Origin: Leptospiraceae bacterium
Lineage (GTDB): Bacteria; Spirochaetota; Leptospiria; Leptospirales; Leptospiraceae
Assembly (NCBI GenBank): GCA_024233865.1
Contig: JACKPA010000012.1
Coordinates: 64,001-128,000 of the forward strand
Length of the DNA: 64,000 nucleotides
Direction: 5' to 3'
The position numbers and the translations under genes were made by a program. Below the pieces are notes generated by a model. It made no database searches. It had not been told where the DNA came from and worked only from the letters and a program-made list of their open reading frames with translations. This document shows positions 1 through 64,000 of the stretch, one piece after another (position 1 is the stretch's first letter; every line of letters begins with the position of its first letter).

Positions 1-813
1 CTTGATCCTTTTCTTGTGAAAGCTCCGAAATCCCAAGAAGGAGGTTACTTGATCACATCTCCCGAGTATTCTCTAAAACAAGCTCTCTCTATGGGTTTAG
101 AGAAGGTGTATGAAATTGCTCATGCTTTTCGTTCTGGAGAAAAAGGTGGAATACACACAAAAGAATTTCTTATGCTGGAATTTTACCAAACAGAAATCAA
201 TGAATTGGAATTGATGGACGTGTGTATTGAGTTTTTTTACTTTTTGAATTCCGAATTTAGAGACTTTGGTTTTGACAAAAATAACTGTCAGAAAGTCAAG
301 GTAGAAGATTTGTTTATCACTAACACGGGTAGTTCTTTTTCAAAATCGGAACTACTCCAAACGATTCAAAACAAAATGGATTATGATCCCAAAACCATTA
401 ACAATTTTTATTATGATGACCTTTTTTTTCTAGTCTTTTTGAATTTTATAGAACCACATCTTGACAAAGGACCAATTTTTGTTTATGACTATCCTGAAGA
501 ATTGGCATCTCTTGCTAAGGTAGAAAACAATAGAGCTAAAAGGTTTGAAATTTATTGGAACCGGGTTGAGTTAGGGAATGCTTTTTTTGAGAATATATCC
601 CAAGAAGTCCAAGTAGACAGATTCAAAGAGGAACAAAACAGAAGAAAAGAACTGGGAAAAGAAGTATTTCCTATAAATAGAGATTTTCTTTTAACACTGG
701 AAAGGGGTTTACCCGTTTCTTCCGGAATTTCCATTGGTTTGGACAGACTGCTTATGATCATACTTGGACACAATGACCTGAGACATCTAAGCCCTTATTG
801 GGGAAGGAAATAA
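1..813 (+). CDS. Class II aaRS-like catalytic domain, EpmA (EF-P lysine ligase)/LysRS-like; 5' end cut by window edge
   Basis: ORF open to position 1. Motif 2-like FRSGEKGGIHTKEFLMLEFYQ and motif 3-like GIGLDRLLMII are typical of the LysRS/EpmA family. The 265 aa in the window would fit EpmA (~325 aa) with ~60 aa upstream. Confidence 0.55.
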   Translation, partial: LDPFLVKAPKSQEGGYLITSPEYSLKQALSMGLEKVYEIAHAFRSGEKGGIHTKEFLMLEFYQTEINELELMDVCIEFFYFLNSEFRDFGFDKNNCQKVKVEDLFITNTGSSFSKSELLQTIQNKMDYDPKTINNFYYDDLFFLVFLNFIEPHLDKGPIFVYDYPEELASLAKVENNRAKRFEIYWNRVELGNAFFENISQEVQVDRFKEEQNRRKELGKEVFPINRDFLLTLERGLPVSSGISIGLDRLLMIILGHNDLRHLSPYWGRK

Positions 814-903
814 ACAGAAGTCAATCCCGAATTTACAAAAAAGGTAAAGATGCAAAAGAAGAAGGCTTATGGGTGGTTGCGGATAAGTCTTTGGTGATTC
901 ATA

Positions 904-2028
904 TCAATACCACAATCGAAAACCAAAAGTATACTGCAAGTTCATTCCTCCTGATTTGTAGTTATGACTTCGGACATAATAGATATTAGAGTAAAAGTTT
1001 AAATAAGCACTATCCCCTTTTGTTTGTACTTTGACAGGCTCATAAGGGTGAAACAAAAACAGGTCTGCAATATTCCACAAATAAAAGCCAAGCAGAATGT
1101 TTGAAACTTGATTCAATCTTGTTGTAGCTTGCTCTACTTGAGTATATTTCTGCTCGCTTTCTGCAAAATTTACAATTTGCAAAGGATTACTTCTCGGTAT
1201 CAAAAACGTCGTATTAATGCTTTCGTTATATTCAGCCAGTTTTTGATTATAATCTTTGTTTGTTTGGTAGTAGGCAACCAACAGTGCTATTGCTATAGCC
1301 GGATATACTTTTAATTTCCATTTTTCTTTTGTACCACATTGGTTTGATCTATGGTATTGCCCCCAACCGGGAACTACAGCAGACCTCCAAAGTGGCTCAT
1401 ATAGGGAACATCTTGTAAATTTATCTCTTTCTTTTACAACTATAAATCGCTTTTTTTGATAGGTTTTATTGTGAGGATTTTCCAAAACCAAGTCATACTC
1501 GCCAATGGATGCGTCTTCCACACCTAAAGTAGCTTCCAGTTTATTTTTAGTAATAAATTGAACGTCTTTTACGGGAAGACTTCCTTTGGAAGACAGGATT
1601 TGAACCTTAGTATCTTGAACAAAATTCTCACCTTCCAAAACAATATTTTTGGTTCCAACTTCTTTCTCTATATAAACCGTATCCTCATTTGTTAATCTGG
1701 GGACAGCACTAATTGTAACTTCAAAAGAAACCCAGTCTGTCCACGTTTTGGCTACTCCAAATTTATTCAAAACTCCAATTCTATGCTCATACATCCCCGG
1801 TTCAACATCCTTACCTAATTCATAAGAATTGGTTGTCACTTTTTTATCCAATATTATTTTTTGAGATTCGTTCCTTACTTGAACCTTATAGCCAGAAGCA
1901 TTTTTAATTGCTTCCCACTTGAGTTCTTGCGAGCTCGAATCAAATAAAAAGAGAAATATAACCATGATTAATAAATATTTAAAAAATTGGTAATATAATT
2001 TTTTCATTTCGCATCTTACATTATTCAA
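904..2028 (-). CDS. Secreted/membrane hypothetical protein with FN3-like beta-sandwich
   Basis: N-terminal hydrophobic signal (LLIMVIFLFLF). Motif 'GYKVQVRN' is typical of FN3-like folds. Stop overlaps the start region of the upstream gene, suggesting an operon. Confidence 0.45.
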   Translation of the reverse strand: MNNVRCEMKKLYYQFFKYLLIMVIFLFLFDSSSQELKWEAIKNASGYKVQVRNESQKIILDKKVTTNSYELGKDVEPGMYEHRIGVLNKFGVAKTWTDWVSFEVTISAVPRLTNEDTVYIEKEVGTKNIVLEGENFVQDTKVQILSSKGSLPVKDVQFITKNKLEATLGVEDASIGEYDLVLENPHNKTYQKKRFIVVKERDKFTRCSLYEPLWRSAVVPGWGQYHRSNQCGTKEKWKLKVYPAIAIALLVAYYQTNKDYNQKLAEYNESINTTFLIPRSNPLQIVNFAESEQKYTQVEQATTRLNQVSNILLGFYLWNIADLFLFHPYEPVKVQTKGDSAYLNFYSNIYYVRSHNYKSGGMNLQYTFGFRLWY

Positions 2029-4117
2029 TATAAAGTTTTTTAGGTGTATAGACCTCCGGCACCTTAAATTGTTCTTCTGGCAGTATTAACCTAAAACTAC
2101 TTTTGATCGGTTTCGTTTTAACAATTTCTCCGTCTTGCTTTTTGTAAACCGAAGATAATGTCCATACGTATTCACCACTATGAAGTCCTTCATAGTTTTT
2201 CAATTCCATTTTTGGTTTTTGAGATTGGATTTTGGATAAAAGTTTATTCTGCTTTTCTTTATCATAAAGTTCAATGTCGTAATACAAAACTTGACCTTGT
2301 TCTTTCCAATCAAACACAAGCCTTTGTACTTTTTGCATATTTACTTCTTCACCTTTTGTTGGGTAAATAGGAGAAGGAGATTGTAAAATTTTTGAAATTT
2401 GAAATTTGTTTATAACGCTCTGAGACAACTTTATATTTTCGACAAATTGTGTAGTTCTCCAATGGTATATGCCTGGTTTATCTAGTAAAATATTTGTGGC
2501 AACATTTGCCGTTTTAACCGAATAAATAACGTTTTCAAAATTTTTATCTTGAGATACTTCAACTAGAAAGTAGCCTCTTGTGTTTGTTTTTTTCCACCTA
2601 AGTTGTACACCTTGGTTGGCTTCAGGGTAGAGGCTACTACCATCACTAGGATACTCCAATTGTAATTTTTCAGAAACCTTAATCTGAAAAGAAAAAGCTT
2701 TCGAAAAGACAGTCTCTATACCACCATTGGTTTTTCCCTTCACCCTCCAGTAATAACTTTTTCCTATATCCGTAGCAAATTTTTCTTTAATAAAGTTTTT
2801 ACTAAGTTTACTCTCAAAAATGATATTCTGAAACTGACTGTCTTTAGCAACCTGGAATGTATACTCCTTTAAAAAAGAAGAATCTTCCCAGTTGAAAAGA
2901 AGTTCAGCGTTTACAATCAATTTTTGATCCACTTCCTGGTTGTTGGAGGGATTGAGTAACGCAGGTGGCGGAACCTTCGTTTTTTTGACTATTTGAAAAT
3001 AAATGACTGGTGAACTTTCCGGTTCCATTCCACGAATGTTATAATTCCGGATAACTTTAGCATAGTATTTTCCCTCTTTTAGATTCCTAACTCCTAAAAA
3101 GGTCTCTAGTGTATTGGAATCATAAACCGTTTTCTCAAAACCACTCGTCTGAGAAAGCAAAAGCCTGTAAGACGAATCTAGCTCTCCCCTTTTCCAAGAA
3201 AAGATAATAAAGGGCGGTGAGTCTATATAATAAATTGTATCTTTATCCTTAGGAGAAGTCAATCGCAAAGGACTTGTTTCAACCACAAAAAACTTTCTAA
3301 CTTCACTGTATTCTTCTTTAACAGAGTCCTTTTTAAAAACCCGCCAATAATAACGACCTTTATCCAAATTGATTCCAATACTATTTTGGTTTGTAGCCTT
3401 TCTCACAATAGTACTTCTAAAACTCATGCTTTTGGAGATTTCTATAGTAACATTTCCTTTTGAATTCCACTGAAAAGGAATAACGCTTCCTTTTTTATCT
3501 GACTTGAAATACTGGTTTCTCTCCGGACTTTGCAAAAAAATGGATGACTTTTCATTTTGAGCTTGTACGCTTTCCTTTCCGGCTGCTTTCAATAAGGTAA
3601 CTTTTCCATCTTTTAGCTTTCCGGATTCATTGTTAATTTTCAAATTGGAATCATTAGAAAGCCCCTCCCCTTCTACGGTCATCATACCATACTCAAAATT
3701 CACGTTGATATCTTTATCATTTATATCAATTCGAATCATGCTATTCTCATCCAATTTAATTTCTGCTCCACCGTTCAAGGTTAAAATGGCTTCCGAGTAT
3801 TCCGCAGTACGAATAGTATCTTTGTTGCGTATCGGTGTTGATTCCTTGATTTCTTTCCACACAACGCTTTTATCCGATCTTCTCTGTACAAGCTTATACT
3901 TAGCCTTCAGTTCACCTATCACAGGATTATCACCACCGTCTATTGCCGAACTTAAATTCAGGCATAACAATTTGGAAAAAATAATAATAACAAGAACTAA
4001 AAATAAAATTACATATTTTGTGTTATTTAAGTATCGCATTTTATTTCGTTGTTCTTGTAAATACCCCATCCCAATTCTGAGGTGGAGGACTCTGTCTATA
4101 GGTTTGGCATCTAGCAA
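2021..4117 (-). CDS. Large secreted repeat protein (multiple FN3/Ig-like modules with recurring 'YYWRV' motif)
   Basis: Signal peptide after internal Met (MRYLNNTKYVILFLVLVIII), so the likely true start is ~4039, just after the cyclase stop. 'G(K/R)YYWRV' recurs three times. Confidence 0.45.
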   Translation of the reverse strand: MLDAKPIDRVLHLRIGMGYLQEQRNKMRYLNNTKYVILFLVLVIIIFSKLLCLNLSSAIDGGDNPVIGELKAKYKLVQRRSDKSVVWKEIKESTPIRNKDTIRTAEYSEAILTLNGGAEIKLDENSMIRIDINDKDINVNFEYGMMTVEGEGLSNDSNLKINNESGKLKDGKVTLLKAAGKESVQAQNEKSSIFLQSPERNQYFKSDKKGSVIPFQWNSKGNVTIEISKSMSFRSTIVRKATNQNSIGINLDKGRYYWRVFKKDSVKEEYSEVRKFFVVETSPLRLTSPKDKDTIYYIDSPPFIIFSWKRGELDSSYRLLLSQTSGFEKTVYDSNTLETFLGVRNLKEGKYYAKVIRNYNIRGMEPESSPVIYFQIVKKTKVPPPALLNPSNNQEVDQKLIVNAELLFNWEDSSFLKEYTFQVAKDSQFQNIIFESKLSKNFIKEKFATDIGKSYYWRVKGKTNGGIETVFSKAFSFQIKVSEKLQLEYPSDGSSLYPEANQGVQLRWKKTNTRGYFLVEVSQDKNFENVIYSVKTANVATNILLDKPGIYHWRTTQFVENIKLSQSVINKFQISKILQSPSPIYPTKGEEVNMQKVQRLVFDWKEQGQVLYYDIELYDKEKQNKLLSKIQSQKPKMELKNYEGLHSGEYVWTLSSVYKKQDGEIVKTKPIKSSFRLILPEEQFKVPEVYTPKKLYIE

Positions 4118-6137
4118 TCAGCATCACAGCTGCTTTGTCTACTTTTCCTTTTGTTTTTTGGGATTCCTCAAATTTATCAATGGCTCGATCCCAATTCCTG
4201 CTTAAGTAATAAACCATACCAGCATCGTACAAATCCGTTGCTCTTAAAACACTTTGTGTAACTTCATTTTTGGAACAAATCAGTTCATAAACTTTTACCG
4301 GTTCATTTTTTCCCTTTACACGCACCAAATCCAAAAGCCTGGTAAACATTTCGTTTGATATATTGTATTTTACACTTTCACTAATGAGTATATTTACACC
4401 ATAGTCTTTACCAGCCGCTTCCAAACGAGCCGCCAAATTTACCGTATCACCCATCATTGTATAAGAAGCAAGAGCATCCGTTCCCATAAAACCCACCTTT
4501 GCCAAACCGGTATTGAGTCCAATACGTATATCCATAGATTGAGCCTCTTTAGAATACATGTTTTTAGACTTCCAATATTCTCTCAACTCTTGCAATTTCC
4601 GAATCATTTCTAAAGAAGCGCGAGCAGCTTTTTTGCAATGCTCTTCTACATCCACAGGTGCATTAAAAATTCCTACAATTGCATCACCAATATATTTATC
4701 CAAAACTCCATCGTGTTTTTTGAGTATAATTGTCATAGCAGAGAGATATTCGTTTAGTAGTCCTGCAAGATCAACAGAAGACAACTGTTCGCTTATGGTA
4801 GAGAAACTCGCCACATCAGAAAAAAAAGCAGTTATTTCTTGCTCCTTGCCTCTTTTGAGAACTTGGAGGTCCTTCATAGCTTCTTCCACAACCGTTGGGT
4901 CGATCATACTGCCCAAAATATTTTTGACCTTTTCTCTTTCTTCTAAACCCAATCCCATAGAAACAAAGTGTTTTGTTAGTAGTCCGACTTCGTCTTTTGA
5001 TTGTGGTTTTATATCTACTCGAAAATTTCCTTTTGTGATTTCTAAAGTTGCGGCAAGCAATGCCAAAATAGGAAGTGAAATCGTCTTGGCAAATAGATAC
5101 ACCACTATCAAAGCCACACAAAGAGAGATCACCATGATAAAAATGTTCCTATTTTGGATCATGTAAACGGCTTCAAAAGCTTTGTCTTCTGGAATAGTTG
5201 CCAAAATACCACTATTGGCAAACCCCAATTTTCGATATGAAACCAAATATCTTTTTCCACTTTCCTTTTCGATATAATCAAACTGTCCGTTATTCACTTT
5301 ACTGGTAAACGCACTTTGAACCGTATTGGTGTCCATAAAATTTGAACCGCTTAAGGTGACGGAACTATCCGGATGAGCAATCACAATCCCCTTATGATTT
5401 ACCATAAAAACGGTAGTAATACCTCTTTCCTTAAAAACGCTAATAATTCGTTCTAATTTTACAATTACAACCAATATCGTATTAATCTCTGTTTCTTCGG
5501 AAGAAGGTAAACTAATGGCAAAAATCGGATGAGAAGCACTTTGACTCATGTTGTGTAAAATAGACATTCCATAAAAAGATTCCATAAAAGAAGAACGTTT
5601 GGCTTGAATCAAATCTTCAAAAGATTCCTTTGTCATATTAAACTCATCCATTTCCAATTGATTATAGATCGTTTTTATGGGAACTAACGTTTCATTCTCT
5701 TTTTTATACAGTCCCAAAAACAAGAAATCTCGATCATTGGCAAAAAAATGCTCCATCCACGAGTTTTTGTCCGCGGCTGAAACTTTGGAATCATTTAGCG
5801 TTTTAACTAGTTGTAAAGATTTGTCTAATATAGATTGAACATCCGACTTTATCTTCTCCCCTATGGTATTTACCAGATCAATACTATTTTCTCGAATTCT
5901 TAGATCAATTTCTCGTTTAAAAAAAAATGTTGCAAGAATAATTATGATAGAAAGCGTTACCCCAAAAATAGCAGAAATAACAACCATCAACTTGACCTGA
6001 ATAGACCACTTAGGGGCTTCTGCCTCAATTTTCGGATCGTTTAACTGAGTAAGTAAAAATTTTAGCTTGTAATCAAAAACTTTTTTAAAATTTCTGATCA
6101 TTATGGAATCTAATACCATAAATAGTATTCTAATCAT
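4041..6137 (-). CDS. Class III adenylate/guanylate cyclase with extracellular sensor and HAMP domain; TPR-like C-terminus
   Basis: Two TM segments flank a ~280-aa periplasmic region, followed by a HAMP-like segment. Cyclase core: IRIGLNTG...GDTVNLAARLE...VNILISESV. The C-terminal segment is TPR-like, ending MLIARCQTYRQ. Confidence 0.8.
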   Translation of the reverse strand: MIRILFMVLDSIMIRNFKKVFDYKLKFLLTQLNDPKIEAEAPKWSIQVKLMVVISAIFGVTLSIIIILATFFFKREIDLRIRENSIDLVNTIGEKIKSDVQSILDKSLQLVKTLNDSKVSAADKNSWMEHFFANDRDFLFLGLYKKENETLVPIKTIYNQLEMDEFNMTKESFEDLIQAKRSSFMESFYGMSILHNMSQSASHPIFAISLPSSEETEINTILVVIVKLERIISVFKERGITTVFMVNHKGIVIAHPDSSVTLSGSNFMDTNTVQSAFTSKVNNGQFDYIEKESGKRYLVSYRKLGFANSGILATIPEDKAFEAVYMIQNRNIFIMVISLCVALIVVYLFAKTISLPILALLAATLEITKGNFRVDIKPQSKDEVGLLTKHFVSMGLGLEEREKVKNILGSMIDPTVVEEAMKDLQVLKRGKEQEITAFFSDVASFSTISEQLSSVDLAGLLNEYLSAMTIILKKHDGVLDKYIGDAIVGIFNAPVDVEEHCKKAARASLEMIRKLQELREYWKSKNMYSKEAQSMDIRIGLNTGLAKVGFMGTDALASYTMMGDTVNLAARLEAAGKDYGVNILISESVKYNISNEMFTRLLDLVRVKGKNEPVKVYELICSKNEVTQSVLRATDLYDAGMVYYLSRNWDRAIDKFEESQKTKGKVDKAAVMLIARCQTYRQSPPPQNWDGVFTRTTK

Positions 6138-6302
6138 AAAACAACAAGTTAGGCAACATTTTTTTATTCTCCGAGTTGTTTCTTAGAAGTTTATTTATGG
6201 TTTTTTATGAGACATATTCCTAAGTGTATTTAAATTATTGACGATAAATATAGTCTCATAAACAATTTTAAATTACAGATATCTCTAAAAAGGAATAGCA
6301 CT

Positions 6303-6602
6303 TTGAAAAATTTTTACTTATTTGCATATATTTCTATCATTTTAGTATCAAATTGCTTTCACAATAGAGTAACCTATGATCGAAATGCAACTCCAGGAGA
6401 CAAAAAAGAAATTAAAACTCACTTTTTTTTAGTAGGATTGTATCCTGATAGAAAATTCTCAGTGGAAGAATTATGCGGAAAAGACGGGATTTACCAAGTG
6501 CACGATATGACAAATTTTGAAGACGGGCTTTTAAGCTGCTTGACTTTTGGAATTTATACCCCTAGAACTTTAGAAGTAACTTGTATTAGGCAAAACAAAT
6601 GA
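6303..6602 (+). CDS. Small lipoprotein (hypothetical)
   Basis: Signal plus lipobox-like LVSNC. Confidence 0.35.
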   Translation: MKNFYLFAYISIILVSNCFHNRVTYDRNATPGDKKEIKTHFFLVGLYPDRKFSVEELCGKDGIYQVHDMTNFEDGLLSCLTFGIYTPRTLEVTCIRQNK

Positions 6603-7147
6603 AATTCTTTTTCACAACATCTTTCGCTACAACATTATTGATCATAAGTCTTATTGCTCTTTTTATATCAAACTGTTTCACCACAGAAATTATTGACGAA
6701 AACAAACCACAACAGATTAAAAAATCAGGTGGAGAAGACTGGTACAAATCTTATTTATTAGGTTTTATTGATTCAGAAGAAAAGATGGGCACAATTGCCA
6801 ACTGCCCTACCGGTGTTAGTCGGGTTGTATTAAAAAAAAGTGCTTCTAATACTTTTGCTGAGCTTGGTCTTCAGTGTATAAGCTACATCGTATCTCCTAT
6901 TGCACTAACATTCCGAACAAACGAAATTTACTGCGTTACTCCACAAAAAACCACAAAAGTAAAATCCAAAAAAGAAGAAGAAATGATTCAAAAAGGCTTT
7001 ACGGATACCGTAATTTTAAAAAATGGAACGACGTTTAAAAATGTAAAATCCATTAAAACGGAGGACTCTGTTATTGTCCAATCTCAAATAGGTCAAACTC
7101 TTACCTTTAAACTAGCTGAGGTATTTGATATTCAAAGCTCGGAATAA
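6599..7147 (+). CDS. Lipoprotein (hypothetical)
   Basis: Signal plus lipobox-like LFISNC. Start overlaps the previous stop by 4 bp (ATGA). Confidence 0.4.
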   Translation: MKFFFTTSFATTLLIISLIALFISNCFTTEIIDENKPQQIKKSGGEDWYKSYLLGFIDSEEKMGTIANCPTGVSRVVLKKSASNTFAELGLQCISYIVSPIALTFRTNEIYCVTPQKTTKVKSKKEEEMIQKGFTDTVILKNGTTFKNVKSIKTEDSVIVQSQIGQTLTFKLAEVFDIQSSE

Positions 7148-7186
7148 ATTCCTTTTCTCAATAACCCTTCTTTATATACCTATAAC

Positions 7187-8146
7187 TTAAAGAAAATTCC
7201 TTTGGTAGATTAAAAAGATTGTATAAGATGCGTAGAATACCAAAAATACAATTCCTGCAAATTTATCGAATTTTTCCTGAGTTTTCATCAAACCCACCAA
7301 TAATAGTGTAGATAAAATCAATACCCATGAGTCCCTTTGCAAAAACTCAGGGCTTATTGGGATTGGTTTTACCACTGCTGTTACACCTAAAATGCCTAAA
7401 ATATTAAAAAGATTACTTCCGACAACGTTTCCAAGAGCAATATCTGCTTCTTTCCGGTAAGCGGCAACAGCACTTGTTATCATTTCCGGCATAGAAGTAC
7501 CAACAGCAACAATAGTCAAACCAATAACCGCTTCGGATACTCCGTATATTTTTGCAAGAGCAACTGAACCTTCAACCAGTACATCGGAGCCGTAAGCTAA
7601 TGCCAATATTCCCATAAAAACGAGCAAGACTCCGTGCCACCATTTGTATTTTTCCAAAGATTTTAAGTCAACATCCACGTCTATATCTTCTTCCGGTTGT
7701 TTTCGAACTTTTTTAACCGTATACCAATTGTAAAAAATGATTGACCCAACGAGGAAAAGCCCTTCCAAACGATACAAAAAATCTCCCAAACAAAACAAAA
7801 CTAGTAAAACCGTATACAATAATAGCATAGGAGCATCAAATTTCAGGAGCTTTTTGTTGATATGGATCGGATAGATACAAGCCGTTAGACCAATGATCAA
7901 GAAAATATTACTAATATTACTCCCAATTACATTTCCAATGGCGATGTCAGAATGTCCGGATAACGCTGATTGAATACAAACAACCAACTCCGGAGCAGAA
8001 GTTCCCATAGACACTACGGTTAGTCCGATAACCAATGTAGAAAGCCCGAAGATTCTTGCCAAAATTACGCTCCCTCGAACCAATCCTTCCCCCCCTACCA
8101 ACAAAAGCAAAAGACCTCCAATAATTTTAGAAATAATAAGTATCAT
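7187..8146 (-). CDS. CaCA-family Na+/Ca2+ (cation/Ca2+) antiporter, YrbG-like
   Basis: Two alpha-repeat signatures, GNVIGSNISNIF and GNVVGSNLFNILGILG, in a ~10-TM protein with an acidic central loop (PEEDIDVDVD). Confidence 0.8.
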   Translation of the reverse strand: MILIISKIIGGLLLLLVGGEGLVRGSVILARIFGLSTLVIGLTVVSMGTSAPELVVCIQSALSGHSDIAIGNVIGSNISNIFLIIGLTACIYPIHINKKLLKFDAPMLLLYTVLLVLFCLGDFLYRLEGLFLVGSIIFYNWYTVKKVRKQPEEDIDVDVDLKSLEKYKWWHGVLLVFMGILALAYGSDVLVEGSVALAKIYGVSEAVIGLTIVAVGTSMPEMITSAVAAYRKEADIALGNVVGSNLFNILGILGVTAVVKPIPISPEFLQRDSWVLILSTLLLVGLMKTQEKFDKFAGIVFLVFYASYTIFLIYQRNFL

Positions 8147-8204
8147 AAATTCTCCTTGGGGATTTTAATGCACAAAAGTCATGGTTCCCTTCACCAGGAT
8201 CTGC

Positions 8205-9170
8205 TCACCATGGCACCGTACTCTTAAAGATATTTTCAACTATTTTGCTCTCAATATTTTCATATTGCTCATTAAAGTTTAATAGGTCTATGCTAGATTT
8301 ATAAATAGTTCTTAGTCCGAAATTCCCATATTCGCTTTTGACCCATTTACTTATTTGATATTTGGTCTCTTCTTCTCTATTTTTTTGTATTTTAATACTT
8401 AACATGAAGTCAAACAGTTCTCTGATACCGATTTGATTGATTACGCTTGTTTGAAATATTGGTGGAATTTCATGATTTAGAAACGTATCTTTTAAAAAAT
8501 CAAGGGAAGTTATAAGTGTATGGTAGCTTGCGGCAGCAAGCTCTTTTTCATCACATTTGTTGATAACAAAAGCATCCGGGACTTCCATAATTCCACTTTT
8601 CATAAATTGAATTTGATCACCCGCCAAAGGTTGTAAAATAAGAAAAGAATAATCCGTTAATTTGGACACTTCTATTTCATTTTGACCGATACCGACTGTC
8701 TCCACAATTACATAATCAAAAAAGTATCGCAATAACCGCAACACATGATAAGTAAATGGATTAAGCCCGCCAAGCTCTAGTTGACTGGGTTGAGAGCGAA
8801 AAAAAATGCGATTCTCTCTTGCCGGAATGGTTACTCTTGTTCGATCACCAAGTATGGAACCACCGCTAATATTGCTAGACGGATCAATGGCAAGTATTGC
8901 CAACCTTTTGTTTTGAGTGTGTTTCAAAAACTCTTGGCAAATCTGCCCGATCAAAGACGATTTACCAGCTCCTGGAGTACCTGTAAAACCTATGGTTATA
9001 CACTTTTTATCGGCTTGAGAGAAATTTTCTATTTCCTCAAATATAAATTTCCTAAACTCAAAAGAATCAATTCGTTCTATTTCCGAAATTAATTTTGCAA
9101 GAGGATACTTTTCTCCACTTGCGGTTTGTTTAATAAGATTTATTACTTGTTCTTTATCCACAGTTCCCAT
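8205..9170 (-). CDS. meaB: MeaB/ArgK-like G3E-family GTPase (methylmalonyl-CoA mutase chaperone)
   Basis: P-loop GFTGTPGAGKSSL. The size (321 aa) and overall pattern fit the G3E family. Confidence 0.7.
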   Translation of the reverse strand: MGTVDKEQVINLIKQTASGEKYPLAKLISEIERIDSFEFRKFIFEEIENFSQADKKCITIGFTGTPGAGKSSLIGQICQEFLKHTQNKRLAILAIDPSSNISGGSILGDRTRVTIPARENRIFFRSQPSQLELGGLNPFTYHVLRLLRYFFDYVIVETVGIGQNEIEVSKLTDYSFLILQPLAGDQIQFMKSGIMEVPDAFVINKCDEKELAAASYHTLITSLDFLKDTFLNHEIPPIFQTSVINQIGIRELFDFMLSIKIQKNREEETKYQISKWVKSEYGNFGLRTIYKSSIDLLNFNEQYENIESKIVENIFKSTVPW

Positions 9171-9262
9171 TTATATCATGATTAGAGTGATTTACATGAT
9201 TATTCACTTAACTTTAAAGGATTCTCTTAAAAAAAACTATATAAAGTAAAGCACTAAATGCC

Positions 9263-10639
9263 CTAAAAAACAAAATAGATAAATGGTTTTGTATCTCCAC
9301 TTAGCAATACAGCAACCATGATTACAATTGCAAAAAGCAGTCCGTTGTACCAAGTAAATCTTTTTCCTAAAACCTTTTCTATAGAATCGCCATAGCACCA
9401 ACCCAATAAATGGGCAATAACCATAAAAAAGATCACATAAAAAAGCCTCATACTCAAAAAATAATTACAATCTACTCCCACTCTCCTATCAAACAAGCCA
9501 GAAAAAAGGGAATAGGCTACTTGAAAATTTTCAGCTCGGAAAAATACCCACAAAAGGCAAACCATACACACCACAAATACAGCATACAAAACACGAAACA
9601 ATTTTGACAAAATAAGCAGTATGGTTCGACTCCGCTCACCAACCAAGTTAAGGAAGCAGTTATGGACATTGAGCGTAGTCGAAATGTTCATAAAAGATCG
9701 CTCTATTGTCAAAAACAAGCCATGCATTCCACCCCAAAAAATAAATGTCCAATTTGCTCCATGCCACAAACCACCTAATAACATCGTAAAAAGCAAATTT
9801 CGATAAGTTCTAAATTCTCCTCTGTGGTTTCCACCTAAAGATATATACAAGTATTCACGCAACCAAGAAGACAGAGAAATGTGCCACCTATTCCAAAAAT
9901 CCCTAAAACTAGTAGCCATATAAGGCAAACGAAAATTCTCCGGTAATTGAAACCCTAACAGAAAAGCAACTCCTACAGCAATATCTGAATATCCACTAAA
10001 ATCACAATAAATCTGAATGGAATAGGCAATAACACCTAACAAAACAAAACTCCAAGAGACTATGGTTGAATTTGCAAATACTATATCGGAGATAATCGCA
10101 ATATTATCAGCAATAACCGACTTTTTGATATAGCCCAACAAAATATAATAAAGAGATAATTTCAGGGGTATTTCAGATATTGTTTTGATTGGTTTAATTT
10201 TAAATTGAGGCAGTAATTCCTTTGCTTTTACAATCGGACCCGCAACCAATTGTGGGAAAAAAGATAAAAATAAAGCGTAATTTAAAAAGCTATTTTCCGG
10301 CTTGATTTCACTTCTATAAACATCAATAGTATAGCTCAAAGATTGGAACGTATAAAAAGATATACCTACAGGCAATACGGTATTTACGAGCTGATAAGAA
10401 ATACCCAAACCTATAACATTTGCAAATTGAATAAAACTACCTATGAAAAAGTTATAGTATTTAAAAACACAAAGAATCCCTAAATCAATAGAAATAGAAA
10501 TGGAAAGCAACCATTTTTGGTTAAGAGGTTTCTCGCAATAAATTTTTTTTGCGAGAAAAAAATCTGAAAGGGTAGTAAACAAAATAAGAAAAATAAATCG
10601 AACATCCCAAGCGGCATAAAACAAATAGCTGCAAATCAA
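9263..10639 (-). CDS. MBOAT-family membrane O-acyltransferase (AlgI/DltB-like)
   Basis: Polytopic protein. Conserved WHISLSSWLREYLYISLGG and WHGANW histidine motifs. Confidence 0.8.
   Translation of the reverse strand: MICSYLFYAAWDVRFIFLILFTTLSDFFLAKKIYCEKPLNQKWLLSISISIDLGILCVFKYYNFFIGSFIQFANVIGLGISYQLVNTVLPVGISFYTFQSLSYTIDVYRSEIKPENSFLNYALFLSFFPQLVAGPIVKAKELLPQFKIKPIKTISEIPLKLSLYYILLGYIKKSVIADNIAIISDIVFANSTIVSWSFVLLGVIAYSIQIYCDFSGYSDIAVGVAFLLGFQLPENFRLPYMATSFRDFWNRWHISLSSWLREYLYISLGGNHRGEFRTYRNLLFTMLLGGLWHGANWTFIFWGGMHGLFLTIERSFMNISTTLNVHNCFLNLVGERSRTILLILSKLFRVLYAVFVVCMVCLLWVFFRAENFQVAYSLFSGLFDRRVGVDCNYFLSMRLFYVIFFMVIAHLLGWCYGDSIEKVLGKRFTWYNGLLFAIVIMVAVLLSGDTKPFIYFVF
9621..9685. repeat. 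R1 palindromic element copy (GGTTCGACTcCGCTCACC ... TGAGCGTAGTCGAA) inside the MBOAT CDS
   Basis: Left and right arms match the intergenic copies at 30975-31028 and 41010-41092. Read in-frame as ..ISTTLNVHNCFLNLVGERSRTI.. Confidence 0.5.
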
Positions 10640-11027
10640 TAAAAAAACATTTGTTAGATTAATTTTTGTTTGTATCCAAATGCTCGTTTCTAAATAAGAA
10701 ACAAACCATCTAATAACAAAAACTAAGACAAAAAAAAAAGAAATTCCGGTGAAGAAAAGTTCATATCTAAATAACGATTTTTGGGCAGTTAATACTCACG
10801 TCTATACAAATTTTATTTTTCACCACATATAAAAGTCTGTTATTACAAGTAGTTTCGATATGCTAGCTTCGAAATCGCACTGCTCAACGACCGTTAAATC
10901 AAAAAACCACTTTGTGCTGAGAGTATGCTCTATCTTAAAAACTCTACTTAATGACCGTTCTATGGCATACGACAAAATGATTAAAATCAATCAAATTTTC
11001 AAAGCAACCAAATTGATTAATTTTAAT

Positions 11028-11279
11028 CTAAACAGAAAATTTACATTTAACACCGCAATGAGGGCATATACACATTACTTCTGCTTTTACAGTTCTACCC
11101 TTTGAAGTTTCAACCTTTCCAATGGCAACAAACTCAAAATCAACTCCTTCGGGAACATAATGCCCTTTCCCATATTTAGCACTTCCTTCTATAAACCCCG
11201 AACAAGCGTGGCATTTCACTTTAATTTTTAAAACATCAGCCATAACATCTCTCCTATAAGTGAACCAAAATACTGACAA
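11028..11279 (-). CDS. Small Cys-rich (CxxC...CxxC) zinc-ribbon-like protein
   Basis: CHACSG...CPHCGVKC. Probable start at internal MADVLKIK. Confidence 0.3.
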   Translation of the reverse strand: MSVFWFTYRRDVMADVLKIKVKCHACSGFIEGSAKYGKGHYVPEGVDFEFVAIGKVETSKGRTVKAEVMCICPHCGVKCKFSV

Positions 11280-11431
11280 ATAGTCATGCTTATAATTGTT
11301 TACACATATGACTATTTGTCAGTATTGCACGTCTCTTTTACTAAGCATATTATTTGTAAATTCATAAAATGGATTTGTAAGATAAACACAAATGAGGACT
11401 TTACCCAATTTCTTCATGTAATTACCCTACA

Positions 11432-11818
11432 CTACTTTTCAGATTTTGATTTAATCCCAGAATTTATAACTACCGTTGAAGATTCTATCTTCCTTTTTCT
11501 TTCTCCAGAAGGCTTTTTTATGTTTGCAGGCTCTGGTGAATCAGGAATATATACGTGTTTATTAACGCCTTGCTTTTCGTTTCTCTTAACCATATATATA
11601 AAATGTTTTACATATTGTGTGTACGGTTCCGGAATCTCTTTTGGCTCAAAATCCAAAGGCTTCTCCAATAAACTATTCACAACAAGCATATTAAGATCTT
11701 CTTTGCTCGTTAAAATTAGGCTTTCCAACCTTTTGCATATCTCATGATCATTAACTTCATTGCTCAATCTCTTCATTGCTTCTAATAATTTTTTGAACGC
11801 TGGTTGGTTTGTATTCAT
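11432..11818 (-). CDS. Hypothetical protein
   Basis: ORF co-directional with the regulator cluster. No recognised motif. Confidence 0.3.
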   Translation of the reverse strand: MNTNQPAFKKLLEAMKRLSNEVNDHEICKRLESLILTSKEDLNMLVVNSLLEKPLDFEPKEIPEPYTQYVKHFIYMVKRNEKQGVNKHVYIPDSPEPANIKKPSGERKRKIESSTVVINSGIKSKSEK

Positions 11819-11849
11819 TTTCTACCTCTCTTACAGATTTAAAAATATA

Positions 11850-12881
11850 TTATATTAATCTTCTTGCCCTATACTTCCATTCCCAAAGCATTATCTCATC
11901 TTCTATATTAACGGCTTGCTCCTGATATTTTTCAAGCAAAGCATAAACCATAGAAGCTACCTCTTTAGAAAACCCTTTCTCAAGTTCTTTTTCAAATTGT
12001 TCTTCATCTTGATCTATTATCATGATCGCAAGACGAAAGACTTCATCTAAGCTTTTTAACTTTTCTAATTCAATGGAAGAGCTATTTTTTTGAGCTTCAT
12101 CTTTAATCATCACAGACAAAAAGGTTCTAATAAATATAACATCTTCTGATTTTAAATTAAAGTCAAATAATAGTTGCTTTACTTTATCTAACTCCATCTT
12201 CCTCATATGAATCCTAGCAAGGAAAACCGGATTTTCCGAATACATATTTAGATTAGAATTAGAAGAAACCAATTCAGCCGCCCGAGCTTTTTCAGTATCA
12301 ATAATAGGTCTGGCATTATAATCATCATCATTTCGGTGAGCTTTGGACTCTATAACGGTTGATATTTTCTTTTTTAATATCAATATATTCAAACTAGGAT
12401 ACCTTATTTTTAAAGTAACCATATCGGTTCTTTTCAAGTTTTCATCCGCTACAATATGATGAAATTCAAGTCCTCCTTGTTCAACAGCTCCAATGATTTC
12501 TTTTACATCCTCGTAATGATAAATAACTACAGGCAAAACGTCACTTTCCGACCCGGAATTCAAAAATATAGTTTTGATGTCTCTAGAACCACCGTGCTGA
12601 TATGGAATCACTAATTTTCCCGATTTAACATTCACAAAACTAAGTTCCCCCAATCTAAAATGGGATAAATTAAAATCGTCCCCCAAAAAAACTACTCTAG
12701 GAACTGTCACTATAATCGAATTATTTTTTGCTCCTTTAGGGATTTCAGGACCTTTAGGAGTGAACACAACATAAGTCATTTTATTAAGCCTGACTTTCAC
12801 CAAATAGCCTGCCGGTGTTTTCCTCTCTTCATAAGTAGTTTGCTGTTCTTCATCAATTTCCATATTAAAACTCCAAATCAA
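11850..12881 (-). CDS. Hypothetical protein, co-transcribed with the bEBP-like regulator
   Basis: Overlaps the upstream gene by 17 bp. No recognised motif. Confidence 0.4.
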   Translation of the reverse strand: MIWSFNMEIDEEQQTTYEERKTPAGYLVKVRLNKMTYVVFTPKGPEIPKGAKNNSIIVTVPRVVFLGDDFNLSHFRLGELSFVNVKSGKLVIPYQHGGSRDIKTIFLNSGSESDVLPVVIYHYEDVKEIIGAVEQGGLEFHHIVADENLKRTDMVTLKIRYPSLNILILKKKISTVIESKAHRNDDDYNARPIIDTEKARAAELVSSNSNLNMYSENPVFLARIHMRKMELDKVKQLLFDFNLKSEDVIFIRTFLSVMIKDEAQKNSSSIELEKLKSLDEVFRLAIMIIDQDEEQFEKELEKGFSKEVASMVYALLEKYQEQAVNIEDEIMLWEWKYRARRLI

Positions 12882-14199
12882 ATTGCTTCATCTTATACTG
12901 TAATGATCCTCTTGAGATTCCCAAAGCTTTGGACATTCTCATTTGATTGCCTGCAAAAAGTTTACTGGCAAGAATAATTTTTTGTCTTTCCATATTCTCC
13001 ACACACTTTCTTAAGTTCAAATCCTCATTTGTAAGAGTTATAGGTTGTGGCTCGCAAGTAGAAGCAAGATAGTTTTCATCCAAATCAATTTCACTTCCTT
13101 TAGCTCTTACTATTGAATTTTCCAGCAGTCCCCTAAGCTCTTTTAAATTTTCGGAATAATCATGCTTAGCCAACAAATCCAAAGTCCTATTAGAAAGTTT
13201 CAGACCGGAACGACCATGCAAAAGTTTTAATTCATAAAACATCTTCCGTATTACTTCCAAGAGAACTATTTTATCCAATAAATTTAACTTTGGTAAAAAA
13301 ACAGAATTCTCATTCAAAATATCCCAAAATGGTTGATAGGTATCCACTCTACTTTCATTTCTATCAATAAAAAATAAACTACAAGCTTTTTTTTCTTTCT
13401 GTAAAAATTGATAAAACAAGTTTTGCTGTCCCACGTTAAAGGAATCCACACCGTCAAAAACAATTACTCCATGACGAATCATCTTAGTCCAATTTTCCAA
13501 AGATTTTTCCAACTTTCCAAGCTGTTCCGGTATTGAATTGATAAAAATAAAATCACCGCTATATTCAAATTTTCTGTAAATATATTTAGCCAAAGATTTT
13601 TTGCCGCTGCCATTTCCGCCACCTATCAATAAAACAGGTGGAAAAAAATCGCTATTGATTTTCTCAAAACCACTAGAAAAAGAAACCAATAATTCAATTA
13701 TTCCAAAATCGCTTTTGTCAGAAAACTCAATTGCCTTTTCTCCATCATCATTTTTGTATTTAAGAGAATATATCTGACCGACCCTATTGGCAAACATCCC
13801 TATGAATAAAGACATAATGTCTTTGCATACACCCGTAAACTCAAACAAAACAAACCCTACTACATTGCCTCTTTTAGCAATAATTCTTGAAACCAAAGCA
13901 AAATCCGAATAATTAAAATAAAGCTTAAACTCCTTTGCATAAAATATCAAAGGAAGAATTGAAGCTTCCACTTTCTCCAAATGCCCCCCCCCCCTCGATA
14001 AAAACCCATAATAAAAACCATCTTGCCCATAACCGGAAATGGCACATTCAATAAAATAATCTTTACCAACTGGTGCAAGAGCTATAGTCCCACAATTTGC
14101 TCCTACTGCATTCACAATTTGCTCAAAAACTAAAGACAATTCATTCTCTAAGCTTTCAGGAGTAAGGTTCTCATTGAACAATAAGTTATACAATATCAA
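12865..14199 (-). CDS. Degenerate sigma-54-activator-like (AAA+ central domain) regulator with C-terminal Fis-type HTH
   Basis: Walker-A-like GGGNGSGKKSLA. Central-domain remnants IVFDGVDSF..QQNLFYQFLQ, VFLPKLN.LDKIVLL and ENLKELRGLLENSI. C-terminal HTH MRMSKALGISRGSLQYKMKQF. No GAFTGA seen. The ORF contains a G11 tract. Confidence 0.55.
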   Translation of the reverse strand: MILYNLLFNENLTPESLENELSLVFEQIVNAVGANCGTIALAPVGKDYFIECAISGYGQDGFYYGFLSRGGGHLEKVEASILPLIFYAKEFKLYFNYSDFALVSRIIAKRGNVVGFVLFEFTGVCKDIMSLFIGMFANRVGQIYSLKYKNDDGEKAIEFSDKSDFGIIELLVSFSSGFEKINSDFFPPVLLIGGGNGSGKKSLAKYIYRKFEYSGDFIFINSIPEQLGKLEKSLENWTKMIRHGVIVFDGVDSFNVGQQNLFYQFLQKEKKACSLFFIDRNESRVDTYQPFWDILNENSVFLPKLNLLDKIVLLEVIRKMFYELKLLHGRSGLKLSNRTLDLLAKHDYSENLKELRGLLENSIVRAKGSEIDLDENYLASTCEPQPITLTNEDLNLRKCVENMERQKIILASKLFAGNQMRMSKALGISRGSLQYKMKQFDLEF

Positions 14200-14392
14200 C
14201 CACCAATAAAACTGCTACAACCTAGTTCAGTGTCGGACATCCGACAAAATATTCTTATAGACTAGAATATTCATCCCTTAGTAAGAATCACGCAAAAAAT
14301 ATAAAAATAAATTAAAAGTATTGATTTATTACAAGCTAAATATTTTAAACTCAAAATAGATTATTTTATAAAAAAATAACGAAATCTTTCCT

Positions 14393-15148
14393 ATGATTAT
14401 TGTATCGATAGCCAACCAAAAAGGTGGAGAGGGCAAAACAACCACTTCAATAAATCTAGCTGATGGAATAGCTAGAAGAAATAAGAGAACTTTGTTAATT
14501 GATATGGATCCACAAGCAAATTCGACCGGTATATTTTTAAATTCCGATCAAATAGAAAAATCAATGTACCATGTTTTTAATTCTTTTGCACCTGTAAAAG
14601 AAATTATCCACAAAACCAAAGTCGAAAATCTTGATATCGCTCCTTCTGAGCTAAAATTGGCCGAAATGGAAACAAGGAGTTCTAATACGGTAGAAGCTCC
14701 TTATATACTGAAAGACGCTTTGAGCAACCTAAATAATGAGTATGACATCTGCATAATCGATTGTCCTCCTAGTTTATCCATCTTTACCATCAATGCTTTG
14801 GTTGCTTCCAATTATATAATCATTCCTTTACAGGCAGAAAAGTTTTCGATTGATGGCATAATAGGACTACAAGGCACTGTTGATAATATAAAAAAGAGAA
14901 TCAATCCTCAACTACAGATTCTAGGAGCACTTATTACCCAATTAAAACCCCAGACATTATTAACAAAAACAATCGTACCAGTAATTGTAAAGTTTTTTAG
15001 GTTGTTTGATACAACAATTTCAGACGGTGTATCTGTTGGAGAAAGCAATATGGCAAGAAGTTCTGTTTACACCTATAATAAAAAAAGCAAACAAGCGCAG
15101 GAATATGAAAACTTTACAGAGGAAGTTTTAAATGAGCTCGAAAAGTAA
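14393..15148 (+). CDS. parA: ParA/Soj partition ATPase
   Basis: Deviant Walker A NQKGGEGKTTTS; 251 aa. Overlaps parB by 17 bp. Confidence 0.9.
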   Translation: MIIVSIANQKGGEGKTTTSINLADGIARRNKRTLLIDMDPQANSTGIFLNSDQIEKSMYHVFNSFAPVKEIIHKTKVENLDIAPSELKLAEMETRSSNTVEAPYILKDALSNLNNEYDICIIDCPPSLSIFTINALVASNYIIIPLQAEKFSIDGIIGLQGTVDNIKKRINPQLQILGALITQLKPQTLLTKTIVPVIVKFFRLFDTTISDGVSVGESNMARSSVYTYNKKSKQAQEYENFTEEVLNELEK

Positions 15149-15980
15149 AAGATTAGGGACTCTTGTTGATATATTTCAAGCAGAAACATTAGAAGGCTCT
15201 ATAAAAAAAATTAAAATAGACTCAATACAACCCTCTGATACTCAACCTAGAATAGATAGAAGGAAAGCAGTCGATGAATTAGCAGAAAGTCTAAAACAAA
15301 ATGGACTTCTGCAACCAATTCTAATAACAAAAAGAGATGGTGAAAGTAATTACAGAATTATAGCAGGAGAGAGAAGATATCATGCTGCCAAATCATTAGG
15401 GTGGACAGAATTAGAATGTAAAATATTAAATAAAACAGAAAAAGAAACCTACAAACTAGCCATTATAGAGAACTTACAAAGAGAAAACCTTACTCCCTAT
15501 GAAGAAACAGAAGCCATTGCATTTTTAAAAAGCAACTACCATTATACAGATCTGGAATTAGCAGAAATCTTCGGAAAAAGCCGAAGTTATATGACTGAAA
15601 TATTAAGCATCTCCACACTAAATAAAGATGAGATGCAAATTTGCAAAGAAAACGGTATAGGTACAAAAAACCTTCTTGTTCAGGCTGCACAAGCCTCTAA
15701 AAAAGGAGATTTCACTGAATTCATAGAGCAAATAAAAAATAAAGAAATCAAAACAGTTAAAGACGCAAAAAAATTTAATAAAAAGATAACCATTGAAAGC
15801 GATAACACTTTAAACGATGCTATCCCCCTCAATACCCCCAATGAAAACCACCAAGAAACCAAAAGTAATTATACAATAACAAAAGATTCCAATCAAATAA
15901 TTATACAAGTCAGCAATCATGAGCTTATCAATAAAATCTATGAGTTTATAAGCCAAGAATTAGCAAATCTTCAGCTATAA
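15132..15980 (+). CDS. parB: ParB/Spo0J partition protein
   Basis: ParB box IIAGERRYHAAKSLGW. The N-terminal ParB/Srx fold is followed by a divergent C-terminus. Confidence 0.85.
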   Translation: MSSKSKRLGTLVDIFQAETLEGSIKKIKIDSIQPSDTQPRIDRRKAVDELAESLKQNGLLQPILITKRDGESNYRIIAGERRYHAAKSLGWTELECKILNKTEKETYKLAIIENLQRENLTPYEETEAIAFLKSNYHYTDLELAEIFGKSRSYMTEILSISTLNKDEMQICKENGIGTKNLLVQAAQASKKGDFTEFIEQIKNKEIKTVKDAKKFNKKITIESDNTLNDAIPLNTPNENHQETKSNYTITKDSNQIIIQVSNHELINKIYEFISQELANLQL

Positions 15981-16115
15981 ATATACTATGATTAGATTCA
16001 CTTGATTTTAAAGGATTTTCTGCATTTCATATCTACAAACCAATCCGCGTTGTGTATAGTATCGCTCATTAGTTTATTCCAAATCACCTTAATCAAAATC
16101 GAAGGAATATTCATT

Positions 16116-16192
16116 CCTGTTGATTAAATTTAATCAACAGGAAATCGATCTTAAAGCACGTGTAATATGATTAAATTTAATCATATTACACG
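16116..16192. promoter_or_regulatory. Two perfect palindromes (26 bp and 34 bp) sharing core TGATTAAATTTAATCA; candidate centromere (parS-like) or iteron/operator
   Basis: Palindrome 1 is CCTGTTGATTAAATTTAATCAACAGG at 16116-16141. Palindrome 2 is CGTGTAATATGATTAAATTTAATCATATTACACG at 16159-16192. Both lie in the 660-bp gap between parB and the Rep-like gene. Confidence 0.5.
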
Positions 16193-16500
16193 CTACATTA
16201 TTTGCGAAAATTATTCGCTGTGATCCATACATCTTCTGTGTTATTAGAGAAAAAAATTCGCATATTCTTGACAGAAACTACCATGGCGAAATAATGAGAC
16301 ATAAGTTATGATATGTCTAGTAAACTTTTACTAAGGGGATTTATGAATAATGAGGCTTTTGTTTCCTTTTTATCAAAAAGATGATTCTTTCACTCGAAAC
16401 ATGATTATAGAAAATTTATATACAGAATCAAGATTATGAACAGCAAAACAATTTTTTATTTCAAATGGAACAAAAAAAATTCGCATAAAACAAAAAAAGT

Positions 16501-16522
16501 CTCCTGGGTGAAAACCCAGGAG
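16501..16522 (-). terminator. Intrinsic-terminator-like hairpin, minus-strand orientation
   Basis: CTCCTGGGT-GAAA-ACCCAGGAG: 9-bp GC-rich stem with a GNRA loop. On the minus strand it is followed by AC plus a T7 run. No annotated minus-strand gene lies upstream. Confidence 0.4.
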
Positions 16523-16550
16523 TCGGAATCTCCCGAGGGAATGTTGTTGG

Positions 16551-17609
16551 ATGAGACATAAATTAACTTATAATCGAAGGGTGTCAATAATTTTTGATTA
16601 TATTTTGCTTAATATTAGTTTTTTTTTATCAAAAGGAGAAGGTATGAGCGAGAATTTTCAGTATTTTAAGTTCATGACTGATATTATAGACTCTGGGACT
16701 TGGGCAAAGCTGTCTTCCGCTGCCAAAAGCTTGTATCCTGTGTTGCTAAAATTTAGTGACCAGACTTTCAAGTATGTATGGCCTAGCACGGAAACCTTGA
16801 TGAGGCTGACCGGCTTCAAAACTAAAAAGTCTGTCATCTTGGCAAAAAAAGAACTTATGAACGTAGGACTTATCCGCACAGTCTCAGGTTCTGGGAGAAC
16901 TAATTCCAGATACTATTTTTCTTTTAATTACGAGGGTTCCAAAATTACACCTCTGGGGGATAAAGAAATATACCGATCAGGTGTATTGAAATCAACCGCA
17001 GAGGCATGTCCGGCTACATCTTTAGGGGATAGCTCAGCAAACCCAAACAATATTAATATAACTATAACCAATAATCCAGGTCAAAAAGCAAAAAATTCGA
17101 GTAATAAAACCAAAAATACTGACAACTATTTTAAAAACAATTTTTCTGAAGATGTATTATCTTATGAATCTTTGCTAGATATTTATGGAATTGAAATATT
17201 AAACTACGCTTATTCCATAGCTCAAAAGAGAAATCTGGAAAATGATATTTCTCACATAAAAGATATCTGCAAAGCTCGTGTTAAAGAAATTAGCTCTACA
17301 CTTGTGGGAGCAAAGCAAACACCAAACAATAACCTCGAAATATCGAGTATATGGTCTAATTTTATTAGATGGACAGAGATTCACTTGACTTCAACATCGA
17401 TTGAAATGATAAAAAATGCAAATATTCTCATTGAAGGACGAACAATTATTGTTCAAGGGGAGTTGAATAAATATTTGCAGCAAGTTATTGTGAAATATTT
17501 TTCTGAAAAAGTTACTCCTAAAATATTTATTTCTTTTAGTAATAATGAAAAGATAAATGGTAAAGCTTTAAATGGTATCGAATTTTCAAAAAACGGACAT
17601 TTTGATTGA
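16551..17609 (+). CDS. Winged-HTH replication-initiator-like / regulatory protein
   Basis: Probable true start at 16644 (ATG preceded by AAAGGAGAAGG). The N-terminal wHTH resembles plasmid/phage Rep N-domains (..SAAKSLYPVLLKFSD..WPSTETLMRLTGFKTKKSVILAKKELMNVGLIRT), followed by a low-complexity linker. Confidence 0.45.
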   Translation: MRHKLTYNRRVSIIFDYILLNISFFLSKGEGMSENFQYFKFMTDIIDSGTWAKLSSAAKSLYPVLLKFSDQTFKYVWPSTETLMRLTGFKTKKSVILAKKELMNVGLIRTVSGSGRTNSRYYFSFNYEGSKITPLGDKEIYRSGVLKSTAEACPATSLGDSSANPNNINITITNNPGQKAKNSSNKTKNTDNYFKNNFSEDVLSYESLLDIYGIEILNYAYSIAQKRNLENDISHIKDICKARVKEISSTLVGAKQTPNNNLEISSIWSNFIRWTEIHLTSTSIEMIKNANILIEGRTIIVQGELNKYLQQVIVKYFSEKVTPKIFISFSNNEKINGKALNGIEFSKNGHFD

Positions 17610-17760
17610 TTTTAATCAAAAGTTAAATTCAGATTTTGATATATTATTCAAAAAATAACTTATAAATTTAATTGTAAATTGAATGATAAATCCATTATTG
17701 TAATATTTATAAAGGGTAAAACACAAAAAGATTCAAGAAAATCATTAAAAAGAGAGTACA

Positions 17761-20277
17761 ATGATAAAGAAGAATATTAGAATTAGCCATCCAGCAGATA
17801 TATTAATCAAACAAGTTGAGACAAAAGGAAAATATGATTTAGAAAATGGTAGTCTCAATCATTTTAGTTACGAATCTGCTTCTATCGAGATTTCAGCTAT
17901 TGCATTACAACTACAAGAAGATTCGGCTTTTAATTTAGTTCAATTTGAATTTATTGAAGGCGAAAAAGAGTTTTTACCGGAAATTTTTAGATTTGAGATT
18001 TCAAGAGACGGATTAGTTTGGGAACCTATTATTCAAGAGTATAAATACTCTAGTTTAAACAAAAATTTCTGCAAATGGAACTTTTCGTTGGTTCAAACAA
18101 ATTTTTTTAAATTGGTAATCAAACCAACAAGGAGAACCCAGAAGGGAGATTATAAAGTTTCATTCAAAAACTTCAAATTAAAAATATCCGGTATTGAGAA
18201 AATTATAGCCAGTTCTGAAAATGATAGGTATTGGGTAAAAGAAAACCTTGTTGATGGCAGAAAAGATTATGGTTGGTCTTCTAAAGAAAAGAAACAATCT
18301 AGTGAAGAGTTTGTTTTATTTGATTTGGGTTCTATTAATAAAATTGAGGAATTTCGCCTTTTAACTAAAAACGAATCCGAAACGAATTTTCCTGAAAATT
18401 TCGTTGTTTATTATAGCGAAGATGATTTGTCTTGGTTTCAATTGCTAGATGAACCTCACTTTCTCTCTGAGCCTGCAACTTGGTACTCATGGAAGTTTTT
18501 ACCTATAAATATGAGGTTTATGAAAATTGTATGTTTATGCGAAAATTTAAATTCCCAAGGTTTGTATGTAAGCCAGTTTGTTGAAGTTGAGATATATGCT
18601 TCTACTGATGAAATTAGTTTTTCTGGGAAAATTAATAGTTTGGATCCCCCCCCCTACTCTTCTATAATTAGGTCTGGTTTGGTTCGCCTTGCCGGTAATG
18701 GTGAATCAAGAGAAGGAGTTGTCGTCCAGGGTAATGATAGAAGACTAATGGATGCTACAATTGAGTTTAAAGGAATTGTAGAATTAGCCAGCGATGGCGA
18801 AGATAGAGAAGGAGTTGTCGTCCAGGGTAATGATAGAAGGTTAAAAATTGCTACTGAAAATAATTATGGTTTGGCAAAATTAGCTAAAAATAGAGAATGT
18901 AGAACGGGGATTGTTGTTCAAAGTGATGATGATAGACTAAGAACCGCAACTACGGAATATTCTGGGATTGTGGAATTGGCTGAGGACGGGGAAACTAGAC
19001 CTGGAACTGTTGTTCAAGGTAACGATAGCCGTTTGAAAAAAGCAACTACAAAAGATTACGGGTTAACTGTAATGGCTGAATTAGGTTCTGATTTACCTGG
19101 AAGAGTTATTACCGCTGATGATCCAAGAATTAAAAAAGCTACCACCACAAAAGAAGGAATTTTAAGATTTGCTCACAATGGCGAAAGTGAAGGATTATGT
19201 GCTGTTCAAGGCAGTGATAAAAGGTTAAAAGAAGCAACTACCGAAAGTTTTGGAATTGTGAAACTAGCTCACTCCGGAGAAGGAAATGAAGGAAAGGTCA
19301 TTCAAGGCAATGATAAAAGGTTAAAGGAAGCCACTGAAACTGAACCCGGCATTGTATCATTTGCCAAACATGATTCTAATGTAGCCAACAAAGCAGTACA
19401 AGCAAACGATCCAAGACTATATGATTCTAGAGAAGCGAAACCGCATACGCATGATTATGCTCCAAAAGTTCATGACTATAATTCTCATACCGGACTGATT
19501 CGCCTAAAAGGAGAAGTTCAGTCTCAGTTTAAACATATCGTTGTTCCACCTCAGAATCATGGAGTGATATACGGGAAAAATGAAGCAACATCGGGAGCTG
19601 GAATTGTTGGAGTAGGTGAAGATGAAGGGGTTTTAGGTTATTCTAATGATTATGGAGTTGTTGGCTATTCAGGAAGTTCAAAAGAAGATTCGGCTGGTAT
19701 ATGTGGGTTTGCTAAAAAAGGATTCGGAGGGGAATTTACTTCCCAGTCTTCTTATGCTTTATGCGCTAATGGTAAGGGAGTAAAGAAAAAAGATATATCC
19801 GGTTCCGGAAAAGCTGTATTGGCATTGGGAAACTCTGAATTTCATGGAATGATTAAAATTGAAGATGACAATGCTTCTCATTGTATTGCTGCATGTTTTA
19901 CTTTGCTTCAGAATGAAATTATCTCGGAAGGAGACATTATCGTTATTGGCGAAAAAGATGGTAAAATAGCAAAATCAAAAACAGCGTATTCTACTAGAGT
20001 TATTGGAGTTGCAGTTTCTTCAATGTCGATACAGCTAGGACGGGATAAAACAAAATCGGAAGATGTGTTAGTTGCTCTTTATGGCATGGTAAAAATTAAT
20101 GTAGATGCTTCCGATGGTGCTATTCATTTTGGTGATTTACTTGTTTCTGGTCTAACCAGTGGTCATGCAGTAAAAGCTGATACCAATAAACTAAAGCCAG
20201 GAATGATTGTTGCAAAGGCTTTAGGTGAATGTAAGAAAGATAGATTACTTATTCCAGCTATTCTAACTATTCAATAA
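17761..20277 (+). CDS. Phage-tail-fibre-like repeat protein with two N-terminal discoidin (F5/8 type C)-like domains
   Basis: ~9 tandem ~28-aa repeats (GIVELAxDGExRxGxVVQGNDxRLKxATT) resemble the tail-fibre 'GxVxLAT-xE-xxGTD' repeat. The protein also has a Gly-rich segment and a C-terminal beta-rich domain. A C9 homopolymer in-frame at 18646-18654 encodes PPP. Confidence 0.6.
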   Translation: MIKKNIRISHPADILIKQVETKGKYDLENGSLNHFSYESASIEISAIALQLQEDSAFNLVQFEFIEGEKEFLPEIFRFEISRDGLVWEPIIQEYKYSSLNKNFCKWNFSLVQTNFFKLVIKPTRRTQKGDYKVSFKNFKLKISGIEKIIASSENDRYWVKENLVDGRKDYGWSSKEKKQSSEEFVLFDLGSINKIEEFRLLTKNESETNFPENFVVYYSEDDLSWFQLLDEPHFLSEPATWYSWKFLPINMRFMKIVCLCENLNSQGLYVSQFVEVEIYASTDEISFSGKINSLDPPPYSSIIRSGLVRLAGNGESREGVVVQGNDRRLMDATIEFKGIVELASDGEDREGVVVQGNDRRLKIATENNYGLAKLAKNRECRTGIVVQSDDDRLRTATTEYSGIVELAEDGETRPGTVVQGNDSRLKKATTKDYGLTVMAELGSDLPGRVITADDPRIKKATTTKEGILRFAHNGESEGLCAVQGSDKRLKEATTESFGIVKLAHSGEGNEGKVIQGNDKRLKEATETEPGIVSFAKHDSNVANKAVQANDPRLYDSREAKPHTHDYAPKVHDYNSHTGLIRLKGEVQSQFKHIVVPPQNHGVIYGKNEATSGAGIVGVGEDEGVLGYSNDYGVVGYSGSSKEDSAGICGFAKKGFGGEFTSQSSYALCANGKGVKKKDISGSGKAVLALGNSEFHGMIKIEDDNASHCIAACFTLLQNEIISEGDIIVIGEKDGKIAKSKTAYSTRVIGVAVSSMSIQLGRDKTKSEDVLVALYGMVKINVDASDGAIHFGDLLVSGLTSGHAVKADTNKLKPGMIVAKALGECKKDRLLIPAILTIQ
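18700..19330 (+). repeat. Coding tandem repeats (~84 bp x ~9) of the tail-fibre-like protein
   Basis: Reiterated ..GTTGTTCAAGG(T/C)AATGAT(A/G)GA.G..TAAAA.. blocks encode VVQGNDRRLK units. Confidence 0.6.
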
Positions 20278-20290
20278 GGGGAGTATTTTT

Positions 20291-21160
20291 TTGAGTAAAA
20301 TTATTGATATTTATTTAAAATCCAATAAACCGGTTTTTTCTTTTGAATTTTTTCCTCCTAAAACAGTAGAAGGTGAAGAAAAATTATTTTTAACAATAGA
20401 GAATTTAAGCCAATTAAATCCTTCTTTTGTGTCCGTTACTTATGGTGCCGGAGGGACAACTCGAACTAAAACGGTTGAGATTTCACGAAAAATTCAAGAT
20501 GATTTTAAAATTGAAACTATGTGCCATTTTACTTGTGTAGGTGTGGATAGTAATCAAATCAAAGAAACTTTAGATTCAATCCATAATTTTGGTATTAAGA
20601 ATCTTATGGCTTTGAGAGGTGATCCTCCTAAAGGTGAAGGGAAATTTACTAAAACTAAGGGAGGGTTTGAAAATGCTACGGAGCTGATTTCATTTATTAA
20701 AAGTGAAGGCTATTCTTTTTGCTTGGGTGGAGGCTGTTATCCGGAAAAGCACCCTGATGCTCCAACCCTTGAAATAGATATTCAAAACCTTAAACATAAG
20801 GTAGATGCGGGAGCTGATTTTTTGATTACTCAATTGTTTTTTAAAAATAGTGTATTTTTTGATTTCTTAGAAAATACAAAAAAAACCGGGATCAACAAAC
20901 CTATTATTCCTGGAATTATGCCTATCACAAACTTTAACCAAATAGCAAGGTTTAAAGAAATGGCAGGTTGTGAAATACCAGAATCATTAGTTACTGAATT
21001 GGAAGCCTTAAAAGACGATCCAATCGAATTTCAAAAAAAGAGTTTAGCATATACTACCGGACAGTGTAAAGAATTGTTACAAAATGGAGTTTTCGGTATT
21101 CATTTCTATACGTTAAATCAATCTCGAGCTACTTTTGAAATTATGAAAAAACTAATTTGA
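20291..21160 (+). CDS. metF: 5,10-methylenetetrahydrofolate reductase
   Basis: SVTYGAGGTTR and MALRGDPP motifs; 289 aa. Confidence 0.85.
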   Translation: MSKIIDIYLKSNKPVFSFEFFPPKTVEGEEKLFLTIENLSQLNPSFVSVTYGAGGTTRTKTVEISRKIQDDFKIETMCHFTCVGVDSNQIKETLDSIHNFGIKNLMALRGDPPKGEGKFTKTKGGFENATELISFIKSEGYSFCLGGGCYPEKHPDAPTLEIDIQNLKHKVDAGADFLITQLFFKNSVFFDFLENTKKTGINKPIIPGIMPITNFNQIARFKEMAGCEIPESLVTELEALKDDPIEFQKKSLAYTTGQCKELLQNGVFGIHFYTLNQSRATFEIMKKLI

Positions 21161-21169
21161 GGGTTTGAT

Positions 21170-21790
21170 ATGTTGTATATAAAATTTGTTGTTATGGTTG
21201 TTTTGGCAAGTATGATTTTACTTTGTTCACAAACCAAACCTCAAGTTCAGGATGAACCAATGCCGAAGCATCCTCAACCGGAAATAAAAAAAGAGAACAA
21301 TAAAATAGAGATAAAGCCGGAAACTCCAAATAGAAGTCTAAACAGAACATCTGTCTGGAATTACGAAGGATGGGGAAATAATCCTGAAGATTATTTAAAA
21401 GGAGAGGATATGTTTTCTGTTGAATCGGGAGACTATTACTATAAAAAAGTTATTGGCTCAGCATCTCATAGAGCCATTGAATTAAACTCTCCTTCTTATA
21501 TGCAATCAACTTGTAAAATAAATGCTGGTAAGCAAAACCATAATTCTATTTTAGAATCTATGTACAATTCTGTTCTTGTAGATCGGATAAATGAGAAAAA
21601 AAATGAGAATATTAAGCAATTAGTCGAATTATCAAGTGATATACGAGTGGAACCTTTGTTGTGTAGAGCAATTGGAAAGGGAGCAACCTTTACACAATGT
21701 GAATGTGTAGTTTACATTCAATATAAGGGTGGAAAAGAAGAGGCATACAAAGACATTCAAAGGAGATTGGAAGTTGGTGTAGATGAATGA
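21170..21790 (+). CDS. Secreted/lipoprotein hypothetical; first gene of the helicase cluster
   Basis: Signal peptide (MVVLASMILLCSQ). Stop overlaps the next start by 4 bp (ATGA). Confidence 0.4.
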   Translation: MLYIKFVVMVVLASMILLCSQTKPQVQDEPMPKHPQPEIKKENNKIEIKPETPNRSLNRTSVWNYEGWGNNPEDYLKGEDMFSVESGDYYYKKVIGSASHRAIELNSPSYMQSTCKINAGKQNHNSILESMYNSVLVDRINEKKNENIKQLVELSSDIRVEPLLCRAIGKGATFTQCECVVYIQYKGGKEEAYKDIQRRLEVGVDE

Positions 21791-24237
21791 ATAAGTCAAG
21801 TTTATTGGAAACTTTTATCCAAGAAAAATTCTCAAGGGAATTGCTTTCGCACAAGAAAATTGCTTCTTCTGAAGGAAGTTTTTCCCCCCTACCCTATTCT
21901 TTGAACCCTATTTTACAAAAAACTCTAATAGAATCCGGCTACAGTCAACTGTACTCTCATCAATTGGCTGCTTTTGATTCTATCTCTCAAAAAAAAAATG
22001 TGGTATTAGTAACCAATACGGCAAGTGGAAAGACTCTATCTTTTTTATTGCCTTTGCTTAATGATTATTCCAATGCAAAAACACCATTTACGTCTATTCT
22101 TATGTACCCTACAAAAGCGTTATCAAGAGATCAAGAAAATACCCTAAGAAAATTGGTTGAAAGTGTATGCGAACAAAACAAAATTGGTACTTACGACGGT
22201 GATACTCCCCAAGAAGAAAGGACTAATATATTAAAAAAAGCCGATTTTTTGATTACCAATCCGGATATGTTACATTCCGGAATTTTACCAAACCACAATC
22301 GAAAATGGAAAGGTTTTTTATCTAGATTACGATATGTCGTGGTGGATGAAGTTCATTCATATCGTGGAGCTTTTGGTTCTCATGTTGCCAATGTTTTTAG
22401 ACGATTGTTACGTTTATGTGAATTGCATGGCTCAAAACCGGTTTTGATTGCTTGCTCAGCTACTATCGGAAATCCGAAGGAACATGTAGAGATGTTATTC
22501 CAGAGAGAGTTTTATCTTATAGACAAAGATGGTTCTCCGAAAGCTGGAAGAAATTTATACTTTATGAATCCTCCTATGGTTAAAAATTCAATAGATACAT
22601 TACATCGGAAGGGAGCTAATTCCATAGCCATACCTATCTTAAGATTTGCAACGGAAAAGGGAATAAGGACAATTTGTTTCTGTCGTTCCAGACAAGAAGT
22701 CGAAAGGCTTTATAGAGCGACAATTGACGGACACTGGTATATCGCTGAAAAGATTAAACCGTATCGTGGAGGACTTTTACCTAATGAACGGAGGCAGCTA
22801 GAGAAGGATTTATTTTCTGGTAAAATCAATACTATTATAGCAACAAATGCTCTCGAACTTGGGATTGATATAGGAAATATGGTACTTTGTGTTTTATCCG
22901 GTTATCCAGGAACTGTATCTAGCTTTTGGCAGAGGGTTGGTAGAACTGGACGCAGTGGCGACAAATCCATTGCGGTTTATATAGCTAAAGATTCGCCCAT
23001 TGATCAGTACATAGTGAATCACCCTGAATTTGTTACTCATGCTCCTATAGAGCAAGCATGGTTGAATGCTGATAATCCTTATATTCTATTGCAACATATT
23101 CCTTGTGCTGCCTATGAATATCCGATCGAGGTAAATGATAAAACTTTTTCAAAAGAAGTCCATCGAATTGCCATTGATGTTTTAAACAAAAATAAGACTT
23201 TATCCCAGTACAACAACTATTATAGATACGCTTTAGAAGACTTTCCTTCCAAAGGAGTTAATTTGAGGGGTATGACGGACTATAATATTCAAATTTCTTG
23301 TGAAGGAGAGATTATTGGTGAAATTGACCCTATTGGGGCGATGGATACACTCTATAAAGATGCAATCTATCAGCATTTGGGAACTCGGTATATGTCTTTG
23401 GATTTGGATATGGAAAAGAAGTTATGCCAAGTGAGTAAGGTTTCCATAGACTATTATACGGAATCTGTTTGGGAATCTATGATAAACATGTTGGATTGCT
23501 TGGAATCCAAAGAAATCAATGGAAGTTTTGTTAATCTTGGATATGTACAAGTCAATCGACAGCCCAAATTGTACAAAAAAATAAAAGAAAGAACTTATGA
23601 AAATATTGGTTACGGACCAATTACTCTCAAACCGTTTTTGTATGAAACTATGGGTTTTTGTATATTTCCACCTAAAACTTGGCTGGAAGCTATGGAAAAA
23701 ACGGACATTCGATTTATTGAATCCGGTTTGTTCGGGCTAAGCTATATTCTAAAAAAAACAGCACCTATTGTGTGTATGGGAGATATAGGAGATATTCAAA
23801 CGGATGTTTCTCTAGAGGATTTTACAAAGGTAGGTTGGAAAAGTTCTTTATTTTTGTTTGATTCTCATGAGGGAGGAGTTGGTTATTCAGAGAAGGTTTA
23901 TGAAAAGCTATCGGAAACTTTAGTATTATGTGAGCAAATTATTATAGAGTGTAGTTGCGGTGTCGGATGTCCGTCTTGTGTTCCACCTCTTCTGCCAGGA
24001 ATTGAGAACAAAGAGTTGGAAAGCTTTTTAGTGGAAACAAATGTTGCAGTAGAATCAACAAGAAGTCTGCTCATTATGTTGATTTATGGTAAATTGTATA
24101 CCCCAAAAGTCAAAGTTTTGGAAACAAAGCTGAAGTCTGCTCATACTACAGAAAAAGACTTGGAAAGAGAAAAGATGGAAAAACAACTGAATCGAGCGGC
24201 AGACCTACTTTCCAAAAAAAGGGAAAAAATCCATTGA
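21787..24237 (+). CDS. MrfA/YprA-like DExH-box helicase with C-terminal DUF1998 (Zn-binding 4-Cys) domain
   Basis: Motif I TASGKT, motif II DEVH, motif III SAT, motif VI QRVGRTGR. C-terminal CSCGVGCPSC cluster. 816 aa. Confidence 0.8.
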   Translation: MNKSSLLETFIQEKFSRELLSHKKIASSEGSFSPLPYSLNPILQKTLIESGYSQLYSHQLAAFDSISQKKNVVLVTNTASGKTLSFLLPLLNDYSNAKTPFTSILMYPTKALSRDQENTLRKLVESVCEQNKIGTYDGDTPQEERTNILKKADFLITNPDMLHSGILPNHNRKWKGFLSRLRYVVVDEVHSYRGAFGSHVANVFRRLLRLCELHGSKPVLIACSATIGNPKEHVEMLFQREFYLIDKDGSPKAGRNLYFMNPPMVKNSIDTLHRKGANSIAIPILRFATEKGIRTICFCRSRQEVERLYRATIDGHWYIAEKIKPYRGGLLPNERRQLEKDLFSGKINTIIATNALELGIDIGNMVLCVLSGYPGTVSSFWQRVGRTGRSGDKSIAVYIAKDSPIDQYIVNHPEFVTHAPIEQAWLNADNPYILLQHIPCAAYEYPIEVNDKTFSKEVHRIAIDVLNKNKTLSQYNNYYRYALEDFPSKGVNLRGMTDYNIQISCEGEIIGEIDPIGAMDTLYKDAIYQHLGTRYMSLDLDMEKKLCQVSKVSIDYYTESVWESMINMLDCLESKEINGSFVNLGYVQVNRQPKLYKKIKERTYENIGYGPITLKPFLYETMGFCIFPPKTWLEAMEKTDIRFIESGLFGLSYILKKTAPIVCMGDIGDIQTDVSLEDFTKVGWKSSLFLFDSHEGGVGYSEKVYEKLSETLVLCEQIIIECSCGVGCPSCVPPLLPGIENKELESFLVETNVAVESTRSLLIMLIYGKLYTPKVKVLETKLKSAHTTEKDLEREKMEKQLNRAADLLSKKREKIH

Positions 24238-25004
24238 TAGAAGAAGCGTTCTTGCATTTTAAGAGAGTTGGAAAAAAGACTCTTGAAAGGTTAAAAGGAT
24301 ATGGAATCCAAAATTGGTATGACGTATTAAAACTACAAAATACAAATGTTATTTCCAAGAATTTGGTTAACAGCTTGGTTGAAGAGATTCATTTTTATTT
24401 GGATGTATTAGAAACAGAAAATATATCGTGTTTAGTGAACAATTTTAAAGGAGAGGATAAGTGGAGAATACTGGGACGTTACTTCGATAGATTATCTTAC
24501 TTTGATATAGAAACGGATGGACTTGGATATGATAGCAGGATTACCCTTATTGTTTGTTATCACAAAGGTCGCTTGTACGAATTTGTAAGACATGAGAATT
24601 TGGAAGGTTTTTTGGATTTATTAAATGATATTGAACTCCTTGTTTCCTTTAACGGACAATCTTTTGATGTTCCTTGGGTTCGCCATGCCTTTCATATTCC
24701 AGAATTACCATGTCCTCATATAGATTTGAGGTGGGTATGTAAAAAGATAGGTTTGGAAGGGGGACTCAAGAGTATAGAGTGGGATTTAGGAATACAAAGA
24801 CCCAGTGATTTGATTGGAGTTGGTGGATACGAAGCCGTTTTGCTTTGGGATAGGTGGGAAAGATGGAATGATGTGGAAGCAAAAAGAAAGTTGATTCGCT
24901 ATTGTTCTGCTGACGTTTTGTCTTTGCAGATTGTTACTGCCAAAGTTTTAAAACTACAAGGTCTTGAAGTATATATAACAGAGGATGCTTTTCGCTTGTT
25001 ATGA
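24234..25004 (+). CDS. YprB/MrfB-like RNase-H-fold DEDD 3'-5' exonuclease
   Basis: Exo I YFDIETDGLG, Exo II FNGQSFDVPW, Exo III YCSADV. Start overlaps the helicase stop (ATGA). Confidence 0.65.
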   Translation: MIEEAFLHFKRVGKKTLERLKGYGIQNWYDVLKLQNTNVISKNLVNSLVEEIHFYLDVLETENISCLVNNFKGEDKWRILGRYFDRLSYFDIETDGLGYDSRITLIVCYHKGRLYEFVRHENLEGFLDLLNDIELLVSFNGQSFDVPWVRHAFHIPELPCPHIDLRWVCKKIGLEGGLKSIEWDLGIQRPSDLIGVGGYEAVLLWDRWERWNDVEAKRKLIRYCSADVLSLQIVTAKVLKLQGLEVYITEDAFRLL

Positions 25005-25768
25005 AAACAGTTATACTAACAATTCAAAATATATATGAATATATCGAAAAATTAGGACCCGGTAAGTCCATTCGAATTTTACAAGGTCTTGGTTATGGGA
25101 AAATTGCTCAATTATTGGAGAAAATACCAAAGGATCGATTGCTAAATTTATCCCATAGATTGTCTGATGAGAAAATTATTGAATTGATAAAACAAATTCC
25201 CGAAAAGCATTTGCTTGAATTGATCGAGCAAAATTCGGATGATGATCTGGATTATTTTATACATAATGTTCCCATAGACGATATTAAAAAATTGGCTATA
25301 TCACTCTCCCCTACTGAGCTAAAATATTTCTCTTCGGAATTAGGAAATGAAAAATCCGTATCTATTCTAAAAAGTGTTGGAATTGAGAAGTCTATAGAGT
25401 TAATTCATTATGTGAAAGCAGAAAAAGTTGTTTGGTTGGTAAATTCAATTGAAATAAATAATTTCTTGAAACTATTAGAATACTTAAGTGTGAGTCAATG
25501 CAAAAAATGGATCCGAAAACGCGGGATCGAAGAAATTCCTTATCTGGTTCATTCTTTAACAATCCAAAATATGATACAATTTATAAAAACAATAGGATTT
25601 GAAAAAAGTTTGAAAATCATCGAACTTTTGGGAGCTGATAAACTGATTGATTTGACACAAACGATTTCTTCCATGAAGTTTCCTAAAATGAATTTGGAAT
25701 ATACACCTCCGGTTTCTAAAAAAAAGAGAAGAATCCCCAAAAAGAAGCCGGTTACCAAGAAAAAATAA
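25001..25768 (+). CDS. Triple helix-hairpin-helix (HhH) DNA-binding protein with poly-Lys/Arg tail
   Basis: Three ~45-aa repeats each carry an HhH-like h-x-G-h-G-K-h motif (ILQGLGYGKIAQLL, LKSVGIEKSIELI, IKTIGFEKSLKII). C-terminus is KKKRRIPKKKPVTKKK. Translationally coupled to the exonuclease gene. Confidence 0.45.
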   Translation: MKTVILTIQNIYEYIEKLGPGKSIRILQGLGYGKIAQLLEKIPKDRLLNLSHRLSDEKIIELIKQIPEKHLLELIEQNSDDDLDYFIHNVPIDDIKKLAISLSPTELKYFSSELGNEKSVSILKSVGIEKSIELIHYVKAEKVVWLVNSIEINNFLKLLEYLSVSQCKKWIRKRGIEEIPYLVHSLTIQNMIQFIKTIGFEKSLKIIELLGADKLIDLTQTISSMKFPKMNLEYTPPVSKKKRRIPKKKPVTKKK

Positions 25769-25812
25769 GTGGAATGAAATATTTCTTGTAAATCTTACTT
25801 TTTAAGTAATAA

Positions 25813-27291
25813 TTACAAAATATGTGGTTGATGATACAAACTCAATGCTTTTTCTTTTTGTTTTTCATGCTCCACAATAGGCTTAGGGTACAATTTGTGA
25901 TCCAAGATTGGCTGGTGTAATTTGTTTGATTCCACATCTTTTAATTCCGGTACGTACTTGCGAATGTAGTCACCATTCGGATCAAACTTTTTACTCTGCA
26001 ACCAAGGGTTAAAGATTCGGAAATAGGGTTGCGGATCACATCCAGTAGAAGCTGCCCATTGCCAACCACCATTATTGGGAGCTAAATCTCCATCCAAGAG
26101 TTGTTCCATAAAATATTTCTCTCCCCACCTCCAATCGATCAAAAGGTCTTTGGTTAAAAATGATGCTACAATCATCCTCACTCGATTGTGCATCCATCCA
26201 GTCGTTTTTAACTCTCTCATACCGGCATCTACTATCGGAAAGCCGGTTAATCCATCCTTCCATACCGCAAACCATTTGGGATTGTTTTCCCATTGTATAT
26301 TTTTATATTTTAATAGAAAGCTTTCTGTTTCTACATAAGGATGTCGATATAAAATATGGTAGTAGAATTCTCTCCATATCAATTCGCTAAAGAACTTATC
26401 TCTTGGGCTATCCGGTTTTTTGTAAGGAGTTAAGCCAAAAAAGGCAATAATCTGGGAAACGGTGAGAGAGCCGTTTTTTAAAAACTGGGCAAAATGAGAA
26501 GTTCCATTAAGGAAAGGTATATCTCTACTTTTACTATAATTGCCAATCTTTTTTTGAAATGCCTTCATAAGCTCAAAGGCAACTGTAAATCCACTTTCTG
26601 GAATTGAGACCGTAACTTGTCTTTTGTTTTTTTGAGAATAGATTGCTAGATGATCAGGATAAGTTATAATATTGTGAAATAATTTATCCCAATTAATACA
26701 GAACGATTCTTTATGTTTGTCTATTTTAAAACTTTCTAATGCTTTTTTTTGAACTTCTATGCGTTTTTGAATTTTTTCAGTTTGGAAGATCTCAAGCCAT
26801 TTTTTTGAAAAAGGAGTATATATTTGATAACCATCTTTAGTTTTTTGATCTTTTATAAGTTCGTGTGGCTCAATTAGCAAATGGTCTCTTTCCGAATGAA
26901 TGTTTATTCCGTGTTTTTGAAACACGTTTGCTACTTGTTTATCCCTTTCGACTGCAAAAGGCTCATAATCTTTTCCCCAAGAAATGTATGTAGGAAGTGA
27001 GATTTCATGACTTTTGAGCTTGAAAAACAAATCAGAAAATGCATTTAAAGGGTCTTTGTCCAAAACCAGCAGGTCACTTCCGGCTGATTTTAAGTTTTTT
27101 TTTAGTTCGATTAGAGTCTCAATAAAAAATTGAAATCGGTTGATTGAAAAATCCGAGCGAGATAAAAATTTTTTATCAAAACAAAAAAATCCCAGAACAT
27201 TGCCATTGGTTTGATCCCGATTCCATTCCAAAGCATTATTACCCACTATTCGTAAATCCCTGCGAAACCAATGAATTCCATAATTTTCCAT
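25813..27291 (-). CDS. phr: Deoxyribodipyrimidine photolyase / cryptochrome family
   Basis: FAD-binding region WREFY...DGDLAPNNGGWQWAASTG. N-terminal alpha/beta domain. 492 aa. Confidence 0.85.
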   Translation of the reverse strand: MENYGIHWFRRDLRIVGNNALEWNRDQTNGNVLGFFCFDKKFLSRSDFSINRFQFFIETLIELKKNLKSAGSDLLVLDKDPLNAFSDLFFKLKSHEISLPTYISWGKDYEPFAVERDKQVANVFQKHGINIHSERDHLLIEPHELIKDQKTKDGYQIYTPFSKKWLEIFQTEKIQKRIEVQKKALESFKIDKHKESFCINWDKLFHNIITYPDHLAIYSQKNKRQVTVSIPESGFTVAFELMKAFQKKIGNYSKSRDIPFLNGTSHFAQFLKNGSLTVSQIIAFFGLTPYKKPDSPRDKFFSELIWREFYYHILYRHPYVETESFLLKYKNIQWENNPKWFAVWKDGLTGFPIVDAGMRELKTTGWMHNRVRMIVASFLTKDLLIDWRWGEKYFMEQLLDGDLAPNNGGWQWAASTGCDPQPYFRIFNPWLQSKKFDPNGDYIRKYVPELKDVESNKLHQPILDHKLYPKPIVEHEKQKEKALSLYHQPHIL

Positions 27292-27319
27292 AAAACTGTC
27301 CGTTATTTCTCATTTTCCC

Positions 27320-27817
27320 TTGCATTTATTTCCGTATAAAATAGCATTATTACAAGAAATTTTAATTTTCAAGGAGAAAAAATCAATGAAAATATATATT
27401 CTTATATTATTAGTTATTCTATCCCACCTAACAATTGGCAGCTTAGTTGCTCAAGTCCAACAAAAAGAATCGTTTGAATTACCACAAAGACCCAGAATTC
27501 GTTACAAAACAATTGATAAAAAACCAATTCGGTTGGAAGGGGTAGTTAAAAAAAAGATGTGGTCAAAATCTTTAAAAAGCTACTGTGCACAAGGTAGTGA
27601 TTATATCGTTCTTCAAACCAAAGACAAAGAATACGTTTTAGAGTTTAAAAATGATGAAATGAAAAGTAAATATAGTAATGGCAGAAAAAATGTAAAGCTG
27701 AAAGGGAAGAGAATGGTAAAAATCATTCCTACTTCAAAAAATCCAATGGAGCAACATCCCGTTAGTTATGGTGATAAAGATGAATTTAGCTGTGAAATAT
27801 TTAGGGTTCTTCCATGA
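27320..27817 (+). CDS. Secreted hypothetical protein
   Basis: Probable start at MKIYILILLVILSHL (~27383) with an upstream GGAG. Stop overlaps the next gene. Confidence 0.4.
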   Translation: MHLFPYKIALLQEILIFKEKKSMKIYILILLVILSHLTIGSLVAQVQQKESFELPQRPRIRYKTIDKKPIRLEGVVKKKMWSKSLKSYCAQGSDYIVLQTKDKEYVLEFKNDEMKSKYSNGRKNVKLKGKRMVKIIPTSKNPMEQHPVSYGDKDEFSCEIFRVLP

Positions 27818-29541
27818 AGTTATATATTCTTGTTTTCTTTTTTATTTTTGTTTTGCCCTTTATGTTATTCTCTCAAAACGTAGAAAAGCCTGCGGAAGAA
27901 ATTCCTGTTGATTCGATTCAGTCTCCTAATGATTTTCCGTTGCCTACTCGAATGGGTAGAAAAAAGTATCACAGATATGTCGAACTTCTTTCTGCTGAGC
28001 AGAGTGAAATTTTAATTAATTATTTTGAACCAAAAGATTTGATAGAAAAGGAGTTTATTTTATCTGTTAAACTTACCAATCCCCTACTCTTCCCAAAATA
28101 CTTCAAAAAAAAAGAAGGCATTGGAGTTATTCCGGATTTCGGCATTCGCCTAAATCGGAATATTAGATTGTATTTAGCTCCTTACCAGCATGAAGAAGAA
28201 ATGGGTAAAGCTATACCCAATACGGAAATTTCCAATAAAACCGATGAATACTACTTTTTTGCATCCACTGATTCCAAAATTCCAACAGGTCAAGTAGTTG
28301 ACGTATCTATCTATAAAACGGAAGAAGCAATTGAACCCATTCATTCCATCACCTATCAAATGCCAGACAGACCTCAAAACTATCCTATAATCAATGAAAT
28401 CACTCCTTCTGCAGGAATTGCCGGTGATACAATTACTATCCTCGGAAAATATTTGGGTAGCAGGGCTGAAAACATCACGATTCTACTGACACAAGGAAGC
28501 AAGAGTATAAAAATCCCTACTCTGTATCTATCTCATTCTGATAAGACAGGAATCGATGAGATTAAATTTGACATACCATATAACTTTAGCGCTGAGAGAC
28601 TCAAGCAATACCAGAGTATTAAGTCTATATGGGAGTTGACCTCTTTTAACGTAAAGGTATTTCACAATTACTATCCTTCTGTAAACGATGTGGAAGTTAA
28701 AATACTCCGAGAGAAATGGAGGATGTATATGTTTTTGATCAGTTTAAGCTTTATTGTACTGTTTATCGTTATGGTAGCCTTTATGACCAAAACATGGAAC
28801 TTTCTTCCAGATGTTTTGATTGATAGACGTTCCAATTCATATAGCTTATCTAAGTTTCAGGCTTTTTGTTGGACCATCACTCTGTTTGGAAGTTATCTTT
28901 TTGTGGCAATTTGCAATGGAGTTTTGATTGGGAAAATTCCTGATTTTAACCTGTCTTTGCTTGGTTTATTAGGGATCAGTTATGCTGGACTCATTGGTTC
29001 AAATACAATCGACAAACGGAATCCGAAAAATAAATTGAGAAAAACCAAACCATCACTGGGTGATCTAATTTCTCATAATGGTGAAATCGACATAACCAGA
29101 TTGCAAATGTTTGGATTCACACTCATTACGATTTTTTTATACTTTTTTAATCTTGCTAATTCCAATATTTTAGAAGGTTTACCCAGTATTCCCGATTCGC
29201 TACATACACTTTTGCTAACAAGTCAAGGTGGTTTTTTGGGTGGAAAATTGATGGGTGATAAAATAACCGTTATGCACATTGAACCTTCTGTGATTGATAT
29301 CTCGAATAAAAATGCAAGCATAAGTATTATAGGAAATGGCTTTATGGATGGGATAAAGGTTATGTTAGATGGGTATAAACCAATACGAGCTGATTTTGAT
29401 GACCCTAGTACGATTTCCGTTTCTCTACCTGAGATAAAAAAGGTAGGAGTAAAAAGCATTACCATAATTCCTACGTTTGGAAATACGTTTTTAATCAAAG
29501 ATGCTATTGAGTTTGTGGATGAAAAAATAGAACAAGTGTAG
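27814..29541 (+). CDS. Membrane protein with IPT/TIG-like domains
   Basis: Signal peptide. IPT-like ITPSAGIAGDTITILGKYLG and ISIIGNGFMDG. Central cluster of 3-4 TM segments. Confidence 0.5.
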   Translation: MKLYILVFFFIFVLPFMLFSQNVEKPAEEIPVDSIQSPNDFPLPTRMGRKKYHRYVELLSAEQSEILINYFEPKDLIEKEFILSVKLTNPLLFPKYFKKKEGIGVIPDFGIRLNRNIRLYLAPYQHEEEMGKAIPNTEISNKTDEYYFFASTDSKIPTGQVVDVSIYKTEEAIEPIHSITYQMPDRPQNYPIINEITPSAGIAGDTITILGKYLGSRAENITILLTQGSKSIKIPTLYLSHSDKTGIDEIKFDIPYNFSAERLKQYQSIKSIWELTSFNVKVFHNYYPSVNDVEVKILREKWRMYMFLISLSFIVLFIVMVAFMTKTWNFLPDVLIDRRSNSYSLSKFQAFCWTITLFGSYLFVAICNGVLIGKIPDFNLSLLGLLGISYAGLIGSNTIDKRNPKNKLRKTKPSLGDLISHNGEIDITRLQMFGFTLITIFLYFFNLANSNILEGLPSIPDSLHTLLLTSQGGFLGGKLMGDKITVMHIEPSVIDISNKNASISIIGNGFMDGIKVMLDGYKPIRADFDDPSTISVSLPEIKKVGVKSITIIPTFGNTFLIKDAIEFVDEKIEQV

Positions 29542-29542
29542 C

Positions 29543-29566
29543 ATGGTTCGGCTACGCCCACCATGT
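29543..29566. repeat. R1 element, degenerate left-arm copy (GGTTCGGCTACGCCCACCATG)
   Basis: Lies directly after the stop of the 27814-29541 gene. Confidence 0.4.
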
Positions 29567-29810
29567 TGTAAAAGTGCTGTTTGGATGGTAACCACAGATA
29601 CTGGATATTTTCCGTTCCTGTTTTTCCATACATCAGGTATCCAACCGTCTCACTGGAGCATCCCCAGTGCAACTCCACTGACGTTTTCTGGACGTTCAAT
29701 GCTCCAAAATACGTCACCTTCATTCTGTTAATATCATCCGACTTTTCCAGTGGTCGTTTGTTGCATCCTACAACCAAAATTGCCATGAATAGTATAAATA
29801 GTTTCAATAA

Positions 29811-29840
29811 CCCCCCTCGGTCCCCCCGTGAACGGGGGGA
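29811..29840. repeat. R2 G/C-rich hairpin element (CCCCCC-TCGGT-CCCCCCGTGAACGGGGGG)
   Basis: 6-bp G:C stem with GTGAAC loop, preceded by a second C6 run, in an otherwise ~35% GC region. Confidence 0.55.
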
Positions 29841-29842
29841 AG

Positions 29843-30472
29843 TCAAAAGCTCTTCAAAACAGACAGTTGCAAACCGCCGTTTCCGTAGCCGATGTATTTT
29901 TCTACAATTGCGTTTCCTCTCAGTCCCACTCGGACTACAAACCCTGCAAACTTTAGTCCCTGCCATCCGATTTCTGTCATAAACATTGGATCAGCACCCT
30001 CCGCGTGGTGAGCGGAGTCGAACCATACACCTCTTCTTCTTTTGAAGTTGATGTAAGATACTCCCACTCCAAAATTGCCATAAAAGTCGAGCATGGAACT
30101 TATCTTGTATCTGTATTGCAGGTAGAGTATGTTGTTCACCATTTTGTAGTCTGCGTCGGTCATCGAGCCTGGTCGAGATGTAGAGCGTGTGTATTCCAAG
30201 ATGTATCCCAATCGCATGGAATCCGATATATTCAAGAAATCCGGTTCAAACTGGAATCCTCCTCCAGCAGCAGCACCGTTTACCTTTCCTGCCGGTGTGC
30301 CATTTCCAAAATAGTGAAACTGTAGTCCGATCAAGTTTTCATCTTCTTCCTTTTTCACTGGTTCCGTCTTTTTGGTATCCGGTTTTTTTGCTTTGCTTGG
30401 CGGTGTTTTTTTTCCACTTTGAGCAAGCATCACACTTGGTAATAATAATACGATAAGCAATACTTTATACAT
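29843..30472 (-). CDS. Outer-membrane beta-barrel-like protein with Lys/Pro-rich N-terminal linker
   Basis: Signal peptide. Alternating hydrophobic beta-strand pattern, C-terminal aromatic (..KSF). Confidence 0.4.
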   Translation of the reverse strand: MYKVLLIVLLLPSVMLAQSGKKTPPSKAKKPDTKKTEPVKKEEDENLIGLQFHYFGNGTPAGKVNGAAAGGGFQFEPDFLNISDSMRLGYILEYTRSTSRPGSMTDADYKMVNNILYLQYRYKISSMLDFYGNFGVGVSYINFKRRRGVWFDSAHHAEGADPMFMTEIGWQGLKFAGFVVRVGLRGNAIVEKYIGYGNGGLQLSVLKSF

Positions 30473-30563
30473 ACGTTTTAATATCTACCACCGATACACA
30501 CAGATAAACACCGATAAAAATATCTGTGTACATCCGTGTTTATCTGTGGTGGAAAACCATATC

Positions 30564-30959
30564 TTAATCACAGTAATAATCTTCTTCACAATAGCCATAT
30601 TCGTCAATGTAGCAGACTTTCTCTTTGCTTGGGCAAGACGTTATGATGAGTGTGCTCCTTGTAATGGACGAAAACAATCCCACTACGAGTGTCACTACCA
30701 TGTCAACACCCGTTATCTTCTCTTGGAGTGCGTAAGGCTTATTTTTGTCCAAGCCGGAGAATACGGTTTCTGCGTCATTCTCTCCTAAGTCGGATGTGCC
30801 GTAGAATATCTTCCAGATCGTGACTTCTTTGGCAACTGCTCCACATACGTCAGACTTAGCTACCATTTTGATCCTGCCTTCTTTTGCCAAAGTAGCAGTG
30901 TCAACCGTCTGGCAATCAATCAACGCTAACAAACTAAATGTTAAAATCAAATATTTCAT
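30564..30959 (-). CDS. Small secreted Cys-containing protein
   Basis: Signal peptide; 131 aa. Confidence 0.35.
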   Translation of the reverse strand: MKYLILTFSLLALIDCQTVDTATLAKEGRIKMVAKSDVCGAVAKEVTIWKIFYGTSDLGENDAETVFSGLDKNKPYALQEKITGVDMVVTLVVGLFSSITRSTLIITSCPSKEKVCYIDEYGYCEEDYYCD

Positions 30960-30974
30960 ATAATCTCAATTGTA

Positions 30975-31028
30975 TGGTTCGACTACGCTCACCATGCGAG
31001 TCCGATCCCTGAGCGTAGTCGAAGGGAG
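30975..31028. repeat. R1 palindromic element, full copy, intergenic
   Basis: GGTTCGACTACGCTCACCATG-cgagtccgatc-CCTGAGCGTAGTCGAAGGGA: inverted arms with core TTCGACTACGCTCA. Confidence 0.6.
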
Positions 31029-31032
31029 CATT

Positions 31033-31941
31033 TTACGGCACTCCCAAGTCCCCTATCTGTATTGCACTGACTTCTTCCAGTTTACAAGTAAGTCCTGCTG
31101 CAAAGTATTCATTGAACGGAATATAGGTTGTTCCGCAAAGCGAAGCGGAAAGCAGACTGTTTATATTCACAATACTTGCTATGGGTACTACGGTTTCTAA
31201 TTTATTCAGGCATGCGTCCAAAGAACTTTTGGTATACTTTTTACTTCCTTCGATTTTAGAATACATAAATATTTGTCCGGCTAATGTAAAAGTTGCGTAA
31301 TCGGACATGGTACTGCCACTTGTGCTGGATGAAAAGTTTGAATTTGCACTAGAGCTGGAATCTACGAGTTGAGTCAAGGAAAACTCTATATCATAGGTAT
31401 AATCAGTGCCCCCTTTTTCGCATTTCATAAAAATATAATTAGATGTGGGTATGCTCTCATAATACTGATTTATGTTATTACTGATACTAGTATTGTAAGT
31501 AGAATATAAAGAACTTGAAGAATCATTTGTTAGCTCGTTAGAACTTGTTATATATATATAACAGGCAGCATATCCGCTTTTACCATTATAATAAAGAGTT
31601 CCTGCTGTTGTTACAGGCATATAGAACACATCCACGTCTGAGTCCGAACTGATTGTTCCTTTGATTCGAGTCGTTTTTTCCGATGTAGGATAAGTTGCCT
31701 GGTTTGCGGTTTTAAAGGTGTCGTTGCTTTCCGTATCGTTTGTTACATTATTGGTAGATGAGTCCGTAGGACAACTGTAGGTTGATGATGAAAATAACGT
31801 AGCTAATCCGATTCTGGAGTATTGGCTCACCTTTGCGGTGATCTTTTCTTTTGCTTTTTTCCCGCTTACGATCTCGTAACCTCCTGTATACATGCAACTT
31901 GATAGTATGAGTATGATTGTTAGAATAACTGTTTGTTTCAT
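31033..31941 (-). CDS. Ser/Thr-rich lipoprotein
   Basis: Signal plus lipobox LILSSC. Low-complexity S/T/N-rich sequence. Confidence 0.4.
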   Translation of the reverse strand: MKQTVILTIILILSSCMYTGGYEIVSGKKAKEKITAKVSQYSRIGLATLFSSSTYSCPTDSSTNNVTNDTESNDTFKTANQATYPTSEKTTRIKGTISSDSDVDVFYMPVTTAGTLYYNGKSGYAACYIYITSSNELTNDSSSSLYSTYNTSISNNINQYYESIPTSNYIFMKCEKGGTDYTYDIEFSLTQLVDSSSSANSNFSSSTSGSTMSDYATFTLAGQIFMYSKIEGSKKYTKSSLDACLNKLETVVPIASIVNINSLLSASLCGTTYIPFNEYFAAGLTCKLEEVSAIQIGDLGVP

Positions 31942-32699
31942 TTTATCTCCTTTTTTATTGAAGTGGTTAGTATCTGGTGGTTTGTGACAGGAAACTTTTT
32001 GCCACTCTCGCTTTTATCGTTGTTTTCTCCTTGAATTGCTTTGATGGTGTAATATCCGCCTGCTATTGGTACGAGTGCAGTTTTGATTATGTCGTGAGGG
32101 ATGTATATAACAATTTTAAAACCATTGCTTATAAGGTTGTAAAAGAAGTGTAAGGGTATTAAAAAAGTTAAACCTATAACCGGAGAACACTTTGTTGGTA
32201 AACCATCCTCTGAAATGGTGAGCACGTTTACACTGTACAATAAAAGATAGTCTATAATGCCAGTAACGATGCTAAATTCTGTCGATATTATTAAGATGTT
32301 GTCTTTGCAACATTCAGGGAGATTACAATTAGGTTGTTCATCAGGATGTTTGTAAAAATCACAGTTCTTATATAAATACCTCCCGCACTTAGAGAATACA
32401 GGGTAATTTTTAAAACTATCAGGATTTAATAAGACTTCAGGAGTCCTAAACCAAAGATAGTAAGGGTGTCTTTTTTCCTTATATATACAACGTCCAAAAG
32501 CTGATTTCAGTTTTTCTTTAGATACATTTTTATTAATAGATATGGCATCCCCTATCATCCAATCCCAAAAATTCTGTTTTTCATTAAATTGTATAGTAGA
32601 ACCTATCGTTACACAGTTCATTAAAAAGAGTTGTGTAATAAGGAAAATTATTAAATTTGTTTTGATATTTTTCACCTTTTTCGCTCTCTTTGATTTCAA
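31938..32699 (-). CDS. Hypothetical Cys-rich membrane-anchored protein; candidate immunity protein for the adjacent Rhs toxin tip
   Basis: Sits immediately downstream of the Rhs C-terminal ORF on the same strand. N-terminal TM segment. Stop overlaps the next gene. Confidence 0.35.
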   Translation of the reverse strand: MKSKRAKKVKNIKTNLIIFLITQLFLMNCVTIGSTIQFNEKQNFWDWMIGDAISINKNVSKEKLKSAFGRCIYKEKRHPYYLWFRTPEVLLNPDSFKNYPVFSKCGRYLYKNCDFYKHPDEQPNCNLPECCKDNILIISTEFSIVTGIIDYLLLYSVNVLTISEDGLPTKCSPVIGLTFLIPLHFFYNLISNGFKIVIYIPHDIIKTALVPIAGGYYTIKAIQGENNDKSESGKKFPVTNHQILTTSIKKEIK

Positions 32700-32772
32700 T
32701 TAATTGTCACACTTCTACACTCAGTGTGACAATTTAAGAAAAAATTATATCCTATCTAATTGGTTAAAAACG

Positions 32773-34059
32773 TCAACGGCAACGGCAAGGACAACATGGT
32801 AAAGGCTTCCTCTTTAAAGCATTAGCCCACTCTTTTTCCCATTTATCAAGACCTTCAGCTGGTGTTATTATAGGGCCTCCTCCTCCGCCTAATTCAGGAA
32901 AAGGATTACCAGATACATAATATTTACCCAAACCAGTTTGTTCTCCCATAAAACCTACAAATCCTTCAGACGCGAAACCCAGAGCACCTGCTATTGTGTT
33001 TCCTGTTGCACCTGCATTTTCCCCCAACGCTGCTCCTTCTTTCCCGTCTAAAACTCTTCCTAATTCCCTACCAAAGGTTTTCATAAAAGGTCCTGTAACC
33101 AACATTCCGATCATACTCGTACTTGCTATTGTAATAAGCCCACCCCAAGTAGTAGCACCAAATAAAATTGATGTGTGTAAAAAAACACCAGACAAGAAAT
33201 ATGAAGCTGTAGCTACGACTGCTATTTTGACCAAAGCCAATAATGCCCAACCTATAATAACAGCAGCTACTATCACAGCAATTCCAATTAAGATTTGTTT
33301 CAAACTCAACTTTGATAGTGGTTCAATGATTTGTCTATCTAGCCATACCCCAGCGTCAGAAAGTTGTTGACCACCCCATTTTCCAATACTACTCCGACTT
33401 ATTTGGTGTGATAAGCTATTTTGGTTATGGTGTTTCCCGAATATAAATTGATTAACCGTTTTTGCGGCTCTTTCAAGTCCTTTGGATGCCCACTTCAATC
33501 CTCCCGTTGCACTCTTAACCGCCCATTGTAGTCCACCAGTCATGTTTTTTACGATGTTACTAAACATCAAATCATACCTTGCATGACCGCTTGGGTCTCG
33601 GAAGTTGACGGGGTTTCCATTGGTATACATGTAAGGATTCATTCCCATAGCAGTGTTAGGGTCGGATTGGTTATCCGCTTGGATAAATCGACCGAGCATC
33701 GGATCGTAATATCGGCTTTTGTAGTAGTACAAACCGCTTTCGGAGTCTTCTTCCTGACCGGAATACTTATGTCGGAATATGTCCGGACCGCTTGAGTTTG
33801 TACGGTTGACTTCACCGTATGGTGTATAGGTAACGTAACTCCTTCCCGAATTGATGTCAACACCAGCTACCATCCTTCCGTTTCCATCTGTCAGCATACT
33901 CACACTACCCAAGTGATCGGGATGGATAAAGTGCATCCCCACAGTAGGTGTTCCCGCATAAACCGTTGATGGCGAAGGAGTTCCCAAAGGATCTGCTACG
34001 GAAGGTGTATCGGAAGTAATTCCCCCACCAGCCGCTTCCCAACAATCCGTCCGGTTCAT
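32773..34059 (-). CDS. Orphan Rhs C-terminal fragment: RHS repeat-associated core plus hydrophobic/Gly-rich C-terminal toxin domain
   Basis: DHLGS...YTPYGE...YYYKSRYYDPMLGRFIQADN is the RHS core signature. A DPSGH autoproteolysis-like motif is followed by ~280 aa with predicted TM helices, Gly-rich stretches and a C-terminal CCPCRCR. Confidence 0.65.
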   Translation of the reverse strand: MNRTDCWEAAGGGITSDTPSVADPLGTPSPSTVYAGTPTVGMHFIHPDHLGSVSMLTDGNGRMVAGVDINSGRSYVTYTPYGEVNRTNSSGPDIFRHKYSGQEEDSESGLYYYKSRYYDPMLGRFIQADNQSDPNTAMGMNPYMYTNGNPVNFRDPSGHARYDLMFSNIVKNMTGGLQWAVKSATGGLKWASKGLERAAKTVNQFIFGKHHNQNSLSHQISRSSIGKWGGQQLSDAGVWLDRQIIEPLSKLSLKQILIGIAVIVAAVIIGWALLALVKIAVVATASYFLSGVFLHTSILFGATTWGGLITIASTSMIGMLVTGPFMKTFGRELGRVLDGKEGAALGENAGATGNTIAGALGFASEGFVGFMGEQTGLGKYYVSGNPFPELGGGGGPIITPAEGLDKWEKEWANALKRKPLPCCPCRCR

Positions 34060-34237
34060 CCGAATGATAGACCAAAGAAAGGTTTGGCTGTACGTCTTTT
34101 GTTCCGGGTGGGACTTCTATTGGGTAAGAAGCATTTGCCTTTCCGTTGTCATCCACCACAACCTGTGGCATTGCTTGCGGAATTGTTCCTGTGGAATTCG
34201 TATCCAGATGTACCAATAACAAGCACAGTGCCATCAT
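33905..34237 (-). pseudogene. SpvB-type N-terminal fragment of a decayed Rhs/Tc-toxin gene, frame-shifted relative to the downstream Rhs core ORF
   Basis: ASYPIEVPPGTKDVQPNLSLVYHSDEPDGLLGSGWW matches the SpvB N-domain consensus (PievPpG..G..PsLsLsYsS...G..G.GW). Overlaps the 32773-34059 ORF in a different frame, implying a large internal deletion and frameshift. Confidence 0.45.
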
Positions 34238-34450
34238 AAGTATAGCATTAAGTGCCTTTTTAGTGTTATATATATATATGGTAATTGTGTTAATTTTGTG
34301 AAGAGTTTCATGTGAATCACCTCGTGTGTTATCGTCCTAAAGACAAAGTGATTGGAAACAAAAATTTTTTGCAAGTCTTTTATGAATTATTTTTCCAAGC
34401 GGAAAGAAAAAAATTACGTTTTTCCCCCGAATAGCTAAAATTCACTTTAA

Positions 34451-34486
34451 GCTTCATTTACCCCCGTTCACGGGGGTAAGTGAAGC
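34451..34486. repeat. R2 G/C-rich hairpin element (inverted orientation) embedded in a 16-bp-arm palindrome GCTTCATTTACCCCCG-TTCA-CGGGGGTAAGTGAAGC
   Basis: Core CCCCCGTTCACGGGGG is the reverse complement of the 29822 and 63741 cores. One mismatch in the 16-bp arms. Confidence 0.55.
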
Positions 34487-34682
34487 CAAAACCTGAATTT
34501 AAACCGAATGGGGGGGAATAAATTCGTTAATTATGTCTTTTTATTCAGTAATTTTTTCATTCTTTCCAATTCTTTTTTTAATGAAAGGAAAGAAAAGAGT
34601 TTTTTCAAAAACCTTATTGCCAAAAAATAGGAATATCCGTATACTAAAAAACAAGCATAAATCCCAAAAATCACGGTAAACT

Positions 34683-35516
34683 ATGTTAACTTATAAAGAA
34701 AAAAAGAACTTTAATATAGAAGAAATGGAGATTGAGGACAGTAAACCGGTGGACAACATTTTTTCTGAAAAGCAAATGAGACTACTTACCGAGCCTTTGT
34801 ATACCTCATGGAAACCCAAAGAGCACATAAATTTTTTGGTAACTGCCAATGTTGGAATATTCACCGAAATATTAGAAAACCCAATTGTTCCAGATGTTTT
34901 GCTAAGTCTGGAAGTAGATATACCGGAAAGCAGAAAAAAAAAGGAAGATTTATGTTACTATTTGGACAAAATCGGCAAAGCACCGGAGGTAGTGATAGAA
35001 ATCGTATCCAATAAGGAAGGAAACGAATTGGATAGTAAGCTAAAAGACTATGGGAAAATCGGAGTTTTGTACTATACCGTTTATGATCCCGATTTACACA
35101 TATTGAAAGGAAATCCGGTAAGTAGCTTTAAGTATAAAAAAGGAATGGCATTTAGAATAGAAAAATCTTGGTTTGAGGAAGTGGGTTTGGGACTCAGATT
35201 ATGGGATGGAATTTTTGAGAATCAACATGGAACATGGCTTAGGTGGTGTGACTACTTTGGAGAAGTGATTCCTACCGGAAAAGAGTTGGCAGAACTGGAA
35301 AGACGTAAAACGGCAATAGAGCAAAAACAGAGAATAGAAGCTCAAAAACAAAGAATGGAGGCTCAAAAACAAGCTGAAGTAGAGAAAAATTGCAGAATGG
35401 AAACTCAAAAGCAAGCTGAAATAGAGAAAAATTACAGAATGGAAGCACAAAGACAAGTTGAACATTTGGCTCAAAAGTTACGTGAACTTGGCTTTAATCC
35501 GGAACAAGATTTGTAA
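34683..35516 (+). CDS. Uma2-family (DUF820) putative endonuclease with C-terminal EAQKQ coiled-coil repeats
   Basis: PDVLLSLEVDIP...PEVVIEIVSNKEG..D...K...Y...GVLYYTVYDP is the PD-(D/E)xK Uma2 signature. 39-bp tandem repeats at ~35330-35450. Confidence 0.7.
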   Translation: MLTYKEKKNFNIEEMEIEDSKPVDNIFSEKQMRLLTEPLYTSWKPKEHINFLVTANVGIFTEILENPIVPDVLLSLEVDIPESRKKKEDLCYYLDKIGKAPEVVIEIVSNKEGNELDSKLKDYGKIGVLYYTVYDPDLHILKGNPVSSFKYKKGMAFRIEKSWFEEVGLGLRLWDGIFENQHGTWLRWCDYFGEVIPTGKELAELERRKTAIEQKQRIEAQKQRMEAQKQAEVEKNCRMETQKQAEIEKNYRMEAQRQVEHLAQKLRELGFNPEQDL

Positions 35517-35535
35517 AAATTGGATGGCAACAGAT

Positions 35536-35778
35536 TCAGAAAGAAGGCAAGTATTCTGATTTTTGGTTGCACTTTTTTTCATTTTGAAAGGCTTGCAAAC
35601 ATGTTGCCAGTGCTATAGGAAACAATTCATTGTAAGAACTTGGAGCTAAAATAACAATATCCAGATAACGAATACAAGTTTTTATGTTCTCTTTTTTGGT
35701 ATCATCTTCGCAAGCTGATTTCTGACTTGTACAACTTAATATAAAAATTAAGCTAAAAAGTAATGTCATTTTTTTCAT
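35536..35778 (-). CDS. Small lipoprotein
   Basis: FILSC lipobox; 80 aa. Confidence 0.3.
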   Translation of the reverse strand: MKKMTLLFSLIFILSCTSQKSACEDDTKKENIKTCIRYLDIVILAPSSYNELFPIALATCLQAFQNEKKCNQKSEYLPSF

Positions 35779-35814
35779 AATTACCCTCCGCGATCTCCGC
35801 GACTCCGCGTGAGA

Positions 35815-36444
35815 CTATTTCAACCAAGCTTCCCATTCTATCCGAACTTTATCTTTGATAGAAGTGAAAACAACCGACGGTCTCTCTACCTTAAAATCCG
35901 ATAGTAAAATATCAAAGGTTGCGTTTATTTTCAAACTACCATTTTCTTGCTTGGAGCTTGCCGTAAAACTAACGGGTTTGGTTGTTCCTTTGATCGTTAG
36001 ATCGCCTTGGAATGAATAGGTTCCTTTTTTGGTAAGTTCAAGGTTTTTGACAGAAAAGTTAATTTCTTTCTGGTCTGGATAGCCAAGAATTTCCCACATA
36101 TGAGAATCCCGATTTTCATCTCCGGTGTGCATATTCACAATAGTGCAACTAATTGAAAAAGGAACTTCCGCAGAAACACCATTCACATCCGGAATAACTT
36201 TCAGATTTTCTACCTTTGGTTTTATGCACTCCCCTTTTACCTTTTTGAATACGTGATCTGCAAAAAATTTGATCTTTAGCTCTTTGAAAACTACACCTGA
36301 TTTTTGTTCAATGGGTGCTTTCTTTTCTTGAGCATACAAAGAAAAAACAAAAAAACTAAACAAAAGAGCAATAAAATATTTCATAAAATCCCTCAAAAAT
36401 AAAAAGTAGCAATAGAAACAGATAAAGCCGCAAAGCCCAACCAA
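35815..36444 (-). CDS. YceI-family periplasmic polyisoprenoid-binding-like protein
   Basis: Likely start at MKYFIALLF (~36384). Motifs NRDSHM and GDLTIKGTTKPV. Confidence 0.6.
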   Translation of the reverse strand: MVGLCGFICFYCYFLFLRDFMKYFIALLFSFFVFSLYAQEKKAPIEQKSGVVFKELKIKFFADHVFKKVKGECIKPKVENLKVIPDVNGVSAEVPFSISCTIVNMHTGDENRDSHMWEILGYPDQKEINFSVKNLELTKKGTYSFQGDLTIKGTTKPVSFTASSKQENGSLKINATFDILLSDFKVERPSVVFTSIKDKVRIEWEAWLK

Positions 36445-36992
36445 CCTACATTACGCATATCAGTCAAGCCCTGGGCTGAAGCATTGTGAACCGCCTTTTC
36501 ACCAAGGTAAGGTAAGGCAAGCATACAAGGAAGGTGAATAAAGATCATTGCTTTATGAGTAAAGATAGTACTCCAGCCTTTTTGTGGTGTTACATCCACT
36601 TTTTTGGGAGCCATAAAAGATAGAAAAGCAGTAGCACCATAAAGAGTAAAGGTTAAAAAACCTAACTTACCGTGATTTCCCATTGGCTCTTCATAACCCC
36701 TTTTGGACATAGCATAAAGTAGCAATTTGTCATCAGAAGGTGCCATTAAGTATGACGTTAAAATATAATTGGGAAGTCTTCTGCTTAATTTGTATTTGCT
36801 GTATTCCTCTTTGTAAGAGGCTTCACCGGCAACATTGGTTGCAAGCCAGCTAACCCAGGTAGCCAATCCTAATGCCTGGTGCCATTCCAAATAAGAACGT
36901 CTTTTTTTAAGGTATTTGGATGAGATGGATTTTTCCTCAGCGTATAAGGAGAATGTAAATAAGCAAAGTAGAATTAAGAATCTATTTAACAT
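36393..36992 (-). CDS. Secreted/membrane hypothetical
   Basis: Signal peptide; His-containing hydrophobic segments. Confidence 0.35.
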   Translation of the reverse strand: MLNRFLILLCLFTFSLYAEEKSISSKYLKKRRSYLEWHQALGLATWVSWLATNVAGEASYKEEYSKYKLSRRLPNYILTSYLMAPSDDKLLLYAMSKRGYEEPMGNHGKLGFLTFTLYGATAFLSFMAPKKVDVTPQKGWSTIFTHKAMIFIHLPCMLALPYLGEKAVHNASAQGLTDMRNVGWLGFAALSVSIATFYF

Positions 36993-37053
36993 ATACCAAT
37001 CTTTTAACTGCCATTACAAGAATCTACAAAAATATATTTGACATGTTTGCGAT

Positions 37054-37269
37054 TTGAGGGCATTCTTGAACCGTATGAAAACCATAGGGAATAAAAGGAC
37101 TCGTACACCGGAAGAATGTCTGATTACCCAAAATAAGTTGATCTTTGAATTAGAGCAAATCAGACCCAATAAAAAGAAAAAAGGGATTATATTAAAATTT
37201 AAAACTTGGAAAGAATCGGAAGAGTTTGATTTAAAGAGAGCGGTTGATTACGTTGAACCCAAAGGATGA
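37054..37269 (+). CDS. Small hypothetical, overlaps the next gene
   Basis: 71 aa. 26-bp overlap with the next gene. Confidence 0.25.
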   Translation: MRAFLNRMKTIGNKRTRTPEECLITQNKLIFELEQIRPNKKKKGIILKFKTWKESEEFDLKRAVDYVEPKG

Positions 37270-37717
37270 TTTAACCATTGTTTGCAAGTTGTTTATAGAA
37301 AAGGATGTCAAATTTCTTATTTGTGGCGCCAGGGCATGTGCTCTCCATGGTTATATTCGAGCGACTGAAGACATTGATATACTAGTTCAAAATAATAAAA
37401 AGAATATAGAAAAAGTAATCGAATGTATAAATGAGTTATATCCCCACCTAGAAGAAGTTACCGTAGATGATTTGATTTCCAATATTGTCTTAAAAATTTT
37501 AGATGAACCTGAATTGGATATAATGCTTTCCGCTTGGTCGGTAACCTATGAAGAAGCTCAAAAAGATGTATGCAAAGTTGTTTTTAACAATCTGGAAATA
37601 CCTTTTCTTGGTTTGGAATCGTTGTTAAAAAGCAAGGAGACTGAGAGAGAACAAGACAAGTGGGATTCTAAGATACTAAGAGAGATTTTGAAAAAGAAGC
37701 ATAAAACAAAGGAATAA
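37244..37717 (+). CDS. Nucleotidyltransferase-fold-like small protein
   Basis: LICGARACALHGYIRATEDIDILV resembles the minimal nucleotidyltransferase GG/GS...D.D motif. Confidence 0.3.
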   Translation: MITLNPKDDLTIVCKLFIEKDVKFLICGARACALHGYIRATEDIDILVQNNKKNIEKVIECINELYPHLEEVTVDDLISNIVLKILDEPELDIMLSAWSVTYEEAQKDVCKVVFNNLEIPFLGLESLLKSKETEREQDKWDSKILREILKKKHKTKE

Positions 37718-37719
37718 AT

Positions 37720-39039
37720 ATGAAAAATATAGTAATATTACTTTTTATTGTAATTTTAAGCCTTGGTTGTGCCGGAAATCAAAAACCGGAAAAAAAAACC
37801 GAGATAAAATTATATGAACTGGATAGCTCCAATATTCGAACCGAAAGATTTAAAAATACTGGGAATTTGAAAGGCAAAGGACCGGTTCTTGTGAATACTC
37901 CTGCTAGCCAACTATCGGAGGATCAAATCAAGAACTTACCAAAACACGGAATTTGGGAAGAATACGCTGAAAAAGAGAACGTATCTACTAACGTGAAATA
38001 TAGTGTTTTGGAATCCAAGGGAGAATATAAAAACGGTAATCGAGAAGGTTTGTGGAAATATTTTTATGAAGACAAAAAGCTCTTTAAAGAAGTGAACTAT
38101 TCCAATGGTAAAAAAAACGGATTAGAAAAGAAATTTACCGGGAACGGTGATCTTATCAAGCAAGCAAGCTATATTGATGATCTGTTGCAAGGCGAATATT
38201 GGGAAAAATCGCAGAAAGGGATTTTGGAAAACGAAGGAGAATATACCGCCGGACAAAAAGCCGGAACCTGGAAAGAATACTACCCGGAAACGGGAAATCT
38301 TAAAAGTATAGCCAACTATTCCAATGATAAAAAAAATGGGAATTTTGTTCACTACTATGAGGATGGAAAAACCCAAATGGCTGTTGGAAAATACAGCAAT
38401 GATTTGGAAACCGGTCATTGGCAGTATTTTTATAAAAATGGAAACGTGCAAAGCGAAGGCGACTATAAACCAAGGAATTCCGATTTTCAAGACGAGCAAA
38501 AAGATACGCCGATGGCAAAAATTTCTCCCAAAGCGATCAAAGTGGGAACATGGAAACAGTACTACCAGTCCGGAGATTTATTTTCTACTGGTTTACGGGA
38601 AGGAAAACCCATGGGTGAATGGAAGTTTTATTACAAAGGAAACAAACTGGCTGCTAAAGGAATTATGACAAATGATATTATGATGAAGACAGGAGAAACG
38701 TTTACCAAAGACGGACTTATGGATAAAAAGGGCAATTTTATCCACTCCATTATCAAAATCGACCAAGAAAAAGATGAATTTTCCATGGATTATAAACCAT
38801 CAGCTCCTTTTATCTACTTTCGAGATGGGAAAAAGCATTTGGAAATCACAACTCGGAAAATTGGTGGGAAAAATGTTGCTTACGAATACGATGAAAATGA
38901 AAGCAAAATCGGAGAAGGTCCTTATGAGGCAATGATTGGAAAGAAAAACGGTTGCTGGACTTCCAAAGGTGAAAAGGTTTACTACGTTTTGGGAAAGGTG
39001 AGAAAAGGGGTCATGGCAAAAGCAGCCAATTGTGAGTGA
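37720..39039 (+). CDS. MORN-repeat (MORN_2/YwqK-like) lipoprotein
   Basis: Lipobox LSLGC. Many repeats of G.YKNG..EG.WKYFYE.G.L. Confidence 0.65.
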   Translation: MKNIVILLFIVILSLGCAGNQKPEKKTEIKLYELDSSNIRTERFKNTGNLKGKGPVLVNTPASQLSEDQIKNLPKHGIWEEYAEKENVSTNVKYSVLESKGEYKNGNREGLWKYFYEDKKLFKEVNYSNGKKNGLEKKFTGNGDLIKQASYIDDLLQGEYWEKSQKGILENEGEYTAGQKAGTWKEYYPETGNLKSIANYSNDKKNGNFVHYYEDGKTQMAVGKYSNDLETGHWQYFYKNGNVQSEGDYKPRNSDFQDEQKDTPMAKISPKAIKVGTWKQYYQSGDLFSTGLREGKPMGEWKFYYKGNKLAAKGIMTNDIMMKTGETFTKDGLMDKKGNFIHSIIKIDQEKDEFSMDYKPSAPFIYFRDGKKHLEITTRKIGGKNVAYEYDENESKIGEGPYEAMIGKKNGCWTSKGEKVYYVLGKVRKGVMAKAANCE

Positions 39040-39173
39040 AGTAAAATACCTGCATCGCCAAATTTCTTCACGGTGAAATTCATGCTTCGAGACAGAATTT
39101 TTATCTATTTCAAGATATTCTCACTCAGTTGTGATTTTGTCGCCGTATTTTCCATTTGCCACCCTTAAACCTT

Positions 39174-39737
39174 TTACAAAAGCATAGCTTTGATTCTTTC
39201 CAAAGTATTAGTTCTACCTTCGGATAAGGGTTCCAGTTCTTTCAACTTGTATAAATCAACATCCCTGGCAAGGTCAAAAATTTTATCATCTTCTACGTGG
39301 AGTAGAATGTCTAGAAGTTTGTTTGGCTTATTTTCCAATAGTAAATTGAATACTTTTGTAGAAAGCCTTTTGTTCAAGCGAAACAGGATCATGGCGGCTT
39401 TTTCTGCGTTTAGATAAACAATAGATTCATAGATGTATTGAGGCTCTAATCCGGCTACGATGTTCAAAAAAAGGGATGGTTCCAAACTTTCGGCTATCAT
39501 AGCACCAACGGGAGGGTCAATATAAGATCGAATTACATAATGGATAATAAAGTTCGGGATGTATTTTATTATAACGGTGTTGGCTTGGATAGACTTTCGG
39601 ACGGCTTCCATCTTGACGTTGTAAAAGCCTTCGATAAACAATCGAACTTCATGAATTGTTTCAGGTGGTAAGTCTGCGATGGAATGAGGTATATCTCCAC
39701 CAACTAATTCTTCCAAAAAAACTAAATCTTCTTCCAT
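39174..39737 (-). CDS. Hypothetical protein
   Basis: ORF only. Confidence 0.3.
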   Translation of the reverse strand: MEEDLVFLEELVGGDIPHSIADLPPETIHEVRLFIEGFYNVKMEAVRKSIQANTVIIKYIPNFIIHYVIRSYIDPPVGAMIAESLEPSLFLNIVAGLEPQYIYESIVYLNAEKAAMILFRLNKRLSTKVFNLLLENKPNKLLDILLHVEDDKIFDLARDVDLYKLKELEPLSEGRTNTLERIKAMLL

Positions 39738-39777
39738 GGTATTCAGCCATATTGCTTAAACCTTAGATAATTTTCAA

Positions 39778-40998
39778 TTAATTAAAAAAAAATTCCATTT
39801 CTTTTTTGAGCCAAAGGATACGAACGATAAGCATAGCCAAAAGCACAATGCCAAACCACAAAATTCCAAAATCATTGTAAGATTTTTTAGAATTTTTGTA
39901 CAAAATGATCATAGGGATGCTGAGAGTAAACATTCTCATTATGTTATCGTAAGTTAGCCAATAACCTTGTTCGGCAATCCCGGCAGTAAAAAGGATGAAT
40001 AAAATTGGAAGAAACCAAACAAAATCTTGAACCGTTTTAATATTTCTTAAATTCAAAAGCAGTAGCAGATAAAAAATAAAGATCGGATATTTTGCCAGTT
40101 CTCGAACAAAAGGTGATAGATTCATTGGAGTCGAAAACGAAATGCTTTTAAAAAAGCCAAAAAACGGATAATCGATCAAATCAAGAAATGTTAGTGGATA
40201 TGTTCCGGGATTGGCATCTAAAAAAAATCGAAGGTAGAAGACAAAGGCAAAATAAAAAATTATAGACCCCCCGACTAGTCCAAGCAAACTTTTAGTCTCA
40301 TTACTCCCCCCTGTTGGGGGGAGTATTTGGACTGAACTAGAACTAAAGCTATTTGGGGGGTAGCTTCTTTTCAGCCATAACAATAACAATAACATCCCCA
40401 TTATGCTGAGAGCTGATTCTTTGATCAAAACGAAAAAGCAGCCAAGCAGTAGCAAAACAGATATCTTTGCCGGTTTGTGGCAATCTTTTTGATTCAAAAA
40501 GTAGAATATAAAAATCGTCCAAGAGCATACCAAAGAATCGGATAGTAGTAATAGGTTTGAGTTGATTACAAAAGGCGAAAACAGATGGAAATTCGCCAAA
40601 TAGCGGATTTCTTTTTTGCAGAGTTTTTTGAGCATAACAAAGGACATAATGTGAGATAGGTGTAGTATTGCTAAAGTGATAACCGGATAGGCTTTTGTGC
40701 CAAATATTTTTGAAAAAATTGAGGTTAGCAAGGGAAGCCCGATTCGAGTAAATCGAACACTAAATGAGTCCAAAATCGGAAGTTGCGAAGAAACACCACT
40801 CAAATACTGATTGATCAAATAAAAAAATTGCCCATCATATCCACCACTTTTATATACCACAAAACCTTTATCAACAAAATCGGGATTCAGGTTCAAAAAT
40901 CCTTCCCAGATCCCAATCATCGAAGAAAGGTTGTAATCATAAGGTTTTATGCGATAATAAATTAAAATTACGTTTAAAATAATGTATAAAAATATCAT
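39778..40998 (-). CDS. Polytopic integral membrane protein (GT-C-like/unknown) carrying an in-frame G/C-rich hairpin insertion
   Basis: ≥9 predicted TM helices. Hairpin CTCCCCCCTGTTGGGGGGAG at 40304-40323 encodes ..LPPTGGS.. in-frame. Confidence 0.5.
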   Translation of the reverse strand: MIFLYIILNVILIYYRIKPYDYNLSSMIGIWEGFLNLNPDFVDKGFVVYKSGGYDGQFFYLINQYLSGVSSQLPILDSFSVRFTRIGLPLLTSIFSKIFGTKAYPVITLAILHLSHIMSFVMLKKLCKKEIRYLANFHLFSPFVINSNLLLLSDSLVCSWTIFIFYFLNQKDCHKPAKISVLLLLGCFFVLIKESALSIMGMLLLLLWLKRSYPPNSFSSSSVQILPPTGGSNETKSLLGLVGGSIIFYFAFVFYLRFFLDANPGTYPLTFLDLIDYPFFGFFKSISFSTPMNLSPFVRELAKYPIFIFYLLLLLNLRNIKTVQDFVWFLPILFILFTAGIAEQGYWLTYDNIMRMFTLSIPMIILYKNSKKSYNDFGILWFGIVLLAMLIVRILWLKKEMEFFFN

Positions 40999-41003
40999 TT
41001 TTT

Positions 41004-42152
41004 CTATGGGACATTTCGACTACGCTCAATGTCCGAATTATGCTTTCTCTTATCGTAGTCGTGCGTTCCCTGAGCGTAGTCGAAGGGAACAGCCATCACT
41101 AATTTCGCCAAAGTTTCTATAAACATCGGATAAATTCCCGATGCAGGAACTCGATAATATTCGATGATTCCATTTTTGTGGGCGATTTCTTTCAATTCTT
41201 CGCCAATTTCAAACAATGTTTCCAGATGATCACTCACAAAACTAATGGGAATAATAGCTACTCGTTTAACACCTTCGTTTCCCAGTTGTTTTAGCATGTC
41301 AATTGTATTAGGTTCTGTCCATTTTCCTTTACCTACCCTACTCTGAAATGATAAATAATCTCTCCCCATAAAGCCAGCTTTTCGCAAATTTGTCGTAATT
41401 TTAGCCCTACAATCCTCTAATTCTTGAACGTAAGTATCTCCTTTTTTGATCAACCTCATTGGTATTCCATGGGCAGAGTAAACCAAAGTGAGATTTTGCC
41501 AATCTTCAATCGGTTCTTTTCGATTCAATTGAATAAAGTTTTTTACCAATTTCCCATAAAAATAATCCAATATCAATTGAGTTGCTGCCTGTAAATAAGA
41601 TGGTTCTTTATAAAATGGTCCGATCCAACCTGGCTCTTTTCTTGGATCAGTCCCGATAATTTGTTCTATTATATTTACAACACTTAAAACGGTTGATCGA
41701 GAAAAATGAGGAAACAAAGGTAGTAAAATATTATCTTGGGAAGGAATTAACCTGGATTTTTCCATATCTCGCAAATTAGGATAACCGGCTGTCATTGCAA
41801 TATCAACAGACCAATCTTCACCTGTTTTGCTTTTTAGCAAAGTTTCGAGAGTTTTAGCTTGTTTTTCCGTTTCGGGAACAAGAGGAGAACCACCGCCAAA
41901 GCCCATTTTTAAATAACTTTTGGCAACTTCCGGAGTTCGTCTTTTGGTTATAAACTTTGCCAGCTTTAAACGAAAAAATTCCGGTAGAGGAACATCAAAA
42001 ACAAAAGGATCACTCAAAACATCCCAAAGAAACTTTTCTATTTCCGCAGGATTTCTTGGACCACCAAAGTTAATTAATAATACTCTTTTTTTCAAACTAT
42101 TATTCCGTTTTTTTTGGTTCCAGATAAAACTTTTTGATATATGCGACTTCAA
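41004..42152 (-). CDS. hemH: Ferrochelatase
   Basis: VLLINFGGP..FL.DVLSDP, GGGSPL, and C-terminal SDHLETLFEIGEEL. Confidence 0.8.
   Translation of the reverse strand: MKSHISKSFIWNQKKRNNSLKKRVLLINFGGPRNPAEIEKFLWDVLSDPFVFDVPLPEFFRLKLAKFITKRRTPEVAKSYLKMGFGGGSPLVPETEKQAKTLETLLKSKTGEDWSVDIAMTAGYPNLRDMEKSRLIPSQDNILLPLFPHFSRSTVLSVVNIIEQIIGTDPRKEPGWIGPFYKEPSYLQAATQLILDYFYGKLVKNFIQLNRKEPIEDWQNLTLVYSAHGIPMRLIKKGDTYVQELEDCRAKITTNLRKAGFMGRDYLSFQSRVGKGKWTEPNTIDMLKQLGNEGVKRVAIIPISFVSDHLETLFEIGEELKEIAHKNGIIEYYRVPASGIYPMFIETLAKLVMAVPFDYAQGTHDYDKRKHNSDIERSRNVP
41010..41092. repeat. R1 palindromic element, extended copy downstream of hemH
   Basis: TTTCGACTACGCTCAATG ... ATCGTAGTCG ... CCCTGAGCGTAGTCGAAGGGAAC. 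Confidence 0.6.
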
Positions 42153-43137
42153 TTCCGGCTTCTTTTGTATCTATATAATCTCTAAATGCACCTTGGTAAT
42201 TGGACAACATATCATTTAGAGTTAGCCCACCTTTGGTTGTGAACCCACCTCTTGTAAATTGTCTGTGAGCATAATAACCTATTCGAAATAAACTGTCATA
42301 TTGGGGTAGTTTATAAAAGAATTCAAAATTAACAAGAAAACCTAAACCGGAATTGCTGGATAAAAAATTTAAAGCTCTTTGGTAATGAAAATCTCTAGCT
42401 TTATTATAAGCATACAATATGTGCACAGAAGGTTCAATAGAGATATTTTTAAAAGAGAACAAATACCCTAAACCTAAAGGGAATTCAACCATTGTATGGG
42501 AATAAGATAAACCTAATCCGATAGGTCCATAATAAACCGGTTTGGAATCAATAAACTGAATCACGTCATACAGGTAATATTTAAAAAATTTATATCGAAC
42601 TCCTAAAGACGCAAAAAAACCGCTATTTATACTAAATGGGTCTGGCGTCGCTTTTCCAAAATAATACCTCATAAAGGCATCGCCTCCATATTCTTTCATG
42701 GAGGATCTTGTGTGACCGTCAGCAAAATTAACAGTTCCCGTATAAGTATGGGCTGTGTCGTACAAGGTAAAACGCTCTGGGGCAAATTTAGTCCCTTTTT
42801 CAGTTGAAATGCTTCCCATTACAAAATCTTCGTCTCTTGAATCTCCAGGGTTAATGTACCAACCTGTTGTTGTATATTTCATGGTGACCAAGAATTTGTT
42901 ATGATAAAATCCTAACTGAAATCCACCATAGTTAAAGTTTCTGGCATAGGTTATTCTAGAGCCTCCTTTGATTCCTGATAGATTCGGGTACTTATTTCCG
43001 GATTCAAAAATGTGATCTCCCTGGTTTCTTGCTCCAATTATAGAGACATATCCATCAGCAAATAATGGATGAAAAATGGAGATTAATAGAACTGAAAAAA
43101 TTTGTAATTTTGTCTTGAATTTAAAGCTGTAAAACAT
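42100..43137 (-). CDS. Outer-membrane beta-barrel-like hypothetical
   Basis: ORF runs to 43308 but the signal peptide starts at the internal Met (MFYSFKFKTKLQIFSVLLISIF), so the start is ~43137. C-terminal aromatic-rich beta pattern. Confidence 0.4.
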   Translation of the reverse strand: MFYSFKFKTKLQIFSVLLISIFHPLFADGYVSIIGARNQGDHIFESGNKYPNLSGIKGGSRITYARNFNYGGFQLGFYHNKFLVTMKYTTTGWYINPGDSRDEDFVMGSISTEKGTKFAPERFTLYDTAHTYTGTVNFADGHTRSSMKEYGGDAFMRYYFGKATPDPFSINSGFFASLGVRYKFFKYYLYDVIQFIDSKPVYYGPIGLGLSYSHTMVEFPLGLGYLFSFKNISIEPSVHILYAYNKARDFHYQRALNFLSSNSGLGFLVNFEFFYKLPQYDSLFRIGYYAHRQFTRGGFTTKGGLTLNDMLSNYQGAFRDYIDTKEAGIEVAYIKKFYLEPKKTE

Positions 43138-43217
43138 TATATAACAAAGGATAGAAAATGGTATCTTATGTCGATTTAATATTTCAAAAAACATCAAAAC
43201 TGTTTGTATTAATAATA

Positions 43218-43238
43218 GGGGTGAAATGATTTCACCCC
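43218..43238. promoter_or_regulatory. Perfect palindrome GGGGTGAAAT-G-ATTTCACCCC 17 bp upstream of second parA start; candidate ParA/ParB operator or centromere
   Basis: 10-bp arms. Contains GTGAAA/TTTCAC half-sites reminiscent of canonical parS (TGTTTCAC-GTGAAACA) but in inverted arrangement. Confidence 0.45.
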
Positions 43239-43254
43239 TACCAAAAGGATTTAC

Positions 43255-44031
43255 ATGAAAGAAGAAAAAAGCTCTAAAGAAGCAAATATAATTGCTGTAT
43301 CCAACCAAAAGGGAGGTGAAGGAAAAACTACTATTTCGCTTTTTTTATCAGAAGCGCTTTCGGAACATTTTAAAGTTTTACTTATTGATTGGGACGCACA
43401 AGCCAATGCAACAAGATTGTTTGTGAATAATCCGGAAAAGTCTATTTTTCACTGTTTAAAATATAGAAATAATTCACCAATTTCAATGAATGTGATAACT
43501 AAGCATATCACTGAGAATTTTCATTTGATTCCATCTTCTATTTCATTGGCTAACCTAACAACTCCTTTCGATATAGAAGATTTTGAATTATTAAAGGATG
43601 CTATCGAACCATTAAAACCTCTATATGATTATATTATTATAGATTGTCCTCCTTCTCTGGGATTGGTTTTGGAAAATGCTCTAATCGCAGCCGATTATGT
43701 AATTATACCAGTTCAAACCAGAGCTTTTAGTGTTCAGGGTTTACAAGATTTGTACAACTCTATTGAAAAAATTAAAAAAAGAGCAAATCCAAATCTTAAA
43801 TTATTGGGTGCAATCTTGAATCAATATGAAGAGAGTAGGGCATTGTCGGGTTTATCAAAAAATATTCGTAAATACTTTCCTGTATTCAAAACGATTATAT
43901 ATAGAAAAGAAAATATTCCGCAAGCTCAAGCCAAAAGAAAATTGTTGAAAGGATGTGATCCAAAAACAAGGAAGAATTTTTATGAACTTGCAAATGAAAT
44001 TCAGGAGCATATAAATGTCGAAAAAAAATGA
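43255..44031 (+). CDS. parA: ParA/Soj partition ATPase (second copy)
   Basis: Deviant Walker A NQKGGEGKTTIS. Overlaps parB by 17 bp. Confidence 0.85.
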   Translation: MKEEKSSKEANIIAVSNQKGGEGKTTISLFLSEALSEHFKVLLIDWDAQANATRLFVNNPEKSIFHCLKYRNNSPISMNVITKHITENFHLIPSSISLANLTTPFDIEDFELLKDAIEPLKPLYDYIIIDCPPSLGLVLENALIAADYVIIPVQTRAFSVQGLQDLYNSIEKIKKRANPNLKLLGAILNQYEESRALSGLSKNIRKYFPVFKTIIYRKENIPQAQAKRKLLKGCDPKTRKNFYELANEIQEHINVEKK

Positions 44032-44713
44032 ATTTGGAGCATTGGATTTAATTTCCGTATATGATGAAAAAAAGGAAAATCCTGATAAAATTCCAATTTC
44101 TGAAATTATATCAAATCCCAACCAACCAAGGGTATTTGGTAAAGATAATGTAGATGATTTGCTTGATTCTATAGAAAGGCTCGGTTTGATAGAGCCGATT
44201 GTTGTAAGAAAGGACTTAGATGGGTATGTCCTTGTTGCGGGAGAAAGAAGACTAAATGCTGCCACAAAATTAGGCTGGAGTGAAATTCCAGCCATTGTAA
44301 CGGATGCCAATCCTGATGTTTGTTATGAGATGGCATTGGCAGAAAATGAAAAAAGAAAGAGCCTTAATCCTTGGGAAGTGGGAAGAGCTATTGATTATTT
44401 AAGGAAGGAAAAAAATAAAACCGCTGATGAGGTTGGTAAGATACTCGGCTACACACCTAGATATATTAAACAGTTAAACGCTATTGCTAGAATTGAGCAA
44501 GATGTTGTGAATGAATTTATACAAAAAGGAAATGAGCCATCTATAAAAAATTTAGAAAGACTGCTTAAAATGCAAAGCGGAGAAGAACAACCAAAATATA
44601 AATATGTTCCAAAAAACAATAGGATAGTTATTGATTTAAAAAGAATTCCTGAGCAAGCCAGAGTTGATTTTATGGAAGAGCTTCAGAATTTAAAAATTAA
44701 GTATGGGATATGA
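44015..44713 (+). CDS. parB: ParB-like partition protein (second copy, short)
   Basis: ParB box LVAGERRLNAATKLGW; 232 aa. Confidence 0.8.
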   Translation: MSKKNEFGALDLISVYDEKKENPDKIPISEIISNPNQPRVFGKDNVDDLLDSIERLGLIEPIVVRKDLDGYVLVAGERRLNAATKLGWSEIPAIVTDANPDVCYEMALAENEKRKSLNPWEVGRAIDYLRKEKNKTADEVGKILGYTPRYIKQLNAIARIEQDVVNEFIQKGNEPSIKNLERLLKMQSGEEQPKYKYVPKNNRIVIDLKRIPEQARVDFMEELQNLKIKYGI

Positions 44714-44843
44714 AATAATCAAAAAAATTTTTTATTGAAAAAAAAATCTTTTTGATTATAGTATACACTAAAATTAGTGTAAATTTTGTATACTTTAAGA
44801 ATATGCTGATTTAAAATTTAAACGAAATATAAAAGGACTAAGT

Positions 44844-45764
44844 ATGAACCGTAATTTAAGGTTTAGTAATCTAGAAGACGTAGAAAAAGAACTAAAGAAA
44901 TTAGAAAACTCAAAAGTAGAGGCTAGTAGCTTTCTGAATTATTATCAAATTTTAAACCATTGTGCAGATCATATATACTTCTCTATGATGGGTTTTCCTG
45001 GAAGAAACTGGCCCTTTTTTATACGAAAAACTTATGGCAAGTATAAATTATCTCAAATCATGGAAGAAGGTTATATCCAACCGGATTCTCCTTTGCCTTA
45101 TGCTCCTAAAGAGAACGAAGATGGGAACGAAGATATTGCCATGGATAAACTAAAAAAAGCTATTGTAGATTTTAGAGATTATGAAGGTTCTTTGTCTGCT
45201 CATCCCTTTTATGATTTGTTAACCAAAGAATTATGGGAAAAATTTCATTCTATGTATATTGCAAATTTGTTAGGGTTTGTAAATGTAGTTGAGAAAGTTG
45301 AAGCAAAAGTTCCTAATACTAAAATGGTCGAGCCATCCAAACCAGTTATAGAAGAATCAAAACCTAAAAAAGCTGTTGTTAAAGAGCCAGAAAAAGTTCC
45401 TCAAAACAAAACTAAAATAGAGCAAATAACAACAACATCCTCACCTTCAAAAAAGAAACCGGTAAGTAAAAAAACTATTCCTGCTCCCGTTTCTAAAAAA
45501 TCTCTTATAAATACTTCTAAGAAAAAAGCTATAAAAGAAGTGGATAAACCTGCTGCAAAAAAGAAGCCTCAACAAAAATTGAAGCCGGATATTATTGCTA
45601 AAAAGAAACCGGTAAGTAAAAAAACTATTCCTGCTCCTGTTTCTACAAAATCTCCTATAAATACTTCTAAGAAAAAAGCTATAAAAGAAGTGGATAAACC
45701 TGCTGCAAAGAAAAAGCCTGCTTCTAAGCAGAAAATTAAGGAAACTGTAAAAAAGAAACGTTAA
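44844..45764 (+). CDS. Hypothetical protein with Lys-rich histone-H1-like C-terminal tail containing a ~130-bp tandem duplication
   Basis: Globular N-terminal domain. C-terminal KKKPVSKKTIPAPVSKKS.INTSKKKAIKEVDKPAAKKKP is repeated twice (DNA 45450-45579 and 45600-45719). Confidence 0.45.
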   Translation: MNRNLRFSNLEDVEKELKKLENSKVEASSFLNYYQILNHCADHIYFSMMGFPGRNWPFFIRKTYGKYKLSQIMEEGYIQPDSPLPYAPKENEDGNEDIAMDKLKKAIVDFRDYEGSLSAHPFYDLLTKELWEKFHSMYIANLLGFVNVVEKVEAKVPNTKMVEPSKPVIEESKPKKAVVKEPEKVPQNKTKIEQITTTSSPSKKKPVSKKTIPAPVSKKSLINTSKKKAIKEVDKPAAKKKPQQKLKPDIIAKKKPVSKKTIPAPVSTKSPINTSKKKAIKEVDKPAAKKKPASKQKIKETVKKKR

Positions 45765-46918
45765 CTTTGATTGTTTTGAATGGGAATTTTAAGCTTATAA
45801 AAAGGATAAAAAGCTGATTTCCAGAGTAGCAATGGAATAAATATGTTTATTAATAGTGTAAGTATCCATGCCCATAAGGGACCATACATTGTATAGGGAT
45901 CAAATTGGTGCATAAGGTGCATAATGATGGGATGCAAAAGGAATATTACCAAACTATTTTTTCCTATATAGATACAAGTGTGGTATATATAATTTAGAGA
46001 TGAATTGGTTGAGTTTTCAAGGTAATGACCCAAATAGATTAGGGTGATAAATGCAACAAAAGGATAAAATACGAATCGGCTTGAGTTTTCAAAAAAATTA
46101 AAAAACGTAAAATAAGCAATAAAGCTGTTATATATAATTATAGCTAAGACTAATAAATATAAATTTCTATTGCTGTGAAATAGTTCCATAAACTCATTTT
46201 TAAATAGAAGTTTTCTTTTCATAACCAAGCCTATTACAAAGAAAAAGAAGTAGTTTGTGCATGACAGAACTTGCCATCTATTAATTTCTTCGGAATGTTC
46301 TAAGGCAAAATATTGGTTTGAGAATATATTAATCAATAGAGAAAACAGAATCAAGATAGTTAAATTTTTGTTTTTTAGTTTTTCAATAACTTTATGAAAA
46401 ATAAAATAAAGAAAGTAGAACTGAAAAATCATGGGAATGAAGTAATAAGGCTCATATACTTTACCGAGTAATATTTGAATTATAAAATTCCATACTCCTA
46501 CCTTTTGAATATCATTGTATTTGATAAAAAATCCTAAAATTGCTATCAAAAAATAAGGTAAAAATAATTTATTGATTCTTGGCTTCCAGTAAGAAGATCT
46601 GGTTTTATAGTTTAAGAAGACAGCCGAGGAAAAAATAAAAATCGGAACGCAAAACCTATAATAATTAGAAAAGAGTCTTGTAATTTTTAGTTCAACGTTG
46701 TTTGGATGAAAATAGGTAAAATAGGAATCTATGTGAATGATAATAGTTCCTAAAGTGGCTACTCCGCGAATAAAATCAATTACTTCATTTCTTTTATAAT
46801 TTTCAACACTGGTGATGTTTTCATTATTTTGAAATAATGTTCTATAAGAGGGTGCAAACTTTAGCAAAAAAATACCTAGCAAAACACCTAAAATTTCAAT
46901 AAAAATATATGGATTCAT
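45761..46918 (-). CDS. Acyltransferase-3 family membrane protein
   Basis: ~10 TM helices. N-terminal DFIRGVATLGTIIIHI motif. Confidence 0.65.
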   Translation of the reverse strand: MNPYIFIEILGVLLGIFLLKFAPSYRTLFQNNENITSVENYKRNEVIDFIRGVATLGTIIIHIDSYFTYFHPNNVELKITRLFSNYYRFCVPIFIFSSAVFLNYKTRSSYWKPRINKLFLPYFLIAILGFFIKYNDIQKVGVWNFIIQILLGKVYEPYYFIPMIFQFYFLYFIFHKVIEKLKNKNLTILILFSLLINIFSNQYFALEHSEEINRWQVLSCTNYFFFFVIGLVMKRKLLFKNEFMELFHSNRNLYLLVLAIIIYNSFIAYFTFFNFFENSSRFVFYPFVAFITLIYLGHYLENSTNSSLNYIYHTCIYIGKNSLVIFLLHPIIMHLMHQFDPYTMYGPLWAWILTLLINIFIPLLLWKSAFYPFYKLKIPIQNNQS

Positions 46919-47037
46919 AATGAGAGTTCAATCATGTTAATCACGAAAATCATTCTAGTCATACTATAAAACGAGGTAAATTAATCATGTAAATCCTGAA
47001 AATCAGTTTGATCCTAATATAAAAATGTTGCTATTTT

Positions 47038-47496
47038 GTGAATCAAAATAAAATCTTACCCTATAATTCTATAGAAAGAAAACTAAATATGTCGATGTCT
47101 GCGTCTATAATAACTCAAAAAACAGGAAGATTGATTTTCAAGGAAGGTGACAAAGGAGACTCCATGTATATTATACTGGAAGGGACCGTTGATATTTATG
47201 TAATGGCAGATGGGCAAGAGATGCAGCTGGCAACTTTACATCCGGGAGATTTTTTTGGTGAAATGTCTTTGTTTCGTGATAAACCAAGAAGCGCAAGTGC
47301 CAGAGTTATCAAAGATGTTCGTTTGGCAGTAATACAAAGCAGACAACAATTAGAAAGATTCTTGGTGGATAATCCGTTGTTTGCTGCAAAAATGGTGACA
47401 ATTATGGCTGGTAGGCTTTCTAAAACTAATGAATTGTTGATCCAAAAGGTAAACGAACTGGCAGCCATTAAACTTGAATACCAAACTTCTCATTAA
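47038..47496 (+). CDS. Cyclic-nucleotide-binding domain protein
   Basis: GDFFGEMSLF...RSASARV is the cNMP-binding signature. Start probably at internal MSMSAS (~47089). Confidence 0.65.
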   Translation: MNQNKILPYNSIERKLNMSMSASIITQKTGRLIFKEGDKGDSMYIILEGTVDIYVMADGQEMQLATLHPGDFFGEMSLFRDKPRSASARVIKDVRLAVIQSRQQLERFLVDNPLFAAKMVTIMAGRLSKTNELLIQKVNELAAIKLEYQTSH

Positions 47497-47525
47497 AACT
47501 AATTGGATGTAGTAGGGTAGGGGAC

Positions 47526-47909
47526 TTATATTGGCTTTATTTCTATTACATTAAAAGGCAACTCATAGTCTTCTTGGTATTCATCACCCGTTTCTTTCCC
47601 AAAATCATTTTCCGGATCATAATGCCAATTAATGGTAATTTTTTTACCTGATTGGTAATAGGATTCAAGGATATCAAAAATATTCATGAATATTTTTGTG
47701 CTACTGGTGTTCAAATAGTCTATATTTATATCAAAAACGACGGGTTTATCCGATATTTTTACAAATTCATCTACCCAATAAATAATAGGTTCATAAAAAG
47801 CAGCAGGATTTTCCATATAGGATTTACCCTCTATTTTTAAGATACTGGTGTTTGCGTCAAATTCTATTTTTGGAGAAGACTTGCTTGCTTCTTTTTTTAG
47901 AGATTCCAT
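47526..47909 (-). CDS. DUF1987/SiaC-like partner-switch protein
   Basis: 127 aa. YEPIIYWVDEF...INIDYLNTSSTKIF...WHYDPENDF matches the SiaC-family 'YFNTSS' pattern. Confidence 0.55.
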   Translation of the reverse strand: MESLKKEASKSSPKIEFDANTSILKIEGKSYMENPAAFYEPIIYWVDEFVKISDKPVVFDINIDYLNTSSTKIFMNIFDILESYYQSGKKITINWHYDPENDFGKETGDEYQEDYELPFNVIEIKPI

Positions 47910-47923
47910 TTTATAAACCTTAT

Positions 47924-48481
47924 TTATAGCACTACTTTGATGGAAAAAAAGGAATGGTTTTCATTCAATTTCTTTATATGGTATTCGATAGGCTCAGTTG
48001 CTTGTCTCGCCATTTCAATTAAGCCTAAACCTGCACCCTTGGAACCGGATTCCGGCTCCTTTCTTCTCTGTTCTTTGAAGTAGGTTTTTAGTTCGTTTTT
48101 ATCCATTGATAAAATCTTTGTGAGTTTTACCTTAATGCTTTCAATTTCATCATTCAAAATAGAGTTTCCAGCGACACAGTATATCTTATCATTTTTTTCT
48201 CCAATGACAAATATGCCAGAAGGAACTTCACCGATTTTGGAGTTTGTTTTTATATCTTTCCCATATCTCATAATGTTTTGTACCTGCTCAACAAATACGG
48301 AAAAAACCCTTTCACTTTTACTTGCTTTATTATCTTGTAATTCTATATTTTTTCGGATAGATTCACCAATCTCTTCTAAAAGTCCCTGAGTAACAGGACC
48401 GGAATAACAGATAATTATTCCGTCCTGTTCTAGGATATTTTTAAAATTATGAACATTTTTGACATCCATACAAACCCTCAC
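47924..48481 (-). CDS. SiaB-like / anti-sigma-type small Ser/Thr kinase (HATPase-like fold)
   Basis: 185 aa. C-terminal G-box-like KGAGLGLIEMAR. Positioned between the STAS and DUF1987 genes. Confidence 0.45.
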   Translation of the reverse strand: MRVCMDVKNVHNFKNILEQDGIIICYSGPVTQGLLEEIGESIRKNIELQDNKASKSERVFSVFVEQVQNIMRYGKDIKTNSKIGEVPSGIFVIGEKNDKIYCVAGNSILNDEIESIKVKLTKILSMDKNELKTYFKEQRRKEPESGSKGAGLGLIEMARQATEPIEYHIKKLNENHSFFSIKVVL

Positions 48482-48485
48482 TCAT

Positions 48486-48520
48486 AGGTTGCTCCCTTCG
48501 GCTACGCTCAGAGGGAGCGG
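48486..48520. repeat. R1 element, single-arm copy (GCTCCCTTCGGCTACGCTCAGAGGGAGC)
   Basis: Matches the reverse complement of the R1 right arm with one substitution. Forms its own GCTCCCT/AGGGAGC hairpin between the kinase and STAS genes. Confidence 0.45.
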
Positions 48521-48531
48521 TGTTTCCTACC

Positions 48532-48909
48532 TCAGTTTCTGTATTCGCCTCTATGGAAAAATCGAAATGCTTCAATTTTTCCCGTAAGTTTTAGAGCTTT
48601 GAATTGAGTATTGTTGATGTTATTGATGTAGACGTTTTTTCCGTCCGCAACTACTTTATCGCCAAATTCTGACAACGCTCTTAAACCGGATGACTCCACT
48701 CTTTGACACTTATCAAAAAGGAGAATCACTTTATCATCTATTTCCGGTTTTGCTTCTTCATAAGCTTTTGTAACTGTTTCCATTGTTTCAATAGACAAAA
48801 TGGGTGGAACCAATATCTCTTCTTTTTTGGGTTTGGGTTCTGCTGCGATTGTATCACTTTGTCTGTCTAATTCACTAAATTCCGGTCCATCTAAAGTTAT
48901 GTCTAACAT
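48532..48909 (-). CDS. STAS-domain anti-sigma-factor-antagonist-like protein
   Basis: VILLFDKCQRVESSGLRALSEF...NVYINNINNTQFKALKLTG fits the STAS pattern. Carries a ~40-aa N-terminal extension. Confidence 0.5.
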   Translation of the reverse strand: MLDITLDGPEFSELDRQSDTIAAEPKPKKEEILVPPILSIETMETVTKAYEEAKPEIDDKVILLFDKCQRVESSGLRALSEFGDKVVADGKNVYINNINNTQFKALKLTGKIEAFRFFHRGEYRN

Positions 48910-48918
48910 ATTTCCTCT

Positions 48919-51630
48919 TTACCTTCTTATTTTATCCTTCTGAACTTTCCTACCATAATAAGCTTCTAAAAGCAAATCTTCCATTTCTGCTATCATAGGC
49001 ATACGAGGATTGCTTCTGCCGGAAGGGTCCAACATGGCGATACGAACCATCTCCGGTAATCTTTCCAAGTATACTTTTTCTTCGATACCATACTCAGCAA
49101 ATGTATGCTCGACGTGACACTTTTTAAGAAGGTCTTTAATGGCAGAGATGAGCAAATCAATTTTTCCTTCCACTGTGTTGGAGTGTCCTAAACCAGCCAT
49201 GTCTGCTATATAGGCATACTTTTTATGTGCTTTGTATGTTTTTACGTTTGGGCTTGGAGTGAATTTGGAAGGTATACTTGCATTGTAGCGTATCACGTAA
49301 GGCAAGAATATAGCGTTTGCTCTACCATGTGTTACACCGAAAGTCGCTCCCACCGCATGAGCCAAAGAGTGATTTACACCCACAAAGGCATTGGAAATTG
49401 CCATTCCCGCCATCGTAGAAGCATTGTGCAATCTCTGTCTCAACTCTACGTTATTTCCATTTTTGTAAACTTCTTCCAGATGATTAAATACAGTAATAAC
49501 CGTTTGCAACGCCAAACCGTCTGTAAAATCATTGCTCAGGCTCGATACCATGGCTTCAATAGCGTGAGTCAAAGCATCAAAACCCGTATCAGCCGTAACA
49601 ACCGGTGGAACGGAAATAGTCAAGTTTGGATCAATGATAGCTACGTCCGGAACAAGGCTATAGTCTGCCATTGTCAATTTTATATGAGCTTGATCATCTG
49701 TAATAACAGCCATTGGAGTCACTTCCGATCCTGTACCCGATGTAGTAGGGATGGCAACCAGTTTGATCTTCCTTTCGCCCGGATATTCCACAACCCTCTT
49801 TCGTGGGTCCAAAAATGCAATCTTTAGATCGTTGTAATCAAAGTTCGGATTCTCGTAGAAAAATCGAATGGCTTTGGCTATGTCTATAACCGAGCCTCCA
49901 CCCAACGCAATGATGGTGTCAGGATTGTACCTTGACATCATCTCAACCCCTTTCATCACCTGGCTAAAAGGAGGTTCCGGTGAAACATTGGAGAATACTT
50001 GTACTACCGGTATATGAGTTAATTGGCTCTTTATCATTTCCACATGACCGATTTTTACATTGATCGGTGTTGTGATGATGATGGTCGTGTTCGACTTGAT
50101 TTGTCTTAGGTGTTCAATACTGTGTTGATTAAAATAGATTTCATTTGGCACTCTAAACCACATACTTGCACTGGTCCTTTTGGCAACTCTTTTGACGTTT
50201 AAATAATGCTTGACATTGATGTTGTCCATCGTAATGTTTCCGCCACCCGTTCCACACCCAAAAGAAAATGTGGGAATTAGGTCATTGTAAACACCACCCA
50301 AAGCTCCAATGGATGAAGGAGAGTTGACAATAATCCTTCCCGCGTTGATTTTATCCGAAAATTCATCGATTACCTTTTGGTTTTCCGAAAAGATAGAAGC
50401 TGTATGACCTGTTCCCCCATAATAATTAATATCAATGCAGATGTTAATCGCTTCTTTGCTATTTTTTGCTTTGTACAAACCTAAAAGCGGAAACAATTTC
50501 TCACCGGAAAGAGGATGTTCTTTACCTATTCCCTTCAAAGGAGCAAGCAAAACTTTTGTTCCAACAGGTATATCAAATCCGGCTTTTTCTGCAAGGTAAG
50601 CAGCCGGCTTTCCAATCATGGAGGGCTTAACCATTCCTCTGTGGAATACCTTATTGGTCAGCTTTTTAACTTCTTCTTCATTACAAAGATAGGCACCATA
50701 GTGCTTGAATTTTTCGAGAACATCGTTGTAAATGAATTCATCAATTACAACCGTTTGCTCCGAAGCACAAATTGTTCCGTTGTCAAAGTATTTTGAGGTT
50801 AAAATGTCTATCACAGCCATTTCAATATCACCGCTGTTCTCAATATATACAGGTGTGTTCCCGGCACCGACTCCTAAAGCCGGTTTACCGGAGCTATAGG
50901 CTGCTTTCACCATTCCCGTTCCACCGGTAGCGTCCACCAAAGCAATATCGGGATGGTGAAACAGGTGATCCGTATCTTCAAAAGACGCATTGGTTATCAT
51001 CTGTATAACGCCTTCCGGTGCTCCGGCTTTTATTGCCGCTTGGTACATTAATTCAGCGGCTCTGGCTGAACACTGGGCTGCTCTTTGATGAGGTGAAAAA
51101 ATAATTGCGTTTCTCGTTTTTAGTGCCAATAAACACTTGAACAATACCGTAGAAGTTGGGTTTGTAACCGGAGTCAATCCGAAAATAACTCCATGAGGTT
51201 CAGCTACTTCTACAAGGTTCTTTTTAGGATATTCTTCAATAACTCCTACCGTTTTGACGTGTTTGATATGATCCCATACAAATTCTGTGGCAACCATATT
51301 CTTGATAACTTTATCTTCAATAATCCCCATTTCGGATTCTCTTACAGCCATTTCTGCCAATTCATACGAATTTGCAATCCCTACTACCACCATTGCTTTT
51401 ACAATTTTATCTACTTCTTCTTGTGTGTATTGTAAAAATAAGCCGGCTGCAACTTTTGCCTTTTCTACCATACCATCTAGATATGCTTTTCTGTCATCTA
51501 GCGCCTTTTCTTTGTCAGTTTTATGCCCATTGGTTGAGTTTGTTATATGTTCATTCGATTCTGTAGTGCTGCTTATTGCACTTTCTTGTGTTTCTTTCAC
51601 AGCTTCCATTCTGTTTCCCTTTTTTCCCAT
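48919..51630 (-). CDS. adhE: Bifunctional acetaldehyde-CoA / alcohol dehydrogenase
   Basis: 903 aa. N-terminal ALDH domain. C-terminal Fe-ADH domain with GGGSVIDIAKAI and a His cluster. Confidence 0.9.
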   Translation of the reverse strand: MGKKGNRMEAVKETQESAISSTTESNEHITNSTNGHKTDKEKALDDRKAYLDGMVEKAKVAAGLFLQYTQEEVDKIVKAMVVVGIANSYELAEMAVRESEMGIIEDKVIKNMVATEFVWDHIKHVKTVGVIEEYPKKNLVEVAEPHGVIFGLTPVTNPTSTVLFKCLLALKTRNAIIFSPHQRAAQCSARAAELMYQAAIKAGAPEGVIQMITNASFEDTDHLFHHPDIALVDATGGTGMVKAAYSSGKPALGVGAGNTPVYIENSGDIEMAVIDILTSKYFDNGTICASEQTVVIDEFIYNDVLEKFKHYGAYLCNEEEVKKLTNKVFHRGMVKPSMIGKPAAYLAEKAGFDIPVGTKVLLAPLKGIGKEHPLSGEKLFPLLGLYKAKNSKEAINICIDINYYGGTGHTASIFSENQKVIDEFSDKINAGRIIVNSPSSIGALGGVYNDLIPTFSFGCGTGGGNITMDNINVKHYLNVKRVAKRTSASMWFRVPNEIYFNQHSIEHLRQIKSNTTIIITTPINVKIGHVEMIKSQLTHIPVVQVFSNVSPEPPFSQVMKGVEMMSRYNPDTIIALGGGSVIDIAKAIRFFYENPNFDYNDLKIAFLDPRKRVVEYPGERKIKLVAIPTTSGTGSEVTPMAVITDDQAHIKLTMADYSLVPDVAIIDPNLTISVPPVVTADTGFDALTHAIEAMVSSLSNDFTDGLALQTVITVFNHLEEVYKNGNNVELRQRLHNASTMAGMAISNAFVGVNHSLAHAVGATFGVTHGRANAIFLPYVIRYNASIPSKFTPSPNVKTYKAHKKYAYIADMAGLGHSNTVEGKIDLLISAIKDLLKKCHVEHTFAEYGIEEKVYLERLPEMVRIAMLDPSGRSNPRMPMIAEMEDLLLEAYYGRKVQKDKIRR

Positions 51631-51853
51631 AATGTGCGTCCTATAATTATTATATAATTTCTTGCTATGATTCTATTTGTGTCACTTACTTTTTTAAAAA
51701 ATTTGTGATTTACAAAAGCAAAAATTAAATTTGATATTTAAAATTTCCTTTTTCCGAATTAAAGTCAATTTCAAAAAAAAATCTTCCATGGTATAAGTCT
51801 CTTTCATTTTTTTCTTGACGTAGATAAACTTTTTAGATTAGAATTTCTATGAA

Positions 51854-52687
51854 ATGAGAACTGGGCTTATAATTGTTTTTATTTGCTGTATTTTTACTCA
51901 AGTTCTTTTCTCCGAAGAAAGAATTAAAGTAATTGATCCAAAGAATTATCCGGAGTACTTAAAAGAAAGAGATTCTATTGGAAATAAGTGGCAAATTGCA
52001 GTTATTTCTCCATTTCCCGATTCTCCATTATCATATTCTTTAAATGTGAATTATCGAGCATTTTCAAAAATCAGCTTTGGTGTTTCGGCAATGAGGGATA
52101 TATACAAAAAGTCTACTGATGGGATTAACTCTGGTTCTTATCCAGGCTATGTTCAATTTGAGAATGGTTTTGCCCTTAATATCCCATTATCAGCAACTAC
52201 GATAACTGACGAAACAAGACCACAAGGTATCATTTTTGGACGCTACTATTTTAACGATTTTGATAAAATAGGTGAGTCTATATTGGTTAGTACTTATTTT
52301 AATTTAGGTTTGGGTCGTAATTTTGGAGGCTGGACTATAAAAGAACAGACGACTTCCGTATACAAAACAGGAACAAATGGGGGATTTCGATTAAGTCCGC
52401 TAACTGTAACCTATGATGTTTCTCCGTTAAATTTTATAGCGATGGCAATGGGAGTTCAATTATTTTTTACGAAACCAAAAGGTTTGTTTTTGACATTTGA
52501 ATTAGGGATTTCCCTTTATAATTCAAAGAGAACAATTTATGCATATAGTGATCCTGCACGGTTTTATGCTGAACCCATTTCGGTCGCAGAAGTTTTATTA
52601 GCTCAACTAATTGCAAAGCAGGAAGACCCTTATTTTTCACATTCTCTTTTTTTTATTCCTTGGATAGGTTATTCATTTAATTTTTGA
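51854..52687 (+). CDS. Secreted hypothetical, beta-rich
   Basis: Signal peptide. Confidence 0.35.
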   Translation: MRTGLIIVFICCIFTQVLFSEERIKVIDPKNYPEYLKERDSIGNKWQIAVISPFPDSPLSYSLNVNYRAFSKISFGVSAMRDIYKKSTDGINSGSYPGYVQFENGFALNIPLSATTITDETRPQGIIFGRYYFNDFDKIGESILVSTYFNLGLGRNFGGWTIKEQTTSVYKTGTNGGFRLSPLTVTYDVSPLNFIAMAMGVQLFFTKPKGLFLTFELGISLYNSKRTIYAYSDPARFYAEPISVAEVLLAQLIAKQEDPYFSHSLFFIPWIGYSFNF

Positions 52688-52690
52688 ATT

Positions 52691-53419
52691 ATGAAAAATT
52701 GTATTTGGTTTATTCTATTATTGTTTATACATTGCTCTGCTAAAACTATAAATATAGGGCATAACCAAAAAAAGTTTGGTTTACGTTACAGCTATAGAGT
52801 GGGAGTGTTACCATACAAAGACAGCCGAACAAATGAGATGCCAAAGTTGGTAGAATATCAAAATGTCCTTCAAGATTTTAAAAAAGTATTAAACGATCAA
52901 CCAATTAAAGTCAATTACTCTTGCAATACCAATAGCAATCGCTTTTTTTCAGTAGAGTATTTGGCTCAAGATTTAAAACAAGCTGAAGTGTTTCAGGATA
53001 TTATTGAACTTTCCGGTTTTCCTGAGTTAGATACTTCGGAACTTATTCAACGTTATCAACTAGACTTATTGATTCAACCTGAGCTAAAAGATATTTATTT
53101 GGAAAAAAGTTTTTCAATAGCAAATTTATTTGGCTATATGCTTCCACCAGCAGTTTTAATGGGATTAATCGGAATTCCTTTCCCATTACTTGTCGAATAT
53201 AATTTTGTTATTTATCTAGATATTAATTTTTATAAAAAAAATAATAGTAAAATGATTAAAAAAAATTATATACATAAAGGGATTAGATTCGCAGATATTG
53301 GAACTTCTTATTATGAATTTGACACTGAAAATAAAAAACATAATTTGGGATTGCTTATCAAGAATCTATATGAAAATTTAGAATATGAGATTAGTGAAGA
53401 AATGTTTACTGAATTATAA
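52691..53419 (+). CDS. Hypothetical lipoprotein-like
   Basis: Signal/lipobox-like LFIHCS. Confidence 0.35.
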   Translation: MKNCIWFILLLFIHCSAKTINIGHNQKKFGLRYSYRVGVLPYKDSRTNEMPKLVEYQNVLQDFKKVLNDQPIKVNYSCNTNSNRFFSVEYLAQDLKQAEVFQDIIELSGFPELDTSELIQRYQLDLLIQPELKDIYLEKSFSIANLFGYMLPPAVLMGLIGIPFPLLVEYNFVIYLDINFYKKNNSKMIKKNYIHKGIRFADIGTSYYEFDTENKKHNLGLLIKNLYENLEYEISEEMFTEL

Positions 53420-53786
53420 ATTTATACTTCTATTTTTCATCGTGAATTGTGCCACCTTATTTACAAAAGAAAGATTTGCAATTTCATTAGAATCGAATAT
53501 AGAAGGTGTTTTTTGTACCATTCGTTCTGACTTTGAAGTAGTTCCTGTGAGGGTTCAAATCCCTAGCGTTATTGAATTAAAATTTGATAAACACTATGAA
53601 TTACTATGTGAAAAAAAAGGATACCAAAGAAAACTTATTCCAATCGAAAACAATATAAAACCAATAACAGCTTGTAACGCATATCCATGTATGGGAATTC
53701 CATTTTATATTGATTGGTACGAATACTCATTTTATGAACCTAAATCAAATAGAATTCAAATTCAATTGGAAAAAATAAACCCCTGA
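53385..53786 (+). CDS. Small secreted hypothetical
   Basis: Signal peptide with FIVNC. Confidence 0.3.
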   Translation: MRLVKKCLLNYKFILLFFIVNCATLFTKERFAISLESNIEGVFCTIRSDFEVVPVRVQIPSVIELKFDKHYELLCEKKGYQRKLIPIENNIKPITACNAYPCMGIPFYIDWYEYSFYEPKSNRIQIQLEKINP

Positions 53787-53802
53787 CAATCATTACTAAT
53801 TA

Positions 53803-55206
53803 CTAAAAAGCAAAGTACAAAAAGTTTTGGCTTTCCGTTACTCCAAATATCAAAACAATAAACATACTCGCAATGTTTGCATAGATTAATTTGTTTCCTT
53901 GACCTGCCATATACTCGATGTTCTTTTTGGAAAAGATATAACTTGCAGTGTAACAAATCACAAGAAGAATTCCGTATTGGTAATTTGCGTAAGAGGTTAG
54001 GCTAGAAATTCCTTTGTCTATAAAAAGCATGGTTTTGAATATATCTATGGATTGGGACAGGTCTTGTACTCTAAACATAACAAACCCAAAACCCAAAGCA
54101 AACATCGTAAAAAACCTAGACCATAAATCATAAACCCAGCCCCCCCTTTCATTTAGCAGCTGCCTTAGATTTGTTTTGGCATATTCTCGATGGATAGAAA
54201 TCATAATGGCTTGCCATAAACCCCAGGCTACAAAATGATAAGCAGCTCCATGCCATACGCCTCCGAATAGCCAAGTTATAAAAATGTTTCTGTAAGTCGC
54301 AAAGGTTGAGCTACGAGAACCACCCAGGGGAATAAATATATAGTCTCGAATCCAGGTTGTAAAAGAAATATGCCACTTTGTCCAGTGATCAGAAATATTA
54401 GCTGTCGCCATGGGAAAGTTAAAATTCGGATCAAATTTGAACCCAAAAAGCCGTGCTACTCCGATGGCAATATCAGTATAACCGGCAAAATCGAAATAGA
54501 CCTGCCATCCGAAAGCGATTACACCCGTCCAAATTTCTATAGGGTTGAGCATGGCATAATTTTTAAAGGTAAAGTCTACAACTATACCCAGATTGTCTGC
54601 AAAAACGATTTTCCGCATAAAACCCATCAAAATTCGATTGATGGCGATTTGAATGTCTTCATTTAGAACGGGCAAACGATTGTCCAAGTCTCTAAAAAAA
54701 GTTGAAGCTCTGACAATAGGACCAGCTACCAATTGAGGAAAAAAAGCAACATACAAGGCAAAGTCTATAAAGTTTTTCCTTGGTTCTATTTGTCTCCTGT
54801 ATACGTCTATGGTATAGCTCATGGATTGAAACGTATAAAACGAGATCCCAACGGGTAAAATGATATTGTATACCGGAAAATTGGTAATACTAAGGTCGTT
54901 TGTTATACCCAAAAGAAAGTTTGTATATTTAAAATAACAGAGAAGCCCTAAATTTCCTATGAGAGATACCACAAGAAAAAATTTACGTTTTCGATTACTA
55001 TCATCTTCTTTGTGCATTTGCAAGGCAGCAAAGTAATCAATGAGAGTTGAAATCAAAATCAAGGTAATAAAGTAGGCATTCCATACCATATAAAAGTAAT
55101 AGCTTGCTAATAGGAGAAATATCTTTTGTTTCCTATTTTTGAGTAGGTGAGCGATTACGATTGTAATCGCAAAAAATATTAAAAAATGAATCGAATTAAA
55201 TAGCAT
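53803..55206 (-). CDS. MBOAT-family membrane O-acyltransferase (second paralog)
   Basis: WHISFTTWIRDYIFIPLGGS and WHGAAYHF motifs. Confidence 0.8.
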   Translation of the reverse strand: MLFNSIHFLIFFAITIVIAHLLKNRKQKIFLLLASYYFYMVWNAYFITLILISTLIDYFAALQMHKEDDSNRKRKFFLVVSLIGNLGLLCYFKYTNFLLGITNDLSITNFPVYNIILPVGISFYTFQSMSYTIDVYRRQIEPRKNFIDFALYVAFFPQLVAGPIVRASTFFRDLDNRLPVLNEDIQIAINRILMGFMRKIVFADNLGIVVDFTFKNYAMLNPIEIWTGVIAFGWQVYFDFAGYTDIAIGVARLFGFKFDPNFNFPMATANISDHWTKWHISFTTWIRDYIFIPLGGSRSSTFATYRNIFITWLFGGVWHGAAYHFVAWGLWQAIMISIHREYAKTNLRQLLNERGGWVYDLWSRFFTMFALGFGFVMFRVQDLSQSIDIFKTMLFIDKGISSLTSYANYQYGILLVICYTASYIFSKKNIEYMAGQGNKLIYANIASMFIVLIFGVTESQNFLYFAF

Positions 55207-55261
55207 AAATCAAAGACACTTTGCTTTTTGAGTATACATTTTATCTACAATTATTTCAGGT

Positions 55262-56317
55262 CTATTCTTTTTGAATTGAACCGGGGATTTTATCAATAAA
55301 ATCATTTCCTAATACCAAAGAAGGAGTCTGGAAACCGGACATATAATTGCCCTTTAAAACTTCCAAAACGGCAAGTATCGAAGAATCGACCGTAAATTGA
55401 TAACCTTCTTCCGTTTCATAGCGTATTTCTAGCTTGTCTCCGGCTTCGTTTTGGACTTCACCCCACAAATAACATTTGTCAGTCTGTCTTGCCAGCTCGG
55501 AAGGTCCTGTTACAAATTGATCTACCAAAAATTGAGAAAAATGGAGTAGGGGAGGGACCTTAAATAATCCTACCGTTGATCCTAAAAATTGGAGGGCATT
55601 GGTAAAGAGTCCTGGAAAAAAGGAATAGACTTCAATGTTGGGAATTTTTGTAGAATGATAAGCTGTAAAAACATCTCCCCATGGAATGGCGTGAAACTTT
55701 AGCTGTTTCCCTTTGTATTCTATCATTTTTGATTTGGAAAATTGTGGAATAGAGATAATTTCACCATTTTTTCTCATCTTTGAACCATCCGGAGCTTGGG
55801 CAAGCATACTTTTTAGAGTTCCTCGGCTAACACCAGCCAAGCCCATAAATGCCAAAGATAAAAACTTGGCATCTAACATCTTTTTGCTAAGTTTTGCTGC
55901 AATACAATCCGTAGGCACAATGTCAAAACCAACTCCTGGCAATAACATTACGTCTGCTGATTTGGCTTCGTTGTGTAAATCATAGAGTAGGGAGTAAACC
56001 GGAATTTCGCCGGTTATATCCAAATAATGGGTATGCGATTTGAGACACGCTCTTGCCATAACCTCGGAAGTTTCGGTAAAAGGTCCCGCACAGTGAAGAA
56101 CACAATTCATACCTTTAAGCCGGGAGGCTATCTTGTTCACGTCCTTGAGTGGGAAAACGTCAAATGGTAATTTTAATTCCGATGCAAGTTGAACTATTTT
56201 TTCCCTATTTCTACCGGCTATTGTAGGTTGTAAACCCAATTCACAGGCTTTTCGAGCAATAAGTTCACCCGTATAACCATTTGCTCCATAAATCATCCAA
56301 TGTTTTTCTTTTTGCAT
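55262..56317 (-). CDS. Saccharopine-dehydrogenase-like NAD(P)-binding protein
   Basis: N-terminal Rossmann motif IYGANGYTGELIARKA. Confidence 0.65.
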   Translation of the reverse strand: MQKEKHWMIYGANGYTGELIARKACELGLQPTIAGRNREKIVQLASELKLPFDVFPLKDVNKIASRLKGMNCVLHCAGPFTETSEVMARACLKSHTHYLDITGEIPVYSLLYDLHNEAKSADVMLLPGVGFDIVPTDCIAAKLSKKMLDAKFLSLAFMGLAGVSRGTLKSMLAQAPDGSKMRKNGEIISIPQFSKSKMIEYKGKQLKFHAIPWGDVFTAYHSTKIPNIEVYSFFPGLFTNALQFLGSTVGLFKVPPLLHFSQFLVDQFVTGPSELARQTDKCYLWGEVQNEAGDKLEIRYETEEGYQFTVDSSILAVLEVLKGNYMSGFQTPSLVLGNDFIDKIPGSIQKE

Positions 56318-56590
56318 AATTTCTTGCTAAATTTTTATGGGATTATATTTTATGATAACAGGATAAAATTTGATCTAATATCTGCAACAAAAATATACAA
56401 TGTTGAAAAACTCTTTCCACTCCTTTCATAACCAATTACATTGCCTATTATGCTGATTGCCAATCCTATTTATGACGTAGTTTTTAGATACTTGATGATT
56501 GCTAAGTGTGTTCGGGGAGATTTTTTTCTTTTCTTATCTGATAAATTTACTTGCATATTTACTATCTTTTTGCATAGCTAATTATACTAT

Positions 56591-57007
56591 TTGATTTTTA
56601 ATAAGGAATACATGAAAAGAATATCCAATCTATTAATTGCCTTCGTAGCAATCGAGCATATACTGTTTTTGATTATGGAAATGTTTTTGTGGCAAACACC
56701 TTTTGTAATTCAAAGGTTCAATATGACAGAACAAATTGCAAAAGACTCGGCTTTGCTTGCCATGAATCAAGGTCTTTACAACGGATTCTTGGCAGCGGGG
56801 CTTATATGGAGCTTGCTGATTCGATCTTATGTCGAGCAAGCATTTAAAATAAAGCTGTTTTTTCTCTCCTGTGTAGTTATCGCCGGAATTTTTGGTGCGT
56901 TAACGGTCAAAATTTCCATTTTAGTTATTCAAGCTCTGCCCGCACTTATAGGTTTGGTTGTAGTATACTTAAGCAAACCGCAAGAGAATTATGACGTGGT
57001 GATTTAG
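56591..57007 (+). CDS. Small 4-TM membrane protein (DUF1304-like)
   Basis: IEHILFLIMEMFLW pattern. Probable start at 56612. Confidence 0.4.
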   Translation: MIFNKEYMKRISNLLIAFVAIEHILFLIMEMFLWQTPFVIQRFNMTEQIAKDSALLAMNQGLYNGFLAAGLIWSLLIRSYVEQAFKIKLFFLSCVVIAGIFGALTVKISILVIQALPALIGLVVVYLSKPQENYDVVI

Positions 57008-60000
57008 TGCAAACAATGGGTAATTCTCAAAAAGGTATCGACTACTGCTCCGCAACGAATTTGAAAGACTTAGCGGATAATTTTATTCAAAAATCGCTTT
57101 CCTCCAAAAAAAAGGTGGAAGAAATCCTAAAACCCCACTTTGTTATTGTCCAAAATCGAAACATTCGCAAATGGCTTTATCTGGAAATTGGAAAAAAGCA
57201 GGGAATTGCAACTAATTTTGACTTTCATTATTTTGAACCTGGTTTATTCCAAATTTTATCCGACTTCACCCCTCAAAACCAATATGAGTATTTGGATACT
57301 ACACACTTCAAGCTATTTGTTATTTCCGCATTGCAAAACATTTCCAAACAAAAAGGTACAAATTTCAAGCGTTTTTTTTCCTATCTGCATTTGTCGGACA
57401 CTACCAAACGACCGGATTTTGCTCCCAGAATTTATCAGCTCTCATCCATGTTGTCCCGGTACTACAGAGAATACGAACTCCATTACCATTTAACAACCGA
57501 AACTTCCTTAACAAAAGTCAATCAGTTGAATTCTAATAGCAAGCTTTATGAAGAAGAGATGTTGATCTACAACGCCATTTTTCAAAAGGATGGACTCAGA
57601 GACAAATTTGGTAAATTTTATGGGAAAAAATTACTTACTCTACCTCAACTCAAAAATGAAGTTTTTTCCAATCCCTCTTTGGAATCTAACTCCAGATACA
57701 ATACAATTACGATTTTTGCTCTTCCTCAGGTGTCGAGTTTCCACTATGACTTGATTCAAAAACTCTCCAATTTCTATCAAATCAACGTATACCAAATCAA
57801 CCCTATTTATGCCTTTGAGATTCCCAAAGATGCCACAGCACAGAACATTCAAGAAAACAAGAGTTTGTTATATTTATGGGGAAAACCTTATTCGGACGGA
57901 GTTGAGATTTTAAGGAACTATCCAAATATTATTCCTCAGATAAAAACACAATCCGAAGTAAAACTACCCAAGCAGGAAAAACTCCTATCGTATTTGCAAT
58001 TTGCCATTCAAACCAAACAATATGATTACGAGATAAGTGTGCCACAAGACGATAGCTTACAAATTTTGTCTTGTCCTGGAATTTACCGGGAAGTAGAAAC
58101 TGTATACCAAAGTATTCTCACCAATATGAACCAGGACAAAGGATTAAAACTGACGGATATCGCCATACTTACAACGGATATGCAAAAATACAGCTCTACC
58201 TTACTGAGTGTTTTTCAAGGCAAAGTAGAATCAAACATAACTTTTAACATAAACGACTCCAATGCAAAAAAGGATAGTGTTTATGGAAACGCTGTTTTGT
58301 CCATTCTCAAACTTTCTCAAGGAGAATTTACCAGAAAAGAAGTTTTTGAATTAATCAAGAATCCGTGTTTTATTGCGTCGGCTGGAATTGATAGGGAGGA
58401 TACGGATGTATGGTTATCCTTGGTAAACCAGTTAAACGTTTTCCATAGCTTTGATTCTAAAGATCGCTCTAATAAAGGTTATCCGAGTGGTGACATATAT
58501 AGCTGGAACCAGGCTTTTCAAAGGCTACGTTTGGGAAAAATGATAGATACGGATTTTATCAGACAAGACAACTATTTTTCTGACTTTGAAGGAATTGTTT
58601 CCTACCAGAACTTTAACAGTTTGGGAAACGGGCAATTGGGAAAGTTTTTTGTGATTGTCGAAGATTTGTTCAAAAGGATAGAAAGGTTAAAAAAAGAATC
58701 AGGCAATTGGGACTCCAAAAATTGGAAACTCGAACTTGAATCACTTCTGGGCTCTTTTTTAAAAGTTCCGAATGACTACCAAGATGAGGCTATCATCTGT
58801 CAGACTCTTTATGATAGTTTGAACTATTTGGATATTTTTGATACAAAGGGGAATATTGACATCTCTTTTGTAATAGAATTTTTACAAGACTGCTTGGAAT
58901 CCATACCAACAAGCTCCGGAAACTATCTCACGGGAGGTATCACCATTGCTTCTTTGCTTCCTTTAAGACCTATTCCTTTTAAAATCATTTATATTCTGGG
59001 ATTGGGAGAAGGTCTTTTTCCTGGATCGGAAGACAATTCTCTTTTAAACTTGAAACCAGCTTTTCGTGCGTTAGGGGATATATCCAATCCCGAAAGAAAT
59101 ACTTATCTCTTCTTGGAAACCTTGCTATGTGCGGAAGAAAAACTTTATCTTCTGTACAATGCTTGGGATATTCAAAAAGATGAAGAAAAATACCCCTGTT
59201 CTGTTTTAAATCAACTCATAAGTTTTTTGGAAGAAAACATGTTAAAATGTGATTTTCAAAAAGTAAAAATTCCTTTAAAACCAAACGATCCCCTTTATTT
59301 TGACGTGTCAGCAACAGGGGAAATGAACCATACTGATGTTTTTCATGTTAGCTCCTTCCAAGAGAAACTCCTTTATCTTATAGAGAAAGCACCTAAAAAT
59401 TTTGATTGGAAAGATGTAGAAAATAAATACAGCCTAATCATTACACAAAATAAATGGAAACAAAACTTTGTTCCTCCTGTACCACATAACAATCTTAGTG
59501 AAAAAACGAGTGTTGGTCTCTATGAACTAAGAAAGTTTTTAGAAAATCCCATTGAAAGTAAGATGAATAGATACCTTGGAATTCGCAGCGGAGAAGAAGA
59601 AGACGTGTCTTTGGCAGAATCCGAGTCCTTTTTCTCTGATAATTTAACAAAATACCAAATTGCAATGGATTGTATCAACTATTACATACAGAGTGTAGAC
59701 TCCAAGAATAGAAACAATCCAAGTACAATGGAATTGTACATCGAATCTTTTTACAAACATCTAACTTTACAGAGCAAAACTCCGGAATCAAGCTTTGCGG
59801 AATTAGAAAAAAGCAATCTCAAAAAAGAACTATTACAAAGGATTTTCGAAAAGGAACTATCAGAACTTTTAAAAAAACTTGAAAGTGATTCCACCTTTTA
59901 TGCCAATATTAGCTTAGGAAATCCCCAAGGAAAAAGGAAGAAGTTTCTAATGTTCCAAGCAATCCAACTGCCACAATGGAATTTGGAAGTTCATGGAAGT

Positions 60001-60522
60001 GTTTCCAATTGTTTTGTAAACAAAGACCACATAGATATGCTGGTTGTTACAAACAGAAAAAGTTGGGATAACGGTATGTTAAAATTTATATTTGAGCCTT
60101 TTTTGTTTTATCTTTTTTGTTTATCCGGTTTTTCAAAAGAACTAACGTCCTTATTTGGCAAAGAAAACATCCATTTTTATATCTCTCATAAAGACGGCAT
60201 CCAAGAATTGTACTACCAATTCAGTAAAAAAGAAGCAAATGACTATCTATCCGAGCTACTAAATGACTTTACTCAACAGGATTCTTTTGATACAATCCCT
60301 TTTTCTGTCTTTGCACAAGAAAAAGGCTTAAACCCAAATTCGGAATTAGACGAGTCTACATATCGTAATCAATTGATAGAGAAAATCGAAACCGAGTCGG
60401 AAAATTCTTATAGCTTTACAGGTTTTCCGGAGTATATGGATTTGCTTCCGATTAATGTTCCAGTCAATGTCAAATCAATAATTCAAAAAAGGTTTGGAAA
60501 GATGTTTTCTTACGGTTCATGA
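57007..60522 (+). CDS. recC: Exodeoxyribonuclease V gamma subunit RecC-like
   Basis: The N-terminal stretch PHFVIVQNRNIRKWLYLEIGKKQGIATNFDFHYFEPGLF resembles E. coli RecC (ILVQS.GMAQWLQM..GIAANIDFPLPASF). A later motif, GGITIASLLPLRPIPFKIIYILGLGEGLFP, also matches RecC (MRSIPFKVVCLLGMNDGVYP). 1171 aa. Confidence 0.75.
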   Translation: MQTMGNSQKGIDYCSATNLKDLADNFIQKSLSSKKKVEEILKPHFVIVQNRNIRKWLYLEIGKKQGIATNFDFHYFEPGLFQILSDFTPQNQYEYLDTTHFKLFVISALQNISKQKGTNFKRFFSYLHLSDTTKRPDFAPRIYQLSSMLSRYYREYELHYHLTTETSLTKVNQLNSNSKLYEEEMLIYNAIFQKDGLRDKFGKFYGKKLLTLPQLKNEVFSNPSLESNSRYNTITIFALPQVSSFHYDLIQKLSNFYQINVYQINPIYAFEIPKDATAQNIQENKSLLYLWGKPYSDGVEILRNYPNIIPQIKTQSEVKLPKQEKLLSYLQFAIQTKQYDYEISVPQDDSLQILSCPGIYREVETVYQSILTNMNQDKGLKLTDIAILTTDMQKYSSTLLSVFQGKVESNITFNINDSNAKKDSVYGNAVLSILKLSQGEFTRKEVFELIKNPCFIASAGIDREDTDVWLSLVNQLNVFHSFDSKDRSNKGYPSGDIYSWNQAFQRLRLGKMIDTDFIRQDNYFSDFEGIVSYQNFNSLGNGQLGKFFVIVEDLFKRIERLKKESGNWDSKNWKLELESLLGSFLKVPNDYQDEAIICQTLYDSLNYLDIFDTKGNIDISFVIEFLQDCLESIPTSSGNYLTGGITIASLLPLRPIPFKIIYILGLGEGLFPGSEDNSLLNLKPAFRALGDISNPERNTYLFLETLLCAEEKLYLLYNAWDIQKDEEKYPCSVLNQLISFLEENMLKCDFQKVKIPLKPNDPLYFDVSATGEMNHTDVFHVSSFQEKLLYLIEKAPKNFDWKDVENKYSLIITQNKWKQNFVPPVPHNNLSEKTSVGLYELRKFLENPIESKMNRYLGIRSGEEEDVSLAESESFFSDNLTKYQIAMDCINYYIQSVDSKNRNNPSTMELYIESFYKHLTLQSKTPESSFAELEKSNLKKELLQRIFEKELSELLKKLESDSTFYANISLGNPQGKRKKFLMFQAIQLPQWNLEVHGSVSNCFVNKDHIDMLVVTNRKSWDNGMLKFIFEPFLFYLFCLSGFSKELTSLFGKENIHFYISHKDGIQELYYQFSKKEANDYLSELLNDFTQQDSFDTIPFSVFAQEKGLNPNSELDESTYRNQLIEKIETESENSYSFTGFPEYMDLLPINVPVNVKSIIQKRFGKMFSYGS

Positions 60523-60542
60523 TTGAACTCACCTTATATTAT

Positions 60543-61817
60543 TCAAAATTTAAACGAATAACTTATATTCAAACATCGTTCTCCAAGATTTGCTTTTCCA
60601 TACGATCTATAATCAAGTCCTATTGTCCAATGCTTTGTAGGATAATCGTTCGTTGATATCCTACCGTTGTTTTCATTTAAAGTTGTTAAACCGTCATAAA
60701 CATTAAAAAGATAAATAAGGGAAAAAAGTCCAATCGACAAATTCCTTTCTCCAGATTCTACTTTGGAAACATTGTTTTCAGCGTTCGTTCTATAGTTTAG
60801 TAGGTATAAGTTTCCCGGATCGTTTGTCTGAGGAGAATTGAAATTATAGAGCCCGAAAGCTTGATTGGCATTTTCATACTTTGTATAGGTTCTATTGTAA
60901 GGGGAAGTAGGGTAGTATCTATTGTAAACTTGGTAGTATCCGATTGCCAAAAACGAAGCGGTTGTAATTGCACTCGCTTTAAGTTTTTCACCTTTTTCCC
61001 ATTGAACATAGCCAGGCACAAGTGCTTTGTACCACTGAATGGAAGGTGGTTTTGGGTAGGCAAATGTCCGAAATTCCGTTAAATCTATACTGCCTTTCCC
61101 TTTGATATAACTGAGTGGAATTTGCTCGTATTTTAATTTATCAAAAATGTATTTGGATATTTCGCTATTTGTAACTTTGTTGTCCGTATCATAATCAGCT
61201 TCACCATTCAAGCCTTCAACAAGGTGTTTGGCAAACTTGCCCATGCTGCTTGAGTGGTCTTCACAGCTACATTTGCTAGGAGGTGTAGCGTAGAGCAAAG
61301 TTCTTGTTTTGTTTGCTTGTTCGGAGTTTAAACTGGGCCATTTGGATATTTCTTGATCTACACCTTTCCGAAAAGTATCAATTAGCAGTGTATAACCTTT
61401 AATTTTGGATTTGTCCAGATGGTTTATGATTTGTTTTAGGAGAATGTGTGTATCGGTCAAAGCCAAAGAGCCATTTTTCCCGTGGCCGGAAAAAAATATT
61501 AGAATCGAATCGTTTTCACTTGCCGTTTCTAAAATGCTTTCGAGCAAAGCTAAAACATTATCTTTGCGTGGATAATAGGCAGAATCGGTATTCATAATAT
61601 CTGTCATTTTGTAGGTTATTGTTGTTGGTTTCCCATATTTACTAAGAGTTGCAGTAAGATTATTGGCTTCATTTTGAGGGTAGTGCAAGGGGATATTTTT
61701 ATATTCGCCATAATGATACCTACCGATACCAATAATAATCGCATGGTTGATTCCGCTTTCTGCTAGTAAGGAAAATGAAAATAGCAATAAGGCAGAATAA
61801 AAGACTATTTTTCTCAT
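60543..61817 (-). CDS. Caspase-like (peptidase C14 fold) lipoprotein, probably catalytically inactive, with C-terminal beta-rich domain
   Basis: Signal peptide. HG motif FFSGHG is retained. The position of the catalytic Cys (D-A-C-R-G) reads LIDTFRKG, i.e. Cys replaced by Phe, in my manual alignment. Confidence 0.5.
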   Translation of the reverse strand: MRKIVFYSALLLFSFSLLAESGINHAIIIGIGRYHYGEYKNIPLHYPQNEANNLTATLSKYGKPTTITYKMTDIMNTDSAYYPRKDNVLALLESILETASENDSILIFFSGHGKNGSLALTDTHILLKQIINHLDKSKIKGYTLLIDTFRKGVDQEISKWPSLNSEQANKTRTLLYATPPSKCSCEDHSSSMGKFAKHLVEGLNGEADYDTDNKVTNSEISKYIFDKLKYEQIPLSYIKGKGSIDLTEFRTFAYPKPPSIQWYKALVPGYVQWEKGEKLKASAITTASFLAIGYYQVYNRYYPTSPYNRTYTKYENANQAFGLYNFNSPQTNDPGNLYLLNYRTNAENNVSKVESGERNLSIGLFSLIYLFNVYDGLTTLNENNGRISTNDYPTKHWTIGLDYRSYGKANLGERCLNISYSFKF

Positions 61818-62010
61818 TTGTATTTCGCTTTTTAGTAATGATAATTTTTCTTTTGTATTTAGCTATGATTTTTTTATTTAGGTGTAAAAAATATACCATG
61901 GGTAAAAAGACTTACAATTCGTTTATCGAGCTTAGCTGAAATAAACCTTATTTTATTGCTCATTTCGACAAGCTCAGGTGAGAGGTATCCTTAATTCATC
62001 AACATGCTTA

Positions 62011-62286
62011 TTATGTGGCACTAAAATTAAGTAACCAGCAAACAGTTCCCAAATCTTGATTTACTTTTACCTGTTTAAAATAATTCCAATCCTTTAGAGG
62101 TTCAAAAACACCTTCATAAACAATTAGTTTTTCTAAATTGATAACTCCCGAAATGCCATTTTCAAACTTTAAATAAGTAAGGATTTTCTTCTTAGTTTTA
62201 CATATATAATATCTACTAACATGTTTATACCAACCTTCTTCAATTTCTTGAGTTAGATTTATGGTTAGTGTTTTTTGTCTGCTCAT
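62011..62286 (-). CDS. Small hypothetical protein immediately downstream of the MTase
   Basis: 91 aa. Abuts the MTase stop with no gap. Confidence 0.3.
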   Translation of the reverse strand: MSRQKTLTINLTQEIEEGWYKHVSRYYICKTKKKILTYLKFENGISGVINLEKLIVYEGVFEPLKDWNYFKQVKVNQDLGTVCWLLNFSAT

Positions 62287-64000
62287 TTACCCTACTTTAA
62301 AAGTTTTGTTTTGTATGCCTCGATAATAATTATGGATTGTCGTTTTTTCTACGATGCTCATTTTCGGAAAACTGTCCAAGACTGTTAGCATCTCTTCTTC
62401 TGTAAGTCCATACAGATGGAACACCATTGCGTCGATCTGTGCTTCCCACTTGGAGGCCTCACCCCCGTCCCCTCTCCAATCTGGAGAGGGGAGTTGCTTT
62501 GCGGCAAGTATCTTGTCTACGAGGGTGATGAATGGCTTTTGCAAGTCTGAATTGTCGATTGGTGCTTTTGGGATTGGGAGTTGTTCAACATATTGAGTAA
62601 AAAATCTATATACATGGCTACCTAGTGAATTTGCTATTTTTTGGTAATAAAAATTTAACAAATTACTATTTAATATACCTAAAATATACTTTGAATTACT
62701 ATCTATGATATAAGATGTGTTATTAAAATAATAATTTTTTTCAACCATTGAGTACGAAACATTTTTAGATATATCCGGATATACAATTTTTGACTTTTCA
62801 AAAATAAAATAATAGTCACAATCCCTTAACTCCCACCAATAACTGCCTTGATCTAATCTTTCGTAAAGACCTTTTCCTTTTCCAATTCCAGAATCTCCAA
62901 GTTTTTTTAAATGATTGTAAATTTCAGGATAGGATTTTTTAAAAAACTGTTCCGGATTTTCATTTCTTCTATTTATGTTTGTCCACCCTGATGGTATTAA
63001 AATTAACCATAAATTATTCCATTCATAAGTATATCTGTGAATATCTCTCCCTCTTAAAATGGGTTTAATAATTTCATTGTTCTTTTTATCTTTTTTGCAA
63101 AGCAATTCTTTTGTTTCTGTATTAATGATAAATGCTTCATTAAAACCCGTTATAAGTCCCCTATAAATTTTTATACCTAAATCTTTTAATTTTACTCCTC
63201 CTTGTTCTATCTTCTTCTTTATATTTTGTTCCTTAAAATCTCCTAGAGAAAACGATGTATCCTCTAAATCATTTTGATTAATCAGATGACCTTCGATGTT
63301 AACATATTCTGGTATATTGAACTTATCGTAATCGGGTGAATCAATTGTTACAACACGTAATCCATTCGTAGGGACAGGTCTCAGACCTGTCCCTACATTC
63401 TCACGTTGAAATATCGTTACATTCGTATCCACCGTTGCAGATTCAAATACTTTTTGCCCTCCAAAATCTATAATTTGTAATAGCTTAGTTTTTGTCTTAA
63501 AAAATTTTCGTAAATTCTCTCCATAACGAGCTCGCATCCATTTATTACTTGTGATGAATGTTAAAACACCTTTATCTTTTAATAAATTAAATCCACTTTC
63601 ATAAAAATAAGTGTATAAATCGGAAATAGAATTAAAAACAGTATAATATTTTTGTAAAATAGGCTTAATTTCCTTAATAGATTCTTGTCTTACATACGGC
63701 GGATTTCCAATCACAACATCAAAGCCACCTTCCCCCCCAGCCCCCCGTGAACGGGGGGAGTTACTTGCGTTAGTTACTCCCCAGCTCGCGGGGGGCGGGG
63801 GGGAAATCCCAAACATGTGTTCAGGGTCGAACCAATCCGCAGATTTGAGTCTGTCGTAAGGATTCCATTCCGCAATCTTGCTAGCTGAATCTTTAGAAAA
63901 CTGATTTTTTAGAAGAAATTCAGAAATTTCTTTGCGTTTCTCTTTATCTTTCTCTCGCAGTTCTTTTTTCTCTTTATAAGTCCTTGCATCAAAGTGTTGT
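62287..64000 (-). CDS. Type IIG/PglX/MmeI-like N6-adenine DNA methyltransferase (N-terminus beyond window) carrying four in-frame palindromic insertions
   Basis: The reading frame stays open upstream of the listed Met to the window edge (..AEWNPYDRLKSADWFDPEHMFG..). Motif IV is FDVVIGNPPY. The C-terminus ends IDAMVFHLYGLTEEEMLTVLD, typical of Eco57I/MmeI/PglX-family enzymes. Palindromes at 62469-62491, 63368-63396 and 63741-63758, plus a G-run segment at 63781-63803, are all read in-frame. Confidence 0.65.
   Translation of the reverse strand, partial: QHFDARTYKEKKELREKDKEKRKEISEFLLKNQFSKDSASKIAEWNPYDRLKSADWFDPEHMFGISPPPPASWGVTNASNSPRSRGAGGEGGFDVVIGNPPYVRQESIKEIKPILQKYYTVFNSISDLYTYFYESGFNLLKDKGVLTFITSNKWMRARYGENLRKFFKTKTKLLQIIDFGGQKVFESATVDTNVTIFQRENVGTGLRPVPTNGLRVVTIDSPDYDKFNIPEYVNIEGHLINQNDLEDTSFSLGDFKEQNIKKKIEQGGVKLKDLGIKIYRGLITGFNEAFIINTETKELLCKKDKKNNEIIKPILRGRDIHRYTYEWNNLWLILIPSGWTNINRRNENPEQFFKKSYPEIYNHLKKLGDSGIGKGKGLYERLDQGSYWWELRDCDYYFIFEKSKIVYPDISKNVSYSMVEKNYYFNNTSYIIDSNSKYILGILNSNLLNFYYQKIANSLGSHVYRFFTQYVEQLPIPKAPIDNSDLQKPFITLVDKILAAKQLPSPDWRGDGGEASKWEAQIDAMVFHLYGLTEEEMLTVLDSFPKMSIVEKTTIHNYYRGIQNKTFKVG

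Follow-up and report, generated by a model that had tools for sequence, protein, structure and literature searches.

An uncultured Leptospiraceae bacterium carries, inside the coding sequence of an MBOAT gene, a palindromic sequence that recurs between genes elsewhere on the same contig. What kind of repeat is this, and how could it come to lie within a gene? We analyzed the surrounding 64,000 nucleotides of contig JACKPA010000012.1, here called the window, together with related contigs and metagenomic loci. Allowing up to two mismatches, TTCGACTACGCTCA occurs nine times at six loci on the two strands of the window, against 0.15 expected, and none of 100 shuffled windows reached nine matches. 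A third mismatch added only four matches, within chance (2.4 expected). The initial annotation was thus right that a genuine dispersed repeat family is present and that its copies lie both in intergenic DNA and within coding sequence (Table 1).

Table 1 Hairpin copies and associated features in the window (window positions; cores are the motif matches).
Feature	Position	Strand	Cores	Description
Possible divergent copy	8178–8213	+		CATGG TTC-[15 nt]-GCTCA CCATGG; MeaB / Na-Ca exchanger spacer
MBOAT (AlgI/DltB-type) ORF	9263–10639	−		458 codons; PF03062 at residues 117–353; hosts doublet
Inverted doublet in MBOAT ORF	9619–9689		9625–9638 (+), 9670–9683 (−)	Encodes N318–I340 on the minus strand
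MBOAT doublet module 1	9619–9641			TGG stem, loop TTCGACTCCGCTCA
MBOAT doublet spacer	9642–9663			
MBOAT doublet module 2	9664–9689			GGACAT/ATGTTC stem, loop TGAGCGTAGTCGAA
T10 homopolymer	10730–10739	−		MBOAT frame lost (alignment to L001); true start ATG 10762–10764
Solo hairpin	29542–29564	+	29547–29560 (+)	CATGG TTCGGCTACGCCCA CCAT; z = −2.2
Kelch-like gene remnant	29566–29966	−		Cut off at hairpin in window strain
Solo hairpin, in frame in outer-membrane-like ORF 29843–30472	30002–30029	−	30009–30022 (−)	Loop TTCGACTCCGCTCA on the minus strand; reads ..RRRGVWFDSAHHAEG..
Inverted doublet, intergenic	30971–31030		30978–30991 (+), 31010–31023 (−)	ATGG-stem module, then TCCC-stem module; loops both perfect; z = −3.6 and −3.7
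Inverted doublet on ferrochelatase 3' end	41008–41090		41015–41028 (+), 41071–41084 (−)	GGACAT-stem module, 36-nt spacer, GTTCCC-stem module
Solo hairpin, intergenic	48490–48519	+	48497–48510 (+)	GCTCCCT TCGGCTACGCTCAG AGGGAGC

The repeat is a miniature hairpin. A bipartite palindrome had been proposed as the unit; instead, each arm is a self-contained hairpin of ~26 nt (range 22–30 nt) that occurs either as a singlet or as an inverted doublet, and the window holds three of each. The loop of 13–14 nt is constant (5'-TGAGC-GNA-GTCGAA-3', reverse complement TTCGAC-TNC-GCTCA), whereas the stem of 3–8 bp is free in sequence, covaries and differs from copy to copy. Stem types in the window are ATGG/CCAT, GGACAT/ATGTCC, (GT)TCCC/GGGA(AC) and GCTCCCT/AGGGAGC, and doublets join modules with unlike stem types. 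We took as family members those sequences in which a complementary stem of 3 bp or longer closes the loop TGAGC-N2-3-GTCGAA, and all nine hairpins in the window have this form.

The stem is a property of the wider family. Among 116 sequences ascertained by the loop only, the three closing stem pairs were formed in 67–72%, compared with ~33% in slid controls, and 0 of 500 shuffles matched the stem-pairing score; in the genome set the stem was extended in 125 of 132 hits. Loop position 7 is free (T47, C43, A26, G16). A strand-specific test of wobble pairs in the stems counted 40 G·T and 64 A·C. Inverted doublets can also pair loop-to-loop to give one long hairpin; their folding is significant, but by way of this loop-to-loop pairing, and nearest-neighbour energies of single short-stem modules were not better than those of shuffles. 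A further copy had been suspected at 8181–8215. It has CATGGTTC...GCTCACCATGG in common with the ATGG-stem module, while its 15-nt centre is different, and since shuffled sequences fold as well its membership is uncertain and we list it as a possible variant only.

Four copies touch genes, namely those for MBOAT, an outer-membrane-like protein, ferrochelatase and a truncated Kelch-like protein. In MBOAT the residues encoded by the doublet begin 24 residues past WHG292–294. Positions 9619–9641 are complementary to 30006–30028 at 23 of 23 positions, and 9664–9687 to 41011–41034 at 24 of 24; with arms of 23–24 nt that are 100% identical to other copies, well above the 12 bp below which chance similarity had been considered, the match is not accidental. 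Alignment with the syntenic ortholog (P0002/L001), which is 48 nt shorter at the doublet site, shows that the window copy holds extra sequence. The paralog at 53803–55206 is likewise shorter in this interval, as noticed before, although the syntenic ortholog is the better comparison. The reading frame is not intact as had been thought: a −1 frameshift in the T10 run separates it from the real start and removes the N-terminus (MNFSSPEF). The MBOAT locus of GCA_020440835.1, a second assembly of this species, is 99.96% identical and gapless and also contains the doublet; no called gene is listed there. The MBOAT copy is probably best seen as a tolerated in-frame insertion of 71 nt into a variable loop, with 23 element-encoded codons and no stop. 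Both this site and that in the outer-membrane-like protein lie in loops whose length varies among homologs, and the exact insertion boundaries are therefore only approximate.

The copy within the outer-membrane-like ORF had been overlooked by the initial annotation. On its outer side the flanking sequence, CCCTCCGCGTGG, is similar to the terminal inverted repeat of two nuclease-encoding units described below (L246, L257). The solo hairpin at 29542–29564 directly follows the stop codon of a TIG-domain gene (29539–29541), and this stop codon pairs in the extended stem. Two contigs (L331, L333) match the window at 99.3% identity as far down as 29565, beyond which they have no hairpin but an intact 327-aa Kelch-like ORF. 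Homology thus ends exactly at the hairpin edge, 29564/29565, marking a strain-specific junction; the window-type hairpin/Kelch junction was found in three other contigs (L335–L337). Assemblies break at or beside hairpin copies. The doublet at 30971–31030 is also present in L331 and L332, and every same-species contig found carries the MBOAT, 30002, 30971 and ferrochelatase copies, with no variant lacking them.

The doublet at the ferrochelatase gene had been described as intergenic (41010–41092). It encodes codons 354–382, the C-terminal 29 residues, and the stop codon TAG follows at 41004–41006. The ferrochelatase Pfam domain ends at M353, just before the element-encoded residues; an ortholog (P0125) has the C-terminus ..LVIKANEQKK*, and its DNA is homologous only up to 41095, the edge of the element. 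Copies are thus found in intergenic DNA, in variable protein loops, at a gene 3' end and at a strain-variable junction, and they therefore behave like inserted, recently unstable DNA rather than like a conserved regulatory site.

The hairpin is found far outside the Leptospiraceae. The 18-mer GGTTCGACTNCGCTCACCA gave at least 120 matches compared with ~17 by chance, and the matches listed span about 20 phylum-level lineages, including cultured Nostoc (contigs L175, L178, L218) and Sphingobacterium. As judged from these matches, the family is cross-phylum, extending over about 20 bacterial phyla. In viral contigs the bare 14-mer had at least 120 matches, and about half of those listed have complementary flanks. 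Ten variants of the loop sequence had no occurrence in about 8 million literature texts.

In other genomes the hairpin family is tied to a gene for a GIY-YIG nuclease, a link that we have not found described. In 2 Mb of DNA that had been selected for hairpins there are four GIY-YIG ORFs, and each has hairpins in its flanks. We then selected 80 metagenome loci solely by the presence of a ~90-aa stand-alone GIY-YIG protein. Hairpin density was 2.6–2.8 per kb in the flanks of this gene compared with 0.07 per kb elsewhere, a ~35-fold enrichment, and hairpins flanked 36 of the 80 GIY-YIG genes but only 7 of 200 other ORFs (odds ratio 22.6, p = 1.9e-16). A reversed-motif control gave ~0. The protein query came from hairpin-adjacent genes, so this enrichment holds for that clade and not for all GIY-YIG genes. 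The remaining 44 loci are without the short form of the hairpin, and several of them have long-loop relatives. Loops flanking the GIY-YIG genes include all three variants seen in the window.

At these loci the hairpins form inverted brackets around discrete units of 0.35–0.43 kb whose sole gene encodes the ~90-residue nuclease. Terminal inverted repeats of 29–36 nt in L246 and L257 resemble window positions 30002–30036. Similarity between contigs is limited to the unit of gene plus hairpins, and one pair of contigs has the same neighbour genes but the unit in opposite orientations. A cultured Sphingomonas replicon has the order nrdR-[hairpin doublet]-GIY-YIG-[hairpin]-methyltransferase. The partner protein contains a GIY-YIG domain (PF01541, E = 4e-18) and, judged by tblastn similarity to annotated yazA, belongs to a YazA-like group; Bacillus subtilis yazA was among the matches. 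No bacterial precedent for pairing GIY-YIG with REP, MITE, terminal inverted repeats or hairpins was found in the literature, and a paper on GIY-YIG phylogenomics does not mention a link to hairpins.

The window copies are therefore probably non-autonomous, REP/MITE-like derivatives of a GIY-YIG-associated element; "MITE/REP-like", as the initial annotation put it, is the right general kind. The hairpins would be the recognition ends of the element, and those in the window would owe their spread to such a nuclease working in trans, either by copying or by moving them; it may act on the extruded or single-stranded hairpin in a way analogous to the RAYT transposase on REP/REPIN. A bolder proposal, which is tentative and to which we give rather less credence, is that the window repeats are offspring of undescribed minimal mobile elements shared across phyla, ~0.4 kb in length, with a 90-residue GIY-YIG nuclease gene bracketed by TGAGC-GNA-GTCGAA-loop hairpins, that is, a GIY-YIG counterpart of REP/RAYT.

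An unlikely alternative is that the nuclease does not move the hairpins. They could be its preferred landing or homing sites, or could accumulate with it in the same permissive spacers, and could spread by an unseen RAYT or other transposase, by gene conversion between copies or by template switching of replication at hairpins. Some loci have complete doublets on both sides of the gene, [F-R]-gene-[F-R] (L248, L316), an arrangement that insertion into a hairpin array would also give. The window copies have no nuclease gene nearby: the window plus 17 kb beyond it (81 kb in total) contained neither a GIY-YIG gene nor any sort of transposase, and there was no further hairpin or nuclease gene in the 9 kb to its left and 7.8 kb to its right. 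Likewise, peptide patterns revealed no relative of the hairpin-associated GIY-YIG clade in viral contigs; as these do contain the hairpin, nuclease gene and hairpin do not always occur together. On the other hand, the two sides of one gene match in stem subtype and outer flank, to the point of forming genuine terminal inverted repeats in L246 and L257, similarity between unrelated contigs stops at the outer edge of the hairpins, and other ORFs of the same loci are seldom flanked. Spread by another transposase is countered by the lack of any in the window, including Y1 HUH transposases (PF01797).

It is improbable that the hairpins are structured elements kept by selection for a benefit to the host, for example as RNA 3'-end stabilisers or terminators, regulatory RNA hairpins or nucleoid/DNA-structure sites, with in-gene copies being incidental. 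In favour of this, 2 Mb of loci show an enrichment of the hairpins between genes of ~4-fold or more; a loop that stays conserved from phylum to phylum points to a recognition surface under constraint; and, judging from the sequences, tandem G·A pairs and a GNA triloop could arise where UGA..GAA surrounds the C-GNA-G core. However, hairpins show no orientation bias relative to transcription (56 vs 47 in unidirectional spacers) and are found in divergent spacers too, copies lie within ORFs, strains 99.3% identical to each other do not share all copies, and in one case a copy cuts a gene short. Rfam searches of the window, of individual copies and of 13 GIY-YIG loci, at the gathering threshold and at E ≤ 10, yielded no relevant family. 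Intrinsic terminators were rejected specifically, as there is no T-run after the hairpins, no orientation bias, and terminator calls were not above chance (21 vs 14.7 ± 4.3). The origin from a tRNA T-arm or 3' end that had been suggested earlier is largely refuted and very improbable, as the resemblance rests on the GG..CC stem of a single subtype, that with the ATGG stem (GGTTCGACTCCGCTCACCA, which recalls GGTTCGAnTCC...CCA), one of several interchangeable stems (others read CATTTCGAC and CCCTTCGAC), no T-stem is formed by pairing of the 5' flank, ARAGORN found no tRNA or tmRNA, and Rfam gave no tRNA-like match even at E ≤ 10.

We also considered the hammerhead ribozyme, as UGAG..CGAA corresponds to its stem-II-proximal core and Penelope-like GIY-YIG elements carry hammerheads. 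A hammerhead is characterized by a CUGANGA box, GAAA, a three-way junction and a strand with the cleavage site. It was rejected: only UGAG..CGAA is present, the structure is two-way and there was no Rfam hammerhead match at E ≤ 10.

Among known systems, the REP/REPIN sequences of Enterobacteria, Pseudomonas and others are similar in being hairpins of 20–40 nt that occur as singlets and inverted doublets enriched between genes, and the inverted brackets around a small single-domain nuclease gene recall REPIN-RAYT. REPs have also been found occasionally inside genes or supplying stop codons (PMC3733652). Unlike REPs, the hairpins do not have GTAG or CGTC at the stem foot, where sequences vary (ATGG, GACAT, TCCC and others); GTAG is found in the loop only, and there its T is freely variable, giving GNAG. 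Moreover, conservation falls on the loop, with a free stem, but on the stem in REPs; the flanked gene is GIY-YIG rather than an HUH Y1 transposase; and, unlike REP families, which are specific to their lineages, the hairpins keep their loop over about 20 phyla.

The Rickettsia palindromic elements (RPE) reportedly described by Ogata et al. in 2000 are alike in being palindromic and in lying in frame within coding genes, apparently tolerated in loops as extra peptide segments. They measure 100–150 bp and are restricted to Rickettsia, in contrast to hairpin modules of 22–30 nt and doublets of 60–85 nt that are spread over many phyla and for which there is a candidate partner gene; we know of no enzyme associated with RPE. 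The small dispersed repeats (SDR) of Nostoc, reportedly described by Elhai et al. in 2008, are comparable in being very small (21–27 nt), apparently mobile and found in hairpin contexts. No nuclease partner is known to have been proposed for them.

GIY-YIG catalytic domains are shared by the partner protein, free-standing homing endonucleases (T4 Seg proteins, I-TevI) and YazA-like proteins, and the partner gene behaves selfishly, as a discrete unit in varying contexts. Homing endonucleases, however, have 200–250 aa, including separate domains for DNA binding, and hairpins do not bracket their genes, whereas the partner has ~90 aa and its gene is hairpin-bracketed. To our knowledge, no association with repeats has been reported for YazA-type proteins.

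MITEs derived from IS elements (e.g. Correia/NEMIS) are also short, non-coding, non-autonomous and multi-copy, have inverted repeats and are mostly intergenic. The hairpins differ in being much shorter, in that the inverted repeats are themselves hairpins, and in lacking a related DDE or other IS transposase; they match the inverted ends of the GIY-YIG units instead. No direct repeat flanking the window copies reads as a target-site duplication, and no defined insertion signature could be made out. Leptospirales have been reported as rich in MITEs (PMC11602168).

Environmental bacteria commonly contain very short dispersed hairpins, which burden annotation with numerous spurious small ORFs and unusual peptide segments (FDYAQ, SLSVVEG, RLRS); apart from REP/RAYT, their origin and spread are largely unexplained. 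A nuclease partner from another superfamily, conserved in about 20 phyla, would constitute a testable enzyme-substrate pair and would account for the assembly breaks and strain rearrangements at hairpin sites. The MBOAT, ferrochelatase and outer-membrane-protein gene models hold element-derived residues, and their annotation should say so. If the proposed reading is true, hairpins of 26 nt insert in frame into genes, rewrite protein termini and mark rearrangement junctions, which would show one way for palindromes of 70 nt to end up as part of the protein sequence of membrane enzymes and outer-membrane proteins.

The 14-mer TTCGACTACGCTCA, with up to two mismatches, matches nine times in the window (34.6% G+C) against 0.15 expected, and a third mismatch adds matches at chance level only. 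R1 copies lie at six loci. The initial annotation took a bipartite palindrome to be the repeating unit; each of its "arms" is instead a hairpin by itself, in which the 14-nt core sits between short complementary flanks that vary by copy (GTATGG/CCATGC, GGACAT/ATGTCC, GTTCCC/GGGAAC, GCTCCCT/AGGGAGC). Its copy within the MBOAT ORF is genuine, as arms identical at 23/23 and 24/24 positions to the copies at 30006-30028 and 41011-41034 rule out chance resemblance. Doublets combine modules with unlike stem types, always in the order TTCGAC..GCTCA and then its complement. In their predicted minimum-energy fold loop pairs with loop to give one long hairpin (z = -2.1 to -3.8). The predicted fold of singlets is local, and short-stem singlets have nearest-neighbour energies no better than shuffles.

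Features of the window and their positions
Feature	Position	Remark
R1	9619-9689	doublet, MBOAT copy
R1	29542-29564	at strain junction
R1	30002-30029	singlet in outer-membrane-like ORF
R1	30971-31030	
R1	41008-41090	ferrochelatase doublet
R1	48490-48519	
MBOAT start MNFSSPEF	10762-10764	ATG
MBOAT T10 frameshift	10730-10739	-1
Additional intergenic DNA	10790-11010	upstream of MBOAT
Outer-membrane-like ORF	29843-30472	H7A23_19505
Uma2-family nuclease gene	34683-35516	
CCCCCCGTGAACGGGGGG hairpin	29822-29839	
CCCCCCGTGAACGGGGGG hairpin	63741-63758	
CCCCCCGTGAACGGGGGG hairpin	34461-34476	reverse-complement form
CCCCCCGTGAACGGGGGG hairpin	40306-40321	variant, inside ORF 39778-40998
CCCCTCTCC-N-GGAGAGGGG hairpin	62470-62492	
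parA-parB pairs and HTH_36 protein	14393-15980, 43255-44713, 16551-17609	
96-nt tandem repeats	18691-19334	
DUF1569 gene	44844-45764	120-nt copies in 45450-45719
Restriction-modification ORF	62287-63816	

Stem pairing was assessed on 116 distinct instances from viral contigs and the window, picked on the loop alone. The three closing pairs are present in 67-72% of these sequences; with the partner column slid, the figure is about 33%. Many stem changes are compensatory, and the observed score was matched by 0/500 shuffles. These tests on loop-ascertained sequences are evidence that the local stem of each hairpin is real. Because position 7 of the loop TGAGC-GNA-GTCGAA is free (T47, C43, A26, G16), we infer that the loop would fit a C-G-closed GNA triloop with UGA/GAA flanks. 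Long-loop relatives carry a 20-45 nt inner stem-loop in place of the three central bases, between TGAGT and GTATCGAA.

This structured hairpin repeat crosses phyla. The 18-mer GGTTCGACTNCGCTCACCA gave at least 120 matches in a 596-Gb genome collection, with about 17 expected by chance. Among the matches listed are, going by the record titles, Bacteroidota, Ignavibacteria, Omnitrophota, many Patescibacteria, Cyanobacteria, Acidobacteriota, Chloroflexi, Planctomycetes, Verrucomicrobia, Elusimicrobia, Fibrobacter, Zixibacteria, Clostridia, Spirochaetes (Treponema, Turneriella) and several proteobacterial classes, including the cultured isolates Nostoc calcicola and Sphingobacterium humi. The stem is longer by at least one pair in 125 of 132 occurrences among the matches listed, and the reversed motif, taken as a control, hardly occurs (12 times versus 388 for the motif). 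Across 2 Mb of hairpin-bearing loci, the hairpins are commoner between genes, occur alike in convergent and divergent spacers, and show no orientation bias with respect to transcription (56 vs 47). They were not terminator-like in the scan, and this role was rejected; they match no Rfam family.

The hairpin family is strongly and specifically linked, in physical position, to a minimal GIY-YIG gene, with which it forms discrete units. In the 2-Mb set, two of the eight ORFs with hairpins on both sides encode stand-alone GIY-YIG proteins of about 90 aa, and all four such ORFs have hairpins within 100 nt. An independent test used 80 metagenome loci fetched solely by alignment of three of these proteins. 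Hairpin density was 2.56 per kb in the 150 nt upstream of the gene and 2.76 per kb in the 200 nt downstream, compared with 0.07 per kb in the remaining 286 kb; none lay inside the gene, and the reversed-motif control gave about 0. Hairpins flanked 36/80 GIY-YIG genes versus 7/200 other ORFs of the same loci (odds ratio 22.6; p = 1.9e-16). A given gene has the same hairpin subtype on both sides, and the flanking loops include exactly the three variants present in the window, TGAGCGTAGTCGAA, TGAGCGGAGTCGAA and TGAGCGTAGCCGAA. Two loci, L246 and L257, have terminal inverted repeats of 29-36 nt (CCCCCTCCGTTCGTGG-TGAGCTTGTCGAA-CCATGCA), which window positions 30002-30036 resemble, outer flank included. 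Others are arranged doublet-gene-doublet, and long-loop relatives are present at many loci without the short hairpin; about 300 nt downstream of one GIY-YIG unit with long-loop hairpins on its flanks lies a group II intron (L261 849-2656; Rfam D1-D4 and domain V/VI matches).

Otherwise unrelated contigs are similar only over the 345-430 bp of the GIY-YIG gene and its hairpins, and in a pair of related contigs with common neighbour genes the unit has changed both orientation and position with respect to those genes. On a complete replicon of the cultured Sphingomonas parapaucimobilis, an annotated 'GIY-YIG nuclease family protein' gene has nrdR on one side and an RNA methyltransferase gene on the other; a hairpin doublet lies upstream of it and another hairpin within its 3' end. 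In Methylobacterium, a homolog has hairpins of the long-loop type on either side, and tblastn with the Sphingomonas protein also matched Bacillus subtilis yazA.

The window holds R1 copies that have inserted into genes or that differ between strains. The doublet in MBOAT, an AlgI/DltB-type ORF at 9263-10639 (-), codes for N318-I340, 24 residues past the WHG motif and within the Pfam MBOAT match. Its syntenic ortholog P0002 (contigs L001/L002; 66% identity, common gene order ParB-ParA-HTH_8-...-71-aa-MBOAT) lacks 48 nt exactly at the doublet site and has no R1 core there; the doublet boundaries are approximate because the interval length varies across the MBOAT family. The ORF had been described as intact, which does not hold: reading from the conserved start meets a stop beyond a T10 tract, where a -1 frameshift parts it from the long ORF. 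The second assembly of the species, GCA_020440835.1 (99.8-99.96% identity to the window), is gapless and 99.96% identical at this locus, with no called gene listed. The frameshift could reflect a pseudogene, a phase-variable tract or a homopolymer error common to both assemblies. Upstream there is about 260 nt of additional intergenic DNA relative to L001, with no recognisable R1 core.

The outer-membrane-like ORF encodes a 209-aa signal-peptide protein (C-terminus ..VLKSF) with an in-frame singlet (..RRRGVWFDSAHHAEG..); the loop that holds it has 11 residues fewer in one homolog and 4 more in another. In ferrochelatase the Pfam domain stops at M353 and residues 354-382 (AVPFDYAQGTHDYDKRKHNSDIERSRNVP) are wholly element-encoded; a 77% identical ortholog ends ..LVIKANEQKK*, and its DNA homology stops at the edge of the element, 41095.

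Two ENA contigs are 99.3% identical to window 32110→29565, gapless, and diverge exactly at the hairpin edge. On the window reverse strand ..CACTTTTACAAC is followed at the junction by ATGGTGGGCGTAGCCGAACCAT.., and in the ENA contigs by GTAACAGG.., leading into an intact Kelch-like gene of 327 aa. In the window this gene is cut off at the hairpin and abuts a convergent TIG-domain gene at the latter's stop codon. The window-type junction is also found in three other assemblies, two of which end 50-80 nt past it, and one further assembly begins within the ferrochelatase doublet. R1 hairpins thus mark places where the structure has changed recently. One of the two ENA contigs, L331, departs from the window a second time at about 32110, within a lipoprotein-like paralog. 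It matches again from about 34542, a point that adjoins both a G+C-rich hairpin and a gene for a Uma2-family (PD-(D/E)XK) nuclease; this region is prone to rearrangement.

A second, G+C-rich hairpin family, CCCCCCGTGAACGGGGGG, has four sites in the window, in a genome of 34.6% G+C. In some GIY-YIG units the outer terminal repeat includes the decamer GAACGGGGGG, which occurs 14 times close to those genes and once elsewhere, and the CCCCCCGTGAACGGGGGG hairpin is possibly a further module of this element family. Since hairpins of the CCCCTCTCC-N-GGAGAGGGG form, present in the window, adjoin the R1 type in unrelated genomes, namely L137 (Turneriella) and L182 and L203 (both Clostridia), the data suggest that several cross-phylum families travel together. 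The contig is possibly a plasmid or a secondary replicon; it has two parA-parB pairs within 30 kb and an HTH_36 protein, and its ParB-ParA neighbourhood recurs on L001, the contig of the relative. An 838-aa protein with an F5/8 type C (discoidin) domain contains at least five diverged 32-residue tandem repeats, and the DUF1569 gene contains two 120-nt copies that share 96% identity and lie 150 nt apart. The Eco57I/TaqI_C-type restriction-modification gene, a 509-aa ORF here, has 811 aa in the 99.8%-identical GCA_020440835.1 (L327 7095-9531), where it adjoins MNT/HEPN and SNF2/PLD genes; this defence island may vary between strains.

The nearest known system in behaviour is REP/REPIN-RAYT, and REPs within genes are documented (PMC3733652); Leptospirales are known as MITE-rich (PMC11602168). 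By this analogy the GIY-YIG nuclease would recognise the hairpin and mobilise its own unit and hairpin-only copies, and the window copies would be non-autonomous derivatives. No GIY-YIG nuclease gene was found in 81 kb of this genome (the window and beyond), no transposase in the window and no target-site duplication at the copies. The chief alternative is that the nuclease gene uses the hairpins as landing sites or that they simply travel along with it. A role for the host, as an RNA or DNA element, is less probable in view of the strain polymorphism and the absence of orientation bias. Unlike REPs, R1 has no GTAG or CGTC foot, its conserved part is the loop and not the stem, and its partner is a GIY-YIG nuclease and not a Y1 transposase; for the in-frame copies, Rickettsia palindromic elements are the nearest likeness. 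We found no description of the hairpin/GIY-YIG association in the searchable (open-access) literature, and we tentatively raise the possibility that this system is an undescribed class of minimal mobile element.

Follow-up and report, generated by a model that had tools for sequence, protein, structure and literature searches.

A probable chromosome-II-type replication-partition locus with a candidate antisense RNA facing the putative initiator gene in an uncultured Leptospiraceae bacterium

Gene content of the locus

The stretch of DNA analyzed (the window) comprises 64 kb of a 204.6-kb MAG contig from an uncultured Leptospiraceae bacterium. A preliminary description of this DNA claimed a parA-parB-sites-rep gene arrangement, and ParA, ParB, a spacer, two perfect palindromes and an HTH_36 protein are all present. 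The genes considered here are the following.

9263-10639, minus strand: MBOAT gene
11850-12881, minus strand: conserved hypothetical gene (343 aa), the first gene of the module's divergent arm
12865-14199, minus strand: degenerate AAA+ protein with a C-terminal Fis-type HTH ('Fis444'; HTH_8, 9.6e-7), divergent from parA
14393-15148, plus strand: ParA, a Walker-type partition ATPase of 251 aa without an N-terminal HTH (AAA_31, 2.4e-57; CbiA)
15132-15980, plus strand: ParB (ParB_N, 2e-22; HTH_ParB, 4e-8), its start overlapping the end of parA
16644-17609, plus strand: Rep, putative initiator of 321 aa, with an N-terminal winged HTH (residues 1-104), a disordered linker and a C-terminal domain (residues 171-302)
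17761-20277, plus strand: discoidin (F5/8 type C) protein with tail-fibre-like repeats (Pfam, 2.6e-15; PHROG 'tail collar fiber', 6e-10)
20291-21160: metF (MTHFR, 4e-98)
41004-42152: hemH (ferrochelatase, 7e-79)
43255-44713: second ParA/ParB pair

The Walker-type ParA and the ParB with its ParB_N and HTH domains correspond to the genes of a type I ParABS system, and the ParB recognition helix, GKSR[SN]Y..E.LS, is kept in all lineages. The rep reading frame had been placed at 16551-17609. The HTH_36 protein is indeed encoded there, but family alignment and an AAGGAG ribosome-binding site set its start at the ATG at 16644 instead of 16551, so that the spacer after parB runs from 15981 to 16643. 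Its length after this correction, 663 bp, agrees with the ~660 bp of non-coding DNA first described.

The flanking genes were compared with related loci by tblastn. The hypothetical gene gave no Pfam or NCBIfam match; it is found at the equivalent position, with 49-69% identity, in the Leptospira-type loci and MAGs with a flank long enough, and with 25% identity on a Turneriella plasmid. The AAA+/Fis-type protein, for which AAA_lid_14 and Sigma54_activ_2 scored below cut-offs, occupies the equivalent position in nearly all loci and is annotated as 'Fis family' on the Turneriella plasmid. The discoidin gene is 48-63% identical at the equivalent position in ~20 Leptospira-type loci, and 33% identical on the Turneriella plasmid.

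Conservation of the block and type of replicon

The order hypothetical gene, Fis-like gene, divergent parA, parB, rep, discoidin gene (followed by metF) was recovered by tblastn against 29 loci and in annotated records. The six-gene block is kept in nearly all of the 29 loci, and the block from the hypothetical gene to the discoidin gene was found in ~25 Leptospiraceae loci and on the 25-kb Turneriella plasmid. The window shares the gene order of L. interrogans chromosome II (CII) over >30 kb, including metF, hemH and the second parAB pair. The presence of metF and hemH, noted in the preliminary description, is confirmed by domain matches, and both genes lie within this synteny. The order hemH-porin-parA2-parB2-acyltransferase-cNMP is identical in the window and in L. 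interrogans CII, and the numbering of chromosome 2 of L. borgpetersenii JB197 starts at the parAB-rep module.

Within the 64-kb window, cumulative GC skew has its minimum at 15-16 kb. A regression separating gene orientation from side gave a side coefficient of 0.075 and a best switch point at 16-17 kb; the GC-skew check proposed earlier thus found a switch at the locus, for the 64 kb of the 204.6-kb contig that it covered. GC content around the module is 31-35%. As had been stated, dnaA, dnaN and gyrB are absent from the ~35 window ORFs scanned, and the neighbourhood is not that of a DnaA-dependent oriC. Repeat searches of the spacer and rep gave two-copy boxes only, with no convincing DnaA-box cluster and no convincing iteron array of the kind that marks an iteron-type replicon.

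Picardeau et al. (2008, PMC2229662) described a CII origin consisting of a partition operon and a putative rep gene. A parAB-rep origin of the CII type is an already known kind of locus and an expected feature in Leptospiraceae. The assignment of the Leptospira CII origin itself rests on position and GC skew. In the literature searched, autonomous replication is reported for p74, with no report for CII (PMC2229662), and no molecular study of the CII initiator or centromere was found within the searchable literature.

The same module could be read as an integrated plasmid or prophage remnant in the main chromosome, without a present role in replication. Its architecture is plasmid- or phage-like, the Rep domains match phage initiators, the gene downstream matches tail-fibre PHROGs, and homologues sit on contigs of >1 Mb in some assemblies (P0051, P0072). 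However, the tail-fibre-like gene, which had been cited in support of this reading, belongs to the conserved block, and we reject the prophage-remnant alternative on that ground; in cultured Leptospira the block, with this gene and metF, is a fixed feature of the CII origin. Housekeeping genes flanking the module show synteny with CII over >30 kb, and the ORFs scanned revealed neither an integrase nor att repeats or phage structural genes. ParA is 58-70% identical across the family at the equivalent position (69-70% to the L. interrogans and L. borgpetersenii CII proteins, tblastn), which indicates long vertical inheritance. A remnant is thus highly improbable. The secondary-replicon reading, backed by the CII synteny and the orientation-corrected skew switch, is supported: the region is likely the replication-partition locus of a secondary replicon (chromid) of the chromosome-II type, and most probably serves as its origin region. 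Its orthologue is the parA-parB-rep locus where Leptospira CII numbering begins. DNA unwinding may start in the AT-rich spacer, or in an AT-rich stretch within rep that is conserved at the nucleotide level.

The putative initiator Rep

Rep carries an HTH_36 domain (PF13730, 4.5e-9). The comparison with Leptospira CII proteins that had been proposed gave full-length matches (E 1e-60 to 1e-112) that include LBF_4002 and the L. interrogans and L. borgpetersenii CII proteins, placing Rep in the CII HTH_36 Rep family. Each of its two domains, N-terminal and C-terminal, matches replication-initiation PHROG families of phages, and the C-terminal domain is homologous to the gene that follows parAB in LE1-type phages (hhalign probability 98.2%, E = 3.5e-14). 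A Foldseek comparison with viral structures found replisome-organizer and initiator proteins; searching PDB sequences with the Rep profile turned up nothing meaningful. The replication-initiator call of the preliminary description is supported in part, the function being assigned from homology: Rep would be a two-domain initiator of phage/plasmid type.

Alternatively, the HTH_36 protein may be a transcription factor or a partition accessory, with CII replication starting elsewhere or through another protein, for example the divergent AAA+/Fis-type protein. We consider this quite unlikely, given that the PHROG matches of both domains are to replication-initiation families, that the homologue of the C-terminal domain lies at the Rep position of LE1-type phages, and that tight antisense control, as proposed below, is typical of rep genes. 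Relatives of that LE1-type gene are reported to drive autonomous replication of LE1/p74-derived vectors (Picardeau 2008, PMC2229662).

Two further elements accompany the putative initiator gene.

16268-16304, plus strand: distal rep promoter, TTGACA-16-AATAAT (11/12 consensus positions), followed by the box ATGAGACATAA
17043-17072: DNA motif CCAAACAATATTAATATAACTATAACCAAT with the palindrome ATATTAATAT, inside the rep linker

The pattern of the distal promoter, TTGAC-N-TAATG-GACATAA, is present in 24 of the 28 loci examined. Transcription of rep would start from this conserved promoter ~350 nt upstream, which implies a long rep mRNA leader. The linker motif CCAAACAATATTAATATAACTATAACCAAT has fixed synonymous sites (AAC in 30/30, ATA in 30/30) and lies within an AT-rich trough (21% GC, 17050-17200); its role as an origin element is speculative.

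Two classes of palindromes

The window contains palindromes of two classes.

10978-10993 and 11014-11029: two degenerate class-B palindromes, upstream of the MBOAT gene
14231-14246: class-A 16-bp palindrome TGTCGGACATCCGACA, parS-like, a candidate centromere or operator
16114-16143 (30 nt) and 16159-16192 (34 nt): twin perfect palindromes
17603-17618: degenerate class-B palindrome TGATTGATTTTAATCA, overlapping the rep stop codon

The twin palindromes are built, as first described, around an identical 16-bp core, TGATTAAATTTAATCA, located at 16121 and 16168. With up to 2 mismatches, this class-B core occurs five times in the 64 kb, always between 10978 and 17618, against an expectation of 0.34 from shuffles, and 0/100 shuffles reached five. 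Family-wide, the class-B motif is tied to the module (22 matches, 0.2 expected). In the closest relative (L030), two diverged cores, TGCTTAATTTTAAGCA and TGATTATATTTAAGCA, occupy the places orthologous to the twin palindromes, and an equivalent class-B site follows directly after the rep stop codon (6994-7009). Class-B sites lie beside the MBOAT gene likewise in L030 (397, 424) and in L. interrogans CII.

The class-A palindrome shares TGT...AC/GT...ACA with the canonical TGTTTCACGTGAAACA. The class-A motif TGTCGGAYRTCCGACA was found in 19 of the 29 loci, as one or two exact copies in the Fis-parA spacer upstream of parA, and both of its only two occurrences in ~117 kb of L. interrogans CII are in this spacer. 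Class A is even more conserved than class B. Variants of the ParB recognition helix (S/N) showed no pattern with class-B site variants.

ParA and ParB may segregate the replicon through these 16-bp parS-like palindromes, any pairing of protein with class being conjectural. One conserved candidate class is class A, TGTCGGAYRTCCGACA; the other, class B, TGNTTAAATTTAANCA, is amplified in the lineage of the window into the two long perfect palindromes downstream of parB, and weaker copies of it flank the module. Alternatively, the twin palindromes may be inverted repeats to which Rep binds, as an operator or origin, or hairpins at transcript ends that separate the parAB mRNA from rep. They do lie between parB and the rep promoter, their perfect arms of 15 and 17 bp exceed the need of a 16-bp site, an unrelated inverted repeat occupies the equivalent place in L. 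interrogans and L. borgpetersenii, a class-B-like motif, TGCTTAAATTTAG, is present 45-60 nt upstream of rep in most loci, and the Turneriella plasmid (12.6 kb examined) has class-A sites only. Against this, neither palindrome is followed by a T-run, the closest relative retains the 16-bp core alone without the long arms, and the spread of class-B sites over ~7 kb around parAB is parS-like. We regard a non-centromeric role of the twin palindromes as a serious possibility, if not the one that we would favour.

A conserved candidate antisense RNA facing rep

The spacer holds more than the two palindromes: the preliminary description overlooked a conserved antisense RNA unit on the minus strand, 86-118 nt upstream of rep.

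16487-16557, minus strand: candidate countertranscript RNA of ~65 nt, with a predicted 5' end, consisting of a single-stranded tail (GUCUCAUCCAACAACAUUCC), hairpin SL1, terminator hairpin SL2 (16501-16522) and a U-run
16559-16587, minus strand: its promoter, with -35 TTGACA (the reverse complement of 16582-16587) and an AT-rich -10 (TAATTT/AATTTA) at ~16559-16565

The promoter element TTGAC is invariant in 25/25 aligned loci, with a spacer of 17-18 nt and a -10 consensus of TTATTAT/TAATTAT. The structure was analyzed by per-sequence folds and a covariance-model alignment, replacing MAFFT plus RNAalifold, which misaligned the variable hairpins and recovered only 4 pairs. The fold is identical in all 26 loci, and the covariance model gives one minus-strand match per locus (E = 1.5e-13 for the window). 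In the alignment fitted to this model, from which the covariation counts are taken, 97% of cells pair and 9/12 pairs show compensatory changes, a result reached by 0/500 shuffles. Searches of the whole 64-kb window against Rfam gave nothing at gathering score, and the spacer gave chance-level matches only at relaxed thresholds.

An orthologous transcript is on record. The sRNA JB_C2_N05, detected by RNA-seq on the minus strand of L. borgpetersenii JB197 chromosome 2 (1982->1882), is expressed in all four conditions and has no function assigned; homologues are reported in 951 accessions from 359 taxa. Its published boundaries differ from the predicted 5' end (~2003) and extend beyond the terminator. 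No matching sequence strings were found in the supplements of the L. interrogans TSS map (Zhukova 2017).

The minus-strand unit is probably a countertranscript of rep that sets copy number. A constitutive ~65-nt RNA, whose transcription is observed in L. borgpetersenii, would start at the conserved promoter inside the rep leader, end at the conserved intrinsic terminator, and base-pair with a leader segment located 86-118 nt before the rep start codon. This segment would include an upstream ATG (16551, in frame with rep) and adjoin an anti-SD stretch that is predicted, for most relatives, to pair with the rep ribosome-binding site. By analogy with the repABC ctRNA, pSK41 RNAI and pMV158 RNAII, we infer that the RNA represses Rep synthesis more strongly the more copies of the replicon there are.

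The conserved block in front of rep might instead act through the plus strand, either as an mRNA leader that regulates in cis or as a DNA site for protein binding, with the minus-strand transcript incidental. Being self-complementary, the hairpins form on either strand. An SD-like GAAGGA and an ATG lie within the most conserved stretch, GGAATGTTGTTGGATGAGACATAA, which also has a further copy of the GACATAA box from the distal promoter, suggestive of an operator. In addition, the leader has a conserved helix sequestering the SD, the rep SD being paired in 16/18 leader folds versus 53% of shuffled leaders. However, the U-run is on the minus-strand side only, the minus-strand -35 TTGAC is invariant and correctly spaced, G-U cells exceed A-C cells (17 to 4), and RNA-seq detects the minus-strand transcript. 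We therefore consider an exclusively plus-strand role unlikely and retain the antisense RNA; the two readings are compatible, because the antisense RNA needs the leader as its target. A conserved leader peptide was not adopted as an explanation: the length of the ORF that begins at the conserved ATG ranges between 4 and 31 codons, and one relative (L024) lacks this ATG.

Comparison with known systems

The closest known system is the Leptospira CII origin (L. biflexa LEPBI_II / LBF_4001-4002, L. interrogans, L. borgpetersenii; PMC2229662), with orthologous parA, parB and rep. Identities of the window proteins to those of L. interrogans and L. borgpetersenii CII are 69-70% for ParA, 56% for ParB and 41-42% for Rep. 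In both, Fis-like, discoidin, metF and hem genes and a second parAB flank the locus, and GC skew switches there (for the window, within its 64 kb). The window differs in representing a much more divergent uncultured lineage, in having long perfect class-B palindromes after parB rather than a single copy upstream of parA, and in its upstream ATG in frame with rep. Neither the antisense RNA nor the palindrome classes appear in the published description of the Leptospira CII origin (PMC2229662).

With alphaproteobacterial repABC replicons, also used by chromids, the window shares the order partition ATPase, ParB-type protein, initiator; a short countertranscribed RNA in the spacer between the ParB-type gene and the initiator gene (repB-repC in repABC), ending at an intrinsic terminator, which in the window is conserved and covarying and has a transcribed orthologue; and 16-bp palindromic parS-like centromeres at variable positions, here as candidates. 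Unlike repABC, the initiator is not of the RepC family (HTH_36 only in Pfam and NCBIfam), Rep has its own distal promoter, and the phylum is different. Rfam ctRNA families do not match, so the antisense RNA is analogous rather than homologous to the repABC ctRNA. The likeness is one of way of working, not of membership, and presumably convergent.

RepA_N/pSK41-type theta replicons and pMV158 have antisense (RNAI/RNAII) control like that proposed for the window, with no sequence-level membership; the C-terminal domain of the window's Rep instead shows a resemblance to DnaA domain I and the LE1 Rep. Leptophage LE1, p74 and the LE1-derived shuttle vectors share the parA-parB-rep order and a homologous C-terminal Rep domain, but the N-terminal domain of Rep has no detectable relation to theirs, and the LE1-type phage spacer has neither a match to the antisense RNA model nor a minus-strand terminator.

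Implications for the second chromosome

Reading the locus across ~30 relatives yields a candidate initiator, a candidate antisense regulator with an RNA-seq orthologue, and two candidate centromere motifs. The minimal conserved block, present also on the 25-kb Turneriella plasmid, provides a natural 'mini-CII'. The conserved small antisense RNA opposite rep, a probable copy-number regulator, has no earlier description in that role. We lean, with some caution, towards the view that across the Leptospiraceae, including pathogenic Leptospira, the initiator of an essential second chromosome kept at about one copy per chromosome is under the control of a plasmid-style constitutive antisense RNA, and that JB_C2_N05 is a copy-number and incompatibility determinant of CII. 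Such control would parallel, by convergence, that by the repABC ctRNA of Alphaproteobacteria, and the module in which it operates has further fixed members: an AAA+/Fis-type protein, a discoidin protein and parS-like palindromes of two classes. If so, it would be a second, independent case of a chromid under ctRNA control; CII incompatibility would then be accounted for by the antisense RNA, which could also serve as a tool for building Leptospira vectors or making them unstable. The second chromosome of Leptospira carries metF, asd and hem genes, and the locus bears on the upkeep of its copy number.

Gene organization of the parA-parB-rep locus

The preliminary description listed a ParA gene, a ParB gene, a spacer with two palindromes and a helix-turn-helix gene, and the ORFs and palindromes were found as described. 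Its rep-like gene at 16551–17609 was retained as an HTH_36 ORF, but with a different start, as the alignment of 32 family members begins at ATG 16644, which has AAGGAG in front of it. The spacer therefore spans 15981–16643.

Features of the locus (positions in the window)
11850–12881, minus strand: hypothetical gene, divergent from parA
12865–14199, minus strand: degenerate AAA+ protein with a Fis-type HTH, divergent from parA
14231–14246: class A palindrome, TGTCGGAYRTCCGACA
14393–15148, plus strand: ParA (ORF and family search)
15132–15980, plus strand: ParB, here ParB1 (ORF and family search)
16114–16143 and 16159–16192: twin perfect palindromes with the common class B core TGATTAAATTTAATCA
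16268–16304, plus strand: promoter TTGAC-N17-TAATG, then GACATAA
16487–16557, minus strand: candidate antisense RNA unit
16644–17609, plus strand: rep, HTH_36 protein (start from family alignment and AAGGAG site)
17761–20277, plus strand: discoidin-domain protein, 838 aa, downstream of rep
20291–21160: metF, after the discoidin gene

The usual ParB CTP-binding-box motif is GERRxRA. Residues 80–86 of ParB1 (15369–15389), in the region of this box, read GERRYHA; GERR[YF]HA is present in ParB of most relatives, and the Turneriella ParB has GERRYRA. The AAA+/Fis-type protein contains a Walker A motif and, as judged by eye, no GAFTGA loop. Its gene and the hypothetical gene are fixed in divergent orientation to parA in nearly all loci of the Leptospira chromosome II (CII) type and on the Turneriella plasmid.

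The discoidin protein contains repeats of the GxxREGVVVQGNDRRL type, which match phage tail-fibre PHROGs. Its gene always directly follows rep in Leptospira-type CII loci, with one gene in between on the Turneriella plasmid. The alternative first proposed, an integrated plasmid or prophage remnant, was rejected, because this tail-fibre-like gene belongs to a fixed six-gene block.

Relationship to chromosome II

A tblastn search with the window Rep gave three matches in plasmid records, two of them the 350–394-kb records of L. interrogans, i.e. chromosome II (42.5% identity), and the third the 25-kb Turneriella parva plasmid pTURPA.01 (41%). The order hypothetical gene, Fis-like gene, divergent parA, parB, HTH gene, discoidin gene was present in all three. 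The L. biflexa homolog of Rep is LBF_4002, and the numbering of L. borgpetersenii JB197 chromosome 2 begins at the ortholog of the window parA. The block hardly varies among the 29 loci retrieved, with identities over full-length matches of 58–70% for ParA, 39–65% for ParB and 39–47% for Rep. Some 20 kb farther along L. interrogans CII come hemH, a porin gene, a second parA-parB, an acyltransferase gene and a cNMP-binding gene, and positions 41004–47496 of the window have the same order.

The shared module and gene order therefore mark the window as the probable origin-proximal region of CII in a divergent relative. The parA-parB-rep locus is of a kind known in Leptospira, of which the window contains a new, divergent member; Picardeau et al. 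(2008) described the origin of CII as consisting of a partition operon and a putative rep gene. A 2026 study found L. biflexa Chr2 to be kept at approximately chromosomal copy number.

pTURPA.01 (25,287 bp) holds the entire CII-type module (Fis-like gene, parA, parB, antisense RNA, rep and discoidin gene), together with methionine-salvage genes and glpK. Some Rep homologs (P0051, P0072 and P0091) are reported on contigs of ~1.4 Mb, among them two different homologs in L. kanakyensis. This could reflect a merger of CII and the main chromosome, a genome with two modules, or scaffolding artefacts.

The second ParA/ParB pair of the window (43255–44713; 37% and 34% identity to the first) lies between hemH-porin and DUF1569-acyltransferase genes, and the same pair and context occur on L. 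interrogans CII. No adjoining rep gene was found, and neither palindrome class is nearby. Elsewhere in the window, a gene for an RHS-repeat-associated core domain protein (32773–34059, minus strand, 3e-23) precedes small ORFs, and the product of one of these is similar to a Leptospira-type lipoprotein; the chromid may have a toxin/immunity cassette here. The same replicon encodes a RecC-like exonuclease V gamma subunit (57007–60522), and an Eco57I/TaqI-type restriction-modification methylase fragment (62287–63816, minus strand) is present toward the window end.

GC skew

Within the window, the cumulative GC-skew minimum falls at 15–16 kb, and at ~16.15–16.25 kb at fine scale. Because genes also diverge from this minimum, per-gene skew was regressed on orientation and side, and both terms matter (0.077 and 0.075, respectively). 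Among switch points scanned across the 64-kb window, 16–17 kb fitted best. The skew, computed for the window, supports an origin inside it. The earlier proposal of a secondary-replicon origin is supported by the module order, the synteny with L. interrogans CII and the skew switch.

Two classes of palindrome

Class A occurs as one or two exact copies in the Fis-parA spacer of 19 of the 29 loci, and the Turneriella plasmid has an additional, third copy that differs at one position. Outside this spacer, no class A copy was found in ~117 kb of L. interrogans CII. Class A has TGT...ACGT...ACA in common with the canonical parS consensus. The class-A-like TGTCGGATGTCCGTCT (23961–23976, two mismatches), within a helicase-like gene (21787–24237), is probably coincidental (0.28 matches expected when as many as three mismatches are allowed).

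The generalized class B palindrome, TGNTTAAATTTAANCA, gave 22 matches in 22 loci with at most one mismatch, versus 0.2 expected. In most Leptospira-type loci a single copy is found next to the class A sites, ~215 nt upstream of parA; the window and the relative closest to it (Rep identity 59%) each have two, located after parB. Degenerate copies are present upstream of an MBOAT gene and at the rep 3' end, and a related motif, TGCTTAAATTTAG, is found 45–60 nt upstream of rep in most loci.

The closest relative keeps the 16-bp cores alone, without long perfect arms, which argues for a putative role in protein binding rather than as hairpins. Candidate binders are ParB1, ParB2 (the ParB of the second pair, which has ParB_N only), Rep and the Fis-type protein. 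In 12.6 kb examined of the Turneriella plasmid class A is present and class B was not found, which favours class A as the candidate ParB1 centromere. Judged by its scattered distribution, class B would be the more parS-like. The class A palindromes, which stand in tandem in the shared Fis-parA spacer, resemble binding sites of an AAA+/HTH protein that oligomerises.

A conserved antisense RNA opposite the rep leader

Inspection of the L. interrogans and Turneriella spacers revealed a block with nucleotide-level conservation, despite protein identities of only ~40%. Its anchor, TTGTTGGATGAGAC, lies 86–118 nt upstream of the rep start codon in 26 of 26 loci. Read on the minus strand, the alignment shows an invariant TTGAC, a 17–18-nt spacer, a TTATTAT/TAATTAT box and GTCTCATCCAACAACATTCC, followed by a small hairpin (SL1), a GC-rich hairpin of lineage-specific sequence (SL2) and a T-run. 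The tail, SL1, SL2 and U-run fold in every one of the 26 loci, with a length of 58–73 nt, and the window terminator was called independently on the minus strand (16522..16501).

A covariance model built from six sequences gave exactly one minus-strand match per locus (window match, E = 1.5e-13). In the alignment fitted to this model, which favours structure, pairing holds for 97% of cells, and compensatory changes are seen at 9 of 12 pairs; this level was reached by none of 500 shuffles, and sliding of the partners collapsed pairing. G-U cells outnumber A-C cells (17 versus 4), which points to the minus strand as the folded one. An Rfam search found no matching family.

In a 2026 RNA-seq catalogue, JB197 chromosome 2 has a minus-strand sRNA, JB_C2_N05 (1982->1882), that was expressed under every condition and has reported homologs in 951 accessions and 359 taxa. 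Its sequence opens with exactly SL1 and the terminator. Replication, plasmids and parB are all absent from the text of that paper, and our literature searches returned nothing that connects Leptospira rep with antisense control.

The plus-strand promoter is conserved in 24 of 28 loci examined, and its position therefore gives a rep mRNA leader of 200–350 nt with the antisense target inside. Minimum-energy folding of the leader places the rep SD in a helix at 16 of 18 loci, versus 53% of shuffled leaders; its partner, the segment just 3' of the GTCAAC box, changes in sequence together with the SD region. An ORF of 4–31 codons begins at a conserved ATG within the antisense target; in the closest relative it ends in ATGA overlapping the rep start, and in the window (16551–16643) it is fused in frame to rep. 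An N-terminally extended Rep isoform (+31 residues) is possible from this ATG. We infer that the antisense RNA would lower Rep translation or mRNA stability, for which RNase III cleavage, attenuation and interference with an activating event in the leader are the candidate routes.

Rep and a candidate origin element

HTH_36 is the only Pfam match for Rep. The N-terminal domain matched PHROGs "replication initiation / O-like" families, and the C-terminal domain another PHROGs replication-initiation family (1.6e-11). Profile comparison of the C-terminal 71 residues with the gene after parAB of an LE1-type leptophage gave a probability of 98.2% (E = 3.5e-14). In the AlphaFold model, residues 105–170 form a disordered linker between two ordered domains. 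Viral models matched by Foldseek comprise HTH, replisome-organizer and initiator proteins, and a protein of Leptospira phage LE3 is among them. These predicted similarities to phage initiators are each modest, yet all in one direction. The family is small, with 46 sequences at ≤1e-30 among 1.84 billion representatives.

The only strongly conserved stretch of the linker is PN[HN]INITI, whose codons are fixed at synonymous sites (AAC 30/30, ATA 30/30), contain the palindrome ATATTAATAT and lie in a trough where GC content drops to 21%. The analogy with RepA_N and RepC replicons leads us to speculate that the origin might lie inside rep at this stretch.

Three testable additions to this locus, of which we found no description, are the conserved antisense RNA, the two classes of palindrome and the fixed block of six genes. 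pTURPA.01, a naturally small version of chromosome II, might be useful as a minimal-replicon model.

Follow-up and report, generated by a model that had tools for sequence, protein, structure and literature searches.

On the IncP plasmid RK2, the ParB homologue KorB is a centromere-binding protein that also represses globally, in cooperation with KorA at OA sites nearby, and its OB operator is a 13-bp GC-centred palindrome. Phage lambda O likewise reads symmetric DNA, binding dyad-symmetric iterons as a dimer at an origin (oriLambda) that lies in the middle of gene O itself. Partition sites of a further kind have been described for secondary chromosomes: in Vibrio cholerae, ParB2 reads parS2, with sites lying beside the initiator promoter and possible cross-talk between the control of partition and of replication (PMC3141006, PMC3688505), and the parS sites of Burkholderia chromosomes 2 and 3 are 16-bp sequences of the Bsr family (PMC5450999). 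For chromosome II of Leptospira, we found no description of centromere or origin control elements in the open-access literature.

Here, we analyze a 64-kb stretch of Leptospiraceae DNA (hereafter, the window), which is the origin region of a chromosome-II-type replicon of this family. Its genes run from a divergent regulator (12865–14199, minus strand) through parA1 (14393–15148, plus strand), parB1 (15132–15980, plus strand), a 663-bp spacer and a lambda-O-like rep gene (16644–17609, plus strand) to metF. This order, metF included, is the same as in L. interrogans chromosome II, and the cumulative GC skew has its minimum in the bin 15500–16499, with the skew switching in the parB-rep spacer. 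ParA1 is a 251-aa Soj/MinD-type Walker ATPase (Pfam AAA_31/CbiA/MipZ), and ParB1 is a 282-aa protein with ParB_N and HTH_ParB domains, homologous to the chromosomal ParB/Noc CTPase clamps (phmmer E 1e-26) and of the type that reads 16-bp dyads, with the recognition helix GKSRSYMTEILSIS. Rep, which is always encoded directly 3′ of parB1, carries an HTH_36 winged helix (Pfam) and matches phage replication-initiator and lambda-O-like families (PHROGs E 1.6e-11 to 3.6e-5); a Rep profile search against PDB sequences gave nothing meaningful. The regulator is a degenerate sigma-54-activator-like AAA+ protein with a Walker A motif, in which no GAFTGA was seen, and a C-terminal Fis-type HTH_8 domain; its gene adjoins parA in every relative and accompanies parAB-rep even on a 25-kb Turneriella plasmid. 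The presumed rep promoter, P1 (16268–16295, plus strand; TTGACA-16-AATAAT, 11/12), is conserved in all relatives.

The initial annotation of this DNA had described two perfect palindromes in the parB1-rep spacer, separated by 17 bp and sharing an identical centre with different flanks, and both reading of the sequence and palindrome enumeration bear this out. Palindrome 1, given there as the 26 bp CCTGTTGATTAAATTTAATCAACAGG (16116–16141), is indeed perfect over that interval, but its full extent is 30 bp (16114–16143, arms of 15, TTCCTG...CAGGAA); palindrome 2, CGTGTAATATGATTAAATTTAATCATATTACACG, is perfect over 34 bp (16159–16192, arms of 17). The two lie 47 bp apart, centre to centre, at 134–212 bp 3′ of the parB1 stop codon, with P1 following about 85–150 bp further 3′. 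Both contain the 16-mer TGATTAAATTTAATCA (16121–16136 and 16168–16183), of which the window holds exactly two exact copies, one per palindrome, and symmetry continues for a further 7–9 bp on each side of this core through flanks that are unrelated between the two. They are the longest perfect palindromes of the window, the next-longest having arms of 12, and none of 200 first-order Markov simulations of the window produced an arm above 12. The same palindrome sequence is present in three independent metagenome assemblies (L001–L003), the L001 contig ending within palindrome 2.

Both palindromes are consensus-perfect copies of a 16-bp symmetric site, TGnTTAAwwTTAAnCA, here called box A, a hallmark of the partition/replication module in chromosome-II-type replicons of the Leptospiraceae (palindromic sites are given without strand). 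The two do not form the complete set, since three further copies, each two mismatches from the core, are present in the window: a left pair at 10978–10993 (TGATTAAAATCAATCA, 18.1 bits) and 11014–11029 (TGATTAATTTTAATCT, 18.4 bits), 36 bp apart between an MBOAT gene and a 71-aa zinc-ribbon gene, and a copy at 17603–17618 (TGATTGATTTTAATCA, 18.1 bits) that overlaps the rep stop codon. By position weight matrix (PWM), palindrome 1 is the joint best site of the window (21.9 bits), and the scan returns five sites of at least 18 bits, followed by a gap to the next best at 11.3 bits. A weak box A-like half-site (TGCTTAATATTAGTTT, 16606–16621, 10.3 bits) lies ~30 bp 5′ of the rep start, at a place where most relatives carry a stronger box, TGCTTAATTTTAAGAT. 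The symmetrized PWM is strong at TG.TTAA/TTAA.CA, with the outer TG/CA the best-conserved positions.

Allowing up to two mismatches, the five copies in the window compare with 0.34 expected, and this count was reached in none of 100 shuffles. Among 280 composition-matched palindromic decoys, box A ranks first in the window and again in a set of 19 non-redundant related loci, where it gives 14 matches in 12 loci against a decoy mean of 0.24. The initial annotation had proposed that dozens of generic AT-rich copies would speak against a dedicated site; instead, all matches in the window fall within 6.6 kb of the 64 kb (10978–17618), and in the complete L. interrogans chromosome II (350,181 bp), five of the seven matches of at least 13 bits, including the top two, cluster within 8.7 kb at parAB-rep. 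The boxes are real, far beyond chance, confined to the par/rep region and conserved in position across the family.

This conservation extends over ~20 lineages, to relatives as distant as the Turneriella plasmid. Boxes recur ~110–270 bp 5′ of parA, ~30–50 bp 5′ of the rep start, inside rep at +580 to +665, 1–56 bp past the rep stop codon (one or two boxes in each of L084, L004, L085, L088, L090 and L087) and near the 71-aa gene, the left pair having counterparts at 1886/1913 in L084 and at 7791/7828 in L. interrogans (L111). In L084, which is 71% identical to the window, a box pair occupies the same place as that of the window, with the box TGCTTAATTTTAAGCA carrying C for A at position 3 and G for T at position 14, a paired change that retains dyad symmetry, and being centred on TT rather than AT. 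In an independent test on two 20.8-kb loci that had played no part in PWM building, boxes lie where predicted, and the 8 kb on the right-hand side of rep contain none. The 25-kb Turneriella plasmid pTURPA.01 holds five boxes against 0.19 expected, all of them left of parA and within 5.3 kb of it. Boxes occur singly or in pairs, spaced 14, 26, 27, 29, 36, 37 or 47 bp apart, and are spread over 7–9 kb. Some are intragenic, lying in MFS transporter and hypothetical genes (Turneriella), in RNase T and MBOAT genes (L202) and in rep itself, and positions turn over, as in the lineage of the window and L084, where the box 5′ of parA has disappeared and the spacer pair has arisen. The intragenic copies and this turnover are centromere-like and suggest a function independent of exact position.

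The two palindromes had originally been proposed as a site for a ParB or Rep protein, and this survives insofar as box A is a sequence-specific symmetric site, of the kind read by a dimer, within a par/rep module; what has changed is its extent, with five copies in the window and a family-wide distribution. The binding protein, and the effect of binding, we infer from sequence context, with ParB1 the most likely reader, and we place at roughly 0.45 the probability that ParB1 reads box A as a centromere specific to this replicon or as a KorB-type operator. In line with this, the core is a perfect 16-bp dyad, within the ~14–16 bp suited to a ParB helix-turn-helix dimer, it lies just after parB1 and at the GC-skew minimum, and its copies cluster near the origin in the window, in L. 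interrogans chromosome II and in pTURPA.01. We hypothesize that a dimer of ParB1, as a homologue of the CTP-dependent ParB/Noc/KorB clamps, would bind each box A through its helix-turn-helix and load onto DNA there, giving a partition complex moved by ParA1, such that box A would be the replicon's own parS, separate from the canonical chromosomal parS. Where boxes are close to promoters, upstream of P1 in the window and, in relatives, at the regulator 5′ end and immediately 5′ of the rep ribosome-binding site, bound ParB1 would probably lower the expression of the maintenance genes as well, in the manner of KorB at the OB operators of RK2.

Like parS2 of V. cholerae and the Bsr boxes of Burkholderia, box A is a short palindrome unlike the canonical parS, present in several copies near its own parAB and origin, essentially absent elsewhere on the replicon and placed beside a plasmid-type initiator gene. 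Unlike them, TGnTTAAwwTTAAnCA is unrelated in sequence and has in ParB1 only a putative reader, and the replicon offers both a rival invariant palindrome (box G, below) and a second parAB locus. The likeness to KorB and OB lies in a ParB-family protein encoded together with palindromes whose positions include promoter-proximal, promoter-distal and intragenic ones. However, ParB1 is nearer to chromosomal ParB/Noc than to KorB, in place of the small KorA its potential partner would be the large, degenerate AAA+ regulator with its Fis-type HTH, and repression is here only putative.

The earlier statement that neither palindrome resembles the canonical parS (TGTTTCACGTGAAACA) is too strong, as 10 of 16 positions are in common, namely the outer TG.TT and AA.CA, although these amount to 5/8 independent half-site positions and are not significant alone (p about 0.06, an estimate). 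Box A and canonical parS share a perfect 16-bp dyad, the outer positions just named (10–11 of 16), a location near the origin and, in ParB1, the expected arginine: R151, which is retained, is the equivalent of R173 of Caulobacter ParB, a parS-contacting specificity residue whose Q counterpart in Noc reads the base at that place (PMC7383237). The difference is in the centre, where the six bases of box A are all A/T and those of the canonical site are CACGTG; the core departs from it at 6 of 16 positions, as against the one or two mismatches of a canonical parS. A scan of the window for canonical parS (TGTTNCACGTGAAACA) gave three-mismatch hits only, no more than expected by chance. On the protein side, D140 and E156 of ParB1 replace the conserved DNA-contacting Q162 and N178 of ParB/Noc, changes that would fit an altered inner site sequence, and the motif GERRxRA of ParB/Noc reads GERRYHA. 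The ParB1 reading helix is (nearly) invariant across the family. GTAC repeats near P1 in other Leptospira were considered as an equivalent parS and rejected, as they are lineage-specific and confined to the P1 promoter, whereas the ParB1 helix is invariant.

Several observations nevertheless argue against ParB1 as the reader. Its helix is nearly the same in box A-rich lineages and in the GC-rich lineage L005/L107, in which box A was not found within 4 kb on either side, and saprophyte-type loci show one strong box only in the 8 kb sampled. In addition, a second 16-bp TG...CA palindrome lies just upstream of parA: box G (TGTCGGACATCCGACA, 14231–14246; TGTCGGAyrTCCGACA), which overlaps a candidate parA -35 element and is invariant in every relative, including L005/L107 and Turneriella. 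It occurs in one to three copies confined to the regulator-parA promoter region, 30–220 bp 5′ of parA, a distance that reaches about 525 bp in L005/L107, and, in most lineages, 31–43 bp from a box A (about 79 bp in L004). Because box G is perfectly conserved even where box A is missing, it matches the invariant ParB helix at least equally well, and a site that is kept wherever the reading helix is kept describes box G better than box A. On general grounds, the two acidic substitutions at the ParB1 interface would also suit the C-rich box G over an all-A/T core. Box G is a serious candidate for the parS, or would otherwise be the operator of the regulator.

Alternatively, box A could be bound by the lambda-O-like Rep as a set of operator or origin sites, with ParB1 then reading box G, which we consider unlikely. 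Autoregulation would in that case be served by the P1-proximal pair and by the box 5′ of the rep ribosome-binding site, and boxes within or after rep would mark an origin in or beside the initiator gene, much as oriLambda lies in gene O. With the iterons and operator repeats of lambda-O-type and plasmid initiators, box A has in common a symmetric site near or, in relatives, inside the initiator gene and a pair 5′ of the rep promoter. The profile matches of Rep to phage replication-initiator and O-like families are in agreement with this, as are the conserved AT-rich 16-mer inside rep, the GC-skew switch in the parB-rep spacer and the boxes that flank or enter rep at -30 to -50, +580 to +665, +764 and stop +1 to +56, with six box-like sites in L090 that occupy the 3′ half of rep and the stretch immediately after the gene. 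These fixed places around rep (-35, +600, stop) are as compatible with Rep as with ParB1. Furthermore, the only lineage to lack box A, L005/L107, has two substitutions in the putative Rep recognition helix (KTKKS to KQKSS in L005) at residues invariant elsewhere, including in Turneriella; this correlation comes, however, from one generally divergent lineage. Against Rep, the sites form no phased tandem array (at least three repeats) beside an A/T-rich unwinding element, as iterons do, but are single or paired at 14–47 bp over 7–9 kb. The conserved pairs 3.4–5.4 kb to the left of parA and the boxes in unrelated genes are also hard to explain by Rep binding, the window rep has no internal box, and in L. 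interrogans the spacer from rep to the next gene is only 26 bp.

Could comparative data separate these readers? The DNA-reading helices of ParB1, Rep and the regulator are all conserved, and box position 3/14 varies freely, so that covariation does not assign box A to any of the three, with the single L005/L107 lineage as the exception. In a plasmid database, ParB1-like and Rep-like genes occur together in all three Leptospiraceae records, and gene presence or absence therefore does not assign it either. A scan of a genome collection with the ParB alignment yielded L004 and L005 as the useful loci among the matches listed, and the corresponding scan of viral contigs gave no close relatives (at most 41% identity over the N-terminal half) and no replicon with ParB1 apart from Rep or the regulator.

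That box A is instead the operator of the regulator, governing a small regulon made up of maintenance genes and their neighbours, with box G as both the parS of ParB1 and an operator, appears quite improbable to us. In its recognition helix, ISRGSLQYKMK, the regulator is similar to Fis, whose preferred sites are A/T-rich in the centre with G/C at the ends, and the gene is linked to parAB-rep in every replicon. The window boxes are all intergenic, upstream of the MBOAT gene, of P1 and rep, and of a discoidin-domain gene, and the strongest box of most relatives falls within the 5′ UTR or on the start codon of the regulator gene, as is typical of autoregulation. Yet the lineage of the window and L084 keeps the regulator but no longer has a box at its 5′ end, boxes within unrelated coding regions are unlike promoter operators, and L005/L107 has the same regulator helix without box A. 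Sites of NifA/TyrR-type regulators have the form TGT-N10-ACA, and box G, which has this form, is found at the promoter only and lies over the candidate -35 element, is the site expected for this class of regulator.

As DNA and as RNA, the palindromes fold into very stable hairpins (-25.3 kcal mol–1, z = -7.9, and -35.9 kcal mol–1, z = -8.1, respectively), and this, together with the extended symmetry through unrelated flanks and the location shortly after parB1, would be consistent with origin cruciforms, with hairpins that end or stabilize the parAB1 transcript, or with recent, functionless palindromic duplications. We judge such an explanation highly improbable, as it is a specific 16-bp sequence that is conserved rather than mere symmetry, recurring where not all sites can be transcript ends, in relatives without extended flanks and in a par/rep confinement that structure alone does not explain, and as neither palindrome has the G+C-rich stem-loop and T-run of an intrinsic terminator, the stems being A/T-rich with no T-run downstream and both being absent from the terminators predicted between 14150 and 17800.

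Returning to ParB1 as the reader of box A, a more elaborate form of this reading, which we hold to be rather unlikely in full, is a KorB-like system of an essential chromid. Here, ParB1 clamps loaded at box A would build the centromere and also tune rep, from boxes beside P1, the antisense-RNA promoter described below and the regulator 5′ end, together with the AAA+/Fis-HTH regulator bound at box G, the closeness of the promoter-only box G to box A recalling the OA/OB pairs of RK2. If so, segregation and initiation of Leptospira chromosome II, which carries essential genes such as metF and asd, would be wired through one set of sites, and a single origin would be surrounded by three layers of control (the ParB boxes, a countertranscript RNA and the degenerate enhancer-binding protein), a layout not known to have been described in spirochaetes. 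As a putative parS, box A also adds a case of ParB/parS specificity divergence that allows two replicons to share a cell without interference. Box A, box G and the antisense RNA are concrete, cheap targets for identifying the chromosome-II centromere and for the rational design of shuttle vectors that are stable or compatible in pathogenic Leptospira, a group with limited genetic tools.

The antisense small-RNA gene just mentioned lies in the rep leader (16491–16587, minus strand), with a -35 element TTGACA at 16587–16582 and a -10 element TAATTT at 16565–16560, and is predicted to give a ~62-nt transcript ending in a terminator stem (16522–16501) and U-run. RNAalifold on a MAFFT alignment of the antisense RNAs gave no consensus structure, with terminator stems of variable length misaligned, and single-sequence folds were used instead. 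An Rfam scan and a tRNA scan returned no matches. The predicted antisense RNA is conserved, and the replicon also carries, as noted above, a parAB locus additional to parAB1.

The two palindromes described in the initial annotation are present in the parB-rep spacer, in agreement with our reading of the sequence. All 34 bp of palindrome 2 (16159-16192) are perfectly symmetric, while the perfect symmetry reported for palindrome 1 stands but not its length, as the 26 bp originally assigned (16116-16141) sit within a longer perfect palindrome of 30 bp (16114-16143). Both share the core TGATTAAATTTAATCA (16121-16136 and 16168-16183), which has no other exact copy in the 64-kb window, and a listing of every gap-free perfect palindrome shows them to be the longest in the 64 kb. 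Arms longer than 12 occurred in 0 of 200 Markov-simulated windows, and the third-ranked real palindrome, CAAAAATATTCATGAATATTTTTG (47675-47698, ~3 kb downstream of a second parB gene, parB2), has arms of 12. The locus is identical across three independent metagenome assemblies. We note that the contig of one independent assembly of this sequence, L001 (Logan SRR12358675), ends at window position 16188, within palindrome 2, which suggests that long perfect palindromes break short-read assemblies.

We assign a probability of about 90% to the view that both palindromes represent one conserved protein-binding box specific to the maintenance module, namely a 16-bp symmetric box, TGnTTAAwwTTAAnCA (box A). 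At up to two mismatches, the window contains five copies (10978, 11014, 16121, 16168 and 17603) compared to 0.34 expected, a number reached in none of 100 shuffles, and box A ranks first against 280 decoy palindromes with permuted half-sites, both in the window (5 matches; mean 0.20) and in 19 non-redundant loci (14 matches in 12 loci; mean 0.24). With a position weight matrix (PWM), the five window copies score 18-22 bits and the runner-up 11.3; the source sites of the PWM were picked with the consensus and are to that extent circular, a weakness lessened by the decoys, the shuffles and the held-out loci. In the latter, two 20.8-kb loci outside the PWM set, boxes lie at the predicted places, some within the RNase T and MBOAT genes, and the 8 kb right of rep contains no box. 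In the family scan (23 metagenome loci found via Rep alignment, plus others, partly redundant phylogenetically), the degenerate box was found in almost all loci at recurring positions: 110-270 bp upstream of parA, at the 5' end of a divergent regulator gene; 30-50 bp ahead of the start of rep; at +580 to +665 of rep; and 1-56 bp beyond its stop codon. L084, which is the closest relative (71% ParB identity), shares all three box locations of the window, with two copies beside the gene for a 71-aa protein, two between parB and rep, and further sites where rep ends. Its spacer box, TGCTTAATTTTAAGCA, differs from that of the window at mirror positions 3 and 14, with the outer dyad symmetry kept and a centre of TT rather than AT.

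The locus restriction of box A was established for the 64 kb studied here and for the complete replicons of two relatives. On the complete L. interrogans Copenhageni chromosome II (350,181 bp, PWM cut-off of 13 bits), five of the seven matches scoring at least 13 bits, including the top two, fall within 287,828-296,556, which is 2.5% of the chromosome and is centred on parAB-rep. The 25-kb Turneriella parva plasmid pTURPA.01, of higher GC content, carries five copies compared to 0.19 expected, all of them left of parA at a distance of at most 5.3 kb, and several within coding sequences. As the matches cluster in this way on both complete replicons, the motif is not the generic A/T-rich repeat that the initial annotation had named as the finding that would count against it.

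The window itself is A/T-rich (~34% GC) and is a Leptospiraceae replicon of the chromosome-II type. It encodes a Soj-type ParA (parA1, 14393-15148), ParB1 (15132-15980, with ParB_N and HTH_ParB domains), an HTH_36 protein (rep, 16644-17609) and MetF (20291-21160). Named ParB proteins of Leptospira and Leptospiraceae share 51-59% identity with ParB1, and their longest contigs mostly measure 230-490 kb. The genes follow one another exactly as on L. interrogans chromosome II (MBOAT, 71-aa protein, hypotheticals, HTH regulator, parA, parB, HTH protein, discoidin-domain protein, metF), and their order also agrees with pTURPA.01. In PHROGs, the HTH_36 protein has matches among the lambda-O-like and phage replication-initiator families (E 1.6e-11 to 3.6e-5), and Rep is thus a fair name for it. 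The GC skew switches sign at the parB-rep spacer, with the cumulative minimum in the 15500-16499 bin, such that the palindromes lie within the predicted origin region. As to its type, box A would be a centromere or operator box particular to one replicon, a secondary chromosome, with counterparts in V. cholerae (parS2), Burkholderia (Bsr boxes) and RK2 (OB). Its core differs from canonical parS at 6 of 16 positions, placing it outside that class, and it lacks the phased tandem repeats of a classical iteron array.

Three sequence-specific DNA-binding proteins accompany box A: ParB1, Rep and the divergent regulator. Of these we tentatively favor ParB1 as the reader, at somewhat less than even odds. 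ParB1 is a ParB/Noc homologue (E 1e-26 against solved structures) with an essentially invariant recognition helix across its family, GKSRSYMTEILSIS. It retains, as R151, the equivalent of Caulobacter R173, a parS-contacting specificity residue whose Q counterpart in Noc recognizes the base at that position (PMC7383237). The most conserved box A positions in the PWM are the outer TG/CA, and D140 and E156 of ParB1 stand where the conserved DNA-contacting Q162 and N178 sit, which is consistent with the changed inner box sequence. Separately, residues 79-85 read GERRYHA throughout the ParB1 family, with the H invariant, compared to GERRxRA in ParB/Noc. The latter motif is part of the arginine patch and CTP pocket, and nucleotide handling by ParB1 may therefore differ.

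Upstream of parA lies a second 16-bp palindrome, box G (TGTCGGAyrTCCGACA, or TGT-N10-ACA; 14231-14246), which overlaps a candidate parA -35. It occurs without mismatch in essentially every locus from Leptospira to Turneriella, in one to three copies that are all upstream of parA, mostly at a distance of 30-220 bp, reaching about 525 bp in the GC-rich lineage L005/L107; the whole of L. interrogans chromosome II has it only twice, both upstream of parA. Box G is either the operator of the neighboring regulator or the true parS. The behavior of the two boxes leads us to propose that ParB1 would read box A and the regulator box G, in a geometry that recalls KorB/OB and KorA/OA of RK2. Copies of box A are spread over 7-9 kb, some of them within unrelated genes, and differ in position between lineages (in the window/L084 lineage, the copy upstream of parA was lost and the spacer pair acquired), as would be expected of a loading site or centromere, while box G keeps to a single promoter region in the manner of an operator.

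The main objection to this assignment comes from L005/L107: box G is present there in three copies and the ParB helix is nearly unchanged, whereas box A is absent within 4 kb on either side, and the putative Rep recognition helix LTGFKTKKS, invariant elsewhere, is altered at two residues. These observations favor box G as parS or Rep as the reader of box A, the latter being unlikely in our overall estimate. Both arguments draw on one divergent lineage with 8 kb sampled. Less likely still is the regulator (12865-14199, minus strand), a degenerate sigma-54-activator-like or enhancer-binding-protein-like AAA+ protein with GGGNGSGKKS as its Walker A and no GAFTGA seen, to which our proposal gives box G. 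It always adjoins parA, its Fis-like HTH (ISRGSLQYKMK) is invariant in all lineages, and it accompanies parAB-rep even on the 25-kb plasmid, and may therefore belong to the maintenance machinery. A structure-only or other explanation, for which one could cite the very stable hairpins or cruciforms that the palindromes are predicted to form, is at least as improbable, only the 16-bp core being conserved elsewhere.

In the window, symmetry extends 7-9 bp past the core on each side, with flanks unrelated between the copies, and site 1 of L084 also has partly symmetric flanks. Candidate explanations are extrusion of a cruciform close to the origin, selection favoring sites of highest affinity, and repair templated from inside the palindrome. 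A terminator scan showed both palindromes to be unlike terminators.

Downstream of the palindromes lies P1 (16268-16295, TTGACA-16-AATAAT), the presumed rep promoter, which is the strongest promoter match in this region and is conserved in all relatives. Between P1 and rep, a small-RNA gene lies antisense in the rep leader (16491-16587, minus strand; -35 TTGACA at 16587-16582), with a ~62-nt transcript that begins with a conserved single-stranded 5' tail, AUGUCUCAUCCAACAACAUUCC, continues into a hairpin of 4-5 bp, and ends in a terminator hairpin (16522-16501) with a U-run. The architecture is the same in every relative, Turneriella included (for example, about 5020-5110 in L004 and about 9240-9330 in L112), and the terminator stems vary in sequence between lineages with pairing always kept. 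The RNA has no match in Rfam, and its layout resembles that of a plasmid-type countertranscript that would control rep. We found no description of this RNA or of a Leptospira chromosome-II parS in the searchable literature, outside which many subscription papers lie. The element ATGAGACATAA occurs at the P1 start region (16294-16304) and again at the antisense promoter (16551-16561), and ATGnGACATAA is kept at both places in all relatives; in saprophyte-type loci it takes the form of a perfect inverted repeat, GACATAAT-4-ATTATGTC.

Other Leptospira have GTAC-centred repeats around P1 that are absent there in the window; the window/L084 lineage has TTCGC boxes in their place, and GCGAA-N5-TTCGC is found at 16203-16217. 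An exact 15-nt direct repeat, AAAAAAATTCGCATA (16250-16264 and 16473-16487), flanks a ~210-bp A/T-rich stretch between P1 and the antisense terminator that is particular to this lineage. Inside rep, the 16-mer ATATTAATATAACTAT (17050-17065), encoding part of the nearly invariant peptide PNxINITITN, is shared without change by the window and three saprophyte-type loci (L093, L094 and L098) with Rep proteins of only about 40% identity; this 16-mer may be an element acting at the DNA level within the initiator gene, by analogy to oriLambda within gene O. Finally, a second pair, parA2 (43255-44031) and parB2 (44015-44713), shows 54-60% identity to a further parAB pair of L. interrogans chromosome II (317041-318658), and is associated with a conserved palindrome, GGGGTGAAATgATTTCACCCC (43219-43239), ~15 bp upstream of parA2, the L. 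interrogans counterpart of which is GGGGTGCAATcATTTCACCCC.
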